From contig JAISJI010000068.1 of the NCBI GenBank assembly GCA_031261605.1, forward strand, positions 2,771 through 66,770: a stretch of 64,000 nucleotides of DNA, in the 5' to 3' direction. The notes below the pieces were generated by a model that saw nothing but the letters and a program-made list of their open reading frames with translations, did not search any database and had not been told where the DNA came from. Positions 1-64,000 of this stretch are shown in pieces. Position numbers and translations under genes: made by a program. The stretch comes from Ignavibacteria bacterium (GTDB taxonomy: Bacteria > Bacteroidota > Ignavibacteria > Kapaibacteriales > UBA2268). Positions within the stretch are counted from its first letter, which is position 1; each line of letters starts with the position of its first letter.

Positions 1-2
1 AA

Positions 3-3000
3 ATCAGATGGGTATCCTACGGTATGACTGACCTCGCAAAAGCAAGCAAATTGAATTACGAAATTGACTATACTATGGACGGCGGACAAACTTGGACGCC
101 TGCAAAAAATCATAACGGACAGAACCTAGTCGGCACTACCATACCATCTCCTGATATAGGATACGCTGTATGGGAACCATACCAGAACAATAGCGCTGCT
201 GCGAACTTACGCTCTCTCACACCTTATGCAAAGACCGTTCAACTGCGGTTACAGGGCTTTGACGGCAGTGGCAATGTAGCATTCACTTCCACCTCCGATA
301 CATTTGCCGTTGCTCCTTACTTCGCTATACGTAGCATTGAAGGTAGCCAGTTGCGAGTAGATGCACGAATGGGAATGAATATCGTTAGCGACTACGCTTA
401 TATTGAAGCATGGCTCAAGCCGTATAGATTCCCACTTGCAGGAGAGGGCTTCTTCCCTATTGCAGAAAAATCGCAAGGCGGTGTATTACATTACGCATTT
501 AGATTAATGATGGACGGCTCGCTAACCCTTATCGTTACTGATATTAACGGAGTTGTATATACTGCTCGCACTAGTTCTTCGCTCGTGCTTGTAGCGCCGA
601 ACTCAGTTAATAACGATAGTTTATGGACACACGTCGCTGTCCTCTTTATTAGAAATAATGACAACAATATATCCGAAGCACGCTTCTATGTGGATGGTAA
701 TTACCAATATGGTGCTAACCTCGCACAGCAGTTTAACGCATCTATCGCATTGAATACAGACAATCCGTATCCACTATACATTGGCTCTAATCCCGCTGTT
801 ACAGCCAATAGCTTCGTTGGCGAGATGAAGGAAGTTCGCTTCTGGAATGGATTGCCAAACAACGCTTCGCCCTATGGAGCTGAGCCAACTGAGATGACTA
901 AGTTCGTCCAAAAATCACAAGCCGAAGATACTAAAACATTGACCGAAGCAAATAAGACAAATCTACATTCCGCTTTCAGTATGGACGGCGGAACGTTCTT
1001 CGCCAATGGTGGCAATAGAGTTGCTGCACTATGGGCTACAAAGGGCATTACGCTTAATAACTACGGCGTTGCAGTTAAATTTGTCCCATTCCAGCCATTC
1101 ATAAAATTAGTTGAACCGCAATTTAAGCAGTCCATAGCCAATACAGATAAGGCAGTAAAAGTGCGATGGGTTGGTCAATATTACGATGGATTAAACTTTG
1201 TCGCAGGTGCGAATAAAGTTCCGCCATCCTTACGCTACTCCATACTTGGCGGTGGTGGTAATGAAGTGCAGCCATATCAATACGTCGGCGGAAACTACTT
1301 CAGTGGCAACAAAACTAATTCTATAAAACTACTTACAACAGATGAATACCAGTCCAATCTCTCGGCTACAAAGAAATATTTTGCACTCGCATTAGACGCA
1401 TCTATGGCAAATCCAGATGTTAATAAAGATGGAGCGTATGGCGACCAAGGTCCGCTATCACCAACTTTGACCAATGGTAGATTGGAACTATCCGGCACTT
1501 ACTCTATCAATGGTGAGACATTCCCATTGGTGACGGAAGGTCCGCTATTTACAATTAATCCGCCGAACAATTTCACCATTCGCATAATGCTCGAAGGATA
1601 CCATCAAGGAAGCGTTGCCGGCAAAGCGGTAAATCAACTTGGTCCAAATTACGACCAAGGCGGTCTCGTTCTACGCCTATTTACGGATAACTCCGGCGAA
1701 ATCAGTAGCAAAGTTGGCGTCGATGCTTTTTCTGCAAATGGCTTCACCGATAGAGACCCTGTGAATTTGAACAAGGGCAATTACAGATTTGCAAACGTGG
1801 ATTTCCTATATACGAGCATCCCAAATGGTTCGTATTGGGTGTTCGTTGACCACATAAATCACTTGCCTATAATGAGCCGCTACCCTGCACCATTCCAATT
1901 CACCGGCGATGTAGGAACAACCTGGGCTATTGAGTCCGGCTGGGATTTTCTTAGTTGGAATGGCGTTGATGACAATGTAATGACATCGCCTTCTACTACT
2001 GATATATGGAAAAATAATTACTACACAGCGAAGGGAACGGCTGTAAATACTGCGAAGACATATCCAGAGAGATACGCTACGACTGGATTAATTTATAATG
2101 GCGGAACGACTGACCGCAACGGCTTGGCTGCTATGGTCGGTGGTGATGTCAATCAAGATGGAATGATTAACGCTGCCGATAGAGTTAAAGTTCGCCAAGA
2201 AGAAGGTCTGCAGTCCTATCAATCCGATATTACAGGTGATAAGTATGTCAATGCAGTGGATAGAACGATTACCGATAGAAATGCCGGTAAGGTCTCATCC
2301 TTGCTGAACACCGTGATACCTGCTTCTGCACCGCTTTCGCTCATTGACCCATTCAATGTAATCGTCGATGATAATGCAGAGTTATCGCTATACTTAAATA
2401 AACTAGCAAAAGTTTCTGGCTACAAAGCAAATGATAACCCGAAAGATATTGATATAGAACAACGACTGCATAGCAAGCAGAATGATGCTTTGCAAGCGGG
2501 CTTGATGTATTATGTGAGTGCGAAAACGAAATACAACGACAGCGGCTTTGTAGATGTTAGCGTGTATATTCGCAATGCTGGAGTGGCTTTTGCTCCCGCT
2601 AATTGCACGTTTCCGATTTCATTTGATACGAATGCAGTTACATTTTCTAAGTTCTATGGTGGTGATAGCGTGATATTCAATTCCGATTTTGATTACTCTA
2701 AATTGGATACTAATAACATTCCCGAGAATGGATATTTGAAATTGTCATCCGCTCCCAAAGTTGGTGCAGCAAACGCATACCGCAATTATAAGACGATAGA
2801 AATAGATTACGATGCTTACTCTAACCTCGGCGGAATCAATGTTCCAAGTTACGATACATATCTCGGAACACTCCGCTTCAATGTAAAGAAGGGCGCAGGC
2901 ATCGTTGCATTCCATTGGCACGAGAGCAGAGCAGTCATCACTACAAAAGGCGAAGATGGAACATCTGATGGTATATGGGATACAATTCCTGCTGTCCTGC

Positions 3001-4145
3001 TATACAACGCTACGATTACGCAACCAAACGGCGGCGAGGACTACCAAATACTTACGCAACAGCAAGTGAAATGGACTACTACCGGCACTGCCGATATACA
3101 TATATATCTATCTATCAATAACGGAATCACTTGGATGAAACTGACTGATACGGCTATTAGTTCGCAGCAACTGCAATACACTTGGACGACTCCGAATGTA
3201 AATTCAGAGCAATGCCTTATCCGCATTGTTGATGCCGAGACGAATACCGAAGTGGATAGAAGCGACGGCACATTCACTATTAGTCCGCCATGGGGACATA
3301 TCATTCAGCCATACGCAAGTTCGGAACCATACAAAGGCGGAACGGTTACACAGATAGAATGGACGGCTGGTGGAACATCTTGTGTTCGCTTTGAATACTC
3401 TATCGATGGCGGCTATACTTGGACAAAAATATCCGGCAACTTCGGTGCATCTGCTACCAGCACTATAAAGGCAAATTGGACGCTACCAAAGGTAACAACA
3501 AAGGAAGCATACGTCAGAATGATTGATTGCAATACGGACAATATATTGGATGTATCAGGCAAATTTATGATTGGTTATGGCACGATTACTTTCACGCAAC
3601 CCGCACAGAATCAAACTCTGCAAGGATGTAAGACAGCGACAATTAGATGGACTACAATAGGTGTTACGGAATTTGATTTGCAGTTATCTACCGATGGCAT
3701 TAATTGGATTACTATTGAATATGGCGTGGATGCTTCATTGAAGTTATACTCTTGGCAGATATTAGATGCTGAATCTAACACTTGCTACTTCCGCGCTATA
3801 TACAACGGCGATGAAGTGTTTGAGTTCGGACGTAGCAAAATGTTTAAGATTCGCAGATGCACAGGTATATACGATGAGCCAGAGAATGGTGCTATCGGTA
3901 ATATTTTCCCAAATCCAACAAATGGTATGGCATACATTACATTTGATTTACCTAAACCGGAGCGGTTGAATATACAGGTGATAGATTTAACCGGAAATGT
4001 AGTAAAGGAGATTGCGAACTACCTATTTGGTATCGGCAAGCAGACGATGGAATTTGACATCTCCGCCGTTGCAAATGGCAAGTATTACGTAATCATTACC
4101 TCGGATGACTTTGCAGTGTTAAGAGAACTCAACGTGGTGAAGTAG
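3..4145 (+). CDS. Very large secreted adhesin/glycan-binding-like protein. It has a LamG/concanavalin-like domain, dockerin-like Ca-binding repeats, three or more ~85-aa repeats each with an Asp-box (SxDGGxTW), and a T9SS C-terminal sorting domain. The 5' end is probably truncated by the window edge.
   Basis: 1373-aa ORF, and the frame stays open upstream to position 3. No signal peptide follows the first Met. Motifs include YTMDGGQTWTP, YSIDGGYTWTKI and LSTDGINWITI (Asp-boxes), DVNQDGMINAADRVKV (dockerin-like), and a C-terminal FPNPTNGMAYITF...GKYYVIITSDD...LNVVK that looks like a Por/T9SS sorting domain. Confidence 0.7.
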   Translation: MRWVSYGMTDLAKASKLNYEIDYTMDGGQTWTPAKNHNGQNLVGTTIPSPDIGYAVWEPYQNNSAAANLRSLTPYAKTVQLRLQGFDGSGNVAFTSTSDTFAVAPYFAIRSIEGSQLRVDARMGMNIVSDYAYIEAWLKPYRFPLAGEGFFPIAEKSQGGVLHYAFRLMMDGSLTLIVTDINGVVYTARTSSSLVLVAPNSVNNDSLWTHVAVLFIRNNDNNISEARFYVDGNYQYGANLAQQFNASIALNTDNPYPLYIGSNPAVTANSFVGEMKEVRFWNGLPNNASPYGAEPTEMTKFVQKSQAEDTKTLTEANKTNLHSAFSMDGGTFFANGGNRVAALWATKGITLNNYGVAVKFVPFQPFIKLVEPQFKQSIANTDKAVKVRWVGQYYDGLNFVAGANKVPPSLRYSILGGGGNEVQPYQYVGGNYFSGNKTNSIKLLTTDEYQSNLSATKKYFALALDASMANPDVNKDGAYGDQGPLSPTLTNGRLELSGTYSINGETFPLVTEGPLFTINPPNNFTIRIMLEGYHQGSVAGKAVNQLGPNYDQGGLVLRLFTDNSGEISSKVGVDAFSANGFTDRDPVNLNKGNYRFANVDFLYTSIPNGSYWVFVDHINHLPIMSRYPAPFQFTGDVGTTWAIESGWDFLSWNGVDDNVMTSPSTTDIWKNNYYTAKGTAVNTAKTYPERYATTGLIYNGGTTDRNGLAAMVGGDVNQDGMINAADRVKVRQEEGLQSYQSDITGDKYVNAVDRTITDRNAGKVSSLLNTVIPASAPLSLIDPFNVIVDDNAELSLYLNKLAKVSGYKANDNPKDIDIEQRLHSKQNDALQAGLMYYVSAKTKYNDSGFVDVSVYIRNAGVAFAPANCTFPISFDTNAVTFSKFYGGDSVIFNSDFDYSKLDTNNIPENGYLKLSSAPKVGAANAYRNYKTIEIDYDAYSNLGGINVPSYDTYLGTLRFNVKKGAGIVAFHWHESRAVITTKGEDGTSDGIWDTIPAVLLYNATITQPNGGEDYQILTQQQVKWTTTGTADIHIYLSINNGITWMKLTDTAISSQQLQYTWTTPNVNSEQCLIRIVDAETNTEVDRSDGTFTISPPWGHIIQPYASSEPYKGGTVTQIEWTAGGTSCVRFEYSIDGGYTWTKISGNFGASATSTIKANWTLPKVTTKEAYVRMIDCNTDNILDVSGKFMIGYGTITFTQPAQNQTLQGCKTATIRWTTIGVTEFDLQLSTDGINWITIEYGVDASLKLYSWQILDAESNTCYFRAIYNGDEVFEFGRSKMFKIRRCTGIYDEPENGAIGNIFPNPTNGMAYITFDLPKPERLNIQVIDLTGNVVKEIANYLFGIGKQTMEFDISAVANGKYYVIITSDDFAVLRELNVVK

Positions 4146-4146
4146 A

Positions 4147-5478
4147 TTATCCATAAATGAAGTTGCCGATATACATATCGTTCTCGGCATTAGCATTGCT
4201 ATCCTTTGCGTAAAACGTTCGTATCGATTGCTCTATCGTTTCGCCGAATAGCAGTTCATCTTGCTCGTCGTATAGATGCTTTTTAATTAGCGAAGTGTTT
4301 TTATAGAGCCAATAGTTGAGTATGCGGATTTCGTTTATATCAAATTCCACTTCCTCGTCATCGGCGTAAAATGTATCGTGAATGCAGTCGAAGATGCTAT
4401 TGAGATTGGCTTTTGTGCCTATGGTTGTGGTTGAGACATATCTGCCCTTGTGAATGAATATTACATCTATCAATTTCTCTTTTGGGGAATTCGGATAGAG
4501 AACTACCATAGATAGATTTTTTACGAGCAACTGCTGAGAGTAAGCATTGACTTGTATATCATCAGCATTAAATAGGTCTAAATACTTAATTGAGTTATAC
4601 TCCGGCTGGAGCAGCTTAATTTTACGATATTCCAAGATATATGCCTCAAGTTCTGATGTGGTCTCCAACCATTCCAAGCGAACGAATTTCTTCAATACCG
4701 AACGAATTTTTTTTGATACCTCATCGGTCTCCTCTATGAAACTGCTGATGTGTTCGGCTATATCATTGGAACGGGAGATATGCAATACCTTGCCACTTTT
4801 ACCGATAAATGTGAGAATGCCGTTGGAATGAGGAGCTTGCTTCTGGTATAATCTAAGTTTATCAAATATCTTTGTATCCAACTCCTTATACCGCCTAATG
4901 TCGCGGTTTTGGAAATCAAGCAGGTCTTCCAATGTAACAATATCAAACCTATCTTGAAGCATTAACAGCATTTCAATGAAGAAGTTAGCAGTTGCAAAAG
5001 CATCATCATAAGCGCGATGTCTATTGACAATCGGGATGTTAAAATAATCGGCGAGAGAGCCAACATTCTTCTTTATATTCTTCGGAATAAGGCGATTACC
5101 AAGTTTAAGAGTGCATAAAGTAGGAACATCAACAGCAGACAAGCCAGCGCTATTTATCGCCTCAGATACGAAACGCCAATCAAATGGAACATTGTGTGCA
5201 ACAAAGCAGGAGTTGTCTTGGAGTAAAATATTTCTTACGACAGCAAAAACTTCGCTCGCTTCTGGTGCGTTCATCACCATAAGGTCGTATATGCCGGTCA
5301 TTTTTTGTATATACGGCGGTATTGGTTGATGGGGATTTACAAGCGAACTGAAGGTATCAATAATTTCGAAATTGTTAACTGTGATACAAGCAATATCTGT
5401 TATCTTATTATACGAAGCGTGCGAACCGGTTGTCTCAACATCTACAACGATGAAGTTAGTATCTGAAATAAGTGTCAT
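4147..5478 (-). CDS. DnaQ-like (DEDDh) 3'-5' exonuclease fused to a GIY-YIG (UvrC/Cho-like) endonuclease domain, plus ~120 aa of unknown C-terminal region.
   Basis: Exo I motif VVDVETTG, Exo II FVAHNVPFDWRF, Exo III HRAYDDAFATANFF. A GIY-YIG-like block follows (GILTFIGKSGKVLHISRSNDIAEH ... EAYILEYRKIKLLQPEYN, compare UvrC EALLLEnnLIKkhqPrYN). The ORF is open to 5553. I chose the Met at 5478 (MTLISDTNFIVVD) as start; the Met at 5520 is possible. Confidence 0.75.
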   Translation of the reverse strand: MTLISDTNFIVVDVETTGSHASYNKITDIACITVNNFEIIDTFSSLVNPHQPIPPYIQKMTGIYDLMVMNAPEASEVFAVVRNILLQDNSCFVAHNVPFDWRFVSEAINSAGLSAVDVPTLCTLKLGNRLIPKNIKKNVGSLADYFNIPIVNRHRAYDDAFATANFFIEMLLMLQDRFDIVTLEDLLDFQNRDIRRYKELDTKIFDKLRLYQKQAPHSNGILTFIGKSGKVLHISRSNDIAEHISSFIEETDEVSKKIRSVLKKFVRLEWLETTSELEAYILEYRKIKLLQPEYNSIKYLDLFNADDIQVNAYSQQLLVKNLSMVVLYPNSPKEKLIDVIFIHKGRYVSTTTIGTKANLNSIFDCIHDTFYADDEEVEFDINEIRILNYWLYKNTSLIKKHLYDEQDELLFGETIEQSIRTFYAKDSNANAENDMYIGNFIYG

Positions 5479-5555
5479 AATAAAAACCAAAATGGTAATA
5501 TTAACCAAAATATTAGCCATTGGTAAAAAAATACTATAAAAAATCCTTTGCAAAT

Positions 5556-5581
5556 TACTAAATTCTTACCATAATTTAGTA
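5556..5581. promoter_or_regulatory. Perfect 9-bp inverted repeat TACTAAATT-N8-AATTTAGTA in the divergent intergenic region between the exonuclease/GIY-YIG gene and fliL. Candidate operator.
   Basis: Read directly from the sequence: tactaaatt cttaccat aatttagta. Confidence 0.35.
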
Positions 5582-5705
5582 TATTAATATGTGAATTAGT
5601 TATTAACAATCAATTATGCTGTTTTTTCAACATAATTGTTAGATATGACTAATTTGGCACGTTTTTTTCATAGCATTTTAATAATTATATATACAAGAGG
5701 ACAAA

Positions 5706-6482
5706 ATGGCAAAAGAAGAACCAGAAGAAAATCTTGATGATGCAGCAGATAACGCTGCGGAAAGCAAGAAGAAACCTAAAAAAGAAAAGAAAACCAAAGA
5801 GCCAAACGAAGATGGCAAGCCAAGCACCATACTTATAGCTGGTGGGGCTGCTGGACTTATGATTTTAATAATCATTAGCGTTATCGTCGGCTCTGTGATA
5901 GCACAAAAGATGTTCCCTATTGAAGCATCGGCTGTCGTTGCAACTGAAGAAACTGAACACGCAGAAGGCGATGAACACTCCGCAAAGAAGCTTCCACCAA
6001 TGCCGGATGGAGAAGAAGGTGGAGAAGATGTAATATCAATGCTCGCAGATGACTCGTGGCTTTCATTTTCATCAGACAAAATACAGACCAATCCAAGCGA
6101 TAACGCTCGTGCTGTTTGTATCCTCAATGTCGCTGTTACATATAAGCCATATTACGTAGACCAATTGACTGCACGCGGTTTCCTTATACCGGCTCCTGCT
6201 GCTGGAGGAGGTGGTCATGGTGAAGCACCTGCACACGAGGAAGGTGCAAAAGTTCCGATGATTGCAGATACAAATAATTCCATATATAAATCCTTACGAC
6301 AGAGCGTAGCAAGCACCCTAGGTGGATTCCTTGGCTCCCATACCCAAGCATCATTGCAAGCAATGCAGTCGTCCAATACATTGACAGATACATTGAAATC
6401 GGTATTGAAGACACCGTTCCGCAATACTGGACTCATTGTAGGAAAAGTGGAAATTACTAACTTTATGATTGCACCAATGTAA
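5706..6482 (+). CDS. fliL: Flagellar basal-body-associated protein FliL-like. Long form with a Gly/His/Ala-rich insertion.
   Basis: N-terminal K-rich region followed by a single TM (ILIAGGAAGLMILIIISVIVGSVIA). FliL-like blocks CILNVAVTYKP...YYVD and C-terminal GKVEITNFMIAP. Lies immediately upstream of fliM. Confidence 0.6.
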   Translation: MAKEEPEENLDDAADNAAESKKKPKKEKKTKEPNEDGKPSTILIAGGAAGLMILIIISVIVGSVIAQKMFPIEASAVVATEETEHAEGDEHSAKKLPPMPDGEEGGEDVISMLADDSWLSFSSDKIQTNPSDNARAVCILNVAVTYKPYYVDQLTARGFLIPAPAAGGGGHGEAPAHEEGAKVPMIADTNNSIYKSLRQSVASTLGGFLGSHTQASLQAMQSSNTLTDTLKSVLKTPFRNTGLIVGKVEITNFMIAPM

Positions 6483-6539
6483 TTGCAGAAAGCACAAGAT
6501 ACTTTACTAATTTTTTTATCATTACTTATTTAGAATACA

Positions 6540-7559
6540 ATGGCACAGACATTACCACAAAACGTTATAGATAATTTACTTAAAGATGCAAAATCCGGTA
6601 AGGATACCTCTAAGTATGCTCGTAAAGAAGTAAGTAATTATGATTTCCGCAGACCGAATAGAATATCCAAGAACCAGATACGAACATTGCAGACGATACA
6701 CGAGAACTTCGCCGAGGTCTTTGGATATTACTTGGTATCGAAATTACAGACAACGGTAAATATTACGCCTACTTCGGTAGACCAACTTTTCTACTCAGAG
6801 TTCATACTTTCGGTTAGTAATCCGAGTTGCTTGTATGTATTTGAAATAGCGGGAACAGATGGTAATGGTATTCTGGAGATTAGTCCTCAACTGGCTCTTA
6901 CAATAGTGGAACGCTTACTTGGCGGTAATGCAGATGCTCTGCCAAAGAGTAGAACGATTACGCCGATAGAGCAGACGGTCGTTAGAGGTATGATAGAACA
7001 CGCTTTGAGCGACCTCAGGACAGCTTGGAAGTCCATCTCAGATATTAATTTTAAGTATCAACGATTGGAGCAGGAAGCGGACTTTGTGCAAATCGCACCT
7101 TCATCTGAGATTGTAATTGTGATTTCATTTGATGTTCATATTGGCTCGCATACTTTTTTGCTCAACCTATGTTTCCCAACATTTGCATTAGAGGAAGTGC
7201 TTGCGAAACTTAATCGGCAATTAGTAACTACGACAGGACATCAACAAAGTGCAAAAAAATTACGTGAAAACATACTCGCTGTTAATCAGCAAATATCTAC
7301 GACGTATCTCCCAATAGTAGCCGAACTTGGTAAGACCTCCATTACGGTTACCGAGTTGCTGGAACTCAAAGAGGGCGATATTATAAAGACAAAGAAAAGA
7401 ATAGACCAAGAAATAGAAGTAATAATAGCCGGCAAACGCAAACTCGCTGCACGTCCCGGCGTTGTCGAAGGAAAGAAGGCGGTGCGTATCATTAGACCGC
7501 TTACCGCAGACGACTTATACGAAGAAGACCTTTCTTACAAGGAAGAAAAAGAAGTTTAA
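6540..7559 (+). CDS. fliM: Flagellar motor switch protein FliM.
   Basis: 339 aa. Overall FliM layout, with a C-terminal SpoA-like region (GKTSITVTELLELKEGDIIKTKKRIDQEIEVIIAGKRKLAARPGVVEGKKAVRI). Confidence 0.8.
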   Translation: MAQTLPQNVIDNLLKDAKSGKDTSKYARKEVSNYDFRRPNRISKNQIRTLQTIHENFAEVFGYYLVSKLQTTVNITPTSVDQLFYSEFILSVSNPSCLYVFEIAGTDGNGILEISPQLALTIVERLLGGNADALPKSRTITPIEQTVVRGMIEHALSDLRTAWKSISDINFKYQRLEQEADFVQIAPSSEIVIVISFDVHIGSHTFLLNLCFPTFALEEVLAKLNRQLVTTTGHQQSAKKLRENILAVNQQISTTYLPIVAELGKTSITVTELLELKEGDIIKTKKRIDQEIEVIIAGKRKLAARPGVVEGKKAVRIIRPLTADDLYEEDLSYKEEKEV

Positions 7560-7613
7560 CACATTTTATTTATATCCATTTTAATACTAATTTATTAATT
7601 ATAGGAGCAAACA

Positions 7614-8018
7614 ATGACTCAAGAAGAAATAGATGCGCTCATCTCAGGCACGGATGATACCGCTTTAGAAGAAACTACCGATGAAGATAGTGCTGCCGAA
7701 GCCGCTGATGTCGAATTCACAGAGTTGCCATCTAATGACCAAGCCGGACAACAACTTGACCCCAAAATGGATATGCTGTATGACCTATCGCTACCGGTTT
7801 CTATAGAACTCGGTAGAACAAATATGCTTATCCGCGATGTCCTAAAACTTGGACGTGGCTCGGTTGTAGAATTTGATAAACTTGTAAGTGAGCCGGTAGA
7901 TGTGCTAATTAATGGCAAAAAAATCGCAGAAGGTGAGGTTGTTGTTATTGACAAACACTTCGGTATTCGTATCACCACACTCGTTGATGCTACTACGGCT
8001 TCGCGTGCGAGGAGGTAG
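7614..8018 (+). CDS. fliN: Flagellar motor switch protein FliN.
   Basis: 134 aa. Classic FliN C-terminal SpoA domain: LSLPVSIELGRTNMLIRDVLKLGRGSVVEFDKLVSEPVDVLINGKKIAEGEVVVIDKHFGIRITTL. Confidence 0.9.
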   Translation: MTQEEIDALISGTDDTALEETTDEDSAAEAADVEFTELPSNDQAGQQLDPKMDMLYDLSLPVSIELGRTNMLIRDVLKLGRGSVVEFDKLVSEPVDVLINGKKIAEGEVVVIDKHFGIRITTLVDATTASRARR

Positions 8019-8019
8019 T

Positions 8020-8424
8020 ATGGATGCAAACATTTTACAATCTTTCGGCGTGCTAATATTAGCCGTTGGGGTTATCGCCGGCGTTATGGTGTTGATAAAG
8101 AAAATCACCGCCCAACGCTTAGAAGCAAAGACAACGATAAATCTAAATGTTATCTCAAAAATTACATTGCAACCAAAGAACCATCTCTTTGTGGTGAAGG
8201 TAGCGGAGAAATTATTGGTGCTTGGAGTTACCGATAACAACATAAATATATTGACAGAACTCGACCCAGACGACAGCATTGTATCGCAAGTTGCAAATCC
8301 AAAAACACAAGCAACCGCTGCTGCTGCCATATTGAACAAGGTCGCTGCTGCTCCAAAGCGAGCGGACAATACTACTACAAATCTATCGTTTATGAATTTC
8401 GTAAAATCCGCTATCGGAAAATAA
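8020..8424 (+). CDS. fliO: Flagellar biosynthesis protein FliO.
   Basis: ATG at 8020 sits behind a GGAGG RBS at 8011-8015, in frame with the track ORF that starts at 7912. One TM (FGVLILAVGVIAGVMVLI), then a FliO-like block LFVVKVAEKLLVLGVTDNNINILTEL. Confidence 0.7.
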   Translation: MDANILQSFGVLILAVGVIAGVMVLIKKITAQRLEAKTTINLNVISKITLQPKNHLFVVKVAEKLLVLGVTDNNINILTELDPDDSIVSQVANPKTQATAAAAILNKVAAAPKRADNTTTNLSFMNFVKSAIGK

Positions 8425-8427
8425 AAA

Positions 8428-8470
8428 TAGCCCTTCGTTATGAGAGGGCTATTCTATTTCTGTTCTTTTT
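8428..8470 (+). terminator. Rho-independent terminator ending the fliLMNO transcript.
   Basis: Stem tagccct / agggcta with a 10-nt loop, followed by the T-rich run ttctatttctgttcttttt. Confidence 0.6.
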
Positions 8471-8482
8471 ATACTTCCAACT

Positions 8483-9266
8483 CTACAAACCTACATCTGC
8501 CTTTTTCAATTTCCTATCGTAAATTACTTCACCAACAACAGGTAGATTATAGGATAGTCGCAAGGTGCAAACGGTATCGGTTTCGCTCTCTGTTATCCCG
8601 ACTAACGTCCAAGCATTCAAATTATCGGCATTAGCTGCAATATAGTGCATCAGAAGAAAGTCGCCGAAGAGGTGATAGGTGCAATCGGTATATCCGGTAT
8701 ATATAATCCACTTTCCTGTGGCATCTTTCGTTAATTCATTATACGTCCCATCGGAAGCGAACTTGCAACCCGATACTGGATTTGGCGTAGTGGCATCAAT
8801 CCACGCTCCTAGTAGTTTGCCATCAAACTTATTGGTGCCTCGTGTGAATTTATAGACAATACCGATAGGAACATCAACTCCGTTATACTTGTGGTATTGG
8901 GTCTGCACAATCAAGCTGTCGTTCGTTATTTTGAGCACTTTATAGACAATTTTGATTGAAGTACCACGCTCGATAGTGATTACACTATCTTTGATGGTGT
9001 GGATTATAGAATCCTCTTTCCAATACTTTGGGTAACCGTCTTGCCCTGTTTCAATAGAACCATAGACACCAACATTGCGGACGGACGTCAGTTGTAGCAC
9101 TAAGGTATTGTTGTTGTAGAGGAGTTGTCCATTTTGGACTTTGAGTATCCACGTTCCATACGCTTTGGCGGTGATGTCTACGGGAGTAGAGTCGTCGTCA
9201 TCGCTACACGCTACAATGGTGATTAGAAATAATGCTAATAATAGATAATGGAATAATTTTTTCATT
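8483..9266 (-). CDS. Hypothetical lipoprotein.
   Basis: The internal Met gives a lipoprotein signal MKKLFHYLLLALFLITIVAC followed by SDDDD. No recognisable catalytic motif. Confidence 0.55.
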
Positions 9267-9500
9267 GTATATATCCTATTGTTTTGTTTATTGTTCAGGG
9301 AACTGCGATTTACTTTAAAAAGTTTCATTGTCCCTATCGCAAATATAAAGAATATTTATCTATTATCCAATAAATGTAGCATATAAAATTGGGTTGTTGG
9401 GTATATGGCGGTTTGCATAGTAAAGCAAAATTTCCACCTTACACGCTCTTTTATTCCTAATTATGTTGTATATTTGCACAATACTATGACATTCAATTAT

Positions 9501-12500
9501 ATGAAATATACTCGCATAATCCAAATATTCCTCGCCATTTGTATCCTCGCTATATGTTGTCCAAATGCCGATGCACAGCGGTTCGGAAAAAATAAGAAGC
9601 AATACAAAGAGTTTCAATGGAAGTTCATTGAATCGCCCCACTTCAATATTTACTACGATGACGGCAGCAAACCATTAGCGGACTTCGCTGCTGTTGCTCT
9701 CGAAAATGCCCTCATATCTATCCAAAACACCTTGAATTATAGGATTACCGCACGTATCACCGTTGTCGTATATGATTCTCATAACGACTTTGAGCAAACA
9801 AATGTCCTCAGTGGATACCTCAGCACTGGTATCGGCGGCGTTACCGAACTCTACAAAAACAGAGTAGTTGTCCCATTCCAGGGCAGTTATGAACTCTTTC
9901 GCCACGTCTTACATCACGAACTTACGCACGCAGTTATCAACGATATGTTTTATGGCGGAACGCTCCAAACTGCTCTAACAACTAATGGTATAGCCGAAGT
10001 CCCACTCTGGATTAACGAAGGACTCGCCGAATGGGAATCTCTCGGAGGTATGGACCCAAACACCGATATGTTTATGCGAGACCTCACTATGAACGACGAA
10101 TTACCCAAACTAAAAAACATCAGCGGATACCTCGCATACCGTGCAGGACAAACATTCTTCTACATAATTGAGCAAAAATATGGCAGAGGAAAAGTTACCG
10201 AATTTATGAATAAACTTAAAGTCCTAAAAAGCATTCAACTCACATTTATCAATACTTTCGGAATGGATATTGATGAATTTTCTGAACTATGGCAAACCGA
10301 AGTTAAGAAAATATACTGGCCCGACATCACCATATACAATCAGCCAAAAGAATTCGCAACCCAACTCACCAACCACGAAAAAGATAATTGCTTCTACTAT
10401 TCATCGCCAGCAATCTCACCAGATGGAGAACGAATGGCGTTTATGTCAGATAGAGATGGAGGCATATTCGCTATCTACGTAGCCGATACAAAACCAACAA
10501 AAGACAAAAAGGATAAAATAAAAAAACTCGTAAGTAGCGCCAGACAACAGGACTTCGAACAATTAAACATACTCACCCCCGCTATTTCATGGTCACCAGA
10601 TGGCAAAAGCATCGCTATCTCTGCTAAATCCGGTGGCGAAGATGCTATTTTTATCCTCAATCCAATTAACGGGAAATACGATAAAATACCGCTACACTTC
10701 GCCTCTATCACATCGGTAAGTTGGTCGCCCGATGGTAATAAAATCGCATTCATCGGCGTCAAACGCTTCCAAAGCGACATCTACTATTACGACATCACCA
10801 GCAAGGAAGTCGTGAGCATTACTAACGATGCCTTCTCTGATGCTAATCCTATTTGGTCGGCTAATTCCAAATCCATTTACTTTATCTCCGACCGCGGCGA
10901 TAACCTTAATACCAACCTACCAGCCGACAAATTCAAAATATACAAGCACAATTACAACCAATCCGACGTCTATAAAATAGACATCGCAACCAATATATGC
11001 AAGCGTATCACATCCTCGCCAAATACCACTAAGACAGCAATCGCTGTATCCGATGATGAGCAACAACTGCTAATCGTTGCAAATGCTAATGGCATCAGCA
11101 ACATCTACAAACTCAATATCAATTCCCAATCTATGATGCCTATCACTAACTCCGTCAATGGTATTATGCAAATTTCTACCACCACGAACGGACTTAACCT
11201 GATTTTCGCCTCGCAAGTAAAGGGAGGATACGACATTTTTCTTATGCGTAATCCATTCGAAAAAACGCTAGGAATTGACACTCTACCTATGACAAATTAC
11301 ATCAAAGGGCTACAAAAACGCATCGCCATAATCAATGATACCAATGCTTCAGACGATTCTAATAGCGATGAAATATCCAATGTAGAAATATCTTATGGAA
11401 AATTCAAAACCAGTTTTTCTCACCAGCAATTTGTTAATCCCAATGAAGACCTAATTAATCCAATTACACAAAACCAAAACACCGAGCAAGTGGATGGATT
11501 AAAAGAAAATGAATACGAAACACACTTCTCTCTTGACGCATTCCTAATCAATCCGGCTGTCTCTACATACTACGGCGTGCAAGGTAATGCTGCTGCTTTA
11601 TTCAGCGATGTTATGGGCAACAATCAATTCTACATCTCCGCTTACATCATCTCAAGTTTAGATAATAGCCAGTTCTTAGGCGCATATATGTATAATGCAA
11701 AGACCATTAACTACTCCATTGCACTATACAATAACTCGGTATATACATGGAACTACTTAGCCGATTCTAATCGTTCCTATCCATACTCTTATCGCGCTAC
11801 GGGTGCTGTTTTAGGGGCATCATACCCATTCAGTTTATTCAGTAGAGTTGCATTCAACCTCAATTTAGTGAATGCAAATAAGCATAATGCAGACATCGCC
11901 GGCTACGAAATCAGCAAATACCTCTTAGTTCCAGAATTGGAATACGTTATAGACAACTCGCTTAATGGCATCTATGCTCCTACTCGCGGCTCCCGACTAT
12001 TCGTCAAAGCACGCTACTCACCAAACTTAGGCGATGTTTCTTCCGAATTTGTTACACTGCTCGCCGATGCAAGACATTATTTTGAATTATATCCAAACTT
12101 TATGAGCATTGCTGTTCGCGGCTCTGCGGGCGTCTCTACTGGTGCTAATCCACAAAAATTCTATGTCGGTGGCACAGACAATTGGATTAATGCTTCTTAC
12201 AGAACTGGTGATTTCGAACTTGATGACCCTGCCGATTTCGCTTTTCTTAACTCCTTTATTATGCCACTACGTGGTTGGCCCGTATTTGTTAATAACGGCG
12301 CGAAGTTCGCTGTTGCTAACATAGAATATCGCTTCCCAATCCTTATGGCATTTGGTGCTGGCGGTCTTCCAATCCTTATTCAAGGTATTATGGGCAATGT
12401 ATTTTATGACATCGGAACCGCTTTCAATAACGATTTCCGCATTAGTCACGTCAATGAAAACGATACCAGAGTCGTTGATAACCTATATATGAGTGCCGGC

Positions 12501-12617
12501 TGGGGTATTAGGGCAATCGTTTTCGGACTGCCATTTAAATTTGATATGGCTTGGCGAAACGAATACTACACGTGGTCTTCGCCTTACTATTTGTTCTCTC
12601 TCGGGTTGGATTTCTAA
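9501..12617 (+). CDS. Large secreted or outer-membrane protein: HExxH zinc-metallopeptidase-like domain, a PD40/TolB-like beta-propeller, and a C-terminal Omp85/surface-antigen-like beta-barrel.
   Basis: Signal peptide MKYTRIIQIFLAICILAICCPNADAQ, start at the 9501 ATG. HExxH in VLHHELTHAV. PD40-like repeats SWSPDGKSIAIS and SWSPDGNKIAF. C-terminal region rich in alternating hydrophobic residues, ending in a terminal F (GLDF). Confidence 0.65.
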   Translation: MKYTRIIQIFLAICILAICCPNADAQRFGKNKKQYKEFQWKFIESPHFNIYYDDGSKPLADFAAVALENALISIQNTLNYRITARITVVVYDSHNDFEQTNVLSGYLSTGIGGVTELYKNRVVVPFQGSYELFRHVLHHELTHAVINDMFYGGTLQTALTTNGIAEVPLWINEGLAEWESLGGMDPNTDMFMRDLTMNDELPKLKNISGYLAYRAGQTFFYIIEQKYGRGKVTEFMNKLKVLKSIQLTFINTFGMDIDEFSELWQTEVKKIYWPDITIYNQPKEFATQLTNHEKDNCFYYSSPAISPDGERMAFMSDRDGGIFAIYVADTKPTKDKKDKIKKLVSSARQQDFEQLNILTPAISWSPDGKSIAISAKSGGEDAIFILNPINGKYDKIPLHFASITSVSWSPDGNKIAFIGVKRFQSDIYYYDITSKEVVSITNDAFSDANPIWSANSKSIYFISDRGDNLNTNLPADKFKIYKHNYNQSDVYKIDIATNICKRITSSPNTTKTAIAVSDDEQQLLIVANANGISNIYKLNINSQSMMPITNSVNGIMQISTTTNGLNLIFASQVKGGYDIFLMRNPFEKTLGIDTLPMTNYIKGLQKRIAIINDTNASDDSNSDEISNVEISYGKFKTSFSHQQFVNPNEDLINPITQNQNTEQVDGLKENEYETHFSLDAFLINPAVSTYYGVQGNAAALFSDVMGNNQFYISAYIISSLDNSQFLGAYMYNAKTINYSIALYNNSVYTWNYLADSNRSYPYSYRATGAVLGASYPFSLFSRVAFNLNLVNANKHNADIAGYEISKYLLVPELEYVIDNSLNGIYAPTRGSRLFVKARYSPNLGDVSSEFVTLLADARHYFELYPNFMSIAVRGSAGVSTGANPQKFYVGGTDNWINASYRTGDFELDDPADFAFLNSFIMPLRGWPVFVNNGAKFAVANIEYRFPILMAFGAGGLPILIQGIMGNVFYDIGTAFNNDFRISHVNENDTRVVDNLYMSAGWGIRAIVFGLPFKFDMAWRNEYYTWSSPYYLFSLGLDF

Positions 12618-12620
12618 GAT

Positions 12621-13013
12621 ATGAAAAAACATTGCACCATCATACTAATCGCTGTCTCTATAATTGCACTTACGGCTTGCACTTCTACCGCTCGCTTCTC
12701 CAATGCCAGCGATAAAGATAGCGGAACAATCAGAGGATACGCATCATACTATCACGATAAATTTAATGGACGCAAAACCGCTAACGGCGAGGTCTTTGCT
12801 CAAAGCAAGCTCACAGCAGCACATCGCGAATTACCTTTTGGAACTATTGTCCGAGTAACACGTGTTTCAAATGGAAAGTCCGTTCTAGTTCGTATTAACG
12901 ACCGTGGTCCGTTTGTCGATGGGCGTATTATTGACTTGTCGCTGGCAGCAGCCAAGGAATTGGATATGATTAATGATGGTGTGGTGGAGGTAGTTCTGCA
13001 AATACAGAAGTGA
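12621..13013 (+). CDS. rlpA: Septal-ring lytic transglycosylase RlpA-family lipoprotein (DPBB domain).
   Basis: Lipoprotein signal ...IALTAC. RlpA core [21 protein letters not shown]...[35 protein letters not shown]. Confidence 0.85.
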
Positions 13014-13062
13014 TAGGTCGGATTTACAAAAAATCGGCGGCGCATAAATTATTCGAAGAATT

Positions 13063-13287
13063 TTGACTATACCATATAAATTTTTAAGAGGTAAAATGGA
13101 ACAAGAATTAAAAGATATCTGGATTGCAAAAGACCAAGCAAAAATACTTTATCCGCACAAAGTGATATGGCATATAATATTCATACTTTTCACTGGCGGA
13201 ATTGGCAATATTCTATACGCAATAAGCGTAAGTAGGAAAAGGAAAAAACATATAAAAGAATGGATGGAATTATGTGCAATGGAATAA
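13063..13287 (+). CDS. Small hypothetical membrane protein.
   Basis: 74-aa ORF with one hydrophobic segment (VIWHIIFILFTGGIGNILYAISV). No homology recognised. Coding status uncertain. Confidence 0.3.
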   Translation: MTIPYKFLRGKMEQELKDIWIAKDQAKILYPHKVIWHIIFILFTGGIGNILYAISVSRKRKKHIKEWMELCAME

Positions 13288-13370
13288 ACTCTGCAGCCAC
13301 GCAGAAAGAATAGCAGTCATATCCTCCTCTGTGTGCGAGAGACGGGTCTTCTCAGCCGTATAATTAAATT

Positions 13371-13408
13371 CGGAACAAAAAAATAGGGACAAATAAATAT
13401 TTGCCCCT
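13371..13408 (-). terminator. Terminator hairpin for the tRNA gene.
   Basis: agggacaaata / tatttgcccct stem with one mismatch, followed on the minus strand by a T-run. Confidence 0.5.
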
Positions 13409-13413
13409 ACAAG

Positions 13414-13486
<73 letters not shown>

Positions 13487-13536
13487 GTATTTTAGAATTA
13501 CAAATATAACGCTTTTTATTCACTTTACCAAACTAT

Positions 13537-14262
13537 TTGCATTTTTTTATGAATAATTTAAATAATACCGCCTTTATTGACATCGGTAACACCAATACAA
13601 AAATTTTGCTCGATGGACAATTCCACTCAATAAGCAATACCAAAATACAAAATATATGCAACGAACTCGCATTTAATAAAGCCGTTGTGTCGTCCGTTCA
13701 GACCAGTATTTACAGCACTCTCGCCACTACTTTGAACAAAGCCCACATCGCCATCGTGAATGCTGCTGCTCTGCTGGCTCGGCAAAATATCATTGACCTA
13801 TCCGAAGTTGATGGCATTGGAACTGACCGCGTCCTTGGTCTAATCGGTGCAATGCAACTTTCCGCTCCTCCACTAATCACTGTCGACTGCGGAACTGCCA
13901 CAACTATTAACTTACTTGACGCTAACAACATCGCAAAGGGTGGAACCATTATGCCGGGTATTACTACTATGGCTAAGGCATTGAACGAACATACCTCACT
14001 ACTTCCGCTTGTCAATATCGCTGACAACTATAAGTGGCATATCGGCGAAAATACAGATAATGAAATCTCCGCTGGTATAGTTGCTGCTACTGCTGGCGCT
14101 ATCAATTTCTTCCTGCAACATACAAATCGTTGTAACCTCGTATTAACCGGTGGCTACGGAAATCTGCTCGCTACATATAACTATCCCGATGCCGAAAATG
14201 TTAAATATGCAAAGCATCTCGTCCTAAATGGTCTGCAACATCTTTACAACACTACTTCCTAA
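13537..14262 (+). CDS. coaX: Type III pantothenate kinase.
   Basis: AFIDIGNTNTKI (DxGNT), GIGTDRV and ITVDCGTATTI motifs. ~240 aa. Confidence 0.85.
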   Translation: MHFFMNNLNNTAFIDIGNTNTKILLDGQFHSISNTKIQNICNELAFNKAVVSSVQTSIYSTLATTLNKAHIAIVNAAALLARQNIIDLSEVDGIGTDRVLGLIGAMQLSAPPLITVDCGTATTINLLDANNIAKGGTIMPGITTMAKALNEHTSLLPLVNIADNYKWHIGENTDNEISAGIVAATAGAINFFLQHTNRCNLVLTGGYGNLLATYNYPDAENVKYAKHLVLNGLQHLYNTTS

Positions 14263-14995
14263 GCAACCACTCCCCCAACTTAACGTCCAACTCCGTATGC
14301 GGAAGTTCCGAATGCTCATACATTCCCGCCAAATGCCGCTGTCGCATTGCTTCAAACAAGGATACAGCACACGCTACAGATATATTTAGGGAACGAATTA
14401 CGCCCACTTGCGGTATAATGAAATTCCCATCCGCAAGCGACGCTGCCTCATCCGATACGCCCGTATGCTCATTACCAAAGACCAGAGCAAGCGGTTGTGT
14501 CAAATCCATTTCGTATAGCGATACCGCATCGTTCTCTAAGTGTGTTGTATATATACGCTTACCTTCCGAACGCAATGCAGCATAACACTCAACTATGCTA
14601 TCAAATCTACGCACATCCACCCACTTGCGAGCACTCGCACTTGTAGAATTATGTATCGCTGGGAACTCCTGCCCGCTATGATATACCAGCATCACCTCCA
14701 TTACGCCAACCGCATCGCAACTACGAAAGCAGGCAGAAACATTATGTGCATCGGCAATATTCTCCATCACCACGGTGATACTTTTTTGTCTACGTTTCAG
14801 AACTTCCTGCAGGCGAATTATTCTCTCTGGTGTTCCCAAATTTGTTATATCTATAATTTTCTCTATATAGCAATCATTTATATCTATGAGCATATTTTCT
14901 ATTTTATTTTTGGTAGATTGCGAGGTAAGCCACAATGGTGACTTTTGGTAAATTGCATCCATTAATATTAATTCATATAACATTAATTTAATCAT
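14252..14995 (-). CDS. SpoU/TrmH-family RNA 2'-O-methyltransferase.
   Basis: RIIRLQEVLKRRQKSITVVMENIADAHNVSACFRSCDAVGV and LVFGNEHTGVSDEA...IPQVGVIRSLNISVACAVSLFE match TrmH/SpoU. The N-terminal extension may mean the true start is internal, for example the Met at 14893. Confidence 0.8.
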   Translation of the reverse strand: MIKLMLYELILMDAIYQKSPLWLTSQSTKNKIENMLIDINDCYIEKIIDITNLGTPERIIRLQEVLKRRQKSITVVMENIADAHNVSACFRSCDAVGVMEVMLVYHSGQEFPAIHNSTSASARKWVDVRRFDSIVECYAALRSEGKRIYTTHLENDAVSLYEMDLTQPLALVFGNEHTGVSDEAASLADGNFIIPQVGVIRSLNISVACAVSLFEAMRQRHLAGMYEHSELPHTELDVKLGEWLLRK

Positions 14996-15022
14996 ATTTT
15001 CGTATCTTTACACTAAAATAAA

Positions 15023-15868
15023 TTGCAAATTATGAATTTATACGCTCTATCCCTAATAATTAATTCCATTCTACCGCCAAGCACAGCAATGGAACACGAT
15101 AGAATCGGTATCCAAATTGATGCCGATACCGACAGCATATCCGGTATCCTTACCACAATGGAAATTACTGATGAGGTGGTAGATGAATGCGTTGAGAATA
15201 ATTTAAATACCATAATTACATTTCATCCGCTTATTTTTCACAAACTTAGCGAAATTGTTCCATCTGAACGAATTGGTAGATTATGCTCTAAATTAATTAA
15301 AAATAATATCAATGTAATATCTGTTCATACTACATTTGATGCACATCCACACGGCACAAGTCGCATTCTCGCCGAATTGTTGAATCTGAACTTTGTCTCT
15401 ACGCTTGTCCCCGATGCTAATATCCAGCATTGTGGAATGGGAGTTATCGCTAATGCTGCCAATCCTATTGATTTGAAAACGCTCGCTCAGATGCTCAATT
15501 CGGTATGTGCTGCTAATGTTCAATATTGCTGCGGAAAGTCGCAATTTGCCCAACGTATTGCTATTGTTGGTGGTAGTGGCTCCGACTTTATTGACTATGC
15601 AATAGTGCAGGATTGCGATGCCTTCATAACTGCTGATGTCTCTTATCACCAATTTCATTCCGCAAATGGACATATCGCCTTGTTCAATGTCGGACATTAC
15701 GAAATGGAGCAATTTGTTGGTGCAGCCATCAACAATCTGCTTACATTGGAATTGGATAAAGCAAATATAAAACACACTCATTCTAAAGTTATTACAAATC
15801 CTGTGCGTTCTTTCCCTAATGATTACACACAGTTACAACAAAATATTTTGAACAACATAATAATATAA
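15023..15868 (+). CDS. Nif3-family dinuclear-metal-centre protein (YqfO/YbgI-like).
   Basis: N-terminal ...SILPPSTAMEHDRIGIQ and VISVHTTFDAHPHGTSRILAELLNL match Nif3. Confidence 0.7.
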   Translation: MQIMNLYALSLIINSILPPSTAMEHDRIGIQIDADTDSISGILTTMEITDEVVDECVENNLNTIITFHPLIFHKLSEIVPSERIGRLCSKLIKNNINVISVHTTFDAHPHGTSRILAELLNLNFVSTLVPDANIQHCGMGVIANAANPIDLKTLAQMLNSVCAANVQYCCGKSQFAQRIAIVGGSGSDFIDYAIVQDCDAFITADVSYHQFHSANGHIALFNVGHYEMEQFVGAAINNLLTLELDKANIKHTHSKVITNPVRSFPNDYTQLQQNILNNIII

Positions 15869-15875
15869 ACGCATT

Positions 15876-16718
15876 ATGAAAAAATATATATCGCTAACAA
15901 TCTTAATAGTATCGCTCTTACTAATGAGCAAATACGCCACTTATGCAGATGTCTCCGTATCCATTAAGAACGATACGACAAATACCGATTTCCTTTCCAT
16001 TCCAATATACGGCTCAACTGCGAATTGGACAGGTAAGACCGCCGAATACACTTTCCAACTTGGGTATGCACAATGCAATATATTGGAGATAGTAGCCAAT
16101 TCCGATTATGCTTTGAAAGCAAATACCGCCTCCTTCACTTATGATTGGTGGGAACGCACGCTCGTAGTCAAAGTGACGGACATCGCTCCTAATTTCAATG
16201 GGACGCTCTTCGCTATCAATGTGGAACTCTCTCCACGAATGGACTTCTACGGCATTTGGGAACAATCCATTACCATAGAGCCAAAGACAGTGCGTGTATA
16301 TGGCAATGGCACTGATACAACTATCGCTCTCTCCGGTGTCGCTACCATTCTCATTGATAAGGAAAATCCAGACCAAACTTTTAGAGAAGATATTTCATTA
16401 AACTATCCTAATCCATTCAATTACGAAACCATCGTATTCTTCAGCATTGACAAGCCATCTAAGATAGAAGCAAAACTATTTAGTTTCTCAGGAGAAATCG
16501 TCCAAAATATACCGAAAGATACAAAAGGACCATTGCTTTTCACTATTTACGACTCTTTCAATAAGGAAATCAGCGAGCCAGCCGATTACGAATTCCCGCA
16601 AGGTATTTATAAAATTATCTTTCGGGTAAATGCTCAAATGCTTGCTGTCGGACACTATCGCTTCCTGCTCGAAACCGATAACAGCAGCCACTCTATCTAT
16701 ATGTCTTTTATGAATTAA
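15876..16718 (+). CDS. Hypothetical secreted protein.
   Basis: Signal peptide MKKYISLTILIVSLLLMSKYATYA. No recognisable motifs. Confidence 0.5.
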   Translation: MKKYISLTILIVSLLLMSKYATYADVSVSIKNDTTNTDFLSIPIYGSTANWTGKTAEYTFQLGYAQCNILEIVANSDYALKANTASFTYDWWERTLVVKVTDIAPNFNGTLFAINVELSPRMDFYGIWEQSITIEPKTVRVYGNGTDTTIALSGVATILIDKENPDQTFREDISLNYPNPFNYETIVFFSIDKPSKIEAKLFSFSGEIVQNIPKDTKGPLLFTIYDSFNKEISEPADYEFPQGIYKIIFRVNAQMLAVGHYRFLLETDNSSHSIYMSFMN

Positions 16719-17653
16719 TGCGATTGCTAATGAATAACAATGAACTCATACTTGGACTTGATATTGGCGGAACATCCTGCAAATGTGGCGTCATAGATGC
16801 TGATTGCAATATCATTTACAAAACCAATATTCCGTCTGTTCTTAGTGCATCACCGGACAATGTCCTTCAATCTATCGGCAATCTTACTAATGATACTATC
16901 GCTAAGTTTCCAACTATCGCTGCTATTGGTATGGGTGTGCCGGGGGTTTGCTCTGATAACAAAATTGTTAATTCACCCAACTTCACTGCTCTATTAGACA
17001 TTGACTTCTACGACTACTACACCAACCACTACTCCATCCCGTTCTATATGGATAATGATGCAAATGCTGCTGCGGTAGCGGAATTAGTTAAAGGACACGG
17101 AACGCAATACAACAACCTCATATATATAACACTCGGAACAGGTGTTGGTGGGGCTATCGTCATCAATAGACAAATATTCCACGGCACTAATGGTGGTGCT
17201 GGCGAACTCGGTCACACCATCATTGATTGCAACAGCACGACAAATGCCTCTTACAGAAATGGAACACTCGAAGAGAAAGTAGGAAGAATGGGTATTCTCT
17301 CTCTGGCAAAGCAGTGCATCACAAAAGATTCTTTACTATACGGGAACAACTACGATGTCCGCGAAGTCGCTAGTGCCGCTAATAATAATGACTCTGATTC
17401 TATTAAATGCATCAGCGAGGTTGGATACTACCTCGGCATCGGTATTGCATCCATTGCTACGGCTCTCGATATACCAAATTTTATCATCGGCGGTGGCATT
17501 TCGCAATCCGATTTGCTTATTGCTGTTGCTACTAAGACCGCTGTTGCTCGTGCTATTCCGTCTGTTGCTAAATTCCTCACTATTAAGAGAGCGAAATTCA
17601 TTAGCGATACCGGTGTAATTGGTGCAGCGCTACTCACTGAAAATATTAACTAA
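16718..17653 (+). CDS. ROK-family sugar kinase-like protein (glucokinase-like). The zinc motif is degenerate.
   Basis: LGLDIGGTSCKCG, DNDANAAAVAEL, ITLGTGVGGAIV, GGAGELGHT. The usual CxCGxxGC motif is not intact. Confidence 0.6.
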   Translation: MRLLMNNNELILGLDIGGTSCKCGVIDADCNIIYKTNIPSVLSASPDNVLQSIGNLTNDTIAKFPTIAAIGMGVPGVCSDNKIVNSPNFTALLDIDFYDYYTNHYSIPFYMDNDANAAAVAELVKGHGTQYNNLIYITLGTGVGGAIVINRQIFHGTNGGAGELGHTIIDCNSTTNASYRNGTLEEKVGRMGILSLAKQCITKDSLLYGNNYDVREVASAANNNDSDSIKCISEVGYYLGIGIASIATALDIPNFIIGGGISQSDLLIAVATKTAVARAIPSVAKFLTIKRAKFISDTGVIGAALLTENIN

Positions 17654-17678
17654 ACACATTCTTATATATACATATTAT

Positions 17679-18467
17679 ATGAAAATTATGGGCATTCTTA
17701 ACGCTACTCCTGACTCGTTCTCTGATGGAACCGGCGTTGTAAATACTGACTCGCTATTTCATAAGGCACAGCGGATGGTCGCCGATGATGTTGATATTAT
17801 TGACATTGGAGGCGAAACCACTAAGCCCGGTGCTGATGATACGCCTGTGGATGTTGAACTAACTAGAGTTCTACCCATACTCAAATTAATTAGACAGCAT
17901 TACCCAGCCCTCCCCATATCTATTGACACTCGCAAAGCGGAAGTAGCCGAAGAAACACTTAAAGCAGGAGCAAATATTATTAATGATGTCTCCGGCTTGC
18001 AATATAACCACGAAATCGCCTCCATCACCGCAAAACACAACGCCTCTCTCGTAATTATGCACTCCAAAGAAACACCGAAAAATATGCAGAACAATCCACA
18101 ATACAACAGCGTTGTCAATGAAGTATATGACTTCCTACATAACAAAATATACTTCGCTCGAACAAAAGGCGTTAAGCATATCATCGCTGATGTCGGTATT
18201 GGCTTTGCTAAAACGACAGAACACAACATTACGCTTCTGCGAAATATGGAATACTTTGCTTCGCTTGGTGTGCCGCTGCTTCTGGGCATTTCACGCAAGC
18301 GATTTATTGGACAAATCGCTGGTATAGATACTCCAAGCGATAGAGATGCTGCAACTATGCTAATTCATTCGCTATTGCTGCATAACGCCACTATAGAAAT
18401 AATTCGCGTCCATAATGTAAATATGGCAAACCAATTAAGAAAATTCACCAATCTATTAACTAAATAA
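17679..18467 (+). CDS. folP: Dihydropteroate synthase.
   Basis: MKIMGILNATPDSFSDG, IIDIGGETTKPGA, INDVSG, DVGIGFAKT. The ATG at 17679 avoids overlap with the upstream gene. Confidence 0.85.
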   Translation: MKIMGILNATPDSFSDGTGVVNTDSLFHKAQRMVADDVDIIDIGGETTKPGADDTPVDVELTRVLPILKLIRQHYPALPISIDTRKAEVAEETLKAGANIINDVSGLQYNHEIASITAKHNASLVIMHSKETPKNMQNNPQYNSVVNEVYDFLHNKIYFARTKGVKHIIADVGIGFAKTTEHNITLLRNMEYFASLGVPLLLGISRKRFIGQIAGIDTPSDRDAATMLIHSLLLHNATIEIIRVHNVNMANQLRKFTNLLTK

Positions 18468-18479
18468 ATTCAAACAAAT

Positions 18480-20000
18480 ATGAATAACGACATTAATAAT
18501 AAAGATATTGTTAAAATTAACGAAATAGATAAAGCCCAATCCAACTGTGCTGTTGTTGGTATTTATGGACATCCGCACGCTGCACTGATGACTTACTATA
18601 TGCTACATTCGCTACAGCATCGCGGTCAGGAGGCAACCGGTATCACTACCTTTTACAAAAAGGATGACACCACTTGGTATTATGCGTCCCATCGTAGGAA
18701 TGGATTAGTTATGGATACATTTTCTAATCCGGCTTTATTCACCGATAAGTTAGTCGGGACGATGGCTATCGGACACAACAGATACGCTACCACCGGCAGT
18801 GCCATTGATAGCAATATCTCTCCGCTCAATATGCGATACAAGTCCGGTATTCTTGCTCTCAGCCATAACGGTAACCTATCCAATACACATACACTTAGAA
18901 GCCAATTGGAGAACGAAGGTGCTATCTTCCACACTACGACCGATAGCGAATTGTTCCTCCATCTTACCGCTCGTAGCAAAAAAACATCCCAAATAGAACA
19001 GATACGCGAAGCATTAACTTACACAAAAGGTGCTTACTCGCTCGCCATTCTCACGCAAGAGGGACTTGTCGCTTGTAGAGACCCACACGGTGTTCGTCCG
19101 CTATCCATCGGTAAAGTTAAGGTTGATGGACATTACGCCTATTGTGTTGCTTCTGAAACCTGTGCCTTTGATATGATAGATGCGGAGGAGATTCGCACCG
19201 TTAAGCACAATGAAATGATTGTTATCAACGATAATACGCTCGTTACCGGTGAAATCCTATCTTATAAAATTGAGCCAGAAACACCTATCGCTAAACATTG
19301 CATCTTTGAATACATATACTTCTCACGTCCAGATAGCCGTATCTTCGGGCATAATGTAGATAAAGTGAGACGCAAACTCGGAAAAAACCTCGCAGAAGAA
19401 TTTCCTACTGAACTTGCTAATACTGACCCAGAGAAACAAAAAGTTAGAGTTATTTCTGTGCCTGATAGTGGAAATACTGCGGCTCTGGGCTATGCTCGGG
19501 CTAACCAGAAAGAAAATAAAATTGAAACCGCCTACGAAATAGGACTAATTAGAAGCCATTATGTAGGAAGAACTTTTATCCAATCCGGACAAGATAATCG
19601 CGAATTCAAAGTGAAAAGCAAGTTTAACACAGTCAAAGGCGTTATTGATGGGTGGGATATAGTTGTAGTGGATGATTCCATTGTCAGAGGAACTACTTCC
19701 AAAGCATTAATTAAACTTATAAAGAACGCTAAGCCAAATCAATTACATCTCCGCATTACGTCACCACCTATTAAATTCCCGTGCCACTATGGTATGGACT
19801 TTCCCAGCAAAAAGGAACTCATTGCAAACGATTACGATAATGAAAAAGAGATAGGCGATGCTCTCGGAGTGGATTCTTTACACTACCTCTCCAAAGAGAA
19901 ATTATTAGAAGCCGTCTCGCACGAAGAAGGCATTGACTACTGCACTGCTTGCTTCACAGGCGAGTACCCAATAGAATTAGAATCAGAATTGGAATCCTAA
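18480..20000 (+). CDS. purF: Amidophosphoribosyltransferase, with a 22-residue propeptide.
   Basis: The propeptide is followed by CAVVGIYG (Ntn Cys). PRTase motif VVVDDSIVRGTTS. C-terminal Cys ligands CHYG...CTAC. Confidence 0.9.
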   Translation: MNNDINNKDIVKINEIDKAQSNCAVVGIYGHPHAALMTYYMLHSLQHRGQEATGITTFYKKDDTTWYYASHRRNGLVMDTFSNPALFTDKLVGTMAIGHNRYATTGSAIDSNISPLNMRYKSGILALSHNGNLSNTHTLRSQLENEGAIFHTTTDSELFLHLTARSKKTSQIEQIREALTYTKGAYSLAILTQEGLVACRDPHGVRPLSIGKVKVDGHYAYCVASETCAFDMIDAEEIRTVKHNEMIVINDNTLVTGEILSYKIEPETPIAKHCIFEYIYFSRPDSRIFGHNVDKVRRKLGKNLAEEFPTELANTDPEKQKVRVISVPDSGNTAALGYARANQKENKIETAYEIGLIRSHYVGRTFIQSGQDNREFKVKSKFNTVKGVIDGWDIVVVDDSIVRGTTSKALIKLIKNAKPNQLHLRITSPPIKFPCHYGMDFPSKKELIANDYDNEKEIGDALGVDSLHYLSKEKLLEAVSHEEGIDYCTACFTGEYPIELESELES

Positions 20001-20241
20001 TTATTTATGTAGTTGCGACTTGATATATGACGAAAACGCAATAAGTATGGGAACAGAGACCATACCCGAAATAGTTTTTGGAACCATGAAAACTAAAAAA
20101 GTTTTTATAGTTTTCGTAAGTTACGTATTCCACTTAAAAACATTATGTTGATTTTTCTTGGTATTTCGTTATAAACACACTATATTTGTAATCTATAAAA
20201 TAACTCAAATTTATTAATCATTAATTAAAGGATTATACTAA

Positions 20242-21309
20242 ATGAAAAAACTCTTATTATTAGTTGCTTTTACACTAATATCAATCACAGCTGCTAATGC
20301 AGCAACAGATGTTAAACTCAACCTCTCCGGCGATGCTTATTGGACTACCGATAACGCACAAGTAGGTATGGGAGAAAGACAACTCACTGCTACTAACCTA
20401 TTCAAAGATAGGTTCGGAACTAACAACGTCTTATTGTCTGCCGAAGCCACAAATGAGGACTGGAAAGCAACATTCTCTCTTGCTCACTACGGAGCAGAAA
20501 CAGGTATCGGGCTCAATGATGCATGTGCATCTCTCCGTCTATTCGACAAACTCTGGCTCAACGCCGGATACTTCGCTAACTGGGACGGCGACTACACCTA
20601 CAACAATTGGTTCACTCAAAGTTCTCTCACTGAACTTATGTGTATGGCTTCTCCATACGTCGCTGCAAGTTTATCATACGACTTCCCAAAAGACATCACT
20701 CTTAATGTAGGTCTTATGAATACTGCTAGCTGGGATAATTCTGACGCCATAGAAAACAACACAAGCAAAACATTCTTCGCTAAGGTTGATTGGGCTAACA
20801 TCTGCAAAGATTGGGGATTAACTGTTTCATTCCTCACCGGAAATGAAGAAAGTTTTGAAACATCTTACACTCGCAGTATGTCTGAACTCTACCTCAAATT
20901 CGGCGGACATTGCTGTGACAACCTTGAAGGCATTATCGAAGGGAAACTCTTTATGAAGGGCGAAACCGGTGAACTGGAGTCCATCAACGCATTCTCTGCT
21001 CAAATTATGGCTCGCTACCACTTCAATGACAAATTCTCTGTCGGTGCAAGAGTTGGATATACTGCTGACGAAGATGCTCTTTATCTACAGCACCAAGTTT
21101 CCGGTCTTGACGCCGGTATCGTTTGCCAATACAACCCAGTTGAATACGCATACCTTAGATTAGAAGGTGGCTTGCTATCGTTATCTAACTCCGATAACGA
21201 TACTATGGCAGAGATATTCAAAAACGATGACGAATTCTCCGCTTCACGACTCGGAGTTGCTCTATCTATGGGCTTCAACTTTGATTTATTTTCTTTAATA
21301 CATAAATAA
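20242..21309 (+). CDS. Outer-membrane beta-barrel (porin-like) protein.
   Basis: Signal peptide MKKLLLLVAFTLISITAANA. Alternating hydrophobic beta-strand pattern. C-terminal ...GFNFDLFSLIHK. Confidence 0.5.
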   Translation: MKKLLLLVAFTLISITAANAATDVKLNLSGDAYWTTDNAQVGMGERQLTATNLFKDRFGTNNVLLSAEATNEDWKATFSLAHYGAETGIGLNDACASLRLFDKLWLNAGYFANWDGDYTYNNWFTQSSLTELMCMASPYVAASLSYDFPKDITLNVGLMNTASWDNSDAIENNTSKTFFAKVDWANICKDWGLTVSFLTGNEESFETSYTRSMSELYLKFGGHCCDNLEGIIEGKLFMKGETGELESINAFSAQIMARYHFNDKFSVGARVGYTADEDALYLQHQVSGLDAGIVCQYNPVEYAYLRLEGGLLSLSNSDNDTMAEIFKNDDEFSASRLGVALSMGFNFDLFSLIHK

Positions 21310-21342
21310 ATCAAATAATTATTGCCTCCTCGGCAAAAATAA

Positions 21343-21381
21343 AAGAGCGGAATATACAACATATATCCCGCTCTTTTTTTA
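21343..21381. terminator. Bidirectional rho-independent terminator between the porin-like gene and fabF.
   Basis: Perfect 8-bp stem aagagcgg / ccgctctt, flanked by A-run and T-run. Confidence 0.65.
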
Positions 21382-21398
21382 TTTATTCAGTTCTATTT

Positions 21399-22658
21399 CT
21401 ATATTTCAATTTTCTTAAAACAAACCGTTGCATTGTGTCCGCCAAAGCCAAATGTATTGCTCAATGCAGCACTGATTTCACGTTCTTTCGGCTTGTTTGG
21501 CGTATAGTCCAAATCGCATTCTGGGTCAGGTGTTTCATAGTTAATTGTCGGTGGAACAATGCTGTGCTCCATCGCAAGTATTGTCGCAATCGCTTCTATT
21601 GCTCCTGCTGCTCCGAGCAAATGTCCGGTCATAGATTTTGTAGAACTGATAGACAACTTCTTGGCATAATCGCCAAAAGTCCCTTTGATAGCAATGGTTT
21701 CGTTCTTATCATTGAAGTAAGTTGATGTGCCGTGTGCATTAATGTAATCTATATCGGTCGGAAGTATTTTCGCATCCTCAATAGCAAGTTTCATTGAACG
21801 AACTGCACCTTCTCCACCATCCGCCGGCTGCGTAATATGAAAAGCATCATCGGTAAGACCAAAGCCAGCAATCTCGCAATATATCTTAGCACCGCGATTT
21901 TGTGCGTGCTCCAATGTCTCAAATATCAATATTCCTGCTCCTTCGCCTATCACAAAGCCATCTCTATCCTTGTCAAATGGACGACTTGCGTGCTCTGGGT
22001 CATCGTTACGTGTAGATAACGCCTTCATTGCATTGAAACCTCCTACTCCCATAGGCGATACAACCGATTCCGAACCACCAACCAGCATCACATCTGCATC
22101 GCCACGCTGCATAATCATAAGAGCATCTGCTATTGCGTGTGATGACGTCGCACAAGCCGATACTGTGCCATAGTTCGGTCCTTTCAATCCCCAACGAATA
22201 GCAATCTGTCCCGGAGTAATATCTGATATCAACATCGGTATAAAGAACGGCGAGATACTACTCGGATTTCCACCTGATTTTATTACTACTTCCTGCTGAT
22301 TATAATATGTCCACATTCCACCAATACCACTACCTATAACGCATCCAATACGCTCTCTGTTCTCTTTTTCGAAATCTATCCCAGAATCCTGAACAGCCAA
22401 TGTCGCCGCTGCCATTGCAAGACGAGTAAAATTATCCATTCGCTGGATTTCTTTGCGATTAAGAAACTGAAGCAAGTCCAAACCCTTTACTTCGCAAGCA
22501 AACTTGGTCTTGAAGTTAGTTGTATCAAAACCTGTAATCATAGCAGCACCACTCTTTCCGGCAAGCAATGCTTGCCAAAATTCATTCTTATTGTTGCCGA
22601 TGGCAGTAACCGGACCAAGCCCCGTTACGACTATTTTTGGGTAATTATATTTTGACAT
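21399..22658 (-). CDS. fabF: 3-oxoacyl-ACP synthase II.
   Basis: MSKYNYPKIVVTGLGPVTAIGNN... ~419 aa. KAS II active-site region ...ACATSSHAI... and HGTSTYFNDK. Lies downstream of acpP. Confidence 0.9.
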   Translation of the reverse strand: MSKYNYPKIVVTGLGPVTAIGNNKNEFWQALLAGKSGAAMITGFDTTNFKTKFACEVKGLDLLQFLNRKEIQRMDNFTRLAMAAATLAVQDSGIDFEKENRERIGCVIGSGIGGMWTYYNQQEVVIKSGGNPSSISPFFIPMLISDITPGQIAIRWGLKGPNYGTVSACATSSHAIADALMIMQRGDADVMLVGGSESVVSPMGVGGFNAMKALSTRNDDPEHASRPFDKDRDGFVIGEGAGILIFETLEHAQNRGAKIYCEIAGFGLTDDAFHITQPADGGEGAVRSMKLAIEDAKILPTDIDYINAHGTSTYFNDKNETIAIKGTFGDYAKKLSISSTKSMTGHLLGAAGAIEAIATILAMEHSIVPPTINYETPDPECDLDYTPNKPKEREISAALSNTFGFGGHNATVCFKKIEI

Positions 22659-22754
22659 AGTTTTTACAATTTGTGTATTAAGAATAAGTTATACCAATCC
22701 GATACCCCGCTCAATACCGAACAGGGCATAGATGGTATGTTAATCGGATGATTA

Positions 22755-22997
22755 TTAGCCCAATTTCTTCTCTAAGTATTCAATGACATTGCCGACAGTT
22801 TGAACTTTCTCTTGGTCTGCTTCGTCAATAGAGATATTGAACTCTTTTTCTATTTCAAGCATTACTTCCACAGTATCGAGCGAATCTGCGCCGAGGTCTT
22901 TTGTGAAAGAAGCTTCAGGAGTAACTTGCGATTCTTCTACTCCGAGTTTGTTTACAACGATTTTGATAACGTGTTGTGTGATTTCTTTGGTATCCAT
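22755..22997 (-). CDS. acpP: Acyl carrier protein.
   Basis: 80 aa. DLGADSLDTVEVMLEIEKEF contains the phosphopantetheine-attachment Ser. Confidence 0.95.
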   Translation of the reverse strand: MDTKEITQHVIKIVVNKLGVEESQVTPEASFTKDLGADSLDTVEVMLEIEKEFNISIDEADQEKVQTVGNVIEYLEKKLG

Positions 22998-23030
22998 TTA
23001 ATTTACCTTTTGATTTATGTATGTGAAAAA

Positions 23031-23100
23031 TATATATTTATTTATGTTTATGTTTTTGGTTTTGTTATAATTGACGTTACTTCTTACCATTAAATGTAAT
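23031..23100. repeat. Copy 1 of a ~60-bp direct repeat, located just upstream of the acpP start.
   Basis: aaaaatatatatttatttatgtttatgtttttggttttgtta...cttcttaccattaaatg. Near-identical to 24340-24400 apart from small indels. Confidence 0.6.
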
Positions 23101-23473
23101 CTAAACCCAGCAACTCCAATTCGGTAATAACCGATATGTATATATGTTTGTTATTAAGAAAATCTGCAATAAATTGATTTCCATTTAGTAAATGTATCAG
23201 CGGGTTTGTATCACACAATATTCTAATTCCATTCATTCCTTATATTCTTTTGATACTGAAGTGGTTCTTCGTTCCAATTTATTTTTCCCGCAAATTTTTG
23301 CGAATTGAACTGCTTTTGCGATTCCATATTGGATAGAAGTTTATTTAGTTCTATTTTATTTGTTTCTTTGTTTATTGCAATAAGCATACTATTTCTCCAT
23401 ATAAAAAAAATTACACGATAACTATACTGTGTTTACATCAATCCTTCTTTGATGAAAATCTCCAATATTTTCC

Positions 23474-24322
23474 TCAACATAACGCTGCGATATATCCACT
23501 ATATTCATGCTTTGAATTCTCTTTATTAATTGAATCATTTATCATCTCAAAATACTCCGGCAATATCTCTATCCCTATAGTGTTGCGGTGCATTCTATTA
23601 GCAACTATATTGGTCGTCCCTGAACCCGCAAATGGGTCAAGCACCAAGTCACCTTCTTTCGTAAATAACTTAATAAACCACTCCGGTAAATCCTCTGGAA
23701 ATGCTGCACTATGATTTTTATTATTGCATTCCGTGGCTAAGTGTAATACATTAGTGGGATATGCTTTTTTTCTATCTATCCAATTGGAAATATTTTTGCC
23801 AAATCCACTACCATTCTTGGAATTATCTCGTATCTTATCTGTATCACTCAAATTCCTAAGACGGGACTTCGCCCAATCGCCCATTTCTACCATCACTTCA
23901 TCCTGATACATATTAAAATGCTTGTCTTTATTGAATTGCAACAATCGCTCCCAAGCATCCCTAAATCTATTGGGCCACTTACCCGGAAAGCAATTCTTCT
24001 TATGCCAAATAAATTCCTCTGTCCAAAACCAGCCCTGCTTACGCATCTCAAGAATTAGTTCCATTACATAAGTGCTACGTTCACCTTCAACAACCTTTTC
24101 CTTAATATTCAAAATAAAAGTCCCTGTCGGCTTTAATATCCGCAACAATTCCTTCGAAATCGGAAGAAACCATTCCACATATTTATTCGGCGAAATTCCG
24201 CCATAAGTAGATTTCCGCTGGTCCGCATACGGCGGCGACGTAATAACTAAATCCACATAATTATCCGGCATCTTACTCATCGTTTGCAGACAATCTTCAT
24301 TATATATTTCGCAAAACTCCAT
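23474..24322 (-). CDS. Beta-class DNA amino-methyltransferase (N6-adenine or N4-cytosine). Appears solitary or orphan.
   Basis: Motif IV DLVITSPPY lies N-terminal to motif I DLVLDPFAGSGTT, which is the beta-class order. 282 aa. Confidence 0.85.
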   Translation of the reverse strand: MEFCEIYNEDCLQTMSKMPDNYVDLVITSPPYADQRKSTYGGISPNKYVEWFLPISKELLRILKPTGTFILNIKEKVVEGERSTYVMELILEMRKQGWFWTEEFIWHKKNCFPGKWPNRFRDAWERLLQFNKDKHFNMYQDEVMVEMGDWAKSRLRNLSDTDKIRDNSKNGSGFGKNISNWIDRKKAYPTNVLHLATECNNKNHSAAFPEDLPEWFIKLFTKEGDLVLDPFAGSGTTNIVANRMHRNTIGIEILPEYFEMINDSINKENSKHEYSGYIAALC

Positions 24323-24339
24323 AAACTCTTTCCAACACC

Positions 24340-24400
24340 TTCAAAAAAAATATATATTTATGTTTGTTTTTGTTTTTGTTACTTCTTCCATTCAATATGC
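24340..24400. repeat. Copy 2 of the ~60-bp direct repeat. It overlaps the 3' end of the 112-aa ORF and sits ~20 nt upstream of the methyltransferase start.
   Basis: aaaaaatatatatttatgtttgtttttgtttttgtta cttcttccattcaatatg. Aligns to 23031-23100. Confidence 0.6.
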
Positions 24401-24717
24401 CCATTCATATTGTATTTTTCAAATACCTTTAGAACTTCAGCACTAAAGGTTGTTAATTCTTTATCGCCTAATTTTTTAGATAACTCATACAGATGTATGA
24501 ACATTTTCTTTCCGGATTCTGTTTGCTTGTAAACCTTTTTCTCAAATAAAGTTTTCACCAAAAAATAATCTATAAAATTATCCTGACGAAGCAATATCTG
24601 CATATCAAAAAGCATCTCCCTTTCCAGTAAATCCCTATCCGATGGACTTTCGCTGTTAATTTCTTTAGCGATATAGTCCAATTCTTCTTGCTGTTCTTTT
24701 TTACTTAATTTAATCAT
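24379..24717 (-). CDS. Hypothetical 112-aa protein, translationally coupled to the upstream 367-aa ORF.
   Basis: ATGA overlap with the 367-aa ORF at 24714-24717. Charged, probably helical. No motif recognised. Confidence 0.5.
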   Translation of the reverse strand: MIKLSKKEQQEELDYIAKEINSESPSDRDLLEREMLFDMQILLRQDNFIDYFLVKTLFEKKVYKQTESGKKMFIHLYELSKKLGDKELTTFSAEVLKVFEKYNMNGHIEWKK

Positions 24718-25817
24718 ATCTGCAATGGTATTTGTATTCTTTCTCTTTTGTGTTGAATGTCTGATTCTAAGTGTTGCAATATCCTTGAGCCAAGCGAAGT
24801 AAATATCACCCTATCGTAAAATCCACTTGTTTTTACTTTTTCGGTAAGCTCTAATTCTTCACAATGATTACAAGAAAATCTAAGAACATCAGCAACAGTT
24901 CCTTCGGTGTAATCCATTTTGAAAAAACTATTTACAAAATCAAATTCTGATTTTTTTTGAAATGCCCGCCCACGAGGAAGCCATTCCCCATCTGTTAATG
25001 CAATGAATTTCAGAAAATAATAAATATTGATTTTGCATTTCTTTTCGTAAAAATTACCATTTAATAATGACTCCAGCAATATCCTCTTCTGCTCTACGCT
25101 TAGATTTATCCGCTTCAATTTATCTGTAATTTCCACTGCATTAATATTGTCTCTGAAGCGAACGCCAAAATCCGTAAGTTGTATCGTATTACGAACTTTA
25201 TTTAGCAAATCAAAATCCTCTGCAACTCTAACAGCGACATTAAATCTTGTTTTTGTTACTCCATCGCTAAAATTAAAAGCATCGCCAAAATCCTTAATCG
25301 CTAATCTGTCAGCATTATTCTCATAGAATGGGACAAACAACCTATTCAAACCACCGAGATGCGTAAAATTCAATGATATTGGTGGAGATAGTGGAACTCC
25401 GTTATTAATCAATGCCTTTTGTATTTCAGTATCATATAGCAACCTAATTTTATCTAAATCATAATCAAACCAAAGCAAATCATTTGCATCACAGAAAGTT
25501 ACAATTTCATTAGTATAATAAACCGGTGTTTGCTTGGCGAATAAAATCCCCACTTTGTGTTGAAAACCTTTCGCCAAAATAATATTTGTATATTGATTAC
25601 TTTGCTGCAAACAATAGGACAATTTTGCTTTACTATCTATTATAGTTTCAAGTTCTGTAATCAGAAAGCCATCATTCTTTATTTTATGAGCAAAATCAAT
25701 TCTACCATAAGCGGTTGTAAATTGCTGGCATACTTTATTCGCTAAAGGTAGAGAAATGCACTCTTGTAAATAATTCCTTTCTCTTAATAGAGTCCATTCC
25801 ACAAGGTATTCATTCAT
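24714..25817 (-). CDS. Hypothetical 367-aa protein. Candidate restriction endonuclease or defence nuclease with weak PD-(D/E)xK-like spacing. Function unknown.
   Basis: A GGAGG RBS precedes the ATG. N-terminal GRIDFAH...ITELETIIDSK could be a D...E..DxK nuclease motif. One CxxC (CNHCEE). Sits in a methyltransferase neighbourhood. Confidence 0.5.
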   Translation of the reverse strand: MNEYLVEWTLLRERNYLQECISLPLANKVCQQFTTAYGRIDFAHKIKNDGFLITELETIIDSKAKLSYCLQQSNQYTNIILAKGFQHKVGILFAKQTPVYYTNEIVTFCDANDLLWFDYDLDKIRLLYDTEIQKALINNGVPLSPPISLNFTHLGGLNRLFVPFYENNADRLAIKDFGDAFNFSDGVTKTRFNVAVRVAEDFDLLNKVRNTIQLTDFGVRFRDNINAVEITDKLKRINLSVEQKRILLESLLNGNFYEKKCKINIYYFLKFIALTDGEWLPRGRAFQKKSEFDFVNSFFKMDYTEGTVADVLRFSCNHCEELELTEKVKTSGFYDRVIFTSLGSRILQHLESDIQHKRERIQIPLQI

Positions 25818-25829
25818 TACAGACCTCCA

Positions 25830-25943
25830 TTAAATCCCCACATTATACGGTGGCGACGTTACAATCAAATCAATGAACGGCGCATCAAATAAATCGCTAT
25901 TCAACGAACTATCATTTAGCAACTCTATACCTTTAAACTCCAT
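25830..25943 (-). pseudogene. N-terminal remnant of a second beta-class methyltransferase gene: 38 codons, truncated right after the SPPY motif.
   Basis: MEFKGIELLNDSSLNSDLFDAPFIDLIVTSPPYNVGI* is homologous to the N-terminus of the intact methyltransferase (MEFCEIYNEDCLQTMSKMPDNYVDLVITSPPY). It starts 8 nt after the fabG stop and is followed 1 nt after its stop by the RBS of the 367-aa ORF. Confidence 0.65.
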
Positions 25944-25951
25944 AAAACCAC

Positions 25952-26698
25952 CTACATCACCATCCCGCCATCTATATGAACCACCTGTCCCGTCAAATAA
26001 CTCGCATCTTCCGAACAAAAGAAACTAACCACATTCGCTATATCTTCCGCCTCTGCTGCCCGCTTAAGTGGTATCCCTTTCAAAAATTCCTGCTTCACTT
26101 CATCGCTCAATACATCCGTCATCGGTGTCCGAACAAAACCCGGCGCTACATAATTGCAAAGTATATTCCGACTACCAAGTTCCTTCGCTACCGACTTCGT
26201 AAAGCCGATTAATCCTGCTTTTGATGCCGAATAATTGGCTTGACCTGCGTTCCCCATAACTCCTACAACCGAACCCATATTCACAATGCGACCATAACGT
26301 TGAGACATCATATAGCGACTCACAACCTTCGTGCAAAGGAACACTCCCTTGAGATTAGTCGACAGCACAGCATCCCAATCGCTCTCATTCATCCGCATAA
26401 GCAAGTTATCACGGGTAATTCCAGCATTGTTGATTAAGAAATCAATACGCTGACTCTCGGCTATTATCGCATCCATAACGCTTTGCACCTGCTCGAAATT
26501 GGTAACATCGAGTTGCTTAACTATCGCATTCTTAGCCAATTCGGCATCTGTGATAAACACCTCTTCTGCATTTGGAATAGCATAATCAAGAGCATATACT
26601 TTCGCTCCTTCTTTGAGAAGACGTTCCACAATCGCTTTGCCGATACCACGACATCCGCCGGTTACTACGGCTATTTTATTTTCAAATCTATTACACAT
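25952..26698 (-). CDS. fabG: 3-oxoacyl-ACP reductase.
   Basis: SDR. IAVVTGGCRGIGKAI, NAG, YSASKAGLIGFTKSVAKE, and a C-terminal GQVVHIDGGM typical of FabG. Confidence 0.9.
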   Translation of the reverse strand: MCNRFENKIAVVTGGCRGIGKAIVERLLKEGAKVYALDYAIPNAEEVFITDAELAKNAIVKQLDVTNFEQVQSVMDAIIAESQRIDFLINNAGITRDNLLMRMNESDWDAVLSTNLKGVFLCTKVVSRYMMSQRYGRIVNMGSVVGVMGNAGQANYSASKAGLIGFTKSVAKELGSRNILCNYVAPGFVRTPMTDVLSDEVKQEFLKGIPLKRAAEAEDIANVVSFFCSEDASYLTGQVVHIDGGMVM

Positions 26699-26781
26699 AT
26701 CTTGAAATAATTAGAATAAACAAAAATACACCAGCAACCGGACATTACCCAAATGAATAATGCCCGACTGCCAATGTCCAA

Positions 26782-27321
26782 CTACGCCTCAGCAGGTGCT
26801 TCTGCAACTTCTGCTTCTTTGGCAGCATTTGCAGCATCCTCGGCTGCTTTTGCCTCAGCAGCGGCTTTTGCGGCTGCCTCTTCTTCTGCTCTACGTTTTG
26901 CATCTTCGGCTTCTTGTTCTTCGCGTTTCTTAGCGTCTTCGGCTTCCCGAACGCGTCTGATTTTGCGAGCAGCACGCAACTTCTTACGACGTTCCCATCG
27001 TGATGCTACTACTGATTGATGCTTCTCTAATTCCGCATTAATCTCTGCTTCTGATTTGCCTTTGAACTGCAATGCCCGGCGTAACAAAACGCCATCGTAA
27101 CTAAGCAAATTATGAACGATATCGGTCGCTTGTGCTCCGTTATTTAGCCAATAAATAGCGCGTTCGTGGTTGATTTTTATCGTGCTTTTGGTCGTATTCG
27201 GGTCATAATATCCGAGGTCTTCCAAAAATGTGCCATCTCTACGGGCTCTGCCGTCAACAGCTACGATGTCATAGACAGGGTGAAATTTCTTACCCTTACG
27301 TCTTAATCTGAGTTTTACCAT
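26782..27321 (-). CDS. rpsP: 30S ribosomal protein S16 with a long Ala/Lys/Glu-rich C-terminal extension.
   Basis: MVKLRLRRKGKKFHPVYDIVAVDGRARRDGTFLEDLGYYDP matches S16. About 90 aa of low-complexity KAAAEAEAK tail. Confidence 0.9.
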   Translation of the reverse strand: MVKLRLRRKGKKFHPVYDIVAVDGRARRDGTFLEDLGYYDPNTTKSTIKINHERAIYWLNNGAQATDIVHNLLSYDGVLLRRALQFKGKSEAEINAELEKHQSVVASRWERRKKLRAARKIRRVREAEDAKKREEQEAEDAKRRAEEEAAAKAAAEAKAAEDAANAAKEAEVAEAPAEA

Positions 27322-27487
27322 TTCTATTTCTTAATGATATAGTGGGAGGTGCTCCATTACAGAGTTACCTAAAAAATGTGAACTTCAATCTAAATACACT
27401 TATATATATTTAAATCTTACAAAGATACGAAAAAATTATCAAAACATTAACATCATACTAATTATTATACCATTTTTATTTTAAAAA

Positions 27488-29140
27488 CTACTCCCCAAAA
27501 CTATACACCGCCATATTCTCCAAATACTTGTCATCCACAACACGCACCGCTACATTATGAACACCACCTTCCGCAAAGTTATGAACCCGAACACCATTCT
27601 TGTCATACAAAACACTCGGATTAAATTTACCAACCTCCTGTGGAAACTTGTGTGCCGGTATCGGATAATTAAAATCCCAACTATAATTGATTATCACACT
27701 ATCACTCACCGCTCGAAATTCATACTTCCCATCCAACGTCTTGCTACAATCTATGCGAACTACTGGACGTTTCGCTACATCCACTATCTCGCTCACCAAC
27801 ACACGCTCTATCAATATACCATCCTCATTCTTTAACCGAGCCATCTCCTGAACCGCCTCCTTTGCAAAATCAAATGCTATGAAATAACCAACCGGTAAGC
27901 CATTCTCCTGCTTCTCCTTAAACTTCCGACCAGCGTGACATACCGAAAAAAACTTCTGTATCTCCACTCGCCCTATCTTATTCTTCCAACTCTTCACCTG
28001 TATCGGCACATCATCCTTCATCCCATCACTACCGTGGTCACCACGCTGCTTCTCATTCGGAGTGCCACCAAACTTACCTACTATCCACGTCTCAAACTCA
28101 AATGGGTCCATCGCTCGTAAGTCCTCCTCGGCGAAGTAGTGCTTCTCAATCTCGTAATTTGTAAATATTCCATTCGCTTGCAAACGCTTGTCTGTCACAT
28201 CTAACGCTGCGATGGACTGGTCTATTCCGATAAAATTCCGCTGCAAATTATTCGCCATCAACATTGTCGTCCCACCACCCATAAATGGGTCAAGCACCAC
28301 ATCTCCTTCGTTAGAGGATGCTTTGATAATCCGCTCAAGAAGTGCCAGCGGCTTCTGTGTAGGGTAACCAATCTTTTCTATAGATGTTCCTTGAACATTT
28401 TGTATATCAATCCAGTCGTTCCCGATTAATTGCCCCTTTGTCTCACTTAAATATCTTTTTATACGCAATCGTTGATGTTGAGATTTTGGAAAATATATTT
28501 TATTGTCCGCATCCCATTTTTGCATTGTTTCAAACGGACAACGCCAGCCATTTGCATTTGGCAAATACCCTTTATACTCATAGTTATATCCGCCCGGTCT
28601 TGTGTTTGTTAAATCTCCCAACGAATATTTTCCTTTACCATCCATATCATCATACTTGTAAAAATTACATGAATATTTTTCAGTAAGTTCAGAGTATATC
28701 GGATTAAAAGAAAAATTATTTGACTTAGAATAATACCAAATTGTATCTGTTAATACTGCCAATTTTTTCTTTGCATCATTGTGTGCATTGGTTCTTTTCC
28801 AAATTATATGCCCTCTAAAATTTTCATACCCAAATTCCTTATCCAAAATCATCACCCTAATATATGCATCGGCATGCCAGTCGCAATGCAAATATATAGA
28901 GCCGGTGGGCTTGAGCAAGCGATGCATTTCTTTCACTCGGTCGTAAAGCCAGTTGATATATTGGTCTATGCCACCACTCCATCTGTCCTCAAAGGAGCGT
29001 ATTTCGCCGGCATCTCCCCAAATAATTTCGTAATTACGATTAGAGAAGAATGGCGGGTCAAGGTAAATGAGAGCAATGCTTTCTGCGGGCATTTTCTTCA
29101 TTACTTCGAGGCAGTCGCCGAGTATTATTTTATTTTGCAT
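27488..29140 (-). CDS. Beta-class DNA amino-methyltransferase fused to an Mrr-cat (PD-(D/E)xK) restriction-endonuclease-like domain, with a C-terminal PKD-like beta-sandwich tail.
   Basis: Motif IV IALIYLDPPF, motif I DVVLDPFMGGGTT. Then FEFETWIVGKFGG...RGDHGSDGMKDDVPIQVKSWKNKIGRVEIQKF, which fits the Mrr-cat signature F..l....G....gDgGiDg....Q.K. The tail carries YSWDF ... GVHNVAVRVVDD. Confidence 0.75.
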   Translation of the reverse strand: MQNKIILGDCLEVMKKMPAESIALIYLDPPFFSNRNYEIIWGDAGEIRSFEDRWSGGIDQYINWLYDRVKEMHRLLKPTGSIYLHCDWHADAYIRVMILDKEFGYENFRGHIIWKRTNAHNDAKKKLAVLTDTIWYYSKSNNFSFNPIYSELTEKYSCNFYKYDDMDGKGKYSLGDLTNTRPGGYNYEYKGYLPNANGWRCPFETMQKWDADNKIYFPKSQHQRLRIKRYLSETKGQLIGNDWIDIQNVQGTSIEKIGYPTQKPLALLERIIKASSNEGDVVLDPFMGGGTTMLMANNLQRNFIGIDQSIAALDVTDKRLQANGIFTNYEIEKHYFAEEDLRAMDPFEFETWIVGKFGGTPNEKQRGDHGSDGMKDDVPIQVKSWKNKIGRVEIQKFFSVCHAGRKFKEKQENGLPVGYFIAFDFAKEAVQEMARLKNEDGILIERVLVSEIVDVAKRPVVRIDCSKTLDGKYEFRAVSDSVIINYSWDFNYPIPAHKFPQEVGKFNPSVLYDKNGVRVHNFAEGGVHNVAVRVVDDKYLENMAVYSFGE

Positions 29141-29205
29141 AATTTATTTGATGTTTTATTTTGTAAAAAAAATGTAATGGATGGCGTAGCACATAATCAA
29201 TTTAA

Positions 29206-30594
29206 TCATAGTTCAGACAAATCCCCCAGCAACCTCTCCCCTACCTCGTAGATATTACCTGCACCAAGCGTAATCACTACATCCTTCGGACGCAATATTT
29301 TGCGAAGTTCCTCCGTAAGAGCATCCCTATTGGGAACGTATGTGAAGTGCTTGTAGCCCGCTTCTACTGCGGCATCCACTATGATTTGTCCGGTAATACC
29401 CGGAAGCGGCTCCTCACGTGCCGGATAAACATCGGTTACAAAAGCCAATGCAGCATCAGCAAATGAATTAGCAAAATCCTTGTAAAACTCCTTCGTCCGC
29501 GTATATGTATGCGGCTGAAAGACAGCAATGATACGCCTGTCAGCATAGTTACGAAGTCCTTTGAGTGTCGCTTTTATTTCGCTCGGATGATGCGCATAAT
29601 CATCAATAACGATAATATCATTCACCTCTCCCTTAATCTCAAATCGGCGAAAAGCCCCGTGAAACCGCTCTATCACAGCGGCAATGAGATTGAAACTGAC
29701 ATTGAATTGACGTGCAACAAGCACTGCACCTAATGCATTCTTAATATTGAATTCACCAGGAACATTAAGCGTCATCTCGCCGAGCAGTTGCCCGTATTCA
29801 TAGACCTCGCAAGTGGAAGTGAAGTTGTGGAAGCGAATATTTTTCGCTGTGTAATCGGCTGCGTTGTCCAAGCCAAAAGTAATCACTTTCTTACGCAACA
29901 TCGGGATAACATTTTGCACACCTTCATCATCTATACCCGTAGCAATAAAGCCATAGAATGGAGTCATATTGGCGAATTGTGCGAATGTATTTTGCAAATC
30001 CGCAACATCCTTATATATATCCAAATGCTCCGCTTCAATGTTGTTAATCACGGCGATGGTAGGTAGCAGTTGTAAGAACGACCTATCGTATTCATCCGCT
30101 TCAACCAATGACCACTGGCTATGACCAAGACGAGCATTCGTTCCACCAAGGTCTTTCAGACGACCACCTACGACAACAGTCGGGTCTATACCGGCTGCAA
30201 TGAGCATTAATGCAAGCATTGACGTAGTTGTTGTCTTGCCGTGTGTGCCGGAAACAGCAATGCAATAGTTGAGACGGGAAATCTCTGCAAGCATCTCTGC
30301 TCTGCGGATTACCGGTATCTTTCGGCGATTTGCTTCAAGCACTTCCGGATTTGTATCTATATGCACAGCGCTGGAATAGACCACCACATCCGCATTTGAT
30401 GCAGCAATATTATTCGCAGAATGCCCGTAATAGATAGTCGCACCAAGCGATTCCAAGTGCTCGGTATTCTCTGAGCGAGCCATATCGGAACCGCTAATGG
30501 TAAAGTCCTTGTTAAGTAGTATCTCTGCGATACCGCTCATTCCTATTCCACCGATACCGATGAAATGTATTTTTTGTATGTTTTGAAATAGCAT
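29206..30594 (-). CDS. murC: UDP-N-acetylmuramate--L-alanine ligase.
   Basis: IHFIGIGGIGMSGIAEIL, SGTHGKTTTTSM. ~463 aa from the Met at 30594. Confidence 0.9.
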   Translation of the reverse strand: MLFQNIQKIHFIGIGGIGMSGIAEILLNKDFTISGSDMARSENTEHLESLGATIYYGHSANNIAASNADVVVYSSAVHIDTNPEVLEANRRKIPVIRRAEMLAEISRLNYCIAVSGTHGKTTTTSMLALMLIAAGIDPTVVVGGRLKDLGGTNARLGHSQWSLVEADEYDRSFLQLLPTIAVINNIEAEHLDIYKDVADLQNTFAQFANMTPFYGFIATGIDDEGVQNVIPMLRKKVITFGLDNAADYTAKNIRFHNFTSTCEVYEYGQLLGEMTLNVPGEFNIKNALGAVLVARQFNVSFNLIAAVIERFHGAFRRFEIKGEVNDIIVIDDYAHHPSEIKATLKGLRNYADRRIIAVFQPHTYTRTKEFYKDFANSFADAALAFVTDVYPAREEPLPGITGQIIVDAAVEAGYKHFTYVPNRDALTEELRKILRPKDVVITLGAGNIYEVGERLLGDLSEL

Positions 30595-30610
30595 CGTTTG
30601 TTTATTATAA

Positions 30611-30644
30611 TTTTGATACAAAAATAAATATTTTTGTATCAAAA
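30611..30644. promoter_or_regulatory. Perfect 16+16-bp inverted repeat with a 2-nt spacer (TTTTGATACAAAAATA aa TATTTTTGTATCAAAA) in the murC/sensor divergent intergenic region. Candidate operator.
   Basis: Read directly from the sequence. Lies 17 nt upstream of the murC start codon. Confidence 0.5.
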
Positions 30645-30759
30645 TCACTATTTGTATTACTTTTTCCCAATATATTATCTGCCAAATTTTGTTAATATAT
30701 AATATTTCATTAAATTATACGATAATTGATATATTACATATTTTTATTAACCTCTAAAA

Positions 30760-33054
30760 ATGTTCCGCAAGATAAAAAAAACATTCTCGCATAATTATAT
30801 CCTATCTATATTAATTGTAACAGTGATAGTTTTTGTGCTTTCTTTCTATATATTCTATCGTAATACTTACCAAATAGTTTCCGATACCTCAACTAAAAAC
30901 AGCGAAAATATTTTGAAACTCGCCAATGCACAAATCGTCACCACTCTTAGAGAAGTTGAGATTGCAATTCAAAACATCAGCACTACATTAGATGATATTA
31001 ACGTTACAGACCCCAATATACTATATAATTTGACGAAGGAAGTCGTTGCTCACAACCATTTCATATTTGGTTGCGCTATCGCATTGCAACCATATCACTT
31101 CCCCGAAAAAGGCAAATACTTCGCTCCTTATGCTTGGCACGAAGGCGTAGGTATTTCACGCAAGCAATTGGGCTCAGATGAAAATGATATTTATACGCAA
31201 AATTGGTATGCTCTTCCAAAAAAATTAAGAGGTCCCATTTGGACTGACCCATACCTAGATGTCTATGGTGCAGGTGCTAATGTGTATATGTGCACTTACT
31301 CTGTCCCATTAATGAAAAATGGAAAATTCTACGGCATCATTACTGCGGATATTTCTTTGGAGTGGCTTGCTGCTCTAGTGTCAAAACTTAACCGCGACTC
31401 CGGCTCATATACTTTTATAATAGATGACAAAGGCAGATTCTTAACGCATTTCGATAAGTCATTACATCTGCCAGCAAACTTTACAGACATCACAAGAGGA
31501 AATAAAGATTCAATCAATCTGATGCGTATCGGAAGAAAAATAACAGACAGACAGACAAGCCACGATGTCATTCGCGGTGAAAGTGGCACTTCATACATAT
31601 TCTATTCACCAATACAAAAGACAAACTGGTCTATTGCAATGATGTTCAAAGAGCCGGTAATATACGGAAAATTAGATTATGCCCGTAAAGTTTTTATCAC
31701 TATACTATCCGTAGGGCTATTCTTTATCCTGGTCGTAGGTTGGATTACCATACATAGTTTAACAAAACCATTAGGCAAATTTGCAGATGCCCTTACCGAT
31801 ATTATACTTGCCGATTTTAAACTGCCGGTTCCACTAATCTCAAAAAATAAAGAGATTAGCAAACTATCAGATGCCTTTACATACCTGCAGCAGCGACTAA
31901 TTTTCTGCACTGAAGAGTTAATGGAAATGTCTGTATCAAAAGAGAAGATGGAGGACGAACTAAAACTCGCTCGCAAGATACAGTTAGAGTTAATTTCCTC
32001 ATCTATGCCAGTATTCCCATTCGCTCTGGGTATTGATATGCACGGTATCGCTCACAATACAGAGATAAGCACCGGCTTCTACGACTACTTTATTGATGGG
32101 AAACTCCTCCATTTTATTATCGGAGATGTTAAAGGAAGCGGCGTTATCTCATCGCTTTTCGTATCCTTATTACGCCATCTTTACCATATTTATGCACTCC
32201 AATATCATTCACCTGAAACTACTGCAAATGCTATAAATACAAGCACATCCCAAACCTCAGTGATACTTGCAAATGTGCTAATCGGAACATTTCATATAGA
32301 TGAGGAAGAACTTACATATTGCAATGCCGGATTATTTCCACCTATTATTGTAAACAAAACAACTGATAGCATTGTTGCTGCTCCTTCAGATACCAATGTT
32401 CCTATCGGAACGGCTGCCAATACTCAATACCATAGCTACTCACTCAAAATTCACAACAACTCAATAGTCGTCTTACACACCAACGGCGTTATGAATTCGT
32501 ATAATGATGAGGGCAAAAAGTTCGGCGAAAAGACCTTCTTTGACCTATTGCATAGGTATAGAGCACAAAATCCACACGACTTAGCAAATACCATTCTAAA
32601 TGATATAGATAAATTTGCCGAATACCGATTAGGCAATGATAATGCCACCATCCTTATATTAAACTACCTCAAATTAGTCGAAAAGCCGATGACCCGACAT
32701 TCTATCACAATTCATAACAACGTGCAGGAGGTAATGTTGGTCAGCGAGTTGCTCAATCACATCGGCTCAGAGAGCAATCTACCCGGATACTTGATAATAC
32801 AACTAAAATTGCTCTTAGAAGAAATTATTACCAACATAATAGTAAATGGATATACCGAATTAGAACACGGCTCTATATCTATTTCATACACCTTGAACGA
32901 CAAAACTTTAAATTTCGAAATTACAGATAACGGTAGACCATTAAAAGATGTATCAACTATCATACACGAAACAATGGATGCCGTAGATTACCAGATATAT
33001 GACGATAAAAATGTTCTCACACTTATTAAAATGATGAATTTGAAGGAAGAATAG
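30760..33054 (+). CDS. Membrane sensor phosphatase: TM, Cache-like extracytoplasmic domain, TM/HAMP, PP2C (SpoIIE/RsbU-like) phosphatase, and a C-terminal RsbW-like HATPase domain.
   Basis: N-terminal TM (ILSILIVTVIVFVLSFYIF). Second TM (ITILSVGLFFILVVGWITI). PP2C block GDVKGSGVISSLFVSLLRH. C-terminal LLLEEIITNIIVNGYT...ISISYTLNDKTLNFEITDNGRPL resembles the anti-sigma-factor kinase fold. Confidence 0.7.
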   Translation: MFRKIKKTFSHNYILSILIVTVIVFVLSFYIFYRNTYQIVSDTSTKNSENILKLANAQIVTTLREVEIAIQNISTTLDDINVTDPNILYNLTKEVVAHNHFIFGCAIALQPYHFPEKGKYFAPYAWHEGVGISRKQLGSDENDIYTQNWYALPKKLRGPIWTDPYLDVYGAGANVYMCTYSVPLMKNGKFYGIITADISLEWLAALVSKLNRDSGSYTFIIDDKGRFLTHFDKSLHLPANFTDITRGNKDSINLMRIGRKITDRQTSHDVIRGESGTSYIFYSPIQKTNWSIAMMFKEPVIYGKLDYARKVFITILSVGLFFILVVGWITIHSLTKPLGKFADALTDIILADFKLPVPLISKNKEISKLSDAFTYLQQRLIFCTEELMEMSVSKEKMEDELKLARKIQLELISSSMPVFPFALGIDMHGIAHNTEISTGFYDYFIDGKLLHFIIGDVKGSGVISSLFVSLLRHLYHIYALQYHSPETTANAINTSTSQTSVILANVLIGTFHIDEEELTYCNAGLFPPIIVNKTTDSIVAAPSDTNVPIGTAANTQYHSYSLKIHNNSIVVLHTNGVMNSYNDEGKKFGEKTFFDLLHRYRAQNPHDLANTILNDIDKFAEYRLGNDNATILILNYLKLVEKPMTRHSITIHNNVQEVMLVSELLNHIGSESNLPGYLIIQLKLLLEEIITNIIVNGYTELEHGSISISYTLNDKTLNFEITDNGRPLKDVSTIIHETMDAVDYQIYDDKNVLTLIKMMNLKEE

Positions 33055-33310
33055 CACACCAAATCAATTCCTACAATAAATATAAGACAATAATTAGTCA
33101 CCGAAAAATGTCCGCAAATGGTATGGTTTTTGCACACAATTTCCATATCCACTAACCCCAAACTATCGCTACCTATGGAAATAAATTACTTAAAAGCGGG
33201 ATTTATTCTTACTATTAGTGTATGCTACATTCTGTTTAATACAAAAATCATACAAAATATTCCCAGAAAAATCAAAAAGTTATTCTAATTATTATCTAAT
33301 TCTAATTGCT

Positions 33311-33892
33311 ATGAAATACGTAAAAAAAATCAATAATATTTTTATTATCGCTACTATTATTTCTATTGTTTGCTTCGTTGGATGTCAACCAAATGTCCGC
33401 TTTTCTAACAATATTAAGCACAGCGGCGGCGATTATTCTACAGATAACACCACAGCAGCAAGCAAGACACATAACATAGACACAACTTTATACAATATTC
33501 CAGCAAAAACTATTTACCCAAAACCGACCATAAATGCCAATAGTTACAAAATTATTTCTATCGCACAGAAATGGCTCGGCACACCATATCTATATGGTGG
33601 TAACACTAAGAGTGGCGTGGATTGTAGCGGTTTTGTGAAAAATATTTACTCCGAAATTGGCATTAATCTGCCCCGAACCTCCGCTCAGCAATTCCAATTC
33701 GCTATACCGACAAAATCACCAGCAGTTGGAGACCTCGTATTCTTCAAGAAAAAAGGCAAAATTAATCACGTTGCTATATATCTCGGCAACGACCGCATCA
33801 TTCACTCATCCATTAACAAAGGCGTTATAGAGCAAACGATGACAGGAACAAATTTAGAGAAAATGCGTTGTGGGTATGGAAAGGCATATTAA
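33311..33892 (+). CDS. NlpC/P60 (C40) family cell-wall peptidase lipoprotein.
   Basis: Signal/lipobox ...ISIVCFVGC. Catalytic Cys in GVDCSGFVKNIYSEIG, then HVAIYLGNDRIIHS. Confidence 0.8.
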   Translation: MKYVKKINNIFIIATIISIVCFVGCQPNVRFSNNIKHSGGDYSTDNTTAASKTHNIDTTLYNIPAKTIYPKPTINANSYKIISIAQKWLGTPYLYGGNTKSGVDCSGFVKNIYSEIGINLPRTSAQQFQFAIPTKSPAVGDLVFFKKKGKINHVAIYLGNDRIIHSSINKGVIEQTMTGTNLEKMRCGYGKAY

Positions 33893-33988
33893 ACTATACT
33901 ATATATCAAAATAATATTAGGCGAAATAATGGTATGTCAATAAAATTTAGTATATTACTACTATTAATATGTATAAAAGTTAAAATAT

Positions 33989-35008
33989 ATGGCTAACCAA
34001 TACAACATCGGCATCGTTGGTGCTTCTGGACTCGTCGGCAGAAGAATTGTCCCCAACCTCGCTACCTCAAAAATAGAAATAGAAACCTTGCGTCTACTCG
34101 CAACCTCCAAGAGCGTAGGTCGCAAATTCAAATTCAGAGAACAATCTATTCGCCTCGAAGAACTTACCGAGACATCTTTCGAAGGGCTTGATATTGCTCT
34201 ATTCTCCGCCGGTTCACACGTCAGCGAACACTTCGTTCCGATAGCTGTCAATAGCGGGTGCGTTGTGATTGACAACGGTAGCTACTGGCGACTCGACGAA
34301 AATGTCCCATTAGTCGTGCCCGAAGTAAATCCCGATTCACTCCACCACCACAAAGGAATTATCGCAAATCCAAATTGCTCTACCATCATCCTCGCAGTGC
34401 CACTTGCACCTATCGTTCGCAAATATAAAGTAGCAAATGTAATCGTTAGCACATACCAAGCGATTAGTGGTGGCGGACAAACTTTGCTCAATAAGTTCCG
34501 CAAGCAAATGTATCCAAAGGATGGATTTGCACAAACGCCAGAGTTCAAGGATGATAAGCATCGCCTTATTGATAGCATCGTCTTCCACTCCGATTACAAC
34601 CAATTCGGACGAACGATAGAGGAAGAGAAAATGGTAAATGAAATACACAAAATCATCTCGCCAGACATAAATATCATTCCTACTTGTGTCCGTATCCCTG
34701 TAACAGTGGGACATTGCGAATCCGTTACTATCCAACTTGCAGAGCATTGCCATATTGACGACGTTCGCCAATTACTTGCAAATGCTCCCGGTGTCATTCT
34801 TACCGATGATACTACCGATAATTATCCATCGCCTCAGATGTGTCGCGGTAAGTTTGATATATTTGTCGGACGTGTTAGAGTGGAGCGTGTGAATGATGCG
34901 GATGTAATTTCTATGTGGATAGCGGGCGATAACTTGCACAAAGGTGCTGCAGCGAATGCAATTCAGATAGCGGAGTATCTTATTGATAATTCGCTACTTA
35001 AGTTTTGA
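33989..35008 (+). CDS. asd: Aspartate-semialdehyde dehydrogenase.
   Basis: IGIVGASGLVGRR, NPNCSTIILAVPLAPI (active-site Cys), QAISGGG. Confidence 0.9.
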   Translation: MANQYNIGIVGASGLVGRRIVPNLATSKIEIETLRLLATSKSVGRKFKFREQSIRLEELTETSFEGLDIALFSAGSHVSEHFVPIAVNSGCVVIDNGSYWRLDENVPLVVPEVNPDSLHHHKGIIANPNCSTIILAVPLAPIVRKYKVANVIVSTYQAISGGGQTLLNKFRKQMYPKDGFAQTPEFKDDKHRLIDSIVFHSDYNQFGRTIEEEKMVNEIHKIISPDINIIPTCVRIPVTVGHCESVTIQLAEHCHIDDVRQLLANAPGVILTDDTTDNYPSPQMCRGKFDIFVGRVRVERVNDADVISMWIAGDNLHKGAAANAIQIAEYLIDNSLLKF

Positions 35009-35116
35009 TTTTGGAATAGCCAGCCAACTAACCGACCCGAATAGGTATGAGGTGGGAAAGAGACCACACTAAATCCCTATCCGAAGGAAAGGAACTTTTA
35101 TAACAACAAATACAAT

Positions 35117-36433
35117 ATGCCAGAAGAGAACTTCACCAACACACTATACACCAACGACAACCTCTTCGTCCTAAATGGCTTAAATAGCGATTTGGTTGAT
35201 TTGATATACTTAGACCCACCATTCAATACCAAACGACTATTTTCTGCACCAATAGGTAGTAAAGCAGCCGGCTCGAGTTTCAAGGATATGTGGAATTGGC
35301 AAGATGTGAACGAAGCGTATCTTGATACTTTGGCAGAAAATTATCCGGCATTGACTGATTTCATTGCATCTACGAGTGTGGTGCATAGCAAAGCGATGGC
35401 TGCGTATCTAACATATATGGTGCAACGAATCGTCGAAATGCATCGCGTGCTAAAGGATACGGGCAGTTTATATTTGCATTGCGACCCGACTGCAAGCCAT
35501 TATTTGAAGGTGCTGTTGGATGAGGTTTTTGGTAAAAATAATTTTAGAAATGAAATTGTGTGGTGCTATAAAGAACGCGAAATATCCAAAAAATATTTTA
35601 ATAGAAAACACGATATTATTTTCTTTTACGTTAAATCAGAAAAATATTTATTTAACCCTACGAGATTGTTAGAACCATATAGCAAGGGGACGATTAAGAA
35701 ATTCAATTATACCGATGATGATGGACGCAGTTTTCAAATACGCGGCAAAGGCGGTGAATACACTGGAAAGCAAGGTCTCGATATAAAGTTAGAGCAAACA
35801 AGTCCAGATTTGGTGTATAGAGATTATTTGGATAAAAGTGGAGGAATATTGCCGCGTGATTGGTGGGAGATTCCATTCCTTAACAGAGCAGCCAAAGAAC
35901 GCACCGGCTACCCAACACAAAAACCGCTTGCTCTGTTGCAACGCATCATTAAGGCATCATCAAATGAAGGCGATATAGTTATGGACCCATTTTGTGGTTG
36001 TGCAACGGCTTGTGTTGCGGCTCAGCAACTCGGGAGGAAGTGGATTGGTATTGATGTAGAGGAGAATGCGGTTGATATTTTGATTGAGCGATTGAGTGAC
36101 GATGCTGGGATGTTCAAGGATTTTGTAGCGACAAAATTAATTCCCAAACGCACGGATTTAACTCTCGAACCACCATCGCAATCGGTAAAAGAACGCTTGT
36201 ACAAAGAACAAAATGGATGTTGCAACGGCTGTGGAAATGAATATTTAATGAAAGATATGGAAATAGACCACATCATTCCGAAAGCAAAAGGTGGTGGCGA
36301 TTACTACGAAAATTACCAGTTGTTATGTGGTAATTGCAATAGAATTAAGGGAAAAAATACAATGGAATTTTTGCGAATAAAGATACAAACGCGCAAGAAT
36401 TTACTGAAGGAAAAGATTATTTTCGGGGAATAA
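35117..36433 (+). CDS. Beta-class DNA amino-methyltransferase fused to a C-terminal HNH endonuclease domain. The AdoMet motif I is degenerate.
   Basis: Motif IV LIYLDPPF. Motif I region DIVMDPFCGCATA instead of FxGxGTT. C-terminal CCNGCGNEYLMKDMEIDHIIPKAKGGGDYYENYQLLCGNCNRIKG is an HNH motif (C..C...H...N...C..C). The core shares ~60% identity with the 27488..29140 methyltransferase (GYPTQKPLALLxRIIKASSNEGD). Confidence 0.8.
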   Translation: MPEENFTNTLYTNDNLFVLNGLNSDLVDLIYLDPPFNTKRLFSAPIGSKAAGSSFKDMWNWQDVNEAYLDTLAENYPALTDFIASTSVVHSKAMAAYLTYMVQRIVEMHRVLKDTGSLYLHCDPTASHYLKVLLDEVFGKNNFRNEIVWCYKEREISKKYFNRKHDIIFFYVKSEKYLFNPTRLLEPYSKGTIKKFNYTDDDGRSFQIRGKGGEYTGKQGLDIKLEQTSPDLVYRDYLDKSGGILPRDWWEIPFLNRAAKERTGYPTQKPLALLQRIIKASSNEGDIVMDPFCGCATACVAAQQLGRKWIGIDVEENAVDILIERLSDDAGMFKDFVATKLIPKRTDLTLEPPSQSVKERLYKEQNGCCNGCGNEYLMKDMEIDHIIPKAKGGGDYYENYQLLCGNCNRIKGKNTMEFLRIKIQTRKNLLKEKIIFGE

Positions 36434-36492
36434 TTACTATTTCCCCAACCAGACATTAATTATAAATATAATTCAAAAATAAGGAGAAATAT

Positions 36493-37308
36493 ATGGAAAA
36501 CCAAGAATTATCCACAAACCAAAACACAAAAGATACTTCTGAAACCAAAAAGAAATATCCTAAAAAAGAGTACGCTAAGAAGCCAAAAAGAGAGCCGATA
36601 GATTACTCTAATCTTCCACCTAATACTATTTACAATGCACTTGTAGAATCCAATATAGAGTTTAGTCGTAAGGACTTACGCAAAATCTCTAACGCCGTCC
36701 ACGAGAAGTTTGTCAAGCGATACGGCGAGGATAAAGAGCCAGAAAAAGTGCAACAAAAAGAAAATGAAACCACTTACAATGTTTTCGTTTATCCAAACGA
36801 AATGCGCAGAGAAATCAAGAACATAGTCCAATGGTTCTTCCAAGTTAAGGATAAGCGGTCAGAGAAGCATATCCGATTACTCGCTCTTGAAAAATTGCAG
36901 AAATTGAAAAAACTTAACTCACCCGAATATGAAATGCTGCTCGTTAAGTTCAATATCGCCGAGGACGAAAGACGCAAACGCGAAAAAGCAGAACAACTAC
37001 TCCTAAAAGAGAAGGCAGCAAAGAAACTGCAACGACAACAACAGCAAACTACTAAAAAGCCGTTCAATAAAAATAACTATAAGAGCCCAAACTTTAAACC
37101 AAAATACAATAAAGATATCAAAGATAATAAGAAACCATACGTGAAACGCGAAAATGGTGATAAGAAAGTTGATGGTGATAAATCGACGCCGGCTTTTGTT
37201 GGAAGACGCTATAATGCTGATGCTCAAAAAGAAACTACTACTAATGATGAAGAAGTTAATATATTCAAAACTAAACCCACAAATTCTGAAACCATAGACA
37301 ACGAATAG
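36493..37308 (+). CDS. Hypothetical Lys/Glu-rich (highly charged) protein.
   Basis: 271 aa, about 40% K/E/R/D. An AAGGAG RBS precedes the start. No motif recognised. Confidence 0.5.
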   Translation: MENQELSTNQNTKDTSETKKKYPKKEYAKKPKREPIDYSNLPPNTIYNALVESNIEFSRKDLRKISNAVHEKFVKRYGEDKEPEKVQQKENETTYNVFVYPNEMRREIKNIVQWFFQVKDKRSEKHIRLLALEKLQKLKKLNSPEYEMLLVKFNIAEDERRKREKAEQLLLKEKAAKKLQRQQQQTTKKPFNKNNYKSPNFKPKYNKDIKDNKKPYVKRENGDKKVDGDKSTPAFVGRRYNADAQKETTTNDEEVNIFKTKPTNSETIDNE

Positions 37309-38549
37309 TGAACGCAAAAATAATACAAATAGCAAAATATATGGCAGCCGTTGCATCCTGCATCCTTATTGTCGGATGCAATGACCTGCCGACAGAAGTG
37401 GGAACAGCATTCCTACAAGACACCATAGGAATATCTATTGTAGCAGGTCAGGAGAACCGCATTATGCCTAATGCTTACTCTTACGCTGTTACACCTGCTG
37501 CAGAGCGAAACACCGGAAATATACTTATCGGAATCAATGGCAATACAAGAGCTGCTGCACTGATTCGCTTCAATGTTCCGATTGGTATGGCGGATATTGC
37601 AGATAGAATTGAAAATTGCCAACTGCATCTTATTCCAAATACTTACGCTATTGGTGATACGATAAGCAACCAACTCAACTTCAATATTATGGAAGTTACA
37701 AGCCATTGGACGCAAGAGACAACTACCCCAGAGGATGTGCTATCGTCCGATTTGCTGTATGCTGGTGGAATGGAAATCGCAAAATTTAGTGGCACTATCA
37801 ATAGAACGGACTCGCTTACAGATACGCTGATAATGGACTTCCCAAAGGATTTGCTCGCTCAATGGTTACACAATATTAACGATGGCACGAACATAACGGA
37901 TACCGTTTGGGGAATTGCTATTATTCCGCAAGCCGGCTCTAATATCATAAATGCCTTTAAGTCCTACTCAAGTGCTGCGGCTACACCCGGGACGTTTATT
38001 AAAATTAGATATTGGGATACAGCCCATACTACATTGGATTCATTCAATATGCTATCGGCAGAGGAGACGACTTTCGCTGCTACTACAGATGAGTATAACA
38101 CTGAGGATATTGTATTGCAAGGTGCAACTCGCACCCATAGCCGTTTTAACTTCAATCTATCAGAAGTGCCACAATTCGCAAGCGTTAATCTTGCTGAACT
38201 CACTCTTACATTAGATGAAGCAAATACCGTTCTCGGTAATAAGCCAGTGCCAGAGCAAATATATATGCATTACTTTGATGATACTACTTCCGGCGAAAAA
38301 CTTACGCATAGCCAAGCCGTTATCGTCGGTAACTACGATAGCACAAGCAAGACATATACGTTCCGTAGTTTCTTGAATTATCCACTGAATAAATTCGTTC
38401 GACAACAGAAGGGTATCGGAACATTAGTGCTTACTTTCGGCTCATTAGAATACGAATACAACCAACTAAATAAACTCGCTTTCTATGGATTAAACGCTAC
38501 GGACATCGCTAAACGACCTAAGTTCCGCATCGTATATTCCGCAGAATAA
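37308..38549 (+). CDS. Hypothetical lipoprotein.
   Basis: GTG start overlapping the upstream stop (taGtg). Lipobox ...CILIVGC. Confidence 0.5.
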   Translation: MNAKIIQIAKYMAAVASCILIVGCNDLPTEVGTAFLQDTIGISIVAGQENRIMPNAYSYAVTPAAERNTGNILIGINGNTRAAALIRFNVPIGMADIADRIENCQLHLIPNTYAIGDTISNQLNFNIMEVTSHWTQETTTPEDVLSSDLLYAGGMEIAKFSGTINRTDSLTDTLIMDFPKDLLAQWLHNINDGTNITDTVWGIAIIPQAGSNIINAFKSYSSAAATPGTFIKIRYWDTAHTTLDSFNMLSAEETTFAATTDEYNTEDIVLQGATRTHSRFNFNLSEVPQFASVNLAELTLTLDEANTVLGNKPVPEQIYMHYFDDTTSGEKLTHSQAVIVGNYDSTSKTYTFRSFLNYPLNKFVRQQKGIGTLVLTFGSLEYEYNQLNKLAFYGLNATDIAKRPKFRIVYSAE

Positions 38550-38582
38550 ATTTACATAAACACTCATAAATCAATATAAAAA

Positions 38583-39200
38583 ATGAAAAGAACAATCATT
38601 AACATTACAACTATCTGTATCCTTTTCGCTGCTATATCATTCAATTCTTGCAGCCAAGATACACCAAAACCTATTACCGCAAACAAAGACATAGCCAAAC
38701 TATACAACGGCGTAGATGTTACACCCGGTAAGGTATACCAAATCGTTAGCGTAGAAAACGCCGTCAATGGTAAAATGACCGACTTCGCTTTCCTTGATAA
38801 CGCCGGCAAAAAACACTCCATCCTCGAAGTTACTAAGAACAACTACGCTTTCCTTAACTTCTGGGGAACTTGGTGTCCGCCTTGCAGAAAGGAAATTCCA
38901 GACATCATCCAATTACAGAACGAACTCTCTAACAAACTCGTTGTTATTGGTGTTGCATTCGAACGCGATATAGAAAATGCTAAGAAAAAGGTTACTGAAT
39001 TCTCCGAAAAAAATGGCATCAACTACATCCTATTCGTTATTGATGGCGAACTAAAAGTCAAAATCAATGAGACCTACAATGGTATCAATGCCGTTCCAAC
39101 TACTTACATCGTAGATAAATCCAACGACATCTTTGAGAAAATTGTTGGCAGCCAATCAAAAGACGAATTTATGGCGACCATCAAAAAAATGATGAAATAG
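38583..39200 (+). CDS. TlpA/ResA-like thiol-disulfide oxidoreductase lipoprotein (thioredoxin fold).
   Basis: Lipoprotein signal ...FNSC. Active site WGTWCPPCRKEIP. Confidence 0.8.
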   Translation: MKRTIINITTICILFAAISFNSCSQDTPKPITANKDIAKLYNGVDVTPGKVYQIVSVENAVNGKMTDFAFLDNAGKKHSILEVTKNNYAFLNFWGTWCPPCRKEIPDIIQLQNELSNKLVVIGVAFERDIENAKKKVTEFSEKNGINYILFVIDGELKVKINETYNGINAVPTTYIVDKSNDIFEKIVGSQSKDEFMATIKKMMK

Positions 39201-39221
39201 CACATCCACAAAAGACAAAAA

Positions 39222-39253
39222 AAAGGCAGACCACAAAAGTCCGCCTTTTTTTA
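39222..39253. terminator. Bidirectional terminator.
   Basis: An A-run, then a ggcagac/gtccgcc stem with one mismatch, then a T7 run. Confidence 0.5.
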
Positions 39254-39274
39254 TTCTTGTGCCAGTATTACAAT

Positions 39275-42200
39275 TTATCTAACAATCTTCAATGCCCTTG
39301 TAGAACTCTTAGCATCCACTACAAATTCTAAGAAGTAACTGCCGGCTGGCAATGCTTGAACATCAATGTTGCGAACATAAGTCCCCGGTAAATAATCCTC
39401 TGCACTTACTGCACGGAGCAATCTGCCAGATATATCGCGAATGTTAAACTCTACGCTGTGCTGCGTTTCACCCAATACATTGAAACTTACCGTTGCTATT
39501 GCATTCGCTGGATTTGGACTCACTTCGCAATTAAATACTTCCGCAATTTCATCTTCCATTGAAGAAGCAACTCTGCCAATAAATTCTACTAACAACTCCG
39601 GTTGTGTAGGGTCATTTGATTTAATTACTAATGCACCCTCAAAAAAGCCAGCCGCCGTTGGATTGAATACGATGTCAAATTCCATCTCTTCATAAGTGCC
39701 GAGCGTTCCTAATTTTACAAACTCTAAACTATATATATTTTTATCCGTCTCTGCTGTTAGGTCTACTGCTGTTAGTGTTAATGGGGCTCCACCGGCATTC
39801 GTTACGAATATTGATTTACGCAATTTCTGCGAATTCAATGCTACAGGAGTCGGAGTGAAGTTATGGAATAAATCGGTAGCATCTACATATATCTTTGGAA
39901 CTAATGGACCGGCTGGGGCTTTCCCCTCTCCGGACAAAAACAACGAATAAGCCGGCTTTATTGGGTCGTTGCTTTGTACTGTTACAGCAATATTATTATA
40001 TTCTATCGGATTCTTTGGTAAGAATTGGATAATTAACGTATCCGATGAACCGGGTAATATTTCGCTTGCTGGTTGTCTCAAAATAGTAAATGAACCATCC
40101 GGGTCAGTTTCAATATCAACTGAATAGATAGACAATACATCAAAATCATTCGTTGCTGTGTTTCGCAATACTATTCGCTGAGTAGATGGCTGACTCGAAT
40201 CCACGGTCAATAAGCCAAAGTCAAAGTAAGTGCCACTTGATGCTATACTTGGTTTTGGAATATTCCTATATCCAAACCACCAATCCGTTAAGTTCTTAAA
40301 GAATTTCTTATTGGATGCTGCTCCATTGTTTAGCAAACTTGCGCCTGTCCAGCCAAAACCGGCTGTAAGCAACTTCTGCTGACCTTTTACCGTCTTTACT
40401 ACAGCTGCTTTTGCTCCCGATTGGTCGGCAGAAGTTGCATAATGGAATAACTTCGCAGATACACCCGGGTTTATCAAATTGAAATCAACGAAAATCGGTG
40501 AAGAACTTGCTAAGGGGGTGCCATCATTAATCAACAACGACAACACCTCGCCGTCATTTATACCCGAGCATAATGAATCAGTTGCTACCGAACCCCTTAC
40601 CTCAAATATTAGAGGAATATGGGTTGAGAAATTTGCCGTATAAGTTGATGCTTTAAGCGATACTCCTAATGCTTGGAACAATTTCGTATATGCTGCCTTC
40701 TCCTCGCTACTTGCATAGTTGGATTGTGCATACAACAGAGAAGCATCTGTAAATAATGCCAAGTGCTTACCACTCTCTACTACGCCATTCAAAAAATTTA
40801 ACTCCGGCAATTTCAATGAATTATACATTATTAAATTCTGCTCATTGGTAAAGTAGTCGTTGAAATTATTGTTAATAGCATAATATTGATCTATAGTTGT
40901 AGCGGGTGTGAATTGAGTATGAGTATTTTTAGTAACATAACTGACGATATACGCCTCAAAGGCATCCACAGGAATATTGCTGCAATAGCGGAACGGAAGC
41001 AATGCAATATTATTATAGTATGGATTACCTGTAATTGCTATGCTCATACGTCCCATTTCAATATCGCCAAACAAACCAAGTGCTCGTATTGAATCAGTCG
41101 CCAATACGGTATTTACATTAGATATTATCGGGTTTTGGTTATCTGCTGTATTTATCGGCAATACAGATAAATTGTATCCTGCTGCCATTCCATTACGATT
41201 CGGTGCCACTGCACTTATCGTTATTGTGGTATTGCTTGACGGTGCGAGAGTCAATGTATCCTTGTTGGAGGTAATCTTCCAGCCCTCTACTCGGGAGGTG
41301 CTACCATCTATATACACTATGGCTTTCACAGCAGAAGATGTTGGATTAGTCACCTTATATATTATATTTGTTGTGCTACCATTGGCTACTTTCTTAAACT
41401 TATCCGCATCATTATTATGCACCAAGTCCAATTTTATATTTGTATTTGTCTCGGCTGTCTTTACATTTACAACTCTATCCACTGCTACATCTAAGAGCAT
41501 TCTATCGAGATAAGCATTGCCATCACCTTCAACTATAAATCCCGGAGCTTCTATCGTTCCTACAACATACAAATACTTTGTATTCCACGATGGGTCTACT
41601 GCAAATTTGAAGTCAATACTTCCACCGGCAGCCGTCATAGTTGATTGCATTCCACCAACATTACCAGTGTAGAAAACCTCACGTGGCATAAACCAATGCT
41701 CCTCATTGCCGAACTTGTGGTATCCTTCTACCAATGTAATCTGTATCTGCTTCATTAGATATTGCTTAAAATTTTCGACAAATGCTACAGGCAAATCGCC
41801 CTGAGGTGCGGTGTAAGTGAGCCGTCCGGTGATATACCCATCCTTAAAACTGCTCGTTATTGTTGTGGGATATACCGCCTCAAAGATTCCATTTTCTGTC
41901 TCTAAGTCGGCAAGCGTTGAATACATAGTGTTGAGGTATGTTCCAAAATTAGAATGAGTTCCTATTGGACCACCTCCATCTGCAACAAACCACCAGTATG
42001 GATAATACAACACAACGGGCCACTGTGATAATTTCTGCATCCAAGCAAAAGCACGATACTTTGTCTCTGCTGCATTGTAGCGATAGGCACTATCGAACGA
42101 ATATGGTAACTGACCTGTTGTAATAGAGAAATTGGCATTATGTATGGAACGGCTTATAATAGGAATATTTTCGGCATCAAAGTTGTTCTTCATCCAATCA

Positions 42201-42346
42201 ATAGCCGATTTCATATTCGTGGATTTAGAGTCAACGCCAAAATAATCAATATAATCATACAGCCGCCCTATGCGAGTGGGAGAGGCATTACAAGCAAGTG
42301 TTGCAAGCAATGCAATTAATAATACAAATGAAAAGTATTTTTTCAT
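39275..42346 (-). CDS. Large secreted T9SS-cargo protein of unknown function, possibly a hydrolase.
   Basis: Signal peptide MKKYFSFVLLIALLATLACNA. C-terminal ~85 aa (...EVSPNPANAIATVSFNV...GSYFLEFVV...LKIVR) is a T9SS sorting domain. Confidence 0.6.
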   Translation of the reverse strand: MKKYFSFVLLIALLATLACNASPTRIGRLYDYIDYFGVDSKSTNMKSAIDWMKNNFDAENIPIISRSIHNANFSITTGQLPYSFDSAYRYNAAETKYRAFAWMQKLSQWPVVLYYPYWWFVADGGGPIGTHSNFGTYLNTMYSTLADLETENGIFEAVYPTTITSSFKDGYITGRLTYTAPQGDLPVAFVENFKQYLMKQIQITLVEGYHKFGNEEHWFMPREVFYTGNVGGMQSTMTAAGGSIDFKFAVDPSWNTKYLYVVGTIEAPGFIVEGDGNAYLDRMLLDVAVDRVVNVKTAETNTNIKLDLVHNNDADKFKKVANGSTTNIIYKVTNPTSSAVKAIVYIDGSTSRVEGWKITSNKDTLTLAPSSNTTITISAVAPNRNGMAAGYNLSVLPINTADNQNPIISNVNTVLATDSIRALGLFGDIEMGRMSIAITGNPYYNNIALLPFRYCSNIPVDAFEAYIVSYVTKNTHTQFTPATTIDQYYAINNNFNDYFTNEQNLIMYNSLKLPELNFLNGVVESGKHLALFTDASLLYAQSNYASSEEKAAYTKLFQALGVSLKASTYTANFSTHIPLIFEVRGSVATDSLCSGINDGEVLSLLINDGTPLASSSPIFVDFNLINPGVSAKLFHYATSADQSGAKAAVVKTVKGQQKLLTAGFGWTGASLLNNGAASNKKFFKNLTDWWFGYRNIPKPSIASSGTYFDFGLLTVDSSQPSTQRIVLRNTATNDFDVLSIYSVDIETDPDGSFTILRQPASEILPGSSDTLIIQFLPKNPIEYNNIAVTVQSNDPIKPAYSLFLSGEGKAPAGPLVPKIYVDATDLFHNFTPTPVALNSQKLRKSIFVTNAGGAPLTLTAVDLTAETDKNIYSLEFVKLGTLGTYEEMEFDIVFNPTAAGFFEGALVIKSNDPTQPELLVEFIGRVASSMEDEIAEVFNCEVSPNPANAIATVSFNVLGETQHSVEFNIRDISGRLLRAVSAEDYLPGTYVRNIDVQALPAGSYFLEFVVDAKSSTRALKIVR

Positions 42347-42660
42347 TGTTCACCTTTTTAATTTAATTTAACAAAAAATATATACGAATAGCGTAATATA
42401 ATAAATTTGTCGCTATTTTCTATTATTATATGCAAAATATTATATCTGTTCCCAGCCCCACCGAGTGAAAGAACTATGGATTAGGTGATTTCGTTTTTTT
42501 GGCACGATATTGGTATATGTATATGTATCAAAAAGATATGCTAAATATTGCAAAAATACTGACAAAATGTCGCATATATGACAAAAAATGGCAAAAAATG
42601 GCAGAATAAAGCATTAAATAACGATTTTTTTTTATTATACATATATACAGGTAAAAACAA

Positions 42661-44568
42661 ATGGCAAAAATTATTGGCATAGACCTTGGAACAACTAACT
42701 CCTGCGTATCCGTTATGGAAGGCAATTCACCAGTCGTAATTGCAAATTCCGAAGGAGGACGCACAACACCATCAATGGTCGGTTTCGCTAAGAACGGCGA
42801 AAAGTTGGTAGGTCAATCTGCAAAACGCCAAGCAGTAACTAATCCGAATAACACCGTTTATTCAATTAAAAGATTTATGGGACGCCGTCTCAACGAAGTA
42901 AACGAAGAGATTGGTATGGTCCCATACAAAGTAATAGCGTCCAGCGACGGCGGCTCCGTTAGAGTTGATATAGATGGACGAAATTATTCCGCACCAGAAA
43001 TATCAGCAATGATATTGCAAAAAATGAAGCAAACCGCTGAGGACTATTTAGGACAAAAAATAGAAGAAGCGGTAATCACCGTCCCCGCTTATTTCAACGA
43101 TGCACAGCGACAAGCAACCAAGGACGCAGGCGAAATAGCCGGTCTCAAAGTAAAGCGCATCATCAACGAGCCAACAGCCGCTGCACTTGCATACGGTTTG
43201 GATAAGAAAGGGAAGAATATGACCGTAGCGGTGTATGACCTTGGTGGTGGAACATTCGATATCTCGGTCTTAGAAATAGGCGATGGTGTATTTGAAGTGA
43301 AATCTACCAATGGCGATACGCATCTCGGGGGAGATAACTTCGACCAACGCATTATTGATTTCCTCGCCGATGAGTTCAATAAATCAGAAGGTATTGACTT
43401 ACGTAAAGACGCAATGGCTTTGCAACGCTTGCGTGAAGCATCCGAGAAAGCAAAAATAGAATTGTCACAAATGCTCCAGACAGACGTAAATCTTCCATTC
43501 ATCACAGCAACCCAAGACGGACCAAAGCACTTAAATATAAATATTACACGGGCGAAGTTCGAGTCCTTGTGTGCCGATTTATTTGATAAAACGCTCGTCC
43601 CTGTTGAAAACGCTATTAAAGATGCAAAGGTAAGCCCGCAACAAATAGACGAAGTGATACTCGTCGGTGGCTCTACACGTATCCCAAAAATACAGGAATT
43701 GGTAAAGAAGTATTTCGGCAAAGAGCCATCCAAAGGCGTAAATCCGGATGAAGTTGTTGCTGTCGGTGCTGCTATACAAGGTGGCGTGCTTGCTGGCGAT
43801 GTAAATGATATTTTGCTACTAGATGTTACCCCATTAACACTCGGAATAGAAACACAAGGCGGTGTGATGACCAATATGATTGGCTCAAATACAACGATAC
43901 CGGCTCGTAAGACAGAAATATTTAGCACTGCTGCCGATAACCAAACATCCGTAGAGGTGCATATATTGCAGGGAGAACGACCAATGGCACGCGATAACAA
44001 ATCGCTCGGTCGCTTCCATTTAGATGGTATTCCTCCGGCTCAACGCGGTGTTCCGCAGATAGAAGTAACTTTCGATATTGATGCTAACGGAATTCTCTCC
44101 GTTACAGCAAAGGATAAAGCAACAAATAAAGAGCAGAACATTCGTATAGAGGCATCTGGCGGTATCTCAAAAGAAGAAATAGAACGTATGAAATCTGAAG
44201 CACAAGCCAATGCTGATGCTGATAAGAAGCATAAAGAAGAAATCGATATGAAGAACCAAGCGGATTCCCTCGTATATTCTACCGACAAGCAACTCGCCGA
44301 ACTAGGAGATAAAATTCCAGCAGAGGACAAGGCAAAAATAGAAGCAGCAAAGGAAAAGTTGGCTCAAGCAATTAAAGACGAAAATGCAGGAAATATGCGA
44401 ACTTGCATTGATGAACTTAATCAAGCGTGGTCAGCAGCATCCGCAAAGATGTATAACCAAGGAGGAACACCTCCACCACCTACAAGCGAGGAAGTTCCAC
44501 CACAAGACAACAGCGGACAACAGCCCGGCGACAATGTAGAGGAAGCTGAATACACAGTCGTTGAATGA
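42661..44568 (+). CDS. dnaK: Chaperone DnaK (Hsp70).
   Basis: [35 protein letters not shown]. 635 aa. Confidence 0.95.
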
Positions 44569-44598
44569 TGTAATTTGTCTCTATACTATAGAATTTGT

Positions 44599-44622
44599 AG
44601 GGGTTCAAAATTTTGAACCCCT
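44599..44622. terminator. Bidirectional terminator hairpin after dnaK.
   Basis: Perfect palindrome AGGGGTTCAAAATTTTGAACCCCT, followed by a T-rich run. Confidence 0.6.
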
Positions 44623-44626
44623 ATTT

Positions 44627-45556
44627 CTATCTTACACTGACCGGAAAGAATGTCGGCAATGCTCCACCAATACAAGAAACATATTGATGAAATACACGTG
44701 CGCAATACTCCTGGTCTCTTTGCTCTAAATTGGTTTTGACCATACGGAACGGGTTCAATCGTCTGGAGTCGCCTCCTTTTATCAGACCAACTTCCCAGCA
44801 GACAAAGTATTGGTCTCTGTTGATTTCGTCACCAAAGAAGTATATGGCATCAAGGTCAGTAATGTTATGGCTTTGCATAATGCTATCTATTTTTGATTCT
44901 ATGGTTTCTGCTATGCTTGCATCCTTTGTAAGCGTCACATATTCTATGCCGAGAAGATTGTTATTTGAAATGATAGCAAAGCCGAGAATGGGGTCATAAA
45001 GATTGACTAAGAGACAATTATGGGTCGCATTATCGGGATAGTTATACGTGAATGTGTTGATGGCGCTGAATGGAATAGGATTAATGTCGGTCATCCGCAA
45101 GCCGAAGTTTTGGATAAAGGCATCGGCAGCATCTACAATAGCATTGCTAATTATAACCACAAGGTTCATCGGAGAGCCAGTGCCAGCAGGTAGTTGCGTA
45201 AGTTTAATACGATAGTCGTCTATGCTTGCATCGGGATTGGTCTGGCGAATTTCGAGGTTCATCAAATCAGAAAATTCATTCGAGCCGATTGGAACATTAC
45301 CCGGAATACTAGTCATAGTGTAGTAATTGGTATCGACTGTAACAAATACGCGACTGGTTTGTCCAATAAAATTTTCTAATGCGTCACCGATTTCGAATAC
45401 AGCCATAGATGCGGCTTCGGAGGTGATGTCGTTCAAATCTACGGCAGAAAATGACTTGACATAATGAACATAGAAAGCGGTCTCTGTTCTTTCGAGAACG
45501 GATAACAAGGTTTTATTCTTACTGAAATATATAGCAACGGAGAAATTTTGTTCCAT
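44627..45556 (-). CDS. Hypothetical protein.
   Basis: 309-aa ORF. No signal peptide or known motif recognised. Confidence 0.45.
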   Translation of the reverse strand: MEQNFSVAIYFSKNKTLLSVLERTETAFYVHYVKSFSAVDLNDITSEAASMAVFEIGDALENFIGQTSRVFVTVDTNYYTMTSIPGNVPIGSNEFSDLMNLEIRQTNPDASIDDYRIKLTQLPAGTGSPMNLVVIISNAIVDAADAFIQNFGLRMTDINPIPFSAINTFTYNYPDNATHNCLLVNLYDPILGFAIISNNNLLGIEYVTLTKDASIAETIESKIDSIMQSHNITDLDAIYFFGDEINRDQYFVCWEVGLIKGGDSRRLNPFRMVKTNLEQRDQEYCARVFHQYVSCIGGALPTFFPVSVR

Positions 45557-45595
45557 AGTTTTATTTGTTAGATTTGATGAATTTTTATTTTAAAT

Positions 45596-46993
45596 TTACA
45601 TATTTACACACTCACCGAATGCACTTGCAGCGGCTTCCATCACCGCTTCAGACAATGTAGGATGCGCGTGTATGGTTTCAATAATTTGCTTTGCCTTAAT
45701 GCCATTGGCTTTTGCGAGACACAATTCGCCAAGCAACTCTGTAACCTCCGGACCAATAAGATGCGCCCCGAGCAGCAAATCAGTTTTTTCGTCAAAGATA
45801 AGTTTTACAAAACCACGTGCATCACCCATAGCGTGTGCTTTACCACAAGCGGAGAAGGCGAATTTACCTATACGTAGGGAGTAGCCAAGTTCAATCGCTT
45901 TTGCTTCAGAGATACCGACTGATGCCACTTGCGGCTGACAATAAGTGCAACCGGGTATGTTCAGATAATCCACTTTTCGGTCGTGTCCGGCAATTCTTTC
46001 CGCAACAGCAATACCTTCCGCAGATGCTTTATGAGCAAGCCAAGGAGCGCCAGCAATATCGCCAATAGCGTATATATTAGGAGCAACTTGCAGGTTCTTA
46101 TCCACCGGTAAATAGCCACGAACGGGCTCTACACCTATATTCTCTAATCCGAGATTTTCGCAATTTGCTTGTATGCCGATAGCATTTAGTGCTATGTCTG
46201 CTACAAGTGTTTCTTCTGTTCCATCTTTCTTTTGCACTACTACTTCCACACCATCACCCACGTGTTTAGCAGACAGGACGCGGGTTGAAGTGAGCAAGCG
46301 TATTTTTTCTTTTCGGTAATTACGCTCCAATTCTTTAGAAATATCGGCATCTTCAATCGGTAAAATCCTATCTTGCATCTCCACAATAGTAACTTGCGAG
46401 CCGAACGCATTGAAGAAATAAGAGAACTCAACGCCAATAGCACCAGCACCCATAACGACAATGGACTTCGGAATTGCTTGCTGCACAAGGGCTTCACGGC
46501 TTGTGATTACATATTTCCTATCTACATCTATCCCATCAAACATACGAGGACGTGCGCCAGTTGCTATGATAATGCTTGTTGTATCAATGGTATCGGTTAT
46601 GTTGCCATCGTTATCGCGGACTTCAATAGATGTATTGGATTTTATGTAACCATTACCAGCAATGGACTGCACATTGTATTTTTTGAATAGGAATGCAATG
46701 CCCTGAGACATACGATTAGCAACATCCCTGCTACGTTTAACTACTTGCGGAAAGTCAAGAGCAAATGCAGGAATACTGAAGCCGTAGTCGTTTGGCTTAT
46801 GCAAAAAGTGCATATACTCGGCACTTTTGAGTAGCGCCTTAGTTGGGATACATCCCCAATTGAGACAGACACCGCCGAGGTTTTCGCGTTCAATACAGAT
46901 GGTTTTTAGTCCGAGTTGCGATGCACGTATAGCAGCAACATATCCACCGGGACCAGCGCCGATAACAACTAAATCAACGTTATGTGTGTTCAT
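45596..46993 (-). CDS. lpd: Dihydrolipoyl dehydrogenase.
   Basis: VIGAGPGGYVAAIRASQLG, GGVCLNWGCIPTKALL (redox disulfide), C-terminal HAHPTLSEA. Confidence 0.85.
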   Translation of the reverse strand: MNTHNVDLVVIGAGPGGYVAAIRASQLGLKTICIERENLGGVCLNWGCIPTKALLKSAEYMHFLHKPNDYGFSIPAFALDFPQVVKRSRDVANRMSQGIAFLFKKYNVQSIAGNGYIKSNTSIEVRDNDGNITDTIDTTSIIIATGARPRMFDGIDVDRKYVITSREALVQQAIPKSIVVMGAGAIGVEFSYFFNAFGSQVTIVEMQDRILPIEDADISKELERNYRKEKIRLLTSTRVLSAKHVGDGVEVVVQKKDGTEETLVADIALNAIGIQANCENLGLENIGVEPVRGYLPVDKNLQVAPNIYAIGDIAGAPWLAHKASAEGIAVAERIAGHDRKVDYLNIPGCTYCQPQVASVGISEAKAIELGYSLRIGKFAFSACGKAHAMGDARGFVKLIFDEKTDLLLGAHLIGPEVTELLGELCLAKANGIKAKQIIETIHAHPTLSEAVMEAAASAFGECVNM

Positions 46994-47132
46994 ATATAGT
47001 TCATTAATAAATCTAAATATAGCACCCCAAAGATAATGCTTTTTTTTGAAATTAATATTATACGCATTATAGATAAATGTAAAATTTGTATTATATTTAT
47101 GCTACATATATAAAAAATACAAGAGAGGAAAT

Positions 47133-48815
47133 ATGCTAATATCTAACACACGAGAGTGGGCATCGCTCAATAAACATTATAATGAGATGCAGCACGTCCA
47201 GATGAAAGAGATGTTTGTCCAAGAAGAGGGCAGATTCGAAAGGTTTTCTATTCATTTCAAGGGGCTGTTATTCGATTATTCCAAAAATATAATAACGAAG
47301 GAGACAATAGACAGATTGCTCAAACTCGCTGAGGCAGCAGACCTGAAAAGCAAAATTAATGCAATGTTTCGCGGGCAGAAAATTAATACGACCGAGAAGC
47401 GAGCAGTACTACATACCGCTCTACGCTATCCGGTGAAGGCAAGTTATTCACAAATATTTGTCAATGGCGAGGATATATATCCGGATATAAAGCGGGTTTT
47501 GGATAAGATGGAGGACTTTGTAGAGCAAGTTCATACGAAAAAGTTCCGCGGTGTGACGGGTAAGAAATTTACGGATATAGTTAATATCGGAATCGGTGGC
47601 TCAGACCTCGGTCCAGCAATGGTCACAGAGGCACTATCCTATTACAAAGTAAAAGGAATACGCTCTCACTTTGTATCTAATGTAGATGGAACAGACATCA
47701 TCAATACGTGCCTGCATCTGAACCCAGAGACAACACTCTTTATCATTGCATCGAAGACCTTCACCACGCAAGAGACAATGGCAAATGCGAATGCTGCGAA
47801 GAACTGGTTGCTTAGCAAATTGTGCGTCAATGATAGCAAGAATAAGGGCGGAACTACTCCTATAATAGATGAAAATCTACCTGTAAAAAAGCACTTTATA
47901 GCACTATCTACAAACATCCCAGCGGTTACCGAATTCGGTATTGACCCGAATAATGCGTTCGAGTTTTGGGATTGGGTTGGTGGTAGGTATTCGCTATGGT
48001 CAGCGATTGGCTTGTCTATTGCGCTTTCCATTGGTATGAGCAACTTCCGCGATTTGCTACTGGGTGCATATACAATGGATGAGCATTTCCGAAATGAGGA
48101 TTTTGACAAGAATATACCGGTCTTGATGGGCTTGCTTGGTATATGGTATCGGAATTTTTTCAATGCTGCGTCGCAAGGAGTGATACCTTACGACCAGTAT
48201 TTACGCCGCTTTCCCGCTTTTTTACAGCAGTTGGATATGGAAAGCAATGGTAAGCATACAACGAAAGATGGTTACGATGTGGATTTCCAAACCGGACCGA
48301 TAGTTTGGGGTGAGCCGGGAACAAATGCACAGCATTCGTTCTTCCAACTGATACATCAAGGCACACAGATGATACCAGTGGATTTCATTGCATTCAAGGA
48401 AAATGTTAATGATGATGGAACGCAACATAACATCCTGCTATCTAATTTCTTAGCACAGACAGAGGCATTAATGAAAGGTAAAACAGCGAAAGAAGTAGCA
48501 GCAGAATTGAAAGCAGCAAAAGAGAAGGATGCCGCCGGAATACTGCCACACAAGGTTTTCGCAGGCAACAAACCGACCAATTCTATACTGATAGATAAAC
48601 TAACACCGCATTCGCTCGGTATGCTAATTGCTATGTATGAGCATAAGGTTTTCGTGCAAGGAGCGCTCTGGAATTTAAATTCATTTGACCAATGGGGAGT
48701 GGAATTAGGCAAGCAACTCGCTAAGAAGATACTGCCGGAATTGCAATCTAACGACAAGATATCTACACACGACTCCTCTACGAATGGGCTTATCAATTAC
48801 ATAAAAAATTTGTAG
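47133..48815 (+). CDS. pgi: Glucose-6-phosphate isomerase.
   Basis: [19 protein letters not shown]-length 560 aa. Confidence 0.9.
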
Positions 48816-48981
48816 AATATTCTCTCTCCCACAAGGAAGAGAAAACAATAATCCGTCATTGACTGAACTAGGATTAAGCAGTGGATAACCAAGACCATCC
48901 GGGTGTTACTGGTCTTCCAACGCATCTACTGATGGAGGAGTTGGCGAAGTAGGTTTGTCCTCACCAATAAGTATAATTGGC

Positions 48982-49008
48982 TTAAGTTTCGTATGTAATA
49001 GCCGATAA
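48982..49008 (+). promoter_or_regulatory. Near-consensus sigma-28 (FliA) promoter: TTAAGTTT-N11-GCCGATAA.
   Basis: -35 matches 7 of 8 positions of TAAAGTTT. -10 matches 8 of 8 of GCCGATAA. The 11-nt spacer is exact. Lies ~30 nt upstream of the 49038 start. Confidence 0.6.
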
Positions 49009-49037
49009 TCTATTTATATCGTAACGTAATCATAAAA

Positions 49038-49955
49038 TTGAATAAAGAAGAGAGAACAGTGAAACGACATATACATATTGTGCTAATACCTGCATTGTTG
49101 CTGCTATTGCTGTTGCCGAGTTGCCTTCCACCAACTAATAGCAAATCCGAATCAACTAATACTGCTTCTACTACTAGTAGAAGAGGTGAATCGCGTGCTA
49201 CTTCTACTAAGAGGAGCGATACACGTTCTAAAAGCACAGATAAAAATGCAGATAAACCCGTAAAACCGAAGACCGCCAAGCAAATCCAAAAAGAAAAAGC
49301 AGATAGCGTCGCTGCCGTCGAACAAAAAAAACAAGAGGATATAGCAAAAGAAAAAGCAACTATCGCTCGCCTCGTAGATAAAGCATTGGTATCAGAGCGC
49401 GTGCAAACAAGAAAAGAAAATTCTTCTAAAGCAACTCCATTCGAACAACGAAAAAATAAACTCAAGGACATTGATAACGAAGAAGACCGATTTATTGATA
49501 CCACATATTATGTTCTAACAATGGAGGACGGCATTACCACCGTATCCAACGATATTAGCAAAGCAGGTGCTACCAGAGCCCAACTACTAGAAATGCTAAT
49601 CACTAACTACATTGAAACTGTTAAAAAATTCGAAAATAATAAACCTGTAGAGCCGGAAACATTTAGAATGTTTTCGCAGCAACTCGCATTCAATGACTCG
49701 CTACGGCAAGATGCCGATTACTACTCCGCCGAAGCCAATCTGCAACACAACAACATAGACGAAGCCATTGGCACGCTCGAAACACTATGCAACTCAAAGC
49801 CAAACAGAGCAATCGCTCCCAAAGCCCTTCTCCGATTAGGACAAGTATATTGCCTAACCGGAAATACTAAAGATGCCGAAAAATATTTTAAGCGACTCAA
49901 AAAGGAATTTCCTCGTTCGCCATTAAATAAATCGGCTGACTGCGGTCGGATGTAG
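49038..49955 (+). CDS. Hypothetical secreted or membrane protein with a charged low-complexity linker and a C-terminal TPR/YbgF-like region. Possibly sigma-28-regulated.
   Basis: Hydrophobic N-terminus HIHIVLIPALLLLLLLPSC. K/E/S-rich linker. C-terminal LGQVYCLTGNTKDAEKYFKRLKKEFP is TPR-like. A GTG at 49059 is an alternative start. Confidence 0.5.
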   Translation: MNKEERTVKRHIHIVLIPALLLLLLLPSCLPPTNSKSESTNTASTTSRRGESRATSTKRSDTRSKSTDKNADKPVKPKTAKQIQKEKADSVAAVEQKKQEDIAKEKATIARLVDKALVSERVQTRKENSSKATPFEQRKNKLKDIDNEEDRFIDTTYYVLTMEDGITTVSNDISKAGATRAQLLEMLITNYIETVKKFENNKPVEPETFRMFSQQLAFNDSLRQDADYYSAEANLQHNNIDEAIGTLETLCNSKPNRAIAPKALLRLGQVYCLTGNTKDAEKYFKRLKKEFPRSPLNKSADCGRM

Positions 49956-50055
49956 TAATACCGCTGTTGTGTGATATTTTTTTGCAATACTATACAAGAA
50001 TTACGAAAAAAAATAGTATATTCAAGGTTGCAAAACAAAAAAAAGTTTAATAAAA

Positions 50056-52848
50056 ATGTCCAATCAATACATTAGTATAAAAAACGCATCCCACAATAAT
50101 CTAAAAAATATCAGCTTGGATATTCCTCGTAATAAGATTACTCTTATCACAGGCGTCTCCGGCTCAGGAAAATCTACCCTTGCATTTGATACATTGTATG
50201 CAGAAGGACAACGCCGCTTCGTTGAATCGCTCTCCTCTTACGCCCGCCAATTCTTAGAACGAATGACTAAGCCCGAAGTTGACTCCATTACCGGATTACC
50301 TCCAGCTGTTGCTATTGAACAAAAAACACCACCTCGTAATTCACGCTCTACCATCGGAACAGTTACCGAAATATACGATTACATTCGCGCAATGTATTCT
50401 CGTATTGGCAAAACATATTGCGTAAAATGTGGAAACGAAATTACCGTAGATAACCCTACTTCCATCTCTAATACCGTCCTCAATTGGAAATCTGGCAATA
50501 AAGTATACATAATGTTTGAACTGCGTTCCACCGTATCCAACATCGCAAACGAATTACAAAAACTCTCGCAAGTCGGCTATACACGCGTTGTTCCGAATGG
50601 TAGCAACGATGTAATTGATATTAACGACCTCAAGGTATCGGTTAAGACAAATATAGATGACTATTTGGTGCTGGTGGATAGATGGATTGTATCAAAAGAA
50701 AAAAATGAAGTGACTCGTTTAGTGGATTCCATTGAAGTAGCATTCGCTGCGAACCCAAGCAAAATTATAATTCGTAATATCACCACCGGCGTCGAGGAGA
50801 AATTTAGTAGCGTGTATGAGTGTGCAGAATGCGGTATCAAATACGAAGAACCTGACGCTAAACTATTTGCTTTCAATAATCCGCGTGGTGCATGTCCTGT
50901 ATGCCAAGGGTTAGGTCAGGTCTTCGGGGTGGATGAAAATCTCGTCGTTCCCGATAAGACGCTCTCCTTAGATGAGCATTGCATTCATCCATATCGCTCG
51001 CCATCCACTGCCTCTGTATATCGCACTATGATAGATACTTGCAAGGAACTCGGCATTCCAACGAACGTTCCATATAGCGAGTTATCGCAATTTGATAAGG
51101 ATGTGATTTGGGAAGGCAATGGTAAATACTTTGGCATCACTAAATACTTCCAGCATCTGGAAAGCAAAAATTATAAGATACAAAATCGCCTCACCATCAG
51201 CCGCTATCGTGGTATGGCTACCTGTATGAAATGCAATGGTAGCCGTATCAAAATGGAGGCACGACAGGTATTTGTCCATAATAAAAACATACCCGATATT
51301 GTGAATATGCCGATGGACGAGTTGCACCAATTCTTCTCTACACTTAAACTGACCGACTACGAAATGCGCGCTACCGATATGATACTACACGAACTCATAT
51401 CGCGAGTGAAGATGCTCTTAGACATCGGCTTGGAATACTTAACGCTCTCCCGTAGTTGCCAAACTCTCTCCGGTGGCGAGTATCAGCGTATTAACCTATC
51501 TACTGCACTTGGCTCTACATTGGTCGGAACTCTCTATGTGCTGGATGAGCCAAGTATTGGTATGCACCCACGCGATACATATCGCTTACTGGACGTCTTG
51601 CATAAGTTGCGTGACTTGGGTAATACCATTGTCGTTGTTGAGCACGACCCCGAAATTATATCCAATGCCGATTACATAATTGATATGGGAGTTGGTGCTG
51701 GCGCCGCTGGTGGTAGAGTGCTCGCTGCTGGCGGAATGAAGGATTTATTGAAATCAAAGGAATCGCTTACAGCACAATATTTCAATAAAGAAAAATTTAT
51801 TCCCATTCCCAAAATTCGCAGAAATATAGACAAAAAAAATGTTCTAACTCTTACCGGTGCTGCTGAAAACAATCTACGTATTCCGAAAGTGAATTTCCCA
51901 CTGAAAGCATTCGTTGTTGTGACCGGTGTTTCCGGCTCAGGCAAGAGTTCCTTAGTGTATAATATATTGTATAACGCAGCATTGGAGCAATTTGGCAGAA
52001 CAGCAAAAGATACTCATATAGGTGCATTTGACGAACTCTTTGGCTGCAATTTATTAGAAGGAATAGAATTGGTTGACCAATCGCCAATAGGCAAATCCAC
52101 TCGCTCAACACCCGTTACGTATATGAAAATATTTGACTACATACGCGAACTATACAGCCATACACAAGCAGCGATACAACTCGGATTAAAGGCACAATAC
52201 TTCTCTTTCAATATGCCCGGTGGCAGATGTGATGTATGCGAAGGCGATGGCTATGTCAATATTGATATGCAGTTCTTACCGGATATAAGAGTGGAATGCG
52301 AAGCGTGCGGTGGCACTCGCTACAAACGCGAAGTCGCCGATATTCTATACCACGAAAAATCCATTATTGATGTCCTAAATATGTCGGTAGATGAAGCATA
52401 CACCCACTTCAAAGGCATTGATAAAATACAGCAGAAACTCGGTATAATGCGTGAAGTTGGCTTGGGTTATCTCAAACTTGGACAGCCAAGTTCTACTCTC
52501 TCCGGTGGTGAAGCCCAGCGTATTAAACTCTCTTCCCATATTGAATCCTTGGACAATTCCAATTATCTTTACGTCTTTGATGAGCCAACTACCGGCTTGC
52601 ATTTGGACGATATTGCGAAGTTGTTGAAAGCACTTAACAAATTGGTAGATACCGGTAATTCTGTTCTTATCATAGAGCATAACTTAAATGTAATGTCAGT
52701 CGCTGATTGGATTATTGACTTAGGACCTGAAGCAGGCAAGCGTGGCGGAACCATTGTAGGAGAAGGAACTCCCGAAGATATAGCAAAATTAAATACACAT
52801 ACCGGCATTGCTATTAAGAAGTTTTTAAAAGAAAATGTTATTGAATAG
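50056..52848 (+). CDS. uvrA: Excinuclease ABC subunit A.
   Basis: Two ABC modules (GVSGSGKST x2). Zn-finger Cys pairs (CVKCGN, CPVCQG, CMKCNG, CDVCEG). LSGGE signatures. 930 aa. Confidence 0.95.
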   Translation: MSNQYISIKNASHNNLKNISLDIPRNKITLITGVSGSGKSTLAFDTLYAEGQRRFVESLSSYARQFLERMTKPEVDSITGLPPAVAIEQKTPPRNSRSTIGTVTEIYDYIRAMYSRIGKTYCVKCGNEITVDNPTSISNTVLNWKSGNKVYIMFELRSTVSNIANELQKLSQVGYTRVVPNGSNDVIDINDLKVSVKTNIDDYLVLVDRWIVSKEKNEVTRLVDSIEVAFAANPSKIIIRNITTGVEEKFSSVYECAECGIKYEEPDAKLFAFNNPRGACPVCQGLGQVFGVDENLVVPDKTLSLDEHCIHPYRSPSTASVYRTMIDTCKELGIPTNVPYSELSQFDKDVIWEGNGKYFGITKYFQHLESKNYKIQNRLTISRYRGMATCMKCNGSRIKMEARQVFVHNKNIPDIVNMPMDELHQFFSTLKLTDYEMRATDMILHELISRVKMLLDIGLEYLTLSRSCQTLSGGEYQRINLSTALGSTLVGTLYVLDEPSIGMHPRDTYRLLDVLHKLRDLGNTIVVVEHDPEIISNADYIIDMGVGAGAAGGRVLAAGGMKDLLKSKESLTAQYFNKEKFIPIPKIRRNIDKKNVLTLTGAAENNLRIPKVNFPLKAFVVVTGVSGSGKSSLVYNILYNAALEQFGRTAKDTHIGAFDELFGCNLLEGIELVDQSPIGKSTRSTPVTYMKIFDYIRELYSHTQAAIQLGLKAQYFSFNMPGGRCDVCEGDGYVNIDMQFLPDIRVECEACGGTRYKREVADILYHEKSIIDVLNMSVDEAYTHFKGIDKIQQKLGIMREVGLGYLKLGQPSSTLSGGEAQRIKLSSHIESLDNSNYLYVFDEPTTGLHLDDIAKLLKALNKLVDTGNSVLIIEHNLNVMSVADWIIDLGPEAGKRGGTIVGEGTPEDIAKLNTHTGIAIKKFLKENVIE

Positions 52849-52893
52849 CATAAATAACACACATATATTTTTCACTTTTATTGGAGATAACTT

Positions 52894-54780
52894 ATGAGAA
52901 AATGGAATAGCGAGGATTCCGCCGAACTATACAACATCTGCGGCTGGGGTGTCGGCTACTTTGGAATTAATGCCAAAGGTAACGTCATCGTTACGCCACA
53001 CAAAGATGGACACGGAGTTGAACTATTAGAAATCATTGACGAATTACAAATCAAAGATGTCTCTATGCCCGTCCTACTACGCTTCCCAGACATCATAGAC
53101 AATCGTATCGAGACCATCTCCCGATGCTTTGATGCCGCTTCAAAGGAATACGAATATAACGGAAAAAACTTCATCATCTATCCAATTAAAGTAAATCAAA
53201 TGCGACAGGTCGTAGAGGAAATAGTAGACCACGGCAAAAAATTTAACATCGGATTGGAAGCCGGCTCTAAGCCAGAACTGCACGCCGTCCTTGGTGTTAG
53301 CACCGAAAATTCCCTAATCGTATGCAACGGATACAAAGACAACGACTACATTGAACTCGCTCTCTTAGCACAAAAAATGGGCAAACGAATTTACATCGTA
53401 GTAGAAAAAACCAATGAACTAAAAAAGATAATAAAAATTTCGAAAGACCTAAAAATAAAGCCAAACATCGGCATCCGTATTAAACTCGCAAGTTCTGGTA
53501 GCGGAAAATGGGAAGATAGCGGTGGCGATAAAAGTAAATTCGGACTCACCTCCAGCGAACTCCTTGAAGCAATAGACCTCTTAGATAAGCATAAGTTAAA
53601 GGAAAATCTAAAGTTAATCCACTTCCACATCGGAAGCCAAGTTACAAATATTCGCAAAATAAAAACAGCATTCAGAGAGGCATCCAACTTTTATGTCCAA
53701 CTCCACAAACTCGGTTGCAACATAGAATATGTAGATATTGGAGGCGGTCTCGGCGTAGATTACGAGGGAACTCGCTCTGCAAACAGCTCCAGTAGCACAA
53801 ATTATTCCATACAAGAATACGTAAATGATGCCATAGCAAATTTTGTGGATGCCGCTAATCACAACGACTTGCCACATCCAAATATCGTTACCGAAAGTGG
53901 TCGCTCGCTCGCTGCACATCATTCTGTCCTCGTTTTTGATGTTTTAGAAGCAAATTCTTTATCTAAAATGGATGATAGTTTTGAACTCAAGGATGAACAT
54001 CACGAACTCGTTAAAGAACTTTACGAAATTTGGGATAACATATCTATAAATCGGATACTTGAGGCGTGGCACGATGCCCAACAAATTAGAGAAGAATCGT
54101 TAGAGCGTTTTAGTTTGGGCGTTTTGGATTTGGAAACACGTGCTTTGGTGGAAAAAATATTTTGGTCTATCGCCGATGAAGTTAGCAAACTTACGCTAAA
54201 TATTAAGCACCCAGCCGAAGAATTTAAGCAAATAGAAAAACTGCTAACCGATAAATATTTCTGCAACTTCTCGCTTTTTCAGTCGCTACCGGATTCGTGG
54301 GCTATCGACCAGTTATTCCCAATTATGCCAATTCATAGATTGAACGAAAAACCCGATAAGTTCGCTACTTTGCAAGACATAACTTGCGATAGCGATGGAA
54401 AGGTAAATCAATTTATTTCTACATCTAACTCTCCTAACTCACTACCAATTCACAGCTTAGGTGCTGACCCATATTATATCGGTGTATTTTTAGTTGGGGC
54501 ATATCAGGAAATTTTGGGCGATTTGCATAATTTATTTGGCGACACAAACGCAGTCCATATAAATGTAAATGAAAATGGCTACAATATTGAGCAAGTCATT
54601 GATGGTGAAACAGTTGCGGAGGTTTTGGAGTATGTTCAATACAAGCCAAAAAAATTGGTAAGAGATGTTGAAACTTACGTTGCAAATTCCATAAAAGCCG
54701 GAAAAATAACAGCCCAAGAGGGAAAAGAATTTCTTTCTATTTATCGTTCCGGATTATTCGGCTACACTTATTTAGAATAA
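52894..54780 (+). CDS. speA: Biosynthetic arginine decarboxylase.
   Basis: N-terminal WNSEDSAELYNICGWGVGYF, PLP-dependent fold-III decarboxylase blocks, 628 aa. Confidence 0.85.
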   Translation: MRKWNSEDSAELYNICGWGVGYFGINAKGNVIVTPHKDGHGVELLEIIDELQIKDVSMPVLLRFPDIIDNRIETISRCFDAASKEYEYNGKNFIIYPIKVNQMRQVVEEIVDHGKKFNIGLEAGSKPELHAVLGVSTENSLIVCNGYKDNDYIELALLAQKMGKRIYIVVEKTNELKKIIKISKDLKIKPNIGIRIKLASSGSGKWEDSGGDKSKFGLTSSELLEAIDLLDKHKLKENLKLIHFHIGSQVTNIRKIKTAFREASNFYVQLHKLGCNIEYVDIGGGLGVDYEGTRSANSSSSTNYSIQEYVNDAIANFVDAANHNDLPHPNIVTESGRSLAAHHSVLVFDVLEANSLSKMDDSFELKDEHHELVKELYEIWDNISINRILEAWHDAQQIREESLERFSLGVLDLETRALVEKIFWSIADEVSKLTLNIKHPAEEFKQIEKLLTDKYFCNFSLFQSLPDSWAIDQLFPIMPIHRLNEKPDKFATLQDITCDSDGKVNQFISTSNSPNSLPIHSLGADPYYIGVFLVGAYQEILGDLHNLFGDTNAVHINVNENGYNIEQVIDGETVAEVLEYVQYKPKKLVRDVETYVANSIKAGKITAQEGKEFLSIYRSGLFGYTYLE

Positions 54781-54799
54781 TTTTTTTGGCTAAAATTAA

Positions 54800-55900
54800 T
54801 TAAATAAATTTACGAACTCCACGACGATTTCCATCGGAATTAAAAAATAATAAATCATCAACGCTAAACCAGCAATCTATTGAATTTCCACGCCTTATAG
54901 ATAAATTTGGAGCAGTTTTAATTCTTTTTTGAGTATCGCCAGTCGTAAAATAAATAATTGATTCATTACCCAAAAATTCAATATTATCAACAATAATGCG
55001 AATATTTACATTGCGGTCTGAATTATTATTTCCCAGTTGAATATTTTCCGGTCTAATAGCAATAGTCAGCGGCGTAACTCCTTGATTATTACGGAGTAAC
55101 TGCGGAATTAAAAACTCAGAATTATTTTCACGAAAATTATTTCCGTCATTAATTCCGACAAAAAAATTAATATTCGGCGTGCCAATAAAATCCGCAACAA
55201 AAATATTTTCCGGATTATGATAAATTTCGTAAGGCGTATCAAATTGCTGCAAAATTCCATTTTTTAACACCGCAATTTTCGTTCCCATAGTCATCGCTTC
55301 GGTCTGGTCGTGCGTAACATAAATTGACGTAACCCCATATTTTCTATGGAGATTAATGATTTCTTGACGCATCTGAATACGCAATTTTGCATCCAAATTC
55401 GACAGCGGCTCATCAAAAAGAAAAAAATCCGGCTGCCGAATAATAGCCCGACCAAGTGCAACACGTTGACGCTGTCCACCAGAGAGTTCTCGCGGCTTCC
55501 TTTTGATAAGTTCAAGCAATCCAATGGTTTGTGCAACCTCCAAAACTCTATTTCGTATCTCCTTATTATTCAATTTGTTATTGCCTTTATGAACTTTTAG
55601 CGGAAACGCAATATTATCAAAAACCGACAAATGCGGATACAAAGCATACTCCTGAAAAACCATTCCTATATTTCTTTTATTCGCATCTAAGCCATTGGAA
55701 ATTTTACCATTTAGCAATAAACTCCCACTCGTAATTTCTTCCAAACCAGCAATCATTCGCAAAACAGTAGTTTTCCCACAGCCAGAAGGTCCGACCAGCA
55801 CAACAAAATCGCCATCCTCAGCGATAAAAGAAATATTTTTTACCGCCTGAGTATTATTTGAAAAAGTTTTTGTGATATTTTGTAACTCTATATATGCCAT
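54800..55900 (-). CDS. ABC transporter ATP-binding protein (MalK/PotA-like, with a C-terminal TOBE-like domain).
   Basis: Walker A GPSGCGKTT, signature LSGGQRQRVALGRA, Walker B FLFDEPLSNLD. Confidence 0.85.
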   Translation of the reverse strand: MAYIELQNITKTFSNNTQAVKNISFIAEDGDFVVLVGPSGCGKTTVLRMIAGLEEITSGSLLLNGKISNGLDANKRNIGMVFQEYALYPHLSVFDNIAFPLKVHKGNNKLNNKEIRNRVLEVAQTIGLLELIKRKPRELSGGQRQRVALGRAIIRQPDFFLFDEPLSNLDAKLRIQMRQEIINLHRKYGVTSIYVTHDQTEAMTMGTKIAVLKNGILQQFDTPYEIYHNPENIFVADFIGTPNINFFVGINDGNNFRENNSEFLIPQLLRNNQGVTPLTIAIRPENIQLGNNNSDRNVNIRIIVDNIEFLGNESIIYFTTGDTQKRIKTAPNLSIRRGNSIDCWFSVDDLLFFNSDGNRRGVRKFI

Positions 55901-55950
55901 TAGGTTGCAATTATTTAAATTATTATTTTATAGCGATTTATTGAAAAAAA

Positions 55951-57114
55951 TTAAATATTATTTATTATTTTATCGAATTGATTAATAATATTGATATGCG
56001 AAAATCTATTTAAACTTAAGTCAATGATATTTCTATCTTTAGGAGTAGCATTAAGGATTAATTCAGACAATTCATCCGAATTTCCAACATTAAATAAATA
56101 CCCATTTTTCCCATTTTCTAAAATCTCTGCCGGACCCGATGGACAATTTGAGCAAATGACTGAATTATTTACAGTTAGCGCCTCCGCAACGACCATTCCA
56201 AATCCCTCATAATTAGAACTTAAAATAAATTTATCGCAATTTTTCATCCAATTGTATGGATTAATTTTTCCGCCAAGTAAATAAATATTTTTATTGAATT
56301 TGCACTTATTTTTCAAGGAGTTAATTTGATTAATTTCCGTATCACCACCCGTTCCAATTATATACAAATTTCCATCATAGCCATTATTTTTCGCCAAATC
56401 AAATGCAGTAAATAAAGTTTGAAAATCTTTTTGCACTGTATCCAAACGCGAAACCATTAATAAATATTTTGAATTTAAATAATTCATTTCATCTGTTGTA
56501 AATTCCTCATTTGCAAGCGTTTTTATTTGCTCAATATCAATTGGATTGTATAGAACTAACGTTTTATTTTTCAATGTGTTATCCAAATGACAAATATTAT
56601 TTCTTATATCTTCACTAACACAAATTATTTTATCATATTTAGAAATTTTATTTAAATATTTTTTTATTTTATTTTTATTTTTAAGCCAACTTTCTATATT
56701 AATATGCATCCAAGTCATTGTTTTTGAAGTAGTTACATATTTCAATTTATTCAGATGAAAATTATGAAAATCAATAAAAATATCAGGTTTATAAGCATTG
56801 CAAATTTCCTTAAATCTATTATTTTTATAATTCTTATTTTTAATTAATTGAATATTGAAATTAATTTTGTCAAAAACGCTATTATTTCTATTTTTAGAAA
56901 CACAATTGAAGTGTGTAACTCTATTATTATCAACAAGATGTATTATTGGGACATCAATATTATTGCCTATCACATTATTTATATCCAAACCCATATCAAA
57001 AACAATTTTTGTCTCAAAATTGCTTTGATTTGCTAAATAATTTATATAAATGGATTGGATTTTTTCAATGCCACCGAAGCCAGTATTATGGCTTTTAAAT
57101 AATATTTTTTTCAC
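55951..57114 (-). CDS. Glycosyltransferase family 4.
   Basis: C-terminal EGFGMVVAEALTVNNSVICSN.PSGPAEIL (GT4 E-x7-E region). Confidence 0.75.
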   Translation of the reverse strand: MKKILFKSHNTGFGGIEKIQSIYINYLANQSNFETKIVFDMGLDINNVIGNNIDVPIIHLVDNNRVTHFNCVSKNRNNSVFDKINFNIQLIKNKNYKNNRFKEICNAYKPDIFIDFHNFHLNKLKYVTTSKTMTWMHINIESWLKNKNKIKKYLNKISKYDKIICVSEDIRNNICHLDNTLKNKTLVLYNPIDIEQIKTLANEEFTTDEMNYLNSKYLLMVSRLDTVQKDFQTLFTAFDLAKNNGYDGNLYIIGTGGDTEINQINSLKNKCKFNKNIYLLGGKINPYNWMKNCDKFILSSNYEGFGMVVAEALTVNNSVICSNCPSGPAEILENGKNGYLFNVGNSDELSELILNATPKDRNIIDLSLNRFSHINIINQFDKIINNI

Positions 57115-57811
57115 TAATATTTCTTGTAAATAATTTTCTAATATTTAAAATAAACCTTGATATTTCACGACTTATTTTAAAAACAATATTAATACTGCTT
57201 TTTCTATTTTTAATTGTTGAATTTAATGAGTTTTCATTTTCTTTAATTAAATATGGAAAATAAAAAATTGTAGGAATTTTATGTATCCAAAAACTATCCA
57301 AATAATCATCCACAGGATATAGCCAAGCCCTTGATTTTTCAATGAATTGCCTTGCTGCAAACGGAGTTAAATAATACCCTTGCGCACCAGAAACTCCATT
57401 TCGTGTAATATAAAAGTTGCCGTTTATTTTTTTACTTTTTTTGTCGAATAAACACATTAATTTAGTATAATTATATGGGCTTTTTTTTATGACATCTAAT
57501 CCATTTTCAAAATCTGGAAGTAAGGCAACATCGTCCTCTAAAATCACAATATCTTCTTTTAATTCAAGGCACTTCTGCCATAAAGAATAATGCGAAGCAA
57601 AGCAAGCAATTTCGCCATCAGTCAACGACTTTCCCCGAATTAATTTGCTAAAAAAAGGATTAATTTTATTAAAAAAAATACCAATTTTCTGCGAATTAAT
57701 TGCATTAAAAAAAATAAATTCATTTTTATCTGAATTAATGCTATCCATCTGAAAAATCATAGAGTTACGTCTATTTATTTCCGTTTCTAAATTTATAATA
57801 AATATTTTCAT
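57095..57811 (-). CDS. Glycosyltransferase family 25 (LPS/LOS biosynthesis, Lic2B/LgtB-like).
   Basis: N-terminal MKIFIINLETEINRRNSM matches GT25. 20-nt overlap with the GT4 gene. Confidence 0.65.
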   Translation of the reverse strand: MKIFIINLETEINRRNSMIFQMDSINSDKNEFIFFNAINSQKIGIFFNKINPFFSKLIRGKSLTDGEIACFASHYSLWQKCLELKEDIVILEDDVALLPDFENGLDVIKKSPYNYTKLMCLFDKKSKKINGNFYITRNGVSGAQGYYLTPFAARQFIEKSRAWLYPVDDYLDSFWIHKIPTIFYFPYLIKENENSLNSTIKNRKSSINIVFKISREISRFILNIRKLFTRNISEKNII

Positions 57812-57812
57812 T

Positions 57813-58493
57813 TTATTCGTTAAGTAAATCAGGACGAATATTTTTAGTTTTAATTAAAGATTGTTCATTTCGCCATTTTGCAATTTCTTTATGATTGCCC
57901 GATAATAATATTTCAGGAACAGCATAACCCTTGTAATTTGATGGTCTTGTGTATTGTGGTGACTCCAATAATCCATCCATCAACGAGTCATCTAAAGCGG
58001 ATTCAGAATCACCAATCGCCTCTGGTATTAACCTAACTACTGAATCTACAATGACTAATGCTGGAATTTCACCGCCAGTGAGCACATAATCTCCAATTGA
58101 TAACTCTAATGTTATCAATGTGTTACGAATTCGCTGGTCAATTCCTTTATAATGCCCACAAAGAATAATAATATTATTTAAAAGCGAAATTTTATTGCAA
58201 TCAGATTGCGTAAGTACCGGTGCATCGGGGGTTACGAAAATAATTTCGTCATAATTTCTCTGGGATTTTAATTTTTCAATGCAATCAAAAATCGGCTGAC
58301 ATTTCAACAGCATTCCAGCGGCACCGCCAAAAGGTGCATCGTCAATATGGCGAAATTTATCCAAAGCATAATCGTGCAAATTATGGAGAAAAATCTCAAT
58401 AAGTCCTTTATTTTTAGCGTTATATATAATACTCGAATTCAACATTGATTCCATTGATTCTGGAACGGCTGAAATAATATCAATTCTCATCAA
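57813..58493 (-). CDS. trmD: tRNA (guanine37-N1)-methyltransferase.
   Basis: MRIDIISAVPE, PFGGAAGMLL, TGGEIPALVIVDSVVRLIPEA. Confidence 0.9.
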   Translation of the reverse strand: MMRIDIISAVPESMESMLNSSIIYNAKNKGLIEIFLHNLHDYALDKFRHIDDAPFGGAAGMLLKCQPIFDCIEKLKSQRNYDEIIFVTPDAPVLTQSDCNKISLLNNIIILCGHYKGIDQRIRNTLITLELSIGDYVLTGGEIPALVIVDSVVRLIPEAIGDSESALDDSLMDGLLESPQYTRPSNYKGYAVPEILLSGNHKEIAKWRNEQSLIKTKNIRPDLLNE

Positions 58494-58502
58494 AATAAAT
58501 AA

Positions 58503-59501
58503 TTATAATTGCACAAGCCCTATTTTTTTATAGACCTTACATAAAGTTTTAAATGCAGTTTTATTAGCTTTTTCCATACCATCTTTAATAATATTATTTA
58601 AATAATTTTTATCCAATTTTATTTTTTCATATTCATTTCTAATCGGTTTAATAAATTCAATAATTGCATCTGCAGTGGTATTTTTTAAATCTCCATAAGT
58701 TTTTCCAATAAAATTATTCTCTATATTTATCAATGAGTTACCTGTAGAAACACTGAGCAAAGTAAGCAAATTTGTAATTCCTGGTTTATTATCTGCACAT
58801 TTAATTTCAGTGCCACTATCAGTAACACTACGTTTAATTTTATTGCGAATTTGGTCATCGGAATCGGTCAGAAAAATAATATTTTTTTCATTTTCATCCG
58901 ATTTTGACATTTTTTTTGTCGGCTCTTGCAGCGACATAATTCTTGCACCTATTTTCGGAATAAATGGCTCCGGAATTTTAAATGTATCCGAATAATGATA
59001 ATTAAATCGCTGTGCGACATTTCTGGTAAGTTCCAAATGCTGTTTTTGGTCATCTCCGATTGGCACTAAGTCCGCCTGATAAAGTAGTATATCCGCTGCC
59101 ATTAAGACAGGATACGCAAATAGTCCAACATTAATATTGTCAGAATGTGCTTGCGATTTATCTTTAAATTGTGTCATTTTGGCACACTCACTATAGCCAG
59201 TAAAACAACTCAAAATCCACTGCAATTGTGAATGTGCAGGAACGTGAGATTGGACGAAAAGTGTTGATTTTTCGGGACTTATACCGCACGCCACATACAT
59301 AGCAATCGTGTCCATTGTTTTATCGCGTAAAACAGACGGCTCCTGACGAATTGTCATAGTATGGAGGTCTGCAATCATATAAAAACATTGGTAATCATCC
59401 TGCAACTGCTGCCAATTTGTCAGTGCCCCTGCAAGATGCCCGATTGTAAGATTGCCAGATGGCTGAATTCCGCTAAGAATTATTTTTTGATTATTTTCCA
59501 T
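58503..59501 (-). CDS. trpS: Tryptophan--tRNA ligase.
   Basis: SGIQPSGNLTIGH (HIGH-like), KMSKS. 332 aa. Confidence 0.9.
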   Translation of the reverse strand: MENNQKIILSGIQPSGNLTIGHLAGALTNWQQLQDDYQCFYMIADLHTMTIRQEPSVLRDKTMDTIAMYVACGISPEKSTLFVQSHVPAHSQLQWILSCFTGYSECAKMTQFKDKSQAHSDNINVGLFAYPVLMAADILLYQADLVPIGDDQKQHLELTRNVAQRFNYHYSDTFKIPEPFIPKIGARIMSLQEPTKKMSKSDENEKNIIFLTDSDDQIRNKIKRSVTDSGTEIKCADNKPGITNLLTLLSVSTGNSLINIENNFIGKTYGDLKNTTADAIIEFIKPIRNEYEKIKLDKNYLNNIIKDGMEKANKTAFKTLCKVYKKIGLVQL

Positions 59502-59513
59502 ATTTTATTTTTA

Positions 59514-60971
59514 TTAATTTATTTGCACATCCAGCACATCATCAATTTGCACTTCTTTATTTAATTGACATTGAAAAACATAGTGGTTAAGACCAAAATA
59601 TTGTGGCAAATATTCCATTTCAATCCACGTATTTATTTTTTGATTTTGATATGTTGCAGCGACTAAAACATTTATTTTTTTCGTTGTAACATCTTTATTT
59701 CCCGCAATTTTTAGTATTATTCTATTTCCATCAGTTCTATTAGTAAAATTAAAATCGCTACCTTGTCCTACAATAAAATCAACTTCTTTAACTAAATAAT
59801 TTCCACCATTTTTATTTTTATAAAATCCCTTATTTATCAAATCGTTATCAGATACCGAATGATAATAAAAATATTCATAAAAATTATAAAAAATATTTTG
59901 AAAATTTATTTCATCATTTCTATTAATAATATTTGGGTAATTATTATGCAAATATTCAGATAAAAAATTAGTAGCGACATTAGACCCGTATGGCGATAAA
60001 TGTTGCCATATTCCAATGGTATAGACATTCTGAAACGCTTGTGGAGTGAATAGATTTGTATCACAATTCGCTTGCAGGTCAAGATATGGTATATCGTATT
60101 TATTTAATTCTGCATTTAATTTTGAGTGAAATATTTCCCAATTATCAACAATTTTTGGATAACAAGGAGTAGTAACAAATATTACGGGAATTTTATTATC
60201 TTTACATAATTTTGCAATTTTTTCTATATATTCCTTCGCTTCATCACTGATAATTATGGAAGAAGCGTCGATTTTATTAAAATCAGAACCGTATCTTCTA
60301 TCTATAATTTCCTGATTTAAAACCGAAAATGGCTCTTGCAGTTGACCAAAAAAATATTCATTTCTTAATTCAGAATATTTTTTATATTCATTTTTTTTAT
60401 CTATATTTTTCTGAATTTGTTCGGAATTTTGAAATATAAAACTATGATTTCTAATAGTGTTAGATAATGCAGCAAGATAATTATCAGATGAAAATAATAT
60501 TGGCAGAGATAATAATTTTTGTCTAAAATTCCTTCTTTGCTCAAAACTGAATAATTGAGCCAATATACTTGTGTTCGATAAATTATGGGACGAATAATTA
60601 TCAACGCAATATATGCAAAATGTTTCTACAACTGCTAACTTAGGTCTTTGAATTTCAAACGCTTCCTTCATAGTAAAATATACATCTGTAAGTGTTGTAT
60701 TTCCAAATCCTAAATTATAACAATATGTTCCAGATGATAATGATAAATTAATTGCATTTAAATTCATATTAGAATGGCTATTGCCAAATAATATTATATC
60801 AAGCGGATTAGATTTTATAAAATCATAGAAACCATCCCACACCCACAGTTGTTGTATAACGCGATAATCATCCAATGCCGCTAAATCGTAATATGAATAA
60901 CCATTTTGACGAAATATGCCTGCTTTATCAGATATAAATACTGCACTCGCACAAATAAAAGTTACTAACAA
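59514..60971 (-). CDS. Hypothetical secreted protein (TTG start in the ORF track).
   Basis: N-terminal hydrophobic LVTFICASAVFIS. No motif recognised. No in-frame ATG between the upstream stop and the TTG. Confidence 0.45.
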   Translation of the reverse strand: MLVTFICASAVFISDKAGIFRQNGYSYYDLAALDDYRVIQQLWVWDGFYDFIKSNPLDIILFGNSHSNMNLNAINLSLSSGTYCYNLGFGNTTLTDVYFTMKEAFEIQRPKLAVVETFCIYCVDNYSSHNLSNTSILAQLFSFEQRRNFRQKLLSLPILFSSDNYLAALSNTIRNHSFIFQNSEQIQKNIDKKNEYKKYSELRNEYFFGQLQEPFSVLNQEIIDRRYGSDFNKIDASSIIISDEAKEYIEKIAKLCKDNKIPVIFVTTPCYPKIVDNWEIFHSKLNAELNKYDIPYLDLQANCDTNLFTPQAFQNVYTIGIWQHLSPYGSNVATNFLSEYLHNNYPNIINRNDEINFQNIFYNFYEYFYYHSVSDNDLINKGFYKNKNGGNYLVKEVDFIVGQGSDFNFTNRTDGNRIILKIAGNKDVTTKKINVLVAATYQNQKINTWIEMEYLPQYFGLNHYVFQCQLNKEVQIDDVLDVQIN

Positions 60972-61018
60972 TCCCCTTAAAATAAAACTACTTAAAGTTT
61001 TTTGGCACGGTTTTTGCT

Positions 61019-61027
61019 GGGGGGGGG
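61019..61027. repeat. G9 homopolymeric tract (C9 on the coding strand) in the aspS/downstream-gene intergenic region.
   Basis: Read directly: ctggggggggggatt gives nine consecutive G in a ~36% GC background. Lies 48 nt upstream of the TTG start of 59514..60971. Confidence 0.7.
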
Positions 61028-61073
61028 ATTTATTGATTTCAAAGGACTTATGGGTTTTTTGTTGACAATTTTA

Positions 61074-62897
61074 TTATTTATTTTTTTCATTATTTTCCTC
61101 TGAATTAATATTTTGCTTTAATAACGCTAACCCCAGTTCTTTCAACTGGTTATCATCAACATTACTAGGCGAACCATCCATCAAAGACATTCCGCTCGTA
61201 GTTTTTGGAAATGCAATTACATCGCGAATATTATCCGTTCCGGCGAGAGTCATCACAATTCTATCAATTCCAAGTGCAATTCCACCGTGCGGAGGAGCAC
61301 CAAATTTCAATGCTTTAAGAAGATATCCAAATTTTTCTTCAGCATCCTCATCCGAAAGTCCGAGCAGTTGAAACATTTTACTTTGCACATTTGTATCGTG
61401 AATTCGGATGCTGCCGCCGCCGAGTTCCGCACCATTTACGACCAAATCATACGCTTTTGCATTGGCTTTTGCTGGGTCGGTATCCAAAAAATGCAAATCT
61501 TCATCCTTCGGCGAAGTAAATGGATGGTGCATCGCAACATATCTATTCTCATTTTCATCATACTCAAATAGCGGAAAATCAATGACATAGTGAAAACTAA
61601 ATATATTTTTTAATTTCTCCATAATTCCAAGTTGGCGAGCCATTTCCAAACGTAAAGCGCCTAAAATTGTCAGTGCTTTATATTTTTTATCGGAAATAAT
61701 TAAAATTAAATCGCCATCTTCAGCATTTGCAGCATTTTTTATTGAATTTATCTCTTCATTTTTAAGATACTTAGCAATAGGAGAATTTATTTCACCTTTG
61801 TCAAATTTAATATATGCAAGACCTTTTGCACCATATTTTTTTGCATATTCAGTTAAATTATCTAATTGTTTTCGGCTGTAAGTGCTTGCATTCTTTACGT
61901 TTATAAGAGCAACAATTCCATTTGGATTATTTAAAGTATCTTGAAAAACTTTAAATTCGGAATTTTTAATAATTTCGCTAATATTAATAATTTCCATTCC
62001 AAAACGCAAATCGGGTTTATCGCTACCGAAACGAGTCATCGCCTCTTCGTAAGTCATTTTAATAAAAGGAGTTGGAATATCTATATTTAAAATTTCTTTC
62101 CATATTTTTACAAATAAACCTTCAATTAAATTTAAAATATCATCCCGCTCAATAAACGACATTTCCAAATCAAGTTGTGTAAATTCTGGTTGTCTATCCG
62201 CACGTAAGTCCTCGTCTCTAAAGCACTTAACGATTTGAATATATTTATCAAACCCGGAAATCATTAATATTTGTTTAAAAATTTGCGGACTTTGCGGAAG
62301 TGCATAAAAACGCCCTTTATGAATGCGACTTGGCACCAAAAAATCACGCGCACCTTCGGGCGTGGATTTCATTAAAACAGGTGTTTCAACCTCAATGAAG
62401 CCATTATTTTCAAAATACTTATGAAGAATTTGATACACTTTATTTCTAATAATAAAATTACGCTGCAAAGTCGGTCGCCGCAAATCCAAATAACGATAAC
62501 GCAATTTTAATTCCTCATTTGTATCCAAATCATCAATAATTTCAAAAGGCGGAAGTTCCGATTTATTTATTATTCCAAAATTTTCGAGCAACAATTCCAC
62601 ATAACCTGTTGGAATTTTTGGGTTTGGATTGGAGCGAAGTCGCAAATTTCCTTCAACCCAGATAACATATTCAGATTTCAATAACTTAGCGCGTTCTGCT
62701 AGTTCAGAATTATTTTCCGGCTCAATCACAAGTTGAATAATTCCATACCTATCACGCAGGTCAATAAAAATTAATCCGCCCATATCGCGAACATTATTTA
62801 CCCATCCATTTAGAATAATTGGGGAATTATTTGTTTTGTAATTTTGTGGTAAGATATTGAAATCACCACACTTAGCATTTCTTTTTTTCCAATTCAT
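61074..62897 (-). CDS. aspS: Aspartate--tRNA ligase.
   Basis: Class II aaRS motifs (FRDEDLRADRQPEFTQLD, GGGSIRIHD). Anticodon-binding N-terminus. 607 aa. Confidence 0.9.
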   Translation of the reverse strand: MNWKKRNAKCGDFNILPQNYKTNNSPIILNGWVNNVRDMGGLIFIDLRDRYGIIQLVIEPENNSELAERAKLLKSEYVIWVEGNLRLRSNPNPKIPTGYVELLLENFGIINKSELPPFEIIDDLDTNEELKLRYRYLDLRRPTLQRNFIIRNKVYQILHKYFENNGFIEVETPVLMKSTPEGARDFLVPSRIHKGRFYALPQSPQIFKQILMISGFDKYIQIVKCFRDEDLRADRQPEFTQLDLEMSFIERDDILNLIEGLFVKIWKEILNIDIPTPFIKMTYEEAMTRFGSDKPDLRFGMEIINISEIIKNSEFKVFQDTLNNPNGIVALINVKNASTYSRKQLDNLTEYAKKYGAKGLAYIKFDKGEINSPIAKYLKNEEINSIKNAANAEDGDLILIISDKKYKALTILGALRLEMARQLGIMEKLKNIFSFHYVIDFPLFEYDENENRYVAMHHPFTSPKDEDLHFLDTDPAKANAKAYDLVVNGAELGGGSIRIHDTNVQSKMFQLLGLSDEDAEEKFGYLLKALKFGAPPHGGIALGIDRIVMTLAGTDNIRDVIAFPKTTSGMSLMDGSPSNVDDNQLKELGLALLKQNINSEENNEKNK

Positions 62898-62930
62898 AAT
62901 TTATTTGTTTGTTTTATATTCTAGTTTATT

Positions 62931-63800
62931 TTATTCTGTTTTATTTTTTTTATTTTTTTTGTCGGAATCATATAATTGAATAACGCTCATAAGCCCAAAA
63001 CGTTGCTTAAATTGCAATTTATCAATAATATTTTTATCGAAAATTAAATAGGTCTGAAAAAATGCAGAAAGCCATTTATTTACTTTTAAATTTAATGTTA
63101 ATTCAAAATTTTCAGTCATATTTTTCAATGGTTTAGCGTAATTATAAAATAATTCAAATTTACCATCAGCAGTAATATTATCTGCAACTTTCCAGCTAAT
63201 TAAATTAAATTTTGCGTATGCACCAAAATTATAATTTATATGCTCATTATCCGCTAATCCAAAAAGTCCTTGATTCCAAAGACGCTCGTCTCCAACATAA
63301 AGCATTTTTGCTGTAAGTGGCGAAAATAGAACACTATATTCCTTTTTTGAATAAGTTGCACCGAGCGAAGCCATAAGATACAAAGGCGAAAAGAAATTTG
63401 ACGTAAGTGCGTTATCTTTAAAGGTTTCCGACCATTGTGATTTCAAATCAAAATTAAAATTATAATTTAATTCGTCAATCATTTTATAATTTAGCGAGGA
63501 GGTAAAATTCAATTTATCTTCGGATTTATTTCCGAGAACGTCTTGAAAATCAGTGAGATATAGACCGTAGCCGAAATCCACTGTATTTTCCCACTTAAAA
63601 TCATTAGCAGAAAAGTTATATCTGCCTAAAAAATAAGCAGATGTGATAATATAATTGGTTGCAACATCTTTCACCCAATTTTCGTGGTATGCCTCATCTA
63701 AATTAAATGTAACTTTATTATTTATATGCCAGTTAGCGTTCATTTGATATGAGCATAACGCAAGAATAATTAATATTTTTAATTTAATATTTTTCATCAT
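62931..63800 (-). CDS. Hypothetical outer-membrane beta-barrel protein.
   Basis: Signal peptide MMKNIKLKILIILALCSYQMNA. Aromatic-rich alternating pattern. Confidence 0.5.
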   Translation of the reverse strand: MMKNIKLKILIILALCSYQMNANWHINNKVTFNLDEAYHENWVKDVATNYIITSAYFLGRYNFSANDFKWENTVDFGYGLYLTDFQDVLGNKSEDKLNFTSSLNYKMIDELNYNFNFDLKSQWSETFKDNALTSNFFSPLYLMASLGATYSKKEYSVLFSPLTAKMLYVGDERLWNQGLFGLADNEHINYNFGAYAKFNLISWKVADNITADGKFELFYNYAKPLKNMTENFELTLNLKVNKWLSAFFQTYLIFDKNIIDKLQFKQRFGLMSVIQLYDSDKKNKKNKTE

Positions 63801-63826
63801 TTTTTATTTATAGTGTTAGCGAAAAA

Positions 63827-64000
63827 TTACGCCCGCTCTATTTTATCGAAACCACAGAAGGGCTGCAATACTTCGGGGATATGCAAAACGCCATCGCTGT
63901 AATAATTTTCTATCAATGCAACCATTATACGCGAAGTCGCAAGCCCGGAGCCATTGAGCGTATGAACAAATTCCGGCTTGCTATCACCTGTGCGTTTGAA
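63827..64000 (-). CDS. serS: Seryl-tRNA synthetase, C-terminal fragment. The gene continues beyond the window.
   Basis: Minus-strand translation reads ...[47 protein letters not shown], matching the SerS C-terminus. Confidence 0.8.

What the first reader, a model, noticed from the sequence alone, without database searches (positions are those of the whole stretch)
27488..29140. Methyltransferase fused to an Mrr-type nuclease domain and a PKD-like tail, wedged between rpsP and murC
The 550-aa protein has an N-terminal beta-class amino-methyltransferase module (DPPF ... DPFMGGGTT). It is followed by a block matching the Mrr catalytic (PD-(D/E)xK) signature: FEFETWIVGKFGG...GDHGSDG...VPIQVKSW...GRVEIQKF. 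After that comes a ~120-aa beta-sandwich-like tail with YSWDF and GVHNVAVRVVDD, resembling a PKD domain. Mrr-cat domains are normally the cleavage modules of modification-dependent (Type IV) enzymes. Covalently coupling one to a methyltransferase is atypical. It could represent a single-chain RM enzyme, or a methyltransferase whose nuclease domain targets differently modified foreign DNA.
Basis: partly seen in the sequence, partly recalled or inferred. Interest (0 to 1): 0.6.

Follow-up and report, generated by a model that had tools for sequence, protein, structure and literature searches.

The report
Methyltransferase–Mrr nuclease–PKD fusion enzyme
The gene is real and encodes a DNA adenine methyltransferase fused to an intact Mrr-type nuclease and a PKD-fold tail; it belongs to a large, uncharacterised family that most likely acts as one-protein restriction-modification enzymes, a variation on a known theme.

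Summary
The ORF at 27488-29140 (-) and all three domain calls are confirmed.

- **Methyltransferase:** a beta-class N6_N4 domain (Pfam E=3e-47; DPPF and DPFMGGGT motifs).
- **Nuclease:** an Mrr_cat domain above Pfam's gathering score. It carries the complete Mrr catalytic set E350, D368, D372, Q381-x-K383.
- **Tail:** a beta-sandwich whose best structural matches are bacterial PKD domains. Pfam's PKD models do not reach significance.

The fusion is not a one-off. At least 593 loci in species-representative genomes encode it, across Ignavibacteria, Bacteroidota, Spirochaetes, Planctomycetes, Thiotrichales and others. A few viral contigs also carry it, and shorter MTase-Mrr forms without the tail are commoner there.

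In 65 intact members both catalytic sites are invariant. The catalytic scaffolds are conserved (73% and 66% identity) but the internal target-recognition region is hypervariable (34%). That pattern is typical of restriction-modification families that diversify their specificity.

No conserved partner gene exists. About 10% of loci add one or two tandem methyltransferase paralogs with swapped recognition regions, as in Eco57I/BpuSI-type systems.

Best reading: a single-chain Type IIC/IIS-like restriction-modification enzyme. BtgZI (MTase at the N-terminus, D-QxK nuclease at the C-terminus) and LlaGI are precedents. Activity is untested. I rate it a new variant of a known kind, of moderate interest.

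The parts
27488..29140 (-). Complete gene for the 550-aa MTase-nuclease-PKD fusion protein (stop codon at 27488-27490)
   Evidence: ORF list. Identical to NCBI MDR0927931.1. N-terminus aligns with 39 full-length homologs.
28805..29140 (-). Methyltransferase catalytic lobe 1 (residues 1-112), with motif IV DPPF at 29048-29059
   Evidence: Pfam N6_N4_Mtase E=2.8e-47. D28-P-P-F31 is invariant in 65/65 family members. Coordinates verified by translation.
28436..28804 (-). Internal target-recognition region (residues 113-235), inserted between motif IV and motif I as in beta-class and Type III Mod enzymes
   Evidence: Mean pairwise identity across 65 members is only 34%, against 73% for the catalytic core. 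It is also the region that differs between the fusions and their tandem companion MTases (33-41% against 77-90% in the core). The whole model matches EcoP15I Mod best (4zcf, E=6e-21).
28175..28435 (-). Methyltransferase catalytic lobe 2 (residues 236-322), with the AdoMet-binding motif I DPFMGGGT at 28268-28291
   Evidence: Pfam. PDB sequence hits to CcrM, M.MboIIA and RsrI over residues 228-316. D284, F286, G288 and G290 are invariant in 65/65.
27776..28129 (-). Mrr-type PD-(D/E)xK nuclease domain (residues 338-455). Catalytic residues: E350 (28091-28093), D368..D372 (28025-28039), Q381-V-K383 (27992-28000)
   Evidence: Pfam Mrr_cat at 23.2 and 25.7 bits, gathering score 21. hhalign places GDxGxDG...QxK(R/S)W.N.GR.E.Q.F on the E. 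coli Mrr core. [quoted passage not shown] D368, D372, Q381 and K383 are invariant in 65/65, and E350 in 64/65. The residue pattern equals the LlaGI catalytic set E38, D74, D78, Q92, K94 (PMC3553963).
27491..27766 (-). C-terminal PKD-fold beta-sandwich (residues 459-550)
   Evidence: Foldseek against PDB: the top 9 hits are all bacterial protease PKD domains (6aem, 4aqo, 4tn9, 4jgu, 4l9d; E about 1e-4, TM about 0.7). A family profile hits ColG/ColH PKD domains at E about 0.1. Pfam PKD is sub-threshold (E=0.15; 5 of 25 members hit at E<1). Multi-PKD proteins appear as multi-stretch hits of the C-terminal profile.

Best explanation
The gene encodes a self-contained, single-polypeptide restriction-modification enzyme. 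In Type II nomenclature it would be Type IIC ('combined') and probably Type IIS-like.

**Proposed mechanism (inferred, not shown).**
- The N-terminal beta-class, Type III-Mod-like adenine-N6 methyltransferase reads a short DNA sequence through its internal recognition region.
- On host DNA it methylates that site.
- On unmethylated incoming DNA, the recognition module holds the C-terminal Mrr-type nuclease (E...D-x3-D...Q-x-K) next to the site, and the nuclease cuts.
- There is one active site per chain, so a double-strand break would need two molecules to come together, as proposed for other Type IIC enzymes.
- The PKD-fold tail would be a spacer, a DNA-contact module or an oligomerisation module.

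**Shown here.** The three folds are present. Both catalytic motif sets are intact and invariant across the family. The recognition region is hypervariable on a conserved scaffold. The gene stands alone and has a patchy, mobile distribution.

**Inferred.** Methylation activity and its adenine-N6 chemistry (from DPPF), cleavage activity, coupling of cleavage to methylation state, and the role of the PKD domain.
For: 1. **Both catalytic sites are intact and conserved.** DPPF and DxFxGxG are present in 65/65 family members. The nuclease residues D368, D372, Q381 and K383 are present in 65/65, and E350 in 64/65, across members from different phyla. They are also conserved in the window's own divergent subclade. 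In 50%-identity representatives the commonest residue patterns are EDDQK (54) and QDDQK (35) among 129 aligned domains, many of the remainder being fragments. Of 35 viral-contig domains, 29 keep D..D..QxK or a close variant.

2. **These residues are known to be essential in a relative.** They are the Mrr-family catalytic residues; alanine substitutions at D74, D78 and K94 abolish LlaGI cleavage (PMC3553963).

3. **The domain-wise divergence fits an RM family that diversifies specificity.** Mean identity is 73% for the MTase core, 66% for the nuclease and 53% for the PKD tail, but 34% for the recognition region.

4. **There is no conserved partner gene.** This holds in four long-contig contexts and in 80 genome loci.

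5. **Some loci add companion methyltransferases.** In 8 of 80 loci, one or two MTases sit in tandem. Where I compared them within a locus (four loci) they are 77-90% identical to the fusion in the core and 33-41% in the recognition region. Seven of the ten companion ORFs lie just upstream on the same strand. This mirrors Eco57I (one extra MTase) and BpuSI (two) (PMC4081073).

6. **The gene behaves like a mobile RM gene.** Its phyletic spread is patchy, several genomes carry multiple paralogs, one copy in Beggiatoa is split by an insertion sequence, and copies occur on viral contigs.

7. **A characterised enzyme has the same domain order.** BtgZI has its MTase at the N-terminus and a PD-QxK nuclease at the C-terminus.
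Against: - No member of this family has been tested, and I found no paper on it.
- PADLOC recognises only the methyltransferase part among the 25 of its 71 hits that were shown.
- The Mrr_cat hit for this protein is only just above threshold and covers profile positions 1-81 of 115.
- Some relatives have Q381 replaced by S and match the Pfam family named for an inactive nuclease domain (NA-iREase1). Streptomyces phage Dwayne gp48 is one. An REase fold attached to this methyltransferase can therefore be kept with an altered catalytic motif, possibly without catalysis.
- Most of the nuclease domain is conserved (50 of 133 columns at 90% or more), so invariance of five residues is supportive rather than decisive.
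- All well-studied Type IIC enzymes except BtgZI have the opposite layout, with an N-terminal nuclease and a gamma-class MTase.
Confidence: 0.6

Rival explanations
1. It is a solitary (orphan) DNA adenine methyltransferase. The REase-fold and PKD domains are non-catalytic accessories that increase DNA binding, processivity or oligomerisation, in the way the C-terminal domain of CcrM or the ParB-like domains on phage and plasmid methyltransferases do.
For: The gene stands alone among housekeeping genes. NCBI and JGI usually name homologs simply as methyltransferases. Related phage proteins carry an REase-fold domain with Q replaced by S that best matches Pfam NA-iREase1, 'inactive restriction endonuclease'. 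A few representatives show EDDSK or EADLK instead of EDDQK. Shorter forms are frequent on viral contigs, where protective methylation is the usual role of a methyltransferase.
Against: The complete Mrr catalytic set is invariant in 65/65 family members and in the window's divergent subclade. It is also kept in 29 of 35 viral-contig domains. A purely structural domain would be expected to lose these residues, as the minority variants did. A hypervariable recognition region and multiple paralogs per genome are unusual for housekeeping orphan methyltransferases, which tend to have a fixed specificity.
Confidence: 0.17
2. The Mrr-type domain acts as a modification-dependent (Type IV-like) nuclease against foreign DNA carrying other modifications, while the methyltransferase has a separate, regulatory or self-marking role.
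For: Mrr_cat is the cleavage module of Mrr and MspJI-type modification-dependent enzymes (PMC12707154). The core of the window's domain resembles E. coli Mrr closely (KSWKNKIGRVEIQKF against KRWQNTVGRPELQAF).
Against: In Type IV enzymes a separate reader domain (winged helix, SRA, PUA) senses the modification. None is detected here: residues 1-322 are an intact methyltransferase and residues 459-550 are a PKD fold. The same Mrr-type module serves enzymes that cut unmodified DNA, such as LlaGI and BtgZI. An enzyme that writes m6A and also carries a nuclease against methylated DNA risks attacking itself.
Confidence: 0.06
3. It is one component of a larger system: a Type III-like Mod protein whose nuclease needs a helicase or translocase encoded elsewhere. 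Alternatively it is a methyl-directed nicking enzyme used for strand discrimination or repair, like a fused Dam and MutH.
For: The best structural match of the whole model is the Type III Mod subunit of EcoP15I, followed by a Helicobacter Mod (4zcf, 6k0w; E=1e-18 to 6e-21). PADLOC Type III MTase models hit strongly. Three of 80 loci have a DEAD-box helicase gene downstream. A single nuclease site per chain would nick rather than cut.
Against: No Res-type helicase or any other conserved neighbour is present in the window or in 77 of 80 related loci. The three helicase-linked loci include two Planctomycetaceae MAGs that probably share synteny, and the helicase is DEAD/Helicase_C rather than ResIII. 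The patchy, multi-copy, phage-associated distribution does not fit a repair function.
Confidence: 0.08

Closest known systems
BtgZI, an atypical Type IIC/IIS restriction-modification enzyme (GCGATG 10/14)
   Same: It is a single polypeptide with the methyltransferase at the N-terminus. Its C-terminal PD-(D/E)xK variant has glutamine in place of glutamate, giving D...QxK, the Mrr-type signature (Pingoud et al. 2014, PMC4081073).
   Different: BtgZI's methyltransferase is alpha-class; here it is beta-class with an internal, Mod-like recognition region. No PKD tail is reported for BtgZI. I did not have the BtgZI sequence, so homology of the two nuclease domains was not tested.
Type ISP enzymes LlaGI and LlaBIII
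   Same: An Mrr-family nuclease and a methyltransferase share one chain. The catalytic residue set is identical: E38, D74, D78, Q92, K94 in LlaGI against E350, D368, D372, Q381, K383 here, including the D-x3-D spacing (PMC3553963).
   Different: LlaGI has the nuclease at the N-terminus, a helicase-like ATP motor, a gamma-class methyltransferase and a separate C-terminal recognition domain. The window protein has no motor and the reverse domain order.
MmeI, Eco57I and BpuSI-type Type IIG/IIC enzymes
   Same: They are combined R and M in one protein. Their families have swappable specificity. They occur alone (MmeI) or with one or two companion methyltransferases (Eco57I, BpuSI) (PMC4081073). 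The same three arrangements are seen in this family.
   Different: Those enzymes have an N-terminal PD-ExK nuclease and a gamma-class (NPPY) methyltransferase with a C-terminal recognition domain. All RM fusions with solved structures belong to that topology (bioRxiv 10.1101/2023.12.13.571470).
Type III Mod subunits (EcoP15I Mod; PDB 4zcf)
   Same: This is the best structural match of the whole model (E=6e-21). It is a beta-class adenine methyltransferase with the recognition region between motif IV and motif I. Sequence hits to Mod proteins were also found.
   Different: Type III systems place the nuclease on a separate Res helicase subunit. Here the nuclease is fused directly and no Res gene is nearby.
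E. coli Mrr (Type IV) catalytic domain, Pfam PF04471
   Same: The catalytic core motif GDxGxDG...QxK(R/S)W.N.GR.E.Q.F aligns. The Pfam family hit is above the gathering score.
   Different: Mrr has an N-terminal winged-helix reader of methylated DNA and no methyltransferase. The profile comparison against the single Mrr sequence is weak overall (hhalign probability 15%, E=0.0017).

Membership tests
Beta-class N6/N4 amino-methyltransferases (Pfam PF01555 N6_N4_Mtase) | Pfam hit above the gathering score | tested here: met
   162 bits against a gathering score of 26.7, E=2.8e-47, residues 22-314.
Beta-class N6/N4 amino-methyltransferases (Pfam PF01555 N6_N4_Mtase) | Permuted motif order: catalytic (D/S)PP(Y/F) first, then the recognition region, then the AdoMet motif FxGxG | tested here: met
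   DPPF is at residues 28-31 and DPFMGGGT at 284-291. Structural matches are to RsrI, MboIIA, CcrM and EcoP15I Mod.
Beta-class N6/N4 amino-methyltransferases (Pfam PF01555 N6_N4_Mtase) | DNA methylation activity, and the target base (m6A or m4C) | not testable with these tools
   DPPF rather than SPPY suggests adenine-N6 from general knowledge of these motifs. No methylome or assay is available.
Mrr-type PD-(D/E)xK nuclease domain (Pfam PF04471 Mrr_cat) | Pfam hit above the gathering score | tested here: met
   23.2 bits for the full protein and 25.7 bits for the C-terminal part, against a gathering score of 21. The hit covers profile positions 1-81/82 of 115. More distant MTase-fused relatives, linked to this domain at E about 1e-20, hit Mrr_cat at up to 43 bits over the whole profile.
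Mrr-type PD-(D/E)xK nuclease domain (Pfam PF04471 Mrr_cat) | Catalytic signature E...D-x3-D...Q-x-K, with glutamine in place of the usual glutamate | tested here: met
   E350, D368, D372, Q381 and K383 are present, and are invariant or nearly so in the family. They align to the E. coli Mrr core and match the LlaGI residue set.
Mrr-type PD-(D/E)xK nuclease domain (Pfam PF04471 Mrr_cat) | [quoted passage not shown] | tested here: inconclusive
PKD domain (Pfam PF00801 / PF18911) | Pfam hit above the gathering score | tested here: not met
   PF00801 gives 12.6 bits against a gathering score of 23.5 (E=0.15). PF18911 gives 12.1 bits against 27. Only 5 of 25 family members hit at E<1.
PKD domain (Pfam PF00801 / PF18911) | PKD-type beta-sandwich fold | tested here: met
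   The nine best Foldseek PDB hits are all PKD domains (E=8e-5 to 6e-4, TM 0.61-0.72 normalised to the target). A family profile aligns WDF.. and ..IAVKVVD..G with ColG PKD WDFGDG and ..VTLKVTDDKG.
Type IIC / IIG combined restriction-modification enzymes | Nuclease and methyltransferase domains in one polypeptide, sharing one recognition module | tested here: met
   Domain architecture. There is only one recognition region, and it is hypervariable across the family.
Type IIC / IIG combined restriction-modification enzymes | [quoted passage not shown] | tested here: not met
   The order is reversed and the methyltransferase is beta-class (DPPF). Only BtgZI is cited as a comparable exception. 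I therefore describe it as working like a Type IIC enzyme, not as a member of the MmeI/Eco57I lineage.
Type IIC / IIG combined restriction-modification enzymes | Demonstrated sequence-specific cleavage blocked by cognate methylation; stimulation by AdoMet | not testable with these tools
   This needs biochemistry or in vivo restriction assays.
Type IV (Mrr-like) modification-dependent restriction enzymes | A modification-reading DNA-binding domain (winged helix, SRA, PUA or similar) joined to the nuclease, with no cognate methyltransferase | tested here: not met
   Pfam, NCBIfam and structure show only MTase, Mrr_cat and PKD. The N-terminal domain is an intact methyltransferase.
Type III restriction-modification systems | A Mod methyltransferase paired with an adjacent Res helicase-nuclease gene | tested here: not met
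   The Mod-like fold is present, but no Res gene is in the window. None recurs among the neighbours in 80 related loci.

The most novel reading that the evidence does not exclude
This would be the first recognised example of a large, untested architectural class of restriction-modification enzymes. The class would be a helicase-less, Type III-Mod-like beta-class methyltransferase carrying its own Mrr-type nuclease and a cytoplasmic PKD domain, with recognition regions that are naturally swapped. It spans many bacterial phyla and occurs on phage contigs. If active, it would offer a new scaffold of compact enzymes with shuffled specificities, and a new intracellular, DNA-related role for the PKD fold.
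Probability: 0.35. Interest if true: 0.55.

Novelty: new variant of a known kind. Interest (0 to 1): 0.4.

Why it matters
If the family is active as predicted, it adds a third layout of single-chain restriction-modification enzyme. The other two are the classical nuclease plus gamma-MTase Type IIG enzymes and the lone alpha-class example, BtgZI.

The family comes with hundreds of natural recognition-region variants on a nearly constant scaffold. That is the raw material used to decode and re-engineer specificity in the MmeI family.

It would also show that a Mod-like methyltransferase can be armed without a helicase subunit. And it would give the PKD fold, normally extracellular, a role inside a DNA enzyme.

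For genome annotation, these genes are currently labelled inconsistently as 'restriction endonuclease', 'site-specific DNA-methyltransferase' or 'hypothetical protein'. Among the top PADLOC matches shown, only the methyltransferase half is recognised.

Tried and rejected
- **Sequence-profile search of PDB with the C-terminal module.** It found no nuclease, only sub-threshold PKD hits and spurious S8 hits.
- **Relaxed selection on the window's own nuclease.** The window's nuclease/PKD part is only 46%/39% identical to the main clade, and 17 of 50 near-invariant nuclease positions differ. I considered decay and rejected it. A subclade of fragments (P0390-P0392) shares these variant features at 62-65% identity and keeps all catalytic residues.
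- **A conserved partner gene.** Neighbour clustering in 80 loci found only tandem paralogous methyltransferases, in 8 loci.
- **Defence-system models.** The PADLOC matches shown (top 25 of 71) are Type II, Type III and orphan MTase models only.
- **Literature.** Searches for the fusion (Mrr_cat with N6_N4_Mtase; Mrr-like with methyltransferase; PKD with restriction-modification) found no study of this family. The Haloferax HVO_A0006 paper turned out to concern an unrelated Type IIG fragment.
- **Promoter and terminator scan around the gene.** It was uninformative; no terminator was found.
- **Inferring the recognition site from word avoidance.** The window shows extreme depletion of many 4-bp palindromes, which cannot be assigned to this enzyme.
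Full report
**Observation.** The window has a 550-codon ORF at 27488-29140 on the minus strand. It lies between a ribosomal protein S16 gene (26782-27321) and a Mur ligase gene of murC type (29206-30648); both were confirmed with Pfam. The protein is identical to NCBI MDR0927931.1, annotated 'restriction endonuclease [Ignavibacteria bacterium]' and, by JGI, 'DNA modification methylase'.

**Domains.**
- *Methyltransferase.* Pfam places N6_N4_Mtase on residues 22-314 (E=2.8e-47).
- *Nuclease.* Pfam places Mrr_cat on residues 341-414 at 23.2 bits, just above the gathering score of 21. Scanned alone, the C-terminal 228 residues give Mrr_cat 25.7 bits (E=1.3e-5).
- *Tail.* The same scan gives only a sub-threshold PKD hit (E=0.15).
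- *Predicted structure.* AlphaFold2 models are confident: full length pLDDT 85 and pTM 0.71, C-terminal module pLDDT 89.8. They show a methyltransferase domain, then a helix-strand-strand-strand-helix-strand nuclease-type core (residues about 338-455), then a seven-strand beta-sandwich (about 459-549).
- *Fold matches for the tail.* The nine best Foldseek matches of the C-terminal model in PDB are all PKD domains of secreted bacterial proteases (6aem, 4aqo, 4tn9, 4jgu, 4l9d; E about 1e-4; TM about 0.7 relative to the target).
- *Fold matches for the whole model.* The best matches are the Type III Mod subunit of EcoP15I (4zcf, E=6e-21) and a Helicobacter Mod, then RsrI, CcrM, M.MboIIA and M.BceJIV. 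This fits a beta-class enzyme with its recognition region between motif IV (DPPF, residues 28-31) and motif I (DPFMGGGT, residues 284-291).

- A profile of the family's C-terminal module, compared with E. coli Mrr, aligns exactly the catalytic core: GDHGSDG...VPIQVKSWKNKIGRVEIQKF against GDGGIDG...VYVQAKRWQNTVGRPELQAF. The statistics are weak (E=0.0017, probability 15%) because the target was a single sequence.
- An exhaustive profile search found more distant relatives whose nuclease domains match ours at E about 1e-20 to 1e-23. Those relatives hit Mrr_cat at up to 43 bits over the whole Pfam profile.
- The residues E350, D368, D372, Q381 and K383 reproduce the catalytic set defined experimentally for the Mrr-family nuclease of LlaGI (E38, D74, D78, Q92, K94). 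Single alanine changes at D74, D78 or K94 abolish LlaGI cleavage (PMC3553963).

**A large family.**
- The word-indexed search scored 8000 hits. The 120 best listed mostly cover 97-100% of the query at 51-61% identity and are 488-602 residues long. They come from Ignavibacteria, Chloroherpetonaceae, Bacteroidota, Planctomycetes, Spirochaetes and Cloacimonetes.
These include Thiotrichales (Thiomargarita, Beggiatoa), Chloroflexota, Desulfobacterales, many termite-gut MAGs and the cultured Thiospirillum jenense DSM 216.
- Several genomes carry two to four paralogs, for example one Bernardetiaceae MAG (L009, L018, L019, L034).
- The exhaustive search of 50%-identity representatives with the C-terminal profile gave 993 hits at E<=1e-3, of which 72 were at E<=1e-30.
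- The same nuclease type occurs without the PKD tail in 410-485-residue MTase-Mrr_cat proteins, and behind HEAT-repeat or zinc-ribbon N-termini.
- IMG/VR viral contigs hold a few full-length members and about 25 of the shorter MTase-Mrr_cat form. Of 35 nuclease domains detected there, 29 keep D..D..QxK or a close variant.

**Conservation pattern.** I analysed 65 intact full-length members from different species.

| Region | Mean pairwise identity |
|---|---|
| Methyltransferase core | 73% |
| Nuclease | 66% |
| PKD tail | 53% |
| Internal recognition region | 34% |

DPPF, the motif I residues, D368, D372, Q381 and K383 are invariant in 65/65; E350 is present in 64/65. A conserved double-catalytic scaffold around a hypervariable recognition module is the pattern expected of restriction-modification enzymes that diversify their specificity.

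**The window's own copy.** Its nuclease and PKD parts are unusually diverged from the main clade (46% and 39% identity), and 17 of 50 near-invariant nuclease positions are changed. This is not decay. A single-sequence search found a subclade (P0390-P0392, 62-65% identical) that shares its peculiarities: EIEKHY, KxWKNKIGR, AFDFAKEA, and a PIPAHKHPQE insertion in the PKD domain. That subclade keeps all catalytic residues.

**Genomic context.**
- No neighbour is conserved. Four long-contig contexts differ completely. Clustering all neighbouring ORFs in 80 genome loci found only one recurrent family, present in 8 loci.
- That family is a stand-alone beta-class methyltransferase of 300-340 residues. 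Seven of the ten companion ORFs lie upstream on the same strand, those I checked within about 40 nt or overlapping.
- Where I compared companion and fusion within a locus (four loci), the companions are 77-90% identical to the adjacent fusion in the catalytic core. They are only 33-41% identical in the recognition region.
- Thiospirillum jenense has two such companions ahead of the fusion.
- This reproduces the three arrangements described for Type IIC enzymes: alone (MmeI), with one methyltransferase (Eco57I), or with two (BpuSI) (PMC4081073).
- In the window the gene is solitary.
- In Beggiatoa leptomitoformis the gene is split by a DDE transposase insertion.
- The patchy phyletic spread, paralogy, insertion-sequence disruption and presence on viral contigs are typical of mobile defence genes.

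**Mechanism.** I conclude, with about 60% confidence, that the protein is a self-contained restriction-modification enzyme. The Mod-like methyltransferase reads the site and protects host DNA by adenine methylation. The tethered Mrr-type nuclease cuts unmethylated DNA at or near the site. Double-strand cleavage would require two molecules because there is one active site per chain. The PKD domain would act as a spacer, DNA contact or oligomerisation module.

Only the anatomy and conservation are shown. Methylation, the m6A chemistry (inferred from DPPF rather than SPPY), cleavage and its control by methylation are all inferred.

**Rival explanations.**
- *Orphan methyltransferase with a non-catalytic DNA-binding appendage (about 0.17).* Its best support is a set of relatives in which Q381 is replaced by serine and the domain matches Pfam's NA-iREase1 'inactive REase' family, for example Streptomyces phage Dwayne gp48. 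Invariance of the full catalytic set in this family argues against it.
- *Type IV-like, modification-dependent nuclease (about 0.06).* There is no reader domain for modified DNA.
- *Type III-like system needing a remote helicase, or a nicking/repair enzyme (about 0.08).* Neither has contextual support.

**Comparison with known systems.**
- The closest described enzyme is BtgZI, cited as the one Type IIC enzyme with an N-terminal (alpha-class) methyltransferase and a C-terminal PD-QxK nuclease (PMC4081073).
- LlaGI and LlaBIII also unite an Mrr-family nuclease with a methyltransferase, but with a helicase motor and a gamma-class methyltransferase.
- All RM fusions with solved structures belong to the gamma-type topology.
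- The present protein therefore works like a Type IIC enzyme but is not a member of the MmeI/Eco57I lineage. It is a beta-class, Mod-like variant with an added PKD fold.
- I found no publication on this family. REBASE could not be consulted.

**Verdict.** I rate it a new variant of a known kind, with interest 0.4. It is a well-defined, abundant and experimentally tractable family, but a predictable extension of known restriction-modification architectures rather than a surprise.

Noticed in passing
window 1-64000: Short palindromes are extremely depleted. GATC occurs once (about 233 expected from dinucleotide-preserving shuffles) and GGCC 4 times (about 122 expected). By my own count, GTAC occurs 7 times, CATG 11, CTAG 21 and AGCT 29, against Markov expectations of about 125-225. 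This suggests unusually heavy pressure from 4-bp-cutting restriction enzymes in this Ignavibacteria lineage.
   Followed up: partly
window 22700-25950 (ORFs 23474-24322, 24379-24717, 24714-25817, all on the minus strand): A low-GC patch (0.28-0.35 against about 0.44 in the flanks) lies between fabF (21399-22658) and a fabG-like gene (25952-26698). It holds a second RM-like cluster: a 282-aa SPPY-type (probably m4C) N6_N4 methyltransferase, a 112-aa ORF and a 367-aa ORF. The two smaller ORFs have no Pfam or PADLOC match, and the 367-aa ORF also has no NCBIfam match; it is a candidate restriction endonuclease. The patch looks like an island inserted into the fatty-acid synthesis operon.
   Followed up: partly
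window 25830-25943 (-): A 37-codon remnant of the N-terminus of another methyltransferase (MEFKGIELL...LIVTSPPYNVGI, then a stop) sits directly after the fabG-like gene. It is probably a relic of an older RM system displaced by the island.
   Followed up: no
L016:2980-6665 (Thiospirillum jenense DSM 216); also L013, L031, L041, L077, L085: Tandem arrays run methyltransferase, (methyltransferase), then MTase-nuclease-PKD fusion. In the four loci compared, the catalytic cores within a locus are 77-90% identical, more than between orthologous fusions of different species. The recognition regions are only 33-41% identical. This points to local duplication or gene conversion together with recognition-region swapping.
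   Followed up: partly
L023:3531-4916: Close to a family member, a 461-aa protein joins an N6_N4 methyltransferase to a staphylococcal-nuclease (SNase) domain. This is a different methyltransferase-nuclease fusion.
   Followed up: no
L087:2971-4617 (Streptomyces phage Dwayne gp48, and related Likavirus phages): A phage 'DNA methylase' of 548 aa has the same methyltransferase (34% identity) fused to an REase-fold domain. In it the QxK glutamine is serine (VSVK), and its best Pfam match is NA-iREase1, 'inactive restriction endonuclease' (E=2e-15).
   Followed up: partly
L005:3530-6098 (Beggiatoa leptomitoformis chromosome CP018889.2): The family member is split into a 177-aa N-terminal piece and a 365-aa C-terminal piece by a DDE transposase gene inserted on the opposite strand.
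   Followed up: no
L009, L018, L019, L034 (one Bernardetiaceae MAG); L022 and L028; L055 and L074; L068 and L075: Single genomes carry two to four paralogs of the fusion. I did not compare the paralogs with one another, but each is about 42-54% identical to the window protein, consistent with several specificities per cell.
   Followed up: no
window 26782-27321 (-): The ribosomal protein S16 gene encodes 179 residues, but only residues 8-66 match the S16 domain. The rest is a long Lys/Ala/Glu-rich C-terminal extension. That extension also produces spurious Ala/Ser-rich ORFs on the opposite strand.
   Followed up: no

What the first reader, a model, noticed from the sequence alone, without database searches (positions are those of the whole stretch)
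35117..37308. Paralogous methyltransferase fused to HNH nuclease, with a degenerate AdoMet motif and a downstream Lys/Glu-rich partner
The 438-aa protein shares a ~60% identical core with the 550-aa methyltransferase (GYPTQKPLALL[Q/E]RIIKASSNEGD[IV]V[ML]DPF). Its C-terminus is an HNH endonuclease motif (CCNGCGN...DHIIPKAKGG...CGNCNRIKG) instead of Mrr-cat. Its motif I reads DPFCGCATA rather than FxGxGTT. That suggests altered or lost cofactor binding: a methyltransferase scaffold kept as a DNA-recognition module for a nuclease. Downstream are a 271-aa extremely charged K/E-rich protein and a lipoprotein, the latter with overlapping start and stop. The module could be a defence or selfish element (HNH-methyltransferase fusions are common in phage and plasmid contexts). 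No phage genes are visible here.
Basis: partly seen in the sequence, partly recalled or inferred. Interest (0 to 1): 0.6.

Follow-up and report, generated by a model that had tools for sequence, protein, structure and literature searches.

The report
Single-gene methyltransferase–HNH restriction-modification enzyme
This gene encodes an intact DNA methyltransferase fused to an HNH nuclease, most likely a self-contained restriction-modification enzyme from a very large uncharacterised family with swappable DNA-recognition cassettes; its "degenerate" cofactor motif is the family norm, and the charged downstream protein is an unrelated resident gene.

Summary
The ORFs, domains and motif strings are real. 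ORF 35117-36433 encodes a beta-class PF01555 DNA methyltransferase fused to a C-terminal HNH nuclease.

- "DPFCGCAT" is not decay. It is the consensus of the family (118 of the 120 closest homologues), and the catalytic DPPF motif and motif X are invariant.
- The K/E-rich ORF is not a partner. It has three homologues among 5.8 billion proteins and is absent from every related locus. In a relative it lies directly after asd with no methyltransferase between, so the fusion gene looks like a single-gene insertion.

Its framework and HNH catalytic residues are highly conserved around a hypervariable central recognition cassette: frameworks 90-100% identical usually carry unrelated cassettes. The same scaffold also occurs with Mrr-type or T5orf172 nucleases instead of HNH. 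Copies sit alone among housekeeping genes at a different site in each genome.

Best reading: a single-chain (Type IIC-like) restriction-modification enzyme that moves as a one-gene unit. No activity was tested, and I found no published characterisation of this architecture.

The parts
35009..35116 (.). Intergenic leader between the asd stop codon and the fusion gene; the left edge of the inferred insertion lies somewhere in here
   Evidence: The equivalent asd-to-K/E gap in L083 is about 40 bp. There is no Rfam match and no unusual folding (z -0.46). The sequence is not conserved upstream of homologues. No terminal repeat or target duplication beyond chance.
35117..36433 (+). Gene for the 438-aa beta-class DNA methyltransferase - HNH nuclease fusion
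   Evidence: ORF. PF01555 plus PF01844. The identical protein P0001 is annotated in an Ignavibacteria MAG. AF2 model has mean pLDDT 92.5 and pTM 0.89. The MTase fold matches M.BceJIV, M.RsrI, CcrM, M.MboIIA and Type III Mod.
35213..35224 (+). Motif IV, DPPF (residues 33-36), the catalytic motif for amino-methyl transfer
   Evidence: DPPF is present in all 120 closest homologues. D33, P34 and P35 are invariant and F36 is at least 90% conserved in 147 sequences.
35657..35851 (+). Hypervariable central cassette (residues about 181-245), the inferred target-recognition domain
   Evidence: Majority-residue fraction is 0.18-0.29 with 13-43% gaps at residues 181-240, against 0.77-0.87 in the motif blocks. 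Of pairs with 90-100% identical frameworks, 77% have cassettes under 25% identical. The position between motifs VIII and X is where beta-class enzymes carry the TRD (established knowledge).
35906..35926 (+). Motif X, GYPTQKP (residues 264-270), part of the AdoMet pocket
   Evidence: T267, Q268, K269 and P270 are invariant; G264 and P266 are at least 90% conserved.
35984..36010 (+). Motif I, DPFCGCATA (residues 290-298): the family's version of FxGxG (F-C-G-C-A)
   Evidence: Found in 118 of the 120 closest homologues. D290, F292 and G294 are invariant; C293, C295, A296 and T297 are at least 90% conserved. A, G, M and V alternate at position 296 in the wider clade.
36179..36379 (+). HNH nuclease domain (residues about 355-421) with a Cys4 zinc site
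   Evidence: PF01844, PF14279 and PF13395 matches. C369, C372, C404 and C407 are invariant; D384, H385, N399, N408 and K411 are at least 90% conserved. Sequence matches to the HNH domains of Cas9, IscB and McrA.
36493..37308 (+). K/E-rich 271-aa ORF: a resident lineage-specific gene and NOT part of the module (listed because the finding's coordinates include it)
   Evidence: No hit in Pfam, NCBIfam, PADLOC or PHROGs. Only 3 homologues. The homologue in L083 directly follows asd. The conserved core is residues about 41-165. AF2 models the core (residues about 41-187) at pLDDT 83-95 with disordered tails. No fold match; best E 0.46.
27488..29140 (-). Second, independently acquired fusion: beta-class methyltransferase plus a C-terminal Mrr-type PD-QxK nuclease (550 aa), lying between rpsP and murC
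   Evidence: Pfam. It has its own large family. E350, D372 and Q381-V382-K383 are at least 95% conserved. Neighbours identified.

Best explanation
The gene encodes a self-contained, single-polypeptide restriction-modification enzyme (Type IIC-like).

Proposed mechanism:
- The N-terminal beta-class methyltransferase binds AdoMet through motif X (GYPTQKP) and motif I (DPFCGCAT). It methylates, most probably, adenine N6 through DPPF, at a short sequence read by the central variable cassette.
- The C-terminal zinc-stabilised HNH domain cuts or nicks DNA at or near sites that are not methylated.
- Because one recognition cassette serves both activities, exchanging it changes restriction and modification together. 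That would explain why near-identical frameworks carry unrelated cassettes.
- The gene needs no partner and spreads between phyla as a one-gene unit that lands between housekeeping genes.

Shown here: domain content, conservation of both catalytic centres, cassette hypervariability, interchangeable nuclease modules, solitary and variable genomic context, and the empty site.
Inferred, not shown: methylation activity and target base, cleavage, the blocking of cleavage by methylation, and a defence role.
For: - Both domains score well above Pfam thresholds.
- Both catalytic centres are conserved across 147 sequences that are 39-86% identical to the query: DPPF; TQKP; D290, F292 and G294; the Cys4 site; and D384-H385, N399 and N408.
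- The central cassette is hypervariable while the framework stays one cluster. P0010 is 97% identical in the framework and 100% in the HNH, but 17% in the cassette.
- Tandem copies with different cassettes occur in L001/L165 and L171, and P0036/P0051 carry adjacent locus tags.
- The same scaffold carries nucleases of three unrelated folds at the same position: HNH, Mrr_cat and T5orf172. L010 combines the window's cassette type with an Mrr nuclease. This argues that what is selected is nuclease function as such.
- No partner recurs in about 45 family loci, and the flanks are mostly unrelated housekeeping genes.
- Empty site: asd is followed directly by the K/E homologue in L083.
- Proteins from different phyla are 75-77% identical, whereas asd from the relative L083 is only 44% identical.
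- Precedents: Type IIC enzymes, including BtgZI with an N-terminal MTase and a C-terminal PD-QxK nuclease (PMC4081073), and R-M genes inserting without transposon structures in termite-gut bacteria (PMC4760077).
Against: - No biochemical or genetic data exist for any member that I could find.
- Characterised Type IIC enzymes use gamma-class, or in one case alpha-class, methyltransferases with PD-(D/E)XK nucleases, not beta-class with HNH.
- PADLOC recognises only generic methyltransferase models.
- Most contexts are not defence islands; only L081 sits beside another R-M pair.
- Beta-class enzymes often work as dimers, and how one HNH per chain would make a regulated double-strand cut is unknown.
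- The last glycine of motif I is Ala. That is conserved, but it is unproven that it supports normal AdoMet binding.
Confidence: 0.55

Rival explanations
1. A selfish orphan methyltransferase whose HNH domain acts as a homing-type nuclease. The nuclease cuts naive genomes so that the gene copies itself in, and methylation serves another role (epigenetic, or protection from other restriction enzymes) rather than self/non-self discrimination.
For: - It is a single-gene insertion between ancestrally adjacent genes, with no integrase, transposase or repeats.
- HNH, T5orf172/GIY-YIG-like and PD-(D/E)XK are the nuclease folds used by free-standing homing endonucleases (established knowledge).
- Identity across phyla is 60-80%.
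- Some genomes carry several copies (L002 and L003; L004 and L012).
Against: - Homing genes recur at one conserved target site. Here every locus is different and no neighbour is shared.
- Homing does not explain about 80-100 different recognition cassettes among 147 sequences on a constant framework.
- It also does not explain the strict retention of methyltransferase catalytic motifs.
- R-M genes are themselves known to move in this way (PMC4760077), so mobility does not discriminate between the two readings.
Confidence: 0.2
2. An active methyltransferase whose C-terminal HNH is not a restriction nuclease. It could be a DNA-binding or clamping module, as in the C-terminal domain of CcrM, or a nickase serving repair, replication or recombination.
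For: - Viral relatives of the scaffold very often carry a C-terminal PD-(D/E)XK-fold domain that also matches Pfam's 'NACHT-associated inactive REase' model. A phage benefits from a methyltransferase but less obviously from a restriction nuclease.
- The AF2 model packs the HNH tightly against the methyltransferase (pTM 0.89).
Against: - The HNH catalytic residues D384, H385, N399 and N408 are at least 90% conserved, not just the zinc ligands.
- The Mrr-type fusion in the same window likewise keeps E, D and QxK at 95% or more.
- A pure DNA-binding role would not require three different nuclease folds, each with intact active sites.
Confidence: 0.15
3. One reading: the methyltransferase domain has lost cofactor binding or catalysis and survives only as a sequence-recognition scaffold that guides the HNH nuclease, possibly together with the K/E-rich protein.
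For: - Motif I lacks the last glycine of FxGxG (sequence).
- Inactive enzyme folds reused as readers are known in other defence proteins (general knowledge).
Against: - DPPF, TQKP, D290, F292 and G294 are invariant, and C-G-C-A-T is itself conserved at 90% or more.
- A and G alternate at the variant position among close relatives, including proteins that are methyltransferases with no nuclease attached.
- A sequence-specific nuclease with no protecting methylation would attack its own chromosome, and no companion methyltransferase recurs nearby.
- The K/E ORF is absent from all related loci.
Confidence: 0.05

Closest known systems
Type IIC ('combined') restriction-modification enzymes, especially BtgZI
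   Same: Methyltransferase and nuclease lie in one polypeptide. As in BtgZI, the methyltransferase is N-terminal and the nuclease C-terminal (PMC4081073). One recognition module presumably serves both activities, which in MmeI-type enzymes lets specificities diversify. That matches the cassette variability seen here. The enzyme can stand alone without a partner gene.
   Different: Known Type IIC enzymes are mostly an N-terminal PD-(D/E)XK nuclease plus a gamma-class (NPPY) methyltransferase with a C-terminal specificity domain. BtgZI is alpha-class plus PD-QxK. Here the methyltransferase is beta-class (DPPF; motif order IV-VIII, TRD, X, I), the TRD is internal, and the nuclease is HNH. No activity data exist.
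Beta-class DNA N6-adenine/N4-cytosine methyltransferases (M.BceJIV, M.RsrI, CcrM, M.MboIIA; Type III Mod subunits)
   Same: Best sequence and structural matches for residues about 1-330. Same motif order and same placement of the TRD. Like phase-variable Type III mod genes, the central TRD is exchanged between otherwise conserved alleles.
   Different: None of the solved relatives carries a nuclease domain. Type III Mod works with a separate Res helicase-nuclease subunit, and none is present here. Motif I ends in Ala rather than Gly.
HNH nucleases of restriction or defence type (McrA, Cas9/IscB HNH, HNH Type II enzymes such as KpnI)
   Same: Beta-beta-alpha-metal HNH with a D-H...N...N catalytic pattern and a CxxC...CxxC zinc site.
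   Different: Those proteins obtain target recognition from their own N-terminal domains, from a guide RNA, or from a separate methyltransferase partner. Here the HNH is appended to a methyltransferase-TRD unit.
The window's own 550-aa methyltransferase-Mrr fusion and the viral methyltransferase-Mrr_cat fusions (for example Streptomyces phage Hippo gp48)
   Same: The same architectural idea: a beta-class methyltransferase with a C-terminal nuclease-fold domain. L010 combines the query's cassette type with an Mrr domain.
   Different: The nuclease has a different fold. Motif I is canonical (FMGGGT or FCGCGT). The viral forms are only 35-47% identical to the query, and none carries an HNH.

Membership tests
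Beta-class N6/N4 DNA methyltransferase (Pfam PF01555) | Profile match above the curated threshold | tested here: met
   172.7 bits against a cut-off of 26.7, residues 27-322.
Beta-class N6/N4 DNA methyltransferase (Pfam PF01555) | Catalytic motif IV (D/N/S)PP(Y/F/W) | tested here: met
   DPPF at residues 33-36. Present in all 120 closest homologues and invariant in the 147-sequence alignment.
Beta-class N6/N4 DNA methyltransferase (Pfam PF01555) | Beta-class permutation: motifs IV-VIII, then the TRD, then motifs X and I | tested here: met
   DPPF (33-36), variable block (181-245), GYPTQKP (264-270), DPFCGCAT (290-297). The fold matches M.RsrI, M.MboIIA and CcrM.
Beta-class N6/N4 DNA methyltransferase (Pfam PF01555) | AdoMet-binding motif I with strict FxGxG spelling | tested here: not met
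   The motif reads F-C-G-C-A, so the last Gly is Ala. This is the consensus of the subfamily (118/120; at least 90%) and alternates with Gly in relatives. It is therefore a conserved variant, not decay, and the strict spelling is not required for Pfam membership. From memory and not verified here, M.PvuII also lacks the last Gly (FGGSN).
Beta-class N6/N4 DNA methyltransferase (Pfam PF01555) | Demonstrated AdoMet binding and DNA methylation | not testable with these tools
   Needs biochemistry or methylome sequencing.
HNH nuclease (Pfam PF01844) | Profile match, catalytic D-H...N...N/H, and Cys4 zinc site | tested here: met
   44.9 bits against a cut-off of 21.4. C369, C372, C404 and C407 are invariant; D384, H385, N399 and N408 are at least 90% conserved.
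Type IIC combined restriction-modification enzyme | Methyltransferase and endonuclease domains in one polypeptide, both with intact catalytic residues | tested here: met
Type IIC combined restriction-modification enzyme | Functions without an obligatory partner gene | tested here: met
   No neighbour recurs in about 45 family loci.
Type IIC combined restriction-modification enzyme | Sequence-specific cleavage that is prevented by the enzyme's own methylation | not testable with these tools
   Requires in vitro cleavage and in vivo restriction assays.
Type IIC combined restriction-modification enzyme | Typical architecture (N-terminal PD-(D/E)XK plus gamma-class NPPY methyltransferase); typical, not strictly defining | tested here: not met
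   Here the arrangement is a beta-class DPPF methyltransferase followed by a C-terminal HNH. The review lists BtgZI as the one exception to the typical arrangement.
Free-standing homing endonuclease gene | Recurrent insertion at the same conserved target site in different genomes | tested here: not met
   The flanks differ in every locus examined.
Modification-dependent (Type IV-like) nuclease with an inactivated methyltransferase as reader | Loss or decay of the methyltransferase catalytic motifs | tested here: not met
   DPPF and motif X are invariant, and motif I is conserved.
Phage HNH (terminase-associated) or phage-borne methyltransferase-HNH | Phage genomic context, or close homologues in phage genomes | tested here: not met
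   No phage genes flank the gene. All phage hits are below 60% identity, and the best ones examined are methyltransferase-only (Marinitoga phage MPV1) or an Mrr_cat fusion (Streptomyces phage Hippo gp48). None of 76 viral-contig relatives has an HNH. No PHROG spans both domains.

The most novel reading that the evidence does not exclude
These proteins are the first glimpse of a very abundant, uncharacterised class of one-gene restriction-modification enzymes. The class would be built from three exchangeable parts: a constant beta-class methyltransferase framework, a plug-in recognition cassette (about 80-100 types among 147 sequences), and a plug-in nuclease (HNH, Mrr-type or T5orf172). Their nuclease might also drive their own insertion between housekeeping genes, making them minimal mobile elements that cross phylum boundaries within a shared habitat such as the termite gut.
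Probability: 0.3. Interest if true: 0.65.

Novelty: new variant of a known kind. Interest (0 to 1): 0.4.

Why it matters
If these fusions are active single-chain restriction-modification enzymes, they extend the Type IIC class to a beta-class-methyltransferase/HNH design that the reviews I read do not describe. They would also offer a natural library of many DNA specificities on one small (about 440 aa) framework, which is attractive for enzyme discovery and engineering.

The cassette-swap pattern and the bare single-gene insertions are a clean case study of how restriction-modification genes diversify and spread between phyla.

For this particular finding, the practical result is corrective. 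The "degenerate" cofactor motif is a conserved family signature, and the charged neighbour is unrelated.

Tried and rejected
- Conserved partner for the fusion gene: tblastn of all window neighbours against 160 related loci and all-against-all ORF comparison of family loci found nothing shared.
- Insertion scars: repeat search and alignment of upstream regions gave only chance-level matches.
- Structured RNA in the 108-bp leader: no Rfam hit, and folding z-score of -0.46.
- tRNA integration site: the only tRNA is at 13413-13486, far from the gene.
- Promoter and terminator scan: no more hits than in shuffled sequence.
- PADLOC: only generic methyltransferase models.
- Function of the K/E-rich protein: no family hit and no fold match (best E 0.46).
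- First attempt to count recognition cassettes by single-linkage clustering failed. The segment still contained conserved motifs and everything chained into one cluster. I replaced it with a column-restricted pairwise analysis.
- Exact-sequence contig look-ups for P0001, P0009, P0010 and P0011 found nothing, so I could not test whether the near-identical-framework allele P0010 sits at the same locus.
- Literature searches for a characterised methyltransferase-HNH fusion found none. REBASE could not be queried.
Full report
**1. What is in the sequence**

ORF 35117-36433 (+) encodes 438 aa. It is followed by ORF 36493-37308 (271 aa) and ORF 37308-38549 (413 aa). The last has a GTG start that overlaps the previous TAG by one base, and a lipobox-like LIVGC.

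Pfam places PF01555 (N6_N4_Mtase) at residues 27-322 (E 1.4e-50) and HNH (PF01844, PF14279) at 369-419. NCBIfam and the PDB sequence search agree. The N-terminal 330 residues resemble CcrM, YhdJ-type enzymes, M.BceJIV, M.RsrI and Type III Mod. The C-terminus resembles the HNH domains of Cas9, IscB and McrA.

The 550-aa ORF on the minus strand (27488-29140) is PF01555 plus a weak Mrr_cat match. The two proteins are 34% identical over 379 aa. Only the stretch of about 60 residues from GYPTQKP is around 60% identical. The identical 438-aa protein is on record from an Ignavibacteria MAG.

**2. The "degenerate" motif I**

- I aligned 147 HNH-bearing relatives that are 39-86% identical to the query. 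D33-P34-P35, T267-Q268-K269-P270, D290, F292 and G294 are invariant. C293, C295, A296 and T297 are at least 90% conserved.
- A full-library HMMER search with the methyltransferase domain alone gave 3808 cluster representatives at E<1e-30. Among the best 150, motif I is FCGCAT in 80, FAGCAT in 14, FCGSGT in 13 and FCGCGT in 11. These variants occur with and without a nuclease tail.
- A Hyphomicrobiales protein (L010) is 57% identical in the methyltransferase domain and reads DFFCGCGTT.

So "F-C-G-C" is this clade's way of writing FxGx. The only deviation is Gly to Ala at the final position, and that position is fixed in the subfamily while the rest of the cofactor and catalytic apparatus is invariant. 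This is purifying selection, not decay.

The AF2 model is confident throughout (mean pLDDT 92.5, pTM 0.89). Its methyltransferase part superposes on solved beta-class enzymes.

**3. The K/E-rich "partner"**

- The 271-aa protein has no family match in Pfam, NCBIfam, PADLOC or PHROGs.
- It has only three homologues among 5.8 billion proteins, whereas the fusion family has thousands.
- tblastn of this ORF and of the lipoprotein, asd, NlpC/P60 and thioredoxin-like neighbours found nothing in 80 genome loci or 80 metagenome loci. At least 44 of those loci carry true family members.
- One K/E homologue (P0274) could be placed on a contig, L083. The order there is DivIC, asd, a 40-bp gap, the K/E homologue, then an overlapping signal-peptide gene, with no methyltransferase. 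asd is 44% identical and the K/E core 55% identical to the window proteins, and the ribosome-binding region of the K/E gene is similar in both.

The K/E gene is therefore a resident lineage-specific gene that belongs with asd and its own downstream gene. The fusion gene lies between two ancestrally adjacent genes.

The K/E protein has a conserved core of about 125 residues. AF2 models residues about 41-187 well as helices, a beta-hairpin and a long helical hairpin, flanked by disordered low-complexity tails. It has no fold match, so its function remains unknown.

**4. Anatomy of the family**

*Framework and cassette.* Conservation along the protein is sharply modular. The majority-residue fraction is 0.77-0.87 in the motif blocks but 0.18-0.29 with many indels at residues 181-240. 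That is where beta-class enzymes carry the target-recognition domain. Pairwise analysis shows that among pairs with 90-100% identical frameworks, 77% have cassettes under 25% identical. Average-linkage clustering gives about 80-100 cassette types among 147 sequences. P0010, from another Ignavibacteria MAG, is 97% identical in the framework and 100% in the HNH, but 17% in the cassette.

*Tandem copies.* Tandem copies that differ mainly in the cassette occur in Paludibacter (L001/L165) and in L171. P0036 and P0051 carry adjacent locus tags.

*Nuclease module.* The HNH keeps its Cys4 zinc site and D384-H385, N399 and N408. The nuclease module is itself exchangeable. On the same scaffold, Pfam finds HNH; Mrr_cat/NA-iREase1 (L010, P0132, Streptomyces phage Hippo gp48); or T5orf172 (P0157, P0176, P0259). 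L010 pairs the window's cassette type with an Mrr domain.

*The 550-aa protein.* It belongs to a separate large family in which the Mrr-type residues E350, D372 and Q381-V382-K383 are at least 95% conserved.

**5. Genomic behaviour**

The fusion gene stands alone, and its flanks are different in each genome:

| Locus | Upstream | Downstream |
|---|---|---|
| Window | asd | K/E-rich gene |
| L001 | UvrA | second tandem copy |
| L002 | glutamate dehydrogenase | PEMT-like gene |
| L003 | no Pfam match (Opp permease beyond it) | FAD-dependent protein |
| L004 | no Pfam match | Dus |
| L005 | Poly_export gene | 116-aa ORF (no Pfam match), then a second Poly_export gene |
| L007 | solute-binding protein | no Pfam match |
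| L009 | hydantoinase | HEAT-repeat protein |
| L081 | MvaI/BcnI R-M pair | lysS |

- No integrase, transposase, tRNA, terminal repeat, target duplication or conserved flank accompanies the gene.
- Two MAGs carry two copies each at different loci.
- Proteins from Bacteroidota and Chitinivibrionia MAGs are 75-77% identical to the Ignavibacteria protein. Many of the closest hits come from MAGs whose names point to termite-gut samples; this is my inference from the isolate codes. That is far more similar than asd is between the window and L083, and it implies horizontal spread.
- The family is not phage- or plasmid-borne in the collections searched.
- Viral contigs do carry many relatives of the scaffold, at 35-47% identity. 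All 76 scored have the canonical FCGCG motif and a long C-terminal extension, which is detectably Mrr-like in 25 of them. None has an HNH.

**6. Most likely mechanism and rivals**

The best-supported reading is a single-chain, Type IIC-like restriction-modification enzyme. An active, probably N6-adenine (DPPF), methyltransferase and an HNH nuclease would share one recognition cassette. Self DNA would be protected, and unmodified sites cut or nicked.

This reading accounts for four observations:
- both active sites are retained;
- no partner is needed;
- nuclease folds are interchangeable;
- cassettes diversify on a constant framework. The Type II review describes the same logic for MmeI-type enzymes and notes BtgZI as a characterised enzyme with an N-terminal methyltransferase and a C-terminal nuclease (PMC4081073).

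R-M genes inserting without transposon structures have been reported in termite-gut bacteria (PMC4760077).

I put this reading at about 0.55 because nothing has been tested biochemically. The rivals are:
- a homing-type selfish gene (0.2), weakened by the absence of a common insertion site and by the cassette diversity;
- a methyltransferase with a non-restriction HNH (0.15), weakened by conserved nuclease catalytic residues;

**7. Comparison with what is known, and novelty**

Membership in PF01555 and in the HNH family is established. Membership in "Type IIC" is met for architecture and autonomy but untestable for activity. The design (beta-class methyltransferase, internal TRD, C-terminal HNH) differs from the arrangements described in the reviews I could read.

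I found no paper describing or characterising it, and I could not query REBASE, where such genes may already be listed as putative. I therefore rate it a new variant of a known kind, with moderate interest. The finding's two specific hooks are refuted. The family-level picture (modular, abundant, mobile, uncharacterised) is worth an experiment.

Noticed in passing
window 23474-25817 (minus strand): A third PF01555 methyltransferase (282 aa, 23474-24322) lies with two ORFs that have no family match (112 aa at 24379-24717; 367 aa at 24714-25817). They sit in a 33% GC island between fabF (21399-22658) and fabG (25952-26698). This looks like a conventional Type II R-M insertion with an unrecognised endonuclease.
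   Followed up: partly
window 27488-29140 (minus strand): The 550-aa methyltransferase-Mrr fusion sits between rpsP and murC. It belongs to its own very large family. The Mrr-type E...D...QVK residues are at least 95% conserved, and there is a further C-terminal region of about 90 aa with no annotation.
   Followed up: partly
L001 5998-8313 (same contig as L165); L171 2674-4078; proteins P0036 and P0051: Methyltransferase-HNH genes occur as head-to-tail tandem pairs with near-identical frameworks and unrelated central cassettes. This could mean two specificities, or the two strands of an asymmetric site.
   Followed up: partly
L085-L164 (IMG/VR viral contigs); L082 3971-5614 (Streptomyces phage Hippo gp48): Viral genomes commonly encode this methyltransferase scaffold fused to a C-terminal PD-(D/E)XK-fold domain (Mrr_cat/NA-iREase1). 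In phage Hippo it lies near the serine integrase gene (one small ORF between them). Why a phage keeps a nuclease-fold domain on its methyltransferase is unexplained.
   Followed up: partly
window 36493-37308; L083 1543-2301: The K/E-rich protein is a near-orphan with three homologues. It has a conserved, confidently folded core (residues about 41-187) between disordered K/N/E-rich tails. It lies after asd and overlaps a downstream secreted or lipoprotein gene in both loci. No fold match was found.
   Followed up: yes
protein P0121 (1598 aa): A giant protein with three PF01555 matches, the best hit to the query's methyltransferase domain lying at its residues 661-953. It looks like a multi-methyltransferase polyprotein.
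   Followed up: no
window 55000-64000: GC content falls to 26-33%, against about 40% elsewhere in the window. This may be another foreign island.
   Followed up: no
L005 1301-4600: In a Prevotellaceae MAG the fusion gene, together with a 116-aa ORF, sits between two Poly_export paralogues. This suggests insertion into a tandem gene pair.
   Followed up: no

What the first reader, a model, noticed from the sequence alone, without database searches (positions are those of the whole stretch)
48982..49059. Near-consensus sigma-28 (FliA) promoter in front of an unannotated TPR-like secreted protein
TTAAGTTT-N11-GCCGATAA matches the enterobacterial sigma-28 consensus TAAAGTTT-N11-GCCGATAA at 15 of 16 positions with exact spacing. 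It lies ~30 nt upstream of a 305-aa ORF with a hydrophobic N-terminus, a charged linker and a TPR/YbgF-like C-terminus. That would make this uncharacterised gene a late flagellar or chemotaxis regulon member, possibly a motility-associated periplasmic protein, even though it sits 40 kb from the fli operon.
Basis: partly seen in the sequence, partly recalled or inferred. Interest (0 to 1): 0.55.

Follow-up and report, generated by a model that had tools for sequence, protein, structure and literature searches.

The report
Flagellar sigma-28 promoter driving a lipoprotein
An uncultured flagellated Ignavibacteria bacterium has a conserved flagellar-type (sigma-28) promoter in front of an uncharacterised periplasmic lipoprotein gene, so the protein is probably made together with the late flagellar parts and is a candidate lineage-specific motility accessory.

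Summary
TTAAGTTT-N11-GCCGATAA lies at 48982-49008 (+), 15 of 16 to the sigma-28 consensus, with 0.01 such sites expected per window.

It sits 50 nt upstream of the probable GTG start (49059) of a 298-aa lipoprotein. That protein has a long tether and a C-terminal three-repeat TPR domain.

Three tests support a real FliA-dependent promoter:
- **Conservation.** TAAAG-N15-CCGAT with identical spacing precedes the orthologue in all 9 other independent loci with upstream DNA. The proteins are only 31-48% identical and have different neighbours. In 228 kb the strict pattern occurs 12 times against about 1 expected, and never elsewhere.
- **Sigma factor.** A contig assigned to the same genome carries flhF-flhG-(unknown ORF)-fliA, and the FliA scores above the FliA/WhiG family cut-off.
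- **Flagellar targets.** That contig has the same motif before fliS-fliD-flaG. A related genome has it before a stand-alone fliS.

Distant family members instead carry a sigma-54-type promoter.

What the protein does is inferred only. My best guess is a periplasmic accessory of the late flagellum or motor, analogous to MotX. There are no expression data.

This is a new member of a known kind and is moderately interesting.

The parts
48982..48989 (+). -35 element of the sigma-28-type promoter, TTAAGTTT (consensus TAAAGTTT; one mismatch at base 2)
   Evidence: TAAAG is conserved at the same place in 9 other orthologous loci.
49001..49008 (+). -10 element GCCGATAA, a perfect match, 11 nt after the -35 octamer
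   Evidence: CCGAT is invariant in all 10 family promoters and the spacer is not conserved.
49015..49018 (+). Predicted transcription start (A49016 or A49018, 7-10 nt after the -10), giving a 5' leader of about 41-44 nt. Inferred, not measured.
   Evidence: Inferred from the known geometry of sigma-28 promoters. TATA[TA] occurs at this distance in 8 of 10 family promoters.
49050..49054 (+). Shine-Dalgarno-like GAGAG, 4 nt before the GTG start
   Evidence: Orthologues have GGAGAA 4-7 nt before a TTG, ATG or GTG start.
49059..49124 (+). Lipoprotein signal peptide MKRHIHIVLIPALLLLLLLPS-C, with the Cys22 codon at 49122-49124
   Evidence: Homologue N-termini align here. Cys22 is invariant in 23 of 23.
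49125..49463 (+). Variable tether (residues 23-135): a disordered S/T/K/R-rich stretch followed by a long K/E-rich helix. Length and sequence are not conserved.
   Evidence: AlphaFold pLDDT is below 50 for residues 30-57 and there is a helix at 73-116. The alignment is gapped here.
49464..49955 (+). Conserved core (residues 136-298 plus the stop codon): LKDI..DRFIDTTYY motif, a beta hairpin, and three TPR-like helix pairs. Cys265 and Cys295 are invariant. The Cys199/Cys226 pair is present in 22 of 23 members and both are absent only in the window protein.
   Evidence: Pfam TPR_6, 38.3 bits. YbgF TIGR02795, 48.6 bits, below cut-off. pLDDT is above 90 for residues 180-298. Foldseek matches YbgF 2xev and YfgM 8zht. 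Invariant residues.
48950..48957 (+). TAGGTTTG, matching the Bacteroidota-type housekeeping -7 motif TAnnTTTG. It could be an extra upstream promoter. A TAnnTTTG within 35 nt upstream of the sigma-28 motif occurs in only 3 of 10 loci.
5655..8424 (+). Context: sigma-54-like TGGCACGTTTTTTTC (5655-5669), then a fliL-like ORF (5706-6482), fliM (6540-7559), fliN (7614-8018) and fliO (7912-8424). This is an earlier-class flagellar operon of the same genome.

Best explanation
**Shown from sequence comparison.**
- Window 48982-49008 is a sigma-28 (FliA)-type promoter for a stand-alone gene, 49059-49955.
- The genome encodes a FliA/WhiG-family sigma factor next to flhF and flhG.
- The same two-block motif precedes fliS-fliD-flaG.
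- The motif travels with this gene family wherever the gene sits in related genomes.

**Inferred mechanism.**
1. Once FliA is freed from its anti-sigma factor, after the hook-basal body is built, FliA-RNA polymerase starts transcription near 49016.
2. The mRNA is translated from GTG 49059.
3. The product is exported by Sec and lipidated on Cys22.
4. It hangs in the periplasm on a tether of about 110 residues. At the end of the tether is a compact, disulfide-stabilised domain (beta hairpin plus three TPR repeats) that binds a partner.

**Function (my best guess, not shown).** The partner is part of the late flagellar or motor apparatus or of the surrounding wall. That would make this a lineage-specific periplasmic flagellar accessory, functionally comparable to MotX.

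In more distant relatives the same family is driven by a sigma-54-type promoter. The family is therefore under alternative-sigma control throughout, and the sigma factor has been swapped during evolution.
For: **Motif in the window.**
- It matches 15 of 16 consensus positions with exact spacing, against 0.01 expected per window.

**Conservation with the gene family.**
- The strict pattern T[AT]AAG-N15-CCGAT occurs 12 times in 228 kb (both strands) against 1.08 expected, with a maximum of 6 in 200 simulations.
- Ten of those hits are directly upstream of the family gene in independent loci. All are on the coding strand, 25-70 nt before the start.
- The proteins are 31-48% identical and no neighbouring gene is shared with the window.
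- Only the two promoter blocks carry information; the spacer does not.

**Sigma factor and flagellar targets.**
- fliA is on L020 at 14188-14967. It scores 197.5 bits against TIGR02479 (cut-off 189.6) and matches E. coli FliA 6pmi at 1e-31.
- L020 is assigned to the window's genome.
- The motif precedes fliS-fliD-flaG at L020 6461, with an N12 spacer. It also occurs at L020 9843.
- It precedes a stand-alone fliS (L018 5640) in the genome that also holds orthologue L002.

**The protein.**
- The lipobox Cys and core motifs are invariant. Cys199 and Cys226 are lost together.
- The TPR fold is predicted with confidence.

**Distant members.**
- L024 and L027 have TTTGGCTTTAAAATTGCTTGA and L028 has TTGGCTTTATATTTGC.
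Against: - There is no transcript, start-site or mutant evidence. Everything is comparative.
- The window site is the only one with a changed -35 (TTAAG). With a matrix trained on the other 11 sites it ranks 35th of 128,000 positions over the full 32 nt. Over the two core blocks alone it ranks 2nd.
- Assignment of L020 to the same genome is strong but indirect.
- The gene is never next to flagellar genes. The close subfamily is tiny: 10 proteins in 5.8 billion by word-seeded search, and 9 cluster representatives below 1e-30. FliM of this lineage has more than 1000 relatives. The protein is therefore not a universal flagellar part.
- The fold matches are generic TPR proteins with no flagellar hit.
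- Sigma-28 regulons in other bacteria include non-flagellar genes (my own knowledge).
- Of six independent distant loci, only two have a weaker sigma-28-like site, three have the sigma-54 type, and one is unclear.
Confidence: 0.75

Rival explanations
1. The promoter is real and FliA-dependent, but the lipoprotein has no flagellar role. It would be a general envelope factor (CpoB/YbgF-, BamD- or YfgM-like TPR adaptor) or a surface or adhesion factor that is merely co-regulated with the motile state, as many sigma-28 regulon members are in other bacteria.
For: - The best sequence and fold matches are the CpoB/YbgF TPR domain, BamD and YfgM.
- The gene is never linked to flagellar genes.
- The close family is much narrower than FliM.
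Against: - All matches are below family cut-offs and generic for three-repeat TPR domains.
- There is no tol-pal or bam context.
- The family is under sigma-28 or sigma-54 control in all but one of the loci examined. Those are the two sigma types whose motifs also precede flagellar operons in this genome.
Confidence: 0.3
2. The gene is transcribed mainly from another promoter. One candidate is a Bacteroidota-type housekeeping promoter (TAGGTTTG at 48950). Another is a sigma-54 promoter overlapping the -35 (aTTGGCTTAAGTTTCGT). A third is read-through from pgi. The sigma-28 match would then contribute little.
For: - TAnnTTTG lies 32 nt upstream of the motif, and similar motifs lie at -21 or -22 in L008 and L010.
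- The bases around the -35 resemble the -24 half of the sigma-54 promoter found in distant members.
- No convincing terminator follows pgi.
Against: - A TAnnTTTG within 35 nt upstream of the motif is present in only 3 of 10 loci, at varying distance.
- The -12 GC of a sigma-54 promoter is missing in the window, and none of the other sigma-28-type loci has TGGC there.
- The upstream gene differs in every locus while the sigma-28 motif stays.
Confidence: 0.1
3. The match is a chance occurrence in AT-rich intergenic DNA and has no function.
For: - A whole genome about 50 times the size of the window would give roughly 0.5 such sites by chance (extrapolated).
- The -35 carries a mismatch at an otherwise invariant base.
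Against: - The motif recurs at the same position and spacing in 9 other independent orthologous loci with unrelated flanks.
- It occurs nowhere else in 228 kb except before fliS and inside the flagellar cluster.
Confidence: 0.03

Closest known systems
Sigma-28 (FliA / SigD / WhiG) class 3 flagellar promoters, consensus TAAAGTTT-N11-GCCGATAA (enterobacteria; the same two blocks in Bacillus, Chlamydia and others; from my own knowledge)
   Same: Same two blocks, same spacing and same orientation relative to the gene. A cognate FliA/WhiG-family sigma factor is encoded beside flhF and flhG. The motif also precedes fliS-fliD-flaG.
   Different: The lineage (uncultured Ignavibacteriota/Kapaibacteria) has, as far as my searches show, no described sigma-28 promoters. 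The target is a lineage-specific lipoprotein rather than a known flagellar or chemotaxis gene. No start site or FliA dependence has been measured.
MotX of Vibrio, the periplasmic SEL1-repeat component of the T ring that stabilises the stator (PMC9093738). motX is a single-gene unit unlinked to other flagellar genes (operon table in PMC3948606). Its late, sigma-28-dependent expression and its need for a disulfide are from my own knowledge.
   Same: A small exported alpha-helical-repeat protein with conserved cysteines. It is encoded by a stand-alone gene away from the flagellar clusters and carries a late flagellar promoter.
   Different: There is no sequence or profile similarity, and no Sel1 hit in Pfam. 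The protein here is a lipoprotein with a long tether. No MotY, stator or T-ring evidence exists here. This is a functional analogy only.
CpoB/YbgF, the Tol-Pal associated TPR protein (TIGR02795; PDB 2xev, 6g5s)
   Same: The C-terminal three-repeat TPR domain is the best sequence and fold match.
   Different: The score is 48.6 bits against a cut-off of 90.1. The protein is a lipoprotein rather than a soluble periplasmic protein. There is no tol-pal neighbourhood. It has a family-specific RFxDTT / DSL / GQxxC core with conserved cysteines.
TPR-based periplasmic flagellar scaffolds (PflA and PflB of Campylobacter; the TPR collar protein of Borrelia), as described or cited in PMC11870540
   Same: Periplasmic TPR proteins recruited to flagellar motors. 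They are poorly conserved in sequence and so are missed by homology searches.
   Different: Those proteins are large, with 15 or more repeats. In that survey candidates were accepted only if encoded near flagellar genes. The protein here has three repeats and is never near flagellar genes.

Membership tests
Sigma-28 (FliA)-dependent promoter | -35 TAAA(G) and -10 (G)CCGATA(A/T) separated so that the two octamers are 11 (or 12) nt apart | tested here: met
   TTAAGTTT-N11-GCCGATAA, 15 of 16.
Sigma-28 (FliA)-dependent promoter | A FliA/WhiG-family sigma factor is encoded in the same genome | tested here: met
   L020 14188-14967 scores 197.5 bits against TIGR02479 (cut-off 189.6) and lies downstream of flhF and flhG. 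The same-genome assignment is indirect: same run, neighbouring accessions, GC content, tetranucleotide r = 0.91.
Sigma-28 (FliA)-dependent promoter | The same motif precedes known late flagellar genes of the organism | tested here: met
   fliS-fliD-flaG at L020 6461 with an N12 spacer. fliS at L018 5640 in a related genome. A flagellin gene in L021 has TAAAGTTT-N11-GACGAAAA. The flagellin gene of the window's own genome was not recovered.
Sigma-28 (FliA)-dependent promoter | Transcription starts 6-10 nt after the -10 and depends on FliA | not testable with these tools
   No transcript data or genetics are available.
Bacterial lipoprotein (signal peptidase II substrate) | Positively charged N-terminus, hydrophobic core, and a lipobox ending in an invariant Cys | tested here: met
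   MKRH-IHIVLIPALLLLLLL-PSC. The Cys is invariant in 23 of 23. No dedicated predictor was run.
CpoB/YbgF (TIGR02795 / PRK10803) | Score above the family cut-off | tested here: not met
   48.6 bits against 90.1, and 26 bits against 383.
CpoB/YbgF (TIGR02795 / PRK10803) | Gene located in a tol-pal cluster | tested here: not met
   The window gene lies between pgi and a uvrA-like gene. Neighbours in other loci are unrelated.
BamD (TIGR03302) | Score above the family cut-off | tested here: not met
   31.4 bits against 81.4.
MotX (SEL1-repeat T-ring protein) | Sel1-type repeats or sequence homology to MotX | tested here: not met
   No Sel1 family appears among the Pfam hits. No MotX sequence was available for direct comparison.
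MotX (SEL1-repeat T-ring protein) | Association with the basal body and requirement for stator assembly | not testable with these tools
   This needs cryo-tomography or genetics.

The most novel reading that the evidence does not exclude
The family would be a previously unrecognised periplasmic component of the flagellar motor of Ignavibacteriota/Kapaibacteria. It would be a lipid-anchored, tethered, disulfide-bonded TPR module that docks to the stator, the P/L-ring region or the wall late in assembly, as MotX does. Its promoter would have been switched between the two flagellar sigma factors (sigma-54 in some lineages, sigma-28 in others). The window promoter (aTTGGCTTAAGTTT...) may still carry a remnant of the sigma-54 -24 box.
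Probability: 0.3. Interest if true: 0.65.

Novelty: new member of a known kind. Interest (0 to 1): 0.45.

Why it matters
**Regulation.** Flagellar gene regulation has not been described for the Ignavibacteriota/Kapaibacteria branch of the Bacteroidota-Chlorobiota group. These data show that the classical sigma-28 promoter grammar is used there. They also hint at a sigma-54 to sigma-28 cascade.

**Method.** Promoter conservation picks out a regulon member that gene neighbourhood would never have found. A recent survey (PMC11870540) accepted TPR motor proteins only when they were encoded next to flagellar genes, so it would miss proteins like this one.

**If the protein is a motor accessory.** It would add a new, lineage-specific part to the growing list of periplasmic flagellar scaffolds. 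It would also give an example of a flagellar-associated gene moving between sigma classes.

**If the protein is not a motor accessory.** It is still a clean marker gene for the motile state in these uncultured bacteria.

Tried and rejected
- **CpoB/YbgF, BamD, PorW membership.** All scores are far below cut-off and the gene context is wrong.
- **Structure searches.** Two AlphaFold models (pLDDT 73 and 78) returned only generic three-repeat TPR matches against the PDB and no flagellar protein. A PDB profile search gave only CpoB at E = 0.001.
- **Synteny.** None of the related loci shares a gene with the window. Within one sub-clade the gene follows the SRP RNA gene.
- **Terminators and RNA structure.** No significant structure or terminator lies between pgi and the promoter or after the gene, with z-scores of -0.5 and +0.7. 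Insulation from pgi and read-through into the uvrA-like gene are therefore unresolved.
- **Rfam scan of the window.** It found only one tRNA.
- **A 95-aa ORF as FlgM.** The ORF lies downstream of the second sigma-28 motif in L020 (10142-10429). It is conserved in L021 (E = 1e-9). Its C-terminal 'I..G.Y....A.K.L' pattern is suggestive only.
- **Position weight matrix from the other 11 sites.** Over the full 32 nt it over-fits flank and spacer, and the window site ranks 35th. With core positions only it ranks 2nd.
- **Literature.** Searches for fliA or sigma-28 in Ignavibacteria/Kapaibacteria found nothing relevant.
- **Extending L020.** The flagellin, motAB and che genes of this genome could not be examined.
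Full report
**1. The observation**

Window 48980-49008 reads gc-TTAAGTTT-cgtatgtaata-GCCGATAA. It matches the sigma-28 consensus TAAAGTTT-N11-GCCGATAA at 15 of 16 positions with exact spacing. It is the only site in the 64-kb window at up to 3 mismatches. At up to 1 mismatch the chance expectation is 0.01 per window. GCCGATAA alone occurs five times against 2.7 expected, so the -10 by itself means little.

The site lies in the 243-nt gap between pgi (47133-48815) and the ORF 49038/49059-49955. A uvrA-like gene (50056-52848) and speA follow.

**2. The gene and its product**

The longest ORF starts at TTG 49038 (305 aa), and NCBI and JGI call it that way. I prefer the GTG at 49059 (298 aa), as the Logan assembly called it, for two reasons:
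- The N-termini of all homologues align with it (MKRHIHIV...).
- It follows a GAGAG element, where orthologues have GGAGAA 4-7 nt before their start.

The N-terminus is a lipoprotein signal (K/R/H, hydrophobic core, LPS-C). Cys22 is invariant in 23 of 23 family members.

After the signal come, in order:
- A disordered S/T/K/R-rich stretch and a long K/E-rich helix (residues 23 to about 135). Both vary in length and sequence.
- A conserved core: LKDI..DRFIDTTYY, a beta hairpin, and three TPR-like helix pairs.

AlphaFold pLDDT is above 90 for residues 180-298.

Invariant residues include D147, T148, D213, L215, G261, Q262, C265 and C295. C199 and C226 are present together in 22 of 23 members and are both missing only in the window protein. 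I read this as two disulfides, one of them lost as a pair. That fits a periplasmic location, but it is an inference.

Domain matches are all weak:
- Pfam finds a single TPR_6 repeat.
- NCBIfam gives YbgF/CpoB at 48.6 bits (cut-off 90.1), plus BamD and PorW weakly.
- Foldseek and a PDB profile search give only generic three-repeat TPR proteins: YbgF 2xev, YfgM 8zht, BamD, IpgC and CpoB 6g5s.

**3. The organism**

The window encodes type IX secretion cargo proteins together with fliM, fliN and fliO. FliM is identical to NCBI MDR0927908.1, 'MAG: Ignavibacteria bacterium'. Its nearest relatives are labelled Kapaibacteria or Ignavibacteria. I. album, a cultured member of the phylum, has a large flagellar gene cluster, but nothing on flagellar promoters is reported (PMC3362086).

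**4. Is the motif functional? Conservation test**

The close family is very small: 10 proteins by word-seeded search of 5.8 billion. Scans of genome and metagenome collections returned 16 loci.

In every locus that retains upstream DNA there is a TAAAG-N15-CCGAT[AT][ATC] site on the coding strand, 25-70 nt before the start. There are nine such loci after removing duplicates, plus the window:

| Locus | Site |
|---|---|
| L002 | TAAAGAAA-N11-GCCGATTA |
| L003 | TAAAGAAA-N11-ACCGATAC |
| L004 | TAAAGCTT-N11-TCCGATAA |
| L005 | TAAAGATT-N11-ACCGATAT |
| L008 | TAAAGAAT-N11-ACCGATAA |
| L010 | TAAAGTTT-N11-GCCGATTA |
| L011 | TAAAGAAT-N11-GCCGATTA |
| L013 | TAAAGATA-N11-GCCGATTA |
| L015 | TAAAGATA-N11-TCCGATAC |

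Further points:
- The proteins are only 31-48% identical to the window protein.
- None of these loci shares a neighbouring gene with the window. Their neighbours are unrelated housekeeping genes.
- Only the two blocks are conserved, and the spacer is not.
No hit lies anywhere other than the places described here.

This is the signature of a sigma-factor promoter that travels with the gene.

**5. Is there a FliA, and does the motif mark flagellar genes?**

I searched with FliS from a related genome. That led to contig L020, from the same sequencing run (SRR14710919) as the Logan copy of the window.

L020 carries these genes in order:
- fliS, fliD, flaG.
- A toxin-antitoxin insertion.
- Two small conserved ORFs.
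- flhF, flhG.
- A 502-aa ORF.
- A 259-aa sigma factor.
- An HDOD protein.

The sigma factor scores 197.5 bits against TIGR02479 FliA_WhiG (cut-off 189.6). Its best PDB matches are WhiG/FliA-family chains, including E. coli FliA 6pmi at 1e-31.

Four lines link L020 to the window's genome:
- The same sequencing run.
- NCBI accessions MDR0926897 (FliS), MDR0927908 (FliM) and MDR0927945 (the lipoprotein), all from 'Ignavibacteria bacterium'.
- GC content of 0.40 in both.
- A tetranucleotide correlation of 0.91. Values are 0.73-0.93 among 17-kb pieces of the window and 0.50-0.79 for all other loci.

On L020 the fliS-fliD-flaG operon is preceded by TAAAGTTT-N12-TCCGATAT. A second perfect-spacing site, TAAAGAAA-N11-GCCGATAA, lies about 270 nt upstream of a conserved 95-aa ORF. 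That ORF may be an FlgM-like anti-sigma factor, but this is not demonstrable.

In genome WRLB01, which also holds orthologue L002, a stand-alone fliS is preceded by TAAAGTTT-N11-TCCGATAA. In a more distant Ignavibacteria genome the flagellin gene has TAAAGTTT-N11-GACGAAAA.

fliA is present, the motif is far above background, and the other hits precede flagellar genes.

**6. The wider family and a promoter swap**

A profile search of 1.84 billion cluster representatives gives 9 hits below 1e-30, 278 below 1e-10 and 1648 below 1e-3. The weakest hits are probably generic TPR proteins.

The sampled members at 1e-21 to 1e-32 are 190-260-aa lipoproteins. They share the RFxDTT, DSL and GQxxC motifs and the terminal Cys, as well as the cysteines. 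At least one comes from Kapabacteria.

Six independent loci of these distant members were read:

| Locus | Upstream site | Type |
|---|---|---|
| L025 | TAAAGTAT-N11-TCCGAAAC | sigma-28-like, weaker |
| L023 | TCAAGAAT-N12-GACGATAA | sigma-28-like, weaker |
| L024 | TTTGGCTTTAAAATTGCTTGA | sigma-54 type |
| L027 | TTTGGCTTTAAAATTGCTTGA | sigma-54 type |
| L028 | TTGGCTTTATATTTGC | sigma-54 type |
| L026 | TGGTATATTTTTTGTA | unclear |

The three sigma-54-type sites have GG and GC 10 nt apart and lie 45-60 nt before the ATG.

The loose pattern TGGC-N7-TTGC is common: 17 occurrences in 234 kb. From that frequency I estimate that three of five upstream regions carrying it on the right strand, with a shared extended sequence, would arise by chance with a probability of about 5e-7.

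In the window's own genome two operons are preceded by the shared 14-mer TTGGCACGTTTTTT: the fliL-like/fliM/fliN/fliO operon (window 5655) and flhF (L020). This is sigma-54-like but lacks the -12 GC.

I infer a two-tier flagellar hierarchy, sigma-54 then sigma-28. The lipoprotein family would sit in one tier or the other depending on lineage.

The window promoter reads aTTGGCTTAAGTTTCGT, so its deviant -35 coincides with a TGGC. This may be a relic of the sigma-54 form, or it may be coincidence.

**7. Mechanism and confidence**

| Claim | Status | Probability |
|---|---|---|
| Conserved sigma-28-type promoter, cognate sigma factor present, same motif on late flagellar genes | Shown by comparison | 0.85 for FliA-dependent transcription |
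| Start near 49016; Sec export and lipidation; periplasmic tethered TPR module with disulfides | Inferred | Not scored separately |
| Protein acts at the late flagellum or motor, analogous to MotX | Guessed | 0.3-0.45 |
| Protein is a general envelope or surface factor co-regulated with motility | Rival | about 0.3 |
| Site is a chance match | Rival | about 0.03 |

MotX of Vibrio is a periplasmic helical-repeat protein that stabilises the stator (PMC9093738). Its gene is a single-gene unit away from other flagellar genes (PMC3948606). TPR scaffolds are known in other motors (PMC11870540).

**8. Verdict**

This is a new member of a known kind, a sigma-28 regulon member, in a lineage where this regulation had not been described. 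The protein family is uncharacterised and its function is open. Interest is moderate.

Noticed in passing
window 61003-61017 (+): A perfect sigma-54 consensus, TGGCACGGTTTTTGC, is followed by a run of nine G. It sits in the 100-nt gap between two minus-strand genes (unknown 59514-60971 and aspS 61074-62897). There is no plus-strand ORF or Rfam family downstream. It could drive a small RNA or an antisense transcript.
   Followed up: partly
window 5655-5669 (+) and L020 about 10607-10623: The 14-mer TTGGCACGTTTTTT precedes both the fliL-like/fliM/fliN/fliO operon and flhF of the same genome. It is sigma-54-like at -24 but lacks the canonical GC at -12. This suggests sigma-54 control of earlier flagellar classes.
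   Followed up: partly
L024 2956, L027 2439, L028 1343: Distant members of the lipoprotein family carry a conserved sigma-54-type promoter (TTGGCTTTAWAWTTGC) instead of the sigma-28 motif. The sigma factor has apparently been swapped within one gene family.
   Followed up: partly
L003 7697-7795, L004 7814-7911, L008 106-204, L015 918-1016: In one sub-clade the lipoprotein gene lies directly downstream of the SRP RNA gene (Rfam RF00169, 58-63 bits). The sigma-28 motif starts 4-15 nt after the end of the RNA gene.
   Followed up: yes
L020 9204-9756: A VapB-like antitoxin and a ParE-like toxin gene pair is inserted inside the late flagellar cluster, between flaG and two conserved small ORFs.
   Followed up: no
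L020 9843-9869 and 10142-10429: A perfect-spacing sigma-28 motif lies inside a 128-aa ORF, about 270 nt upstream of a conserved 95-aa ORF. The tail of that ORF (IKSGFYDKADVMKQVASKML) looks FlgM-like. No database profile recognises it.
   Followed up: partly
window 49059; L003, L005, L008, L010, L011, L013 start codons: Six of ten sigma-28-type family genes start with TTG or GTG, each after a GGAGAA-like ribosome-binding site. This is an unusually high share of non-ATG starts and may limit translation.
   Followed up: no
window 23474-24322, 27488-29140, 35117-36433: There are three N6/N4 DNA methylase genes in 13 kb. Two are fused to nuclease domains (Mrr_cat and HNH). The stretch around 24-26 kb has lower GC (0.34), so these may be mobile restriction-modification islands.
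   Followed up: no
window 54000-64000: GC content drops from about 0.41 to 0.26-0.32 across a block of glycosyltransferase, trmD, tRNA synthetase and unknown genes.
   Followed up: no
window 30760-33054: A single protein combines a Cache/PDC sensor, a SpoIIE-type phosphatase and an anti-sigma-type HATPase_c_2 kinase domain. It is a partner-switching regulator of unknown target.
   Followed up: no
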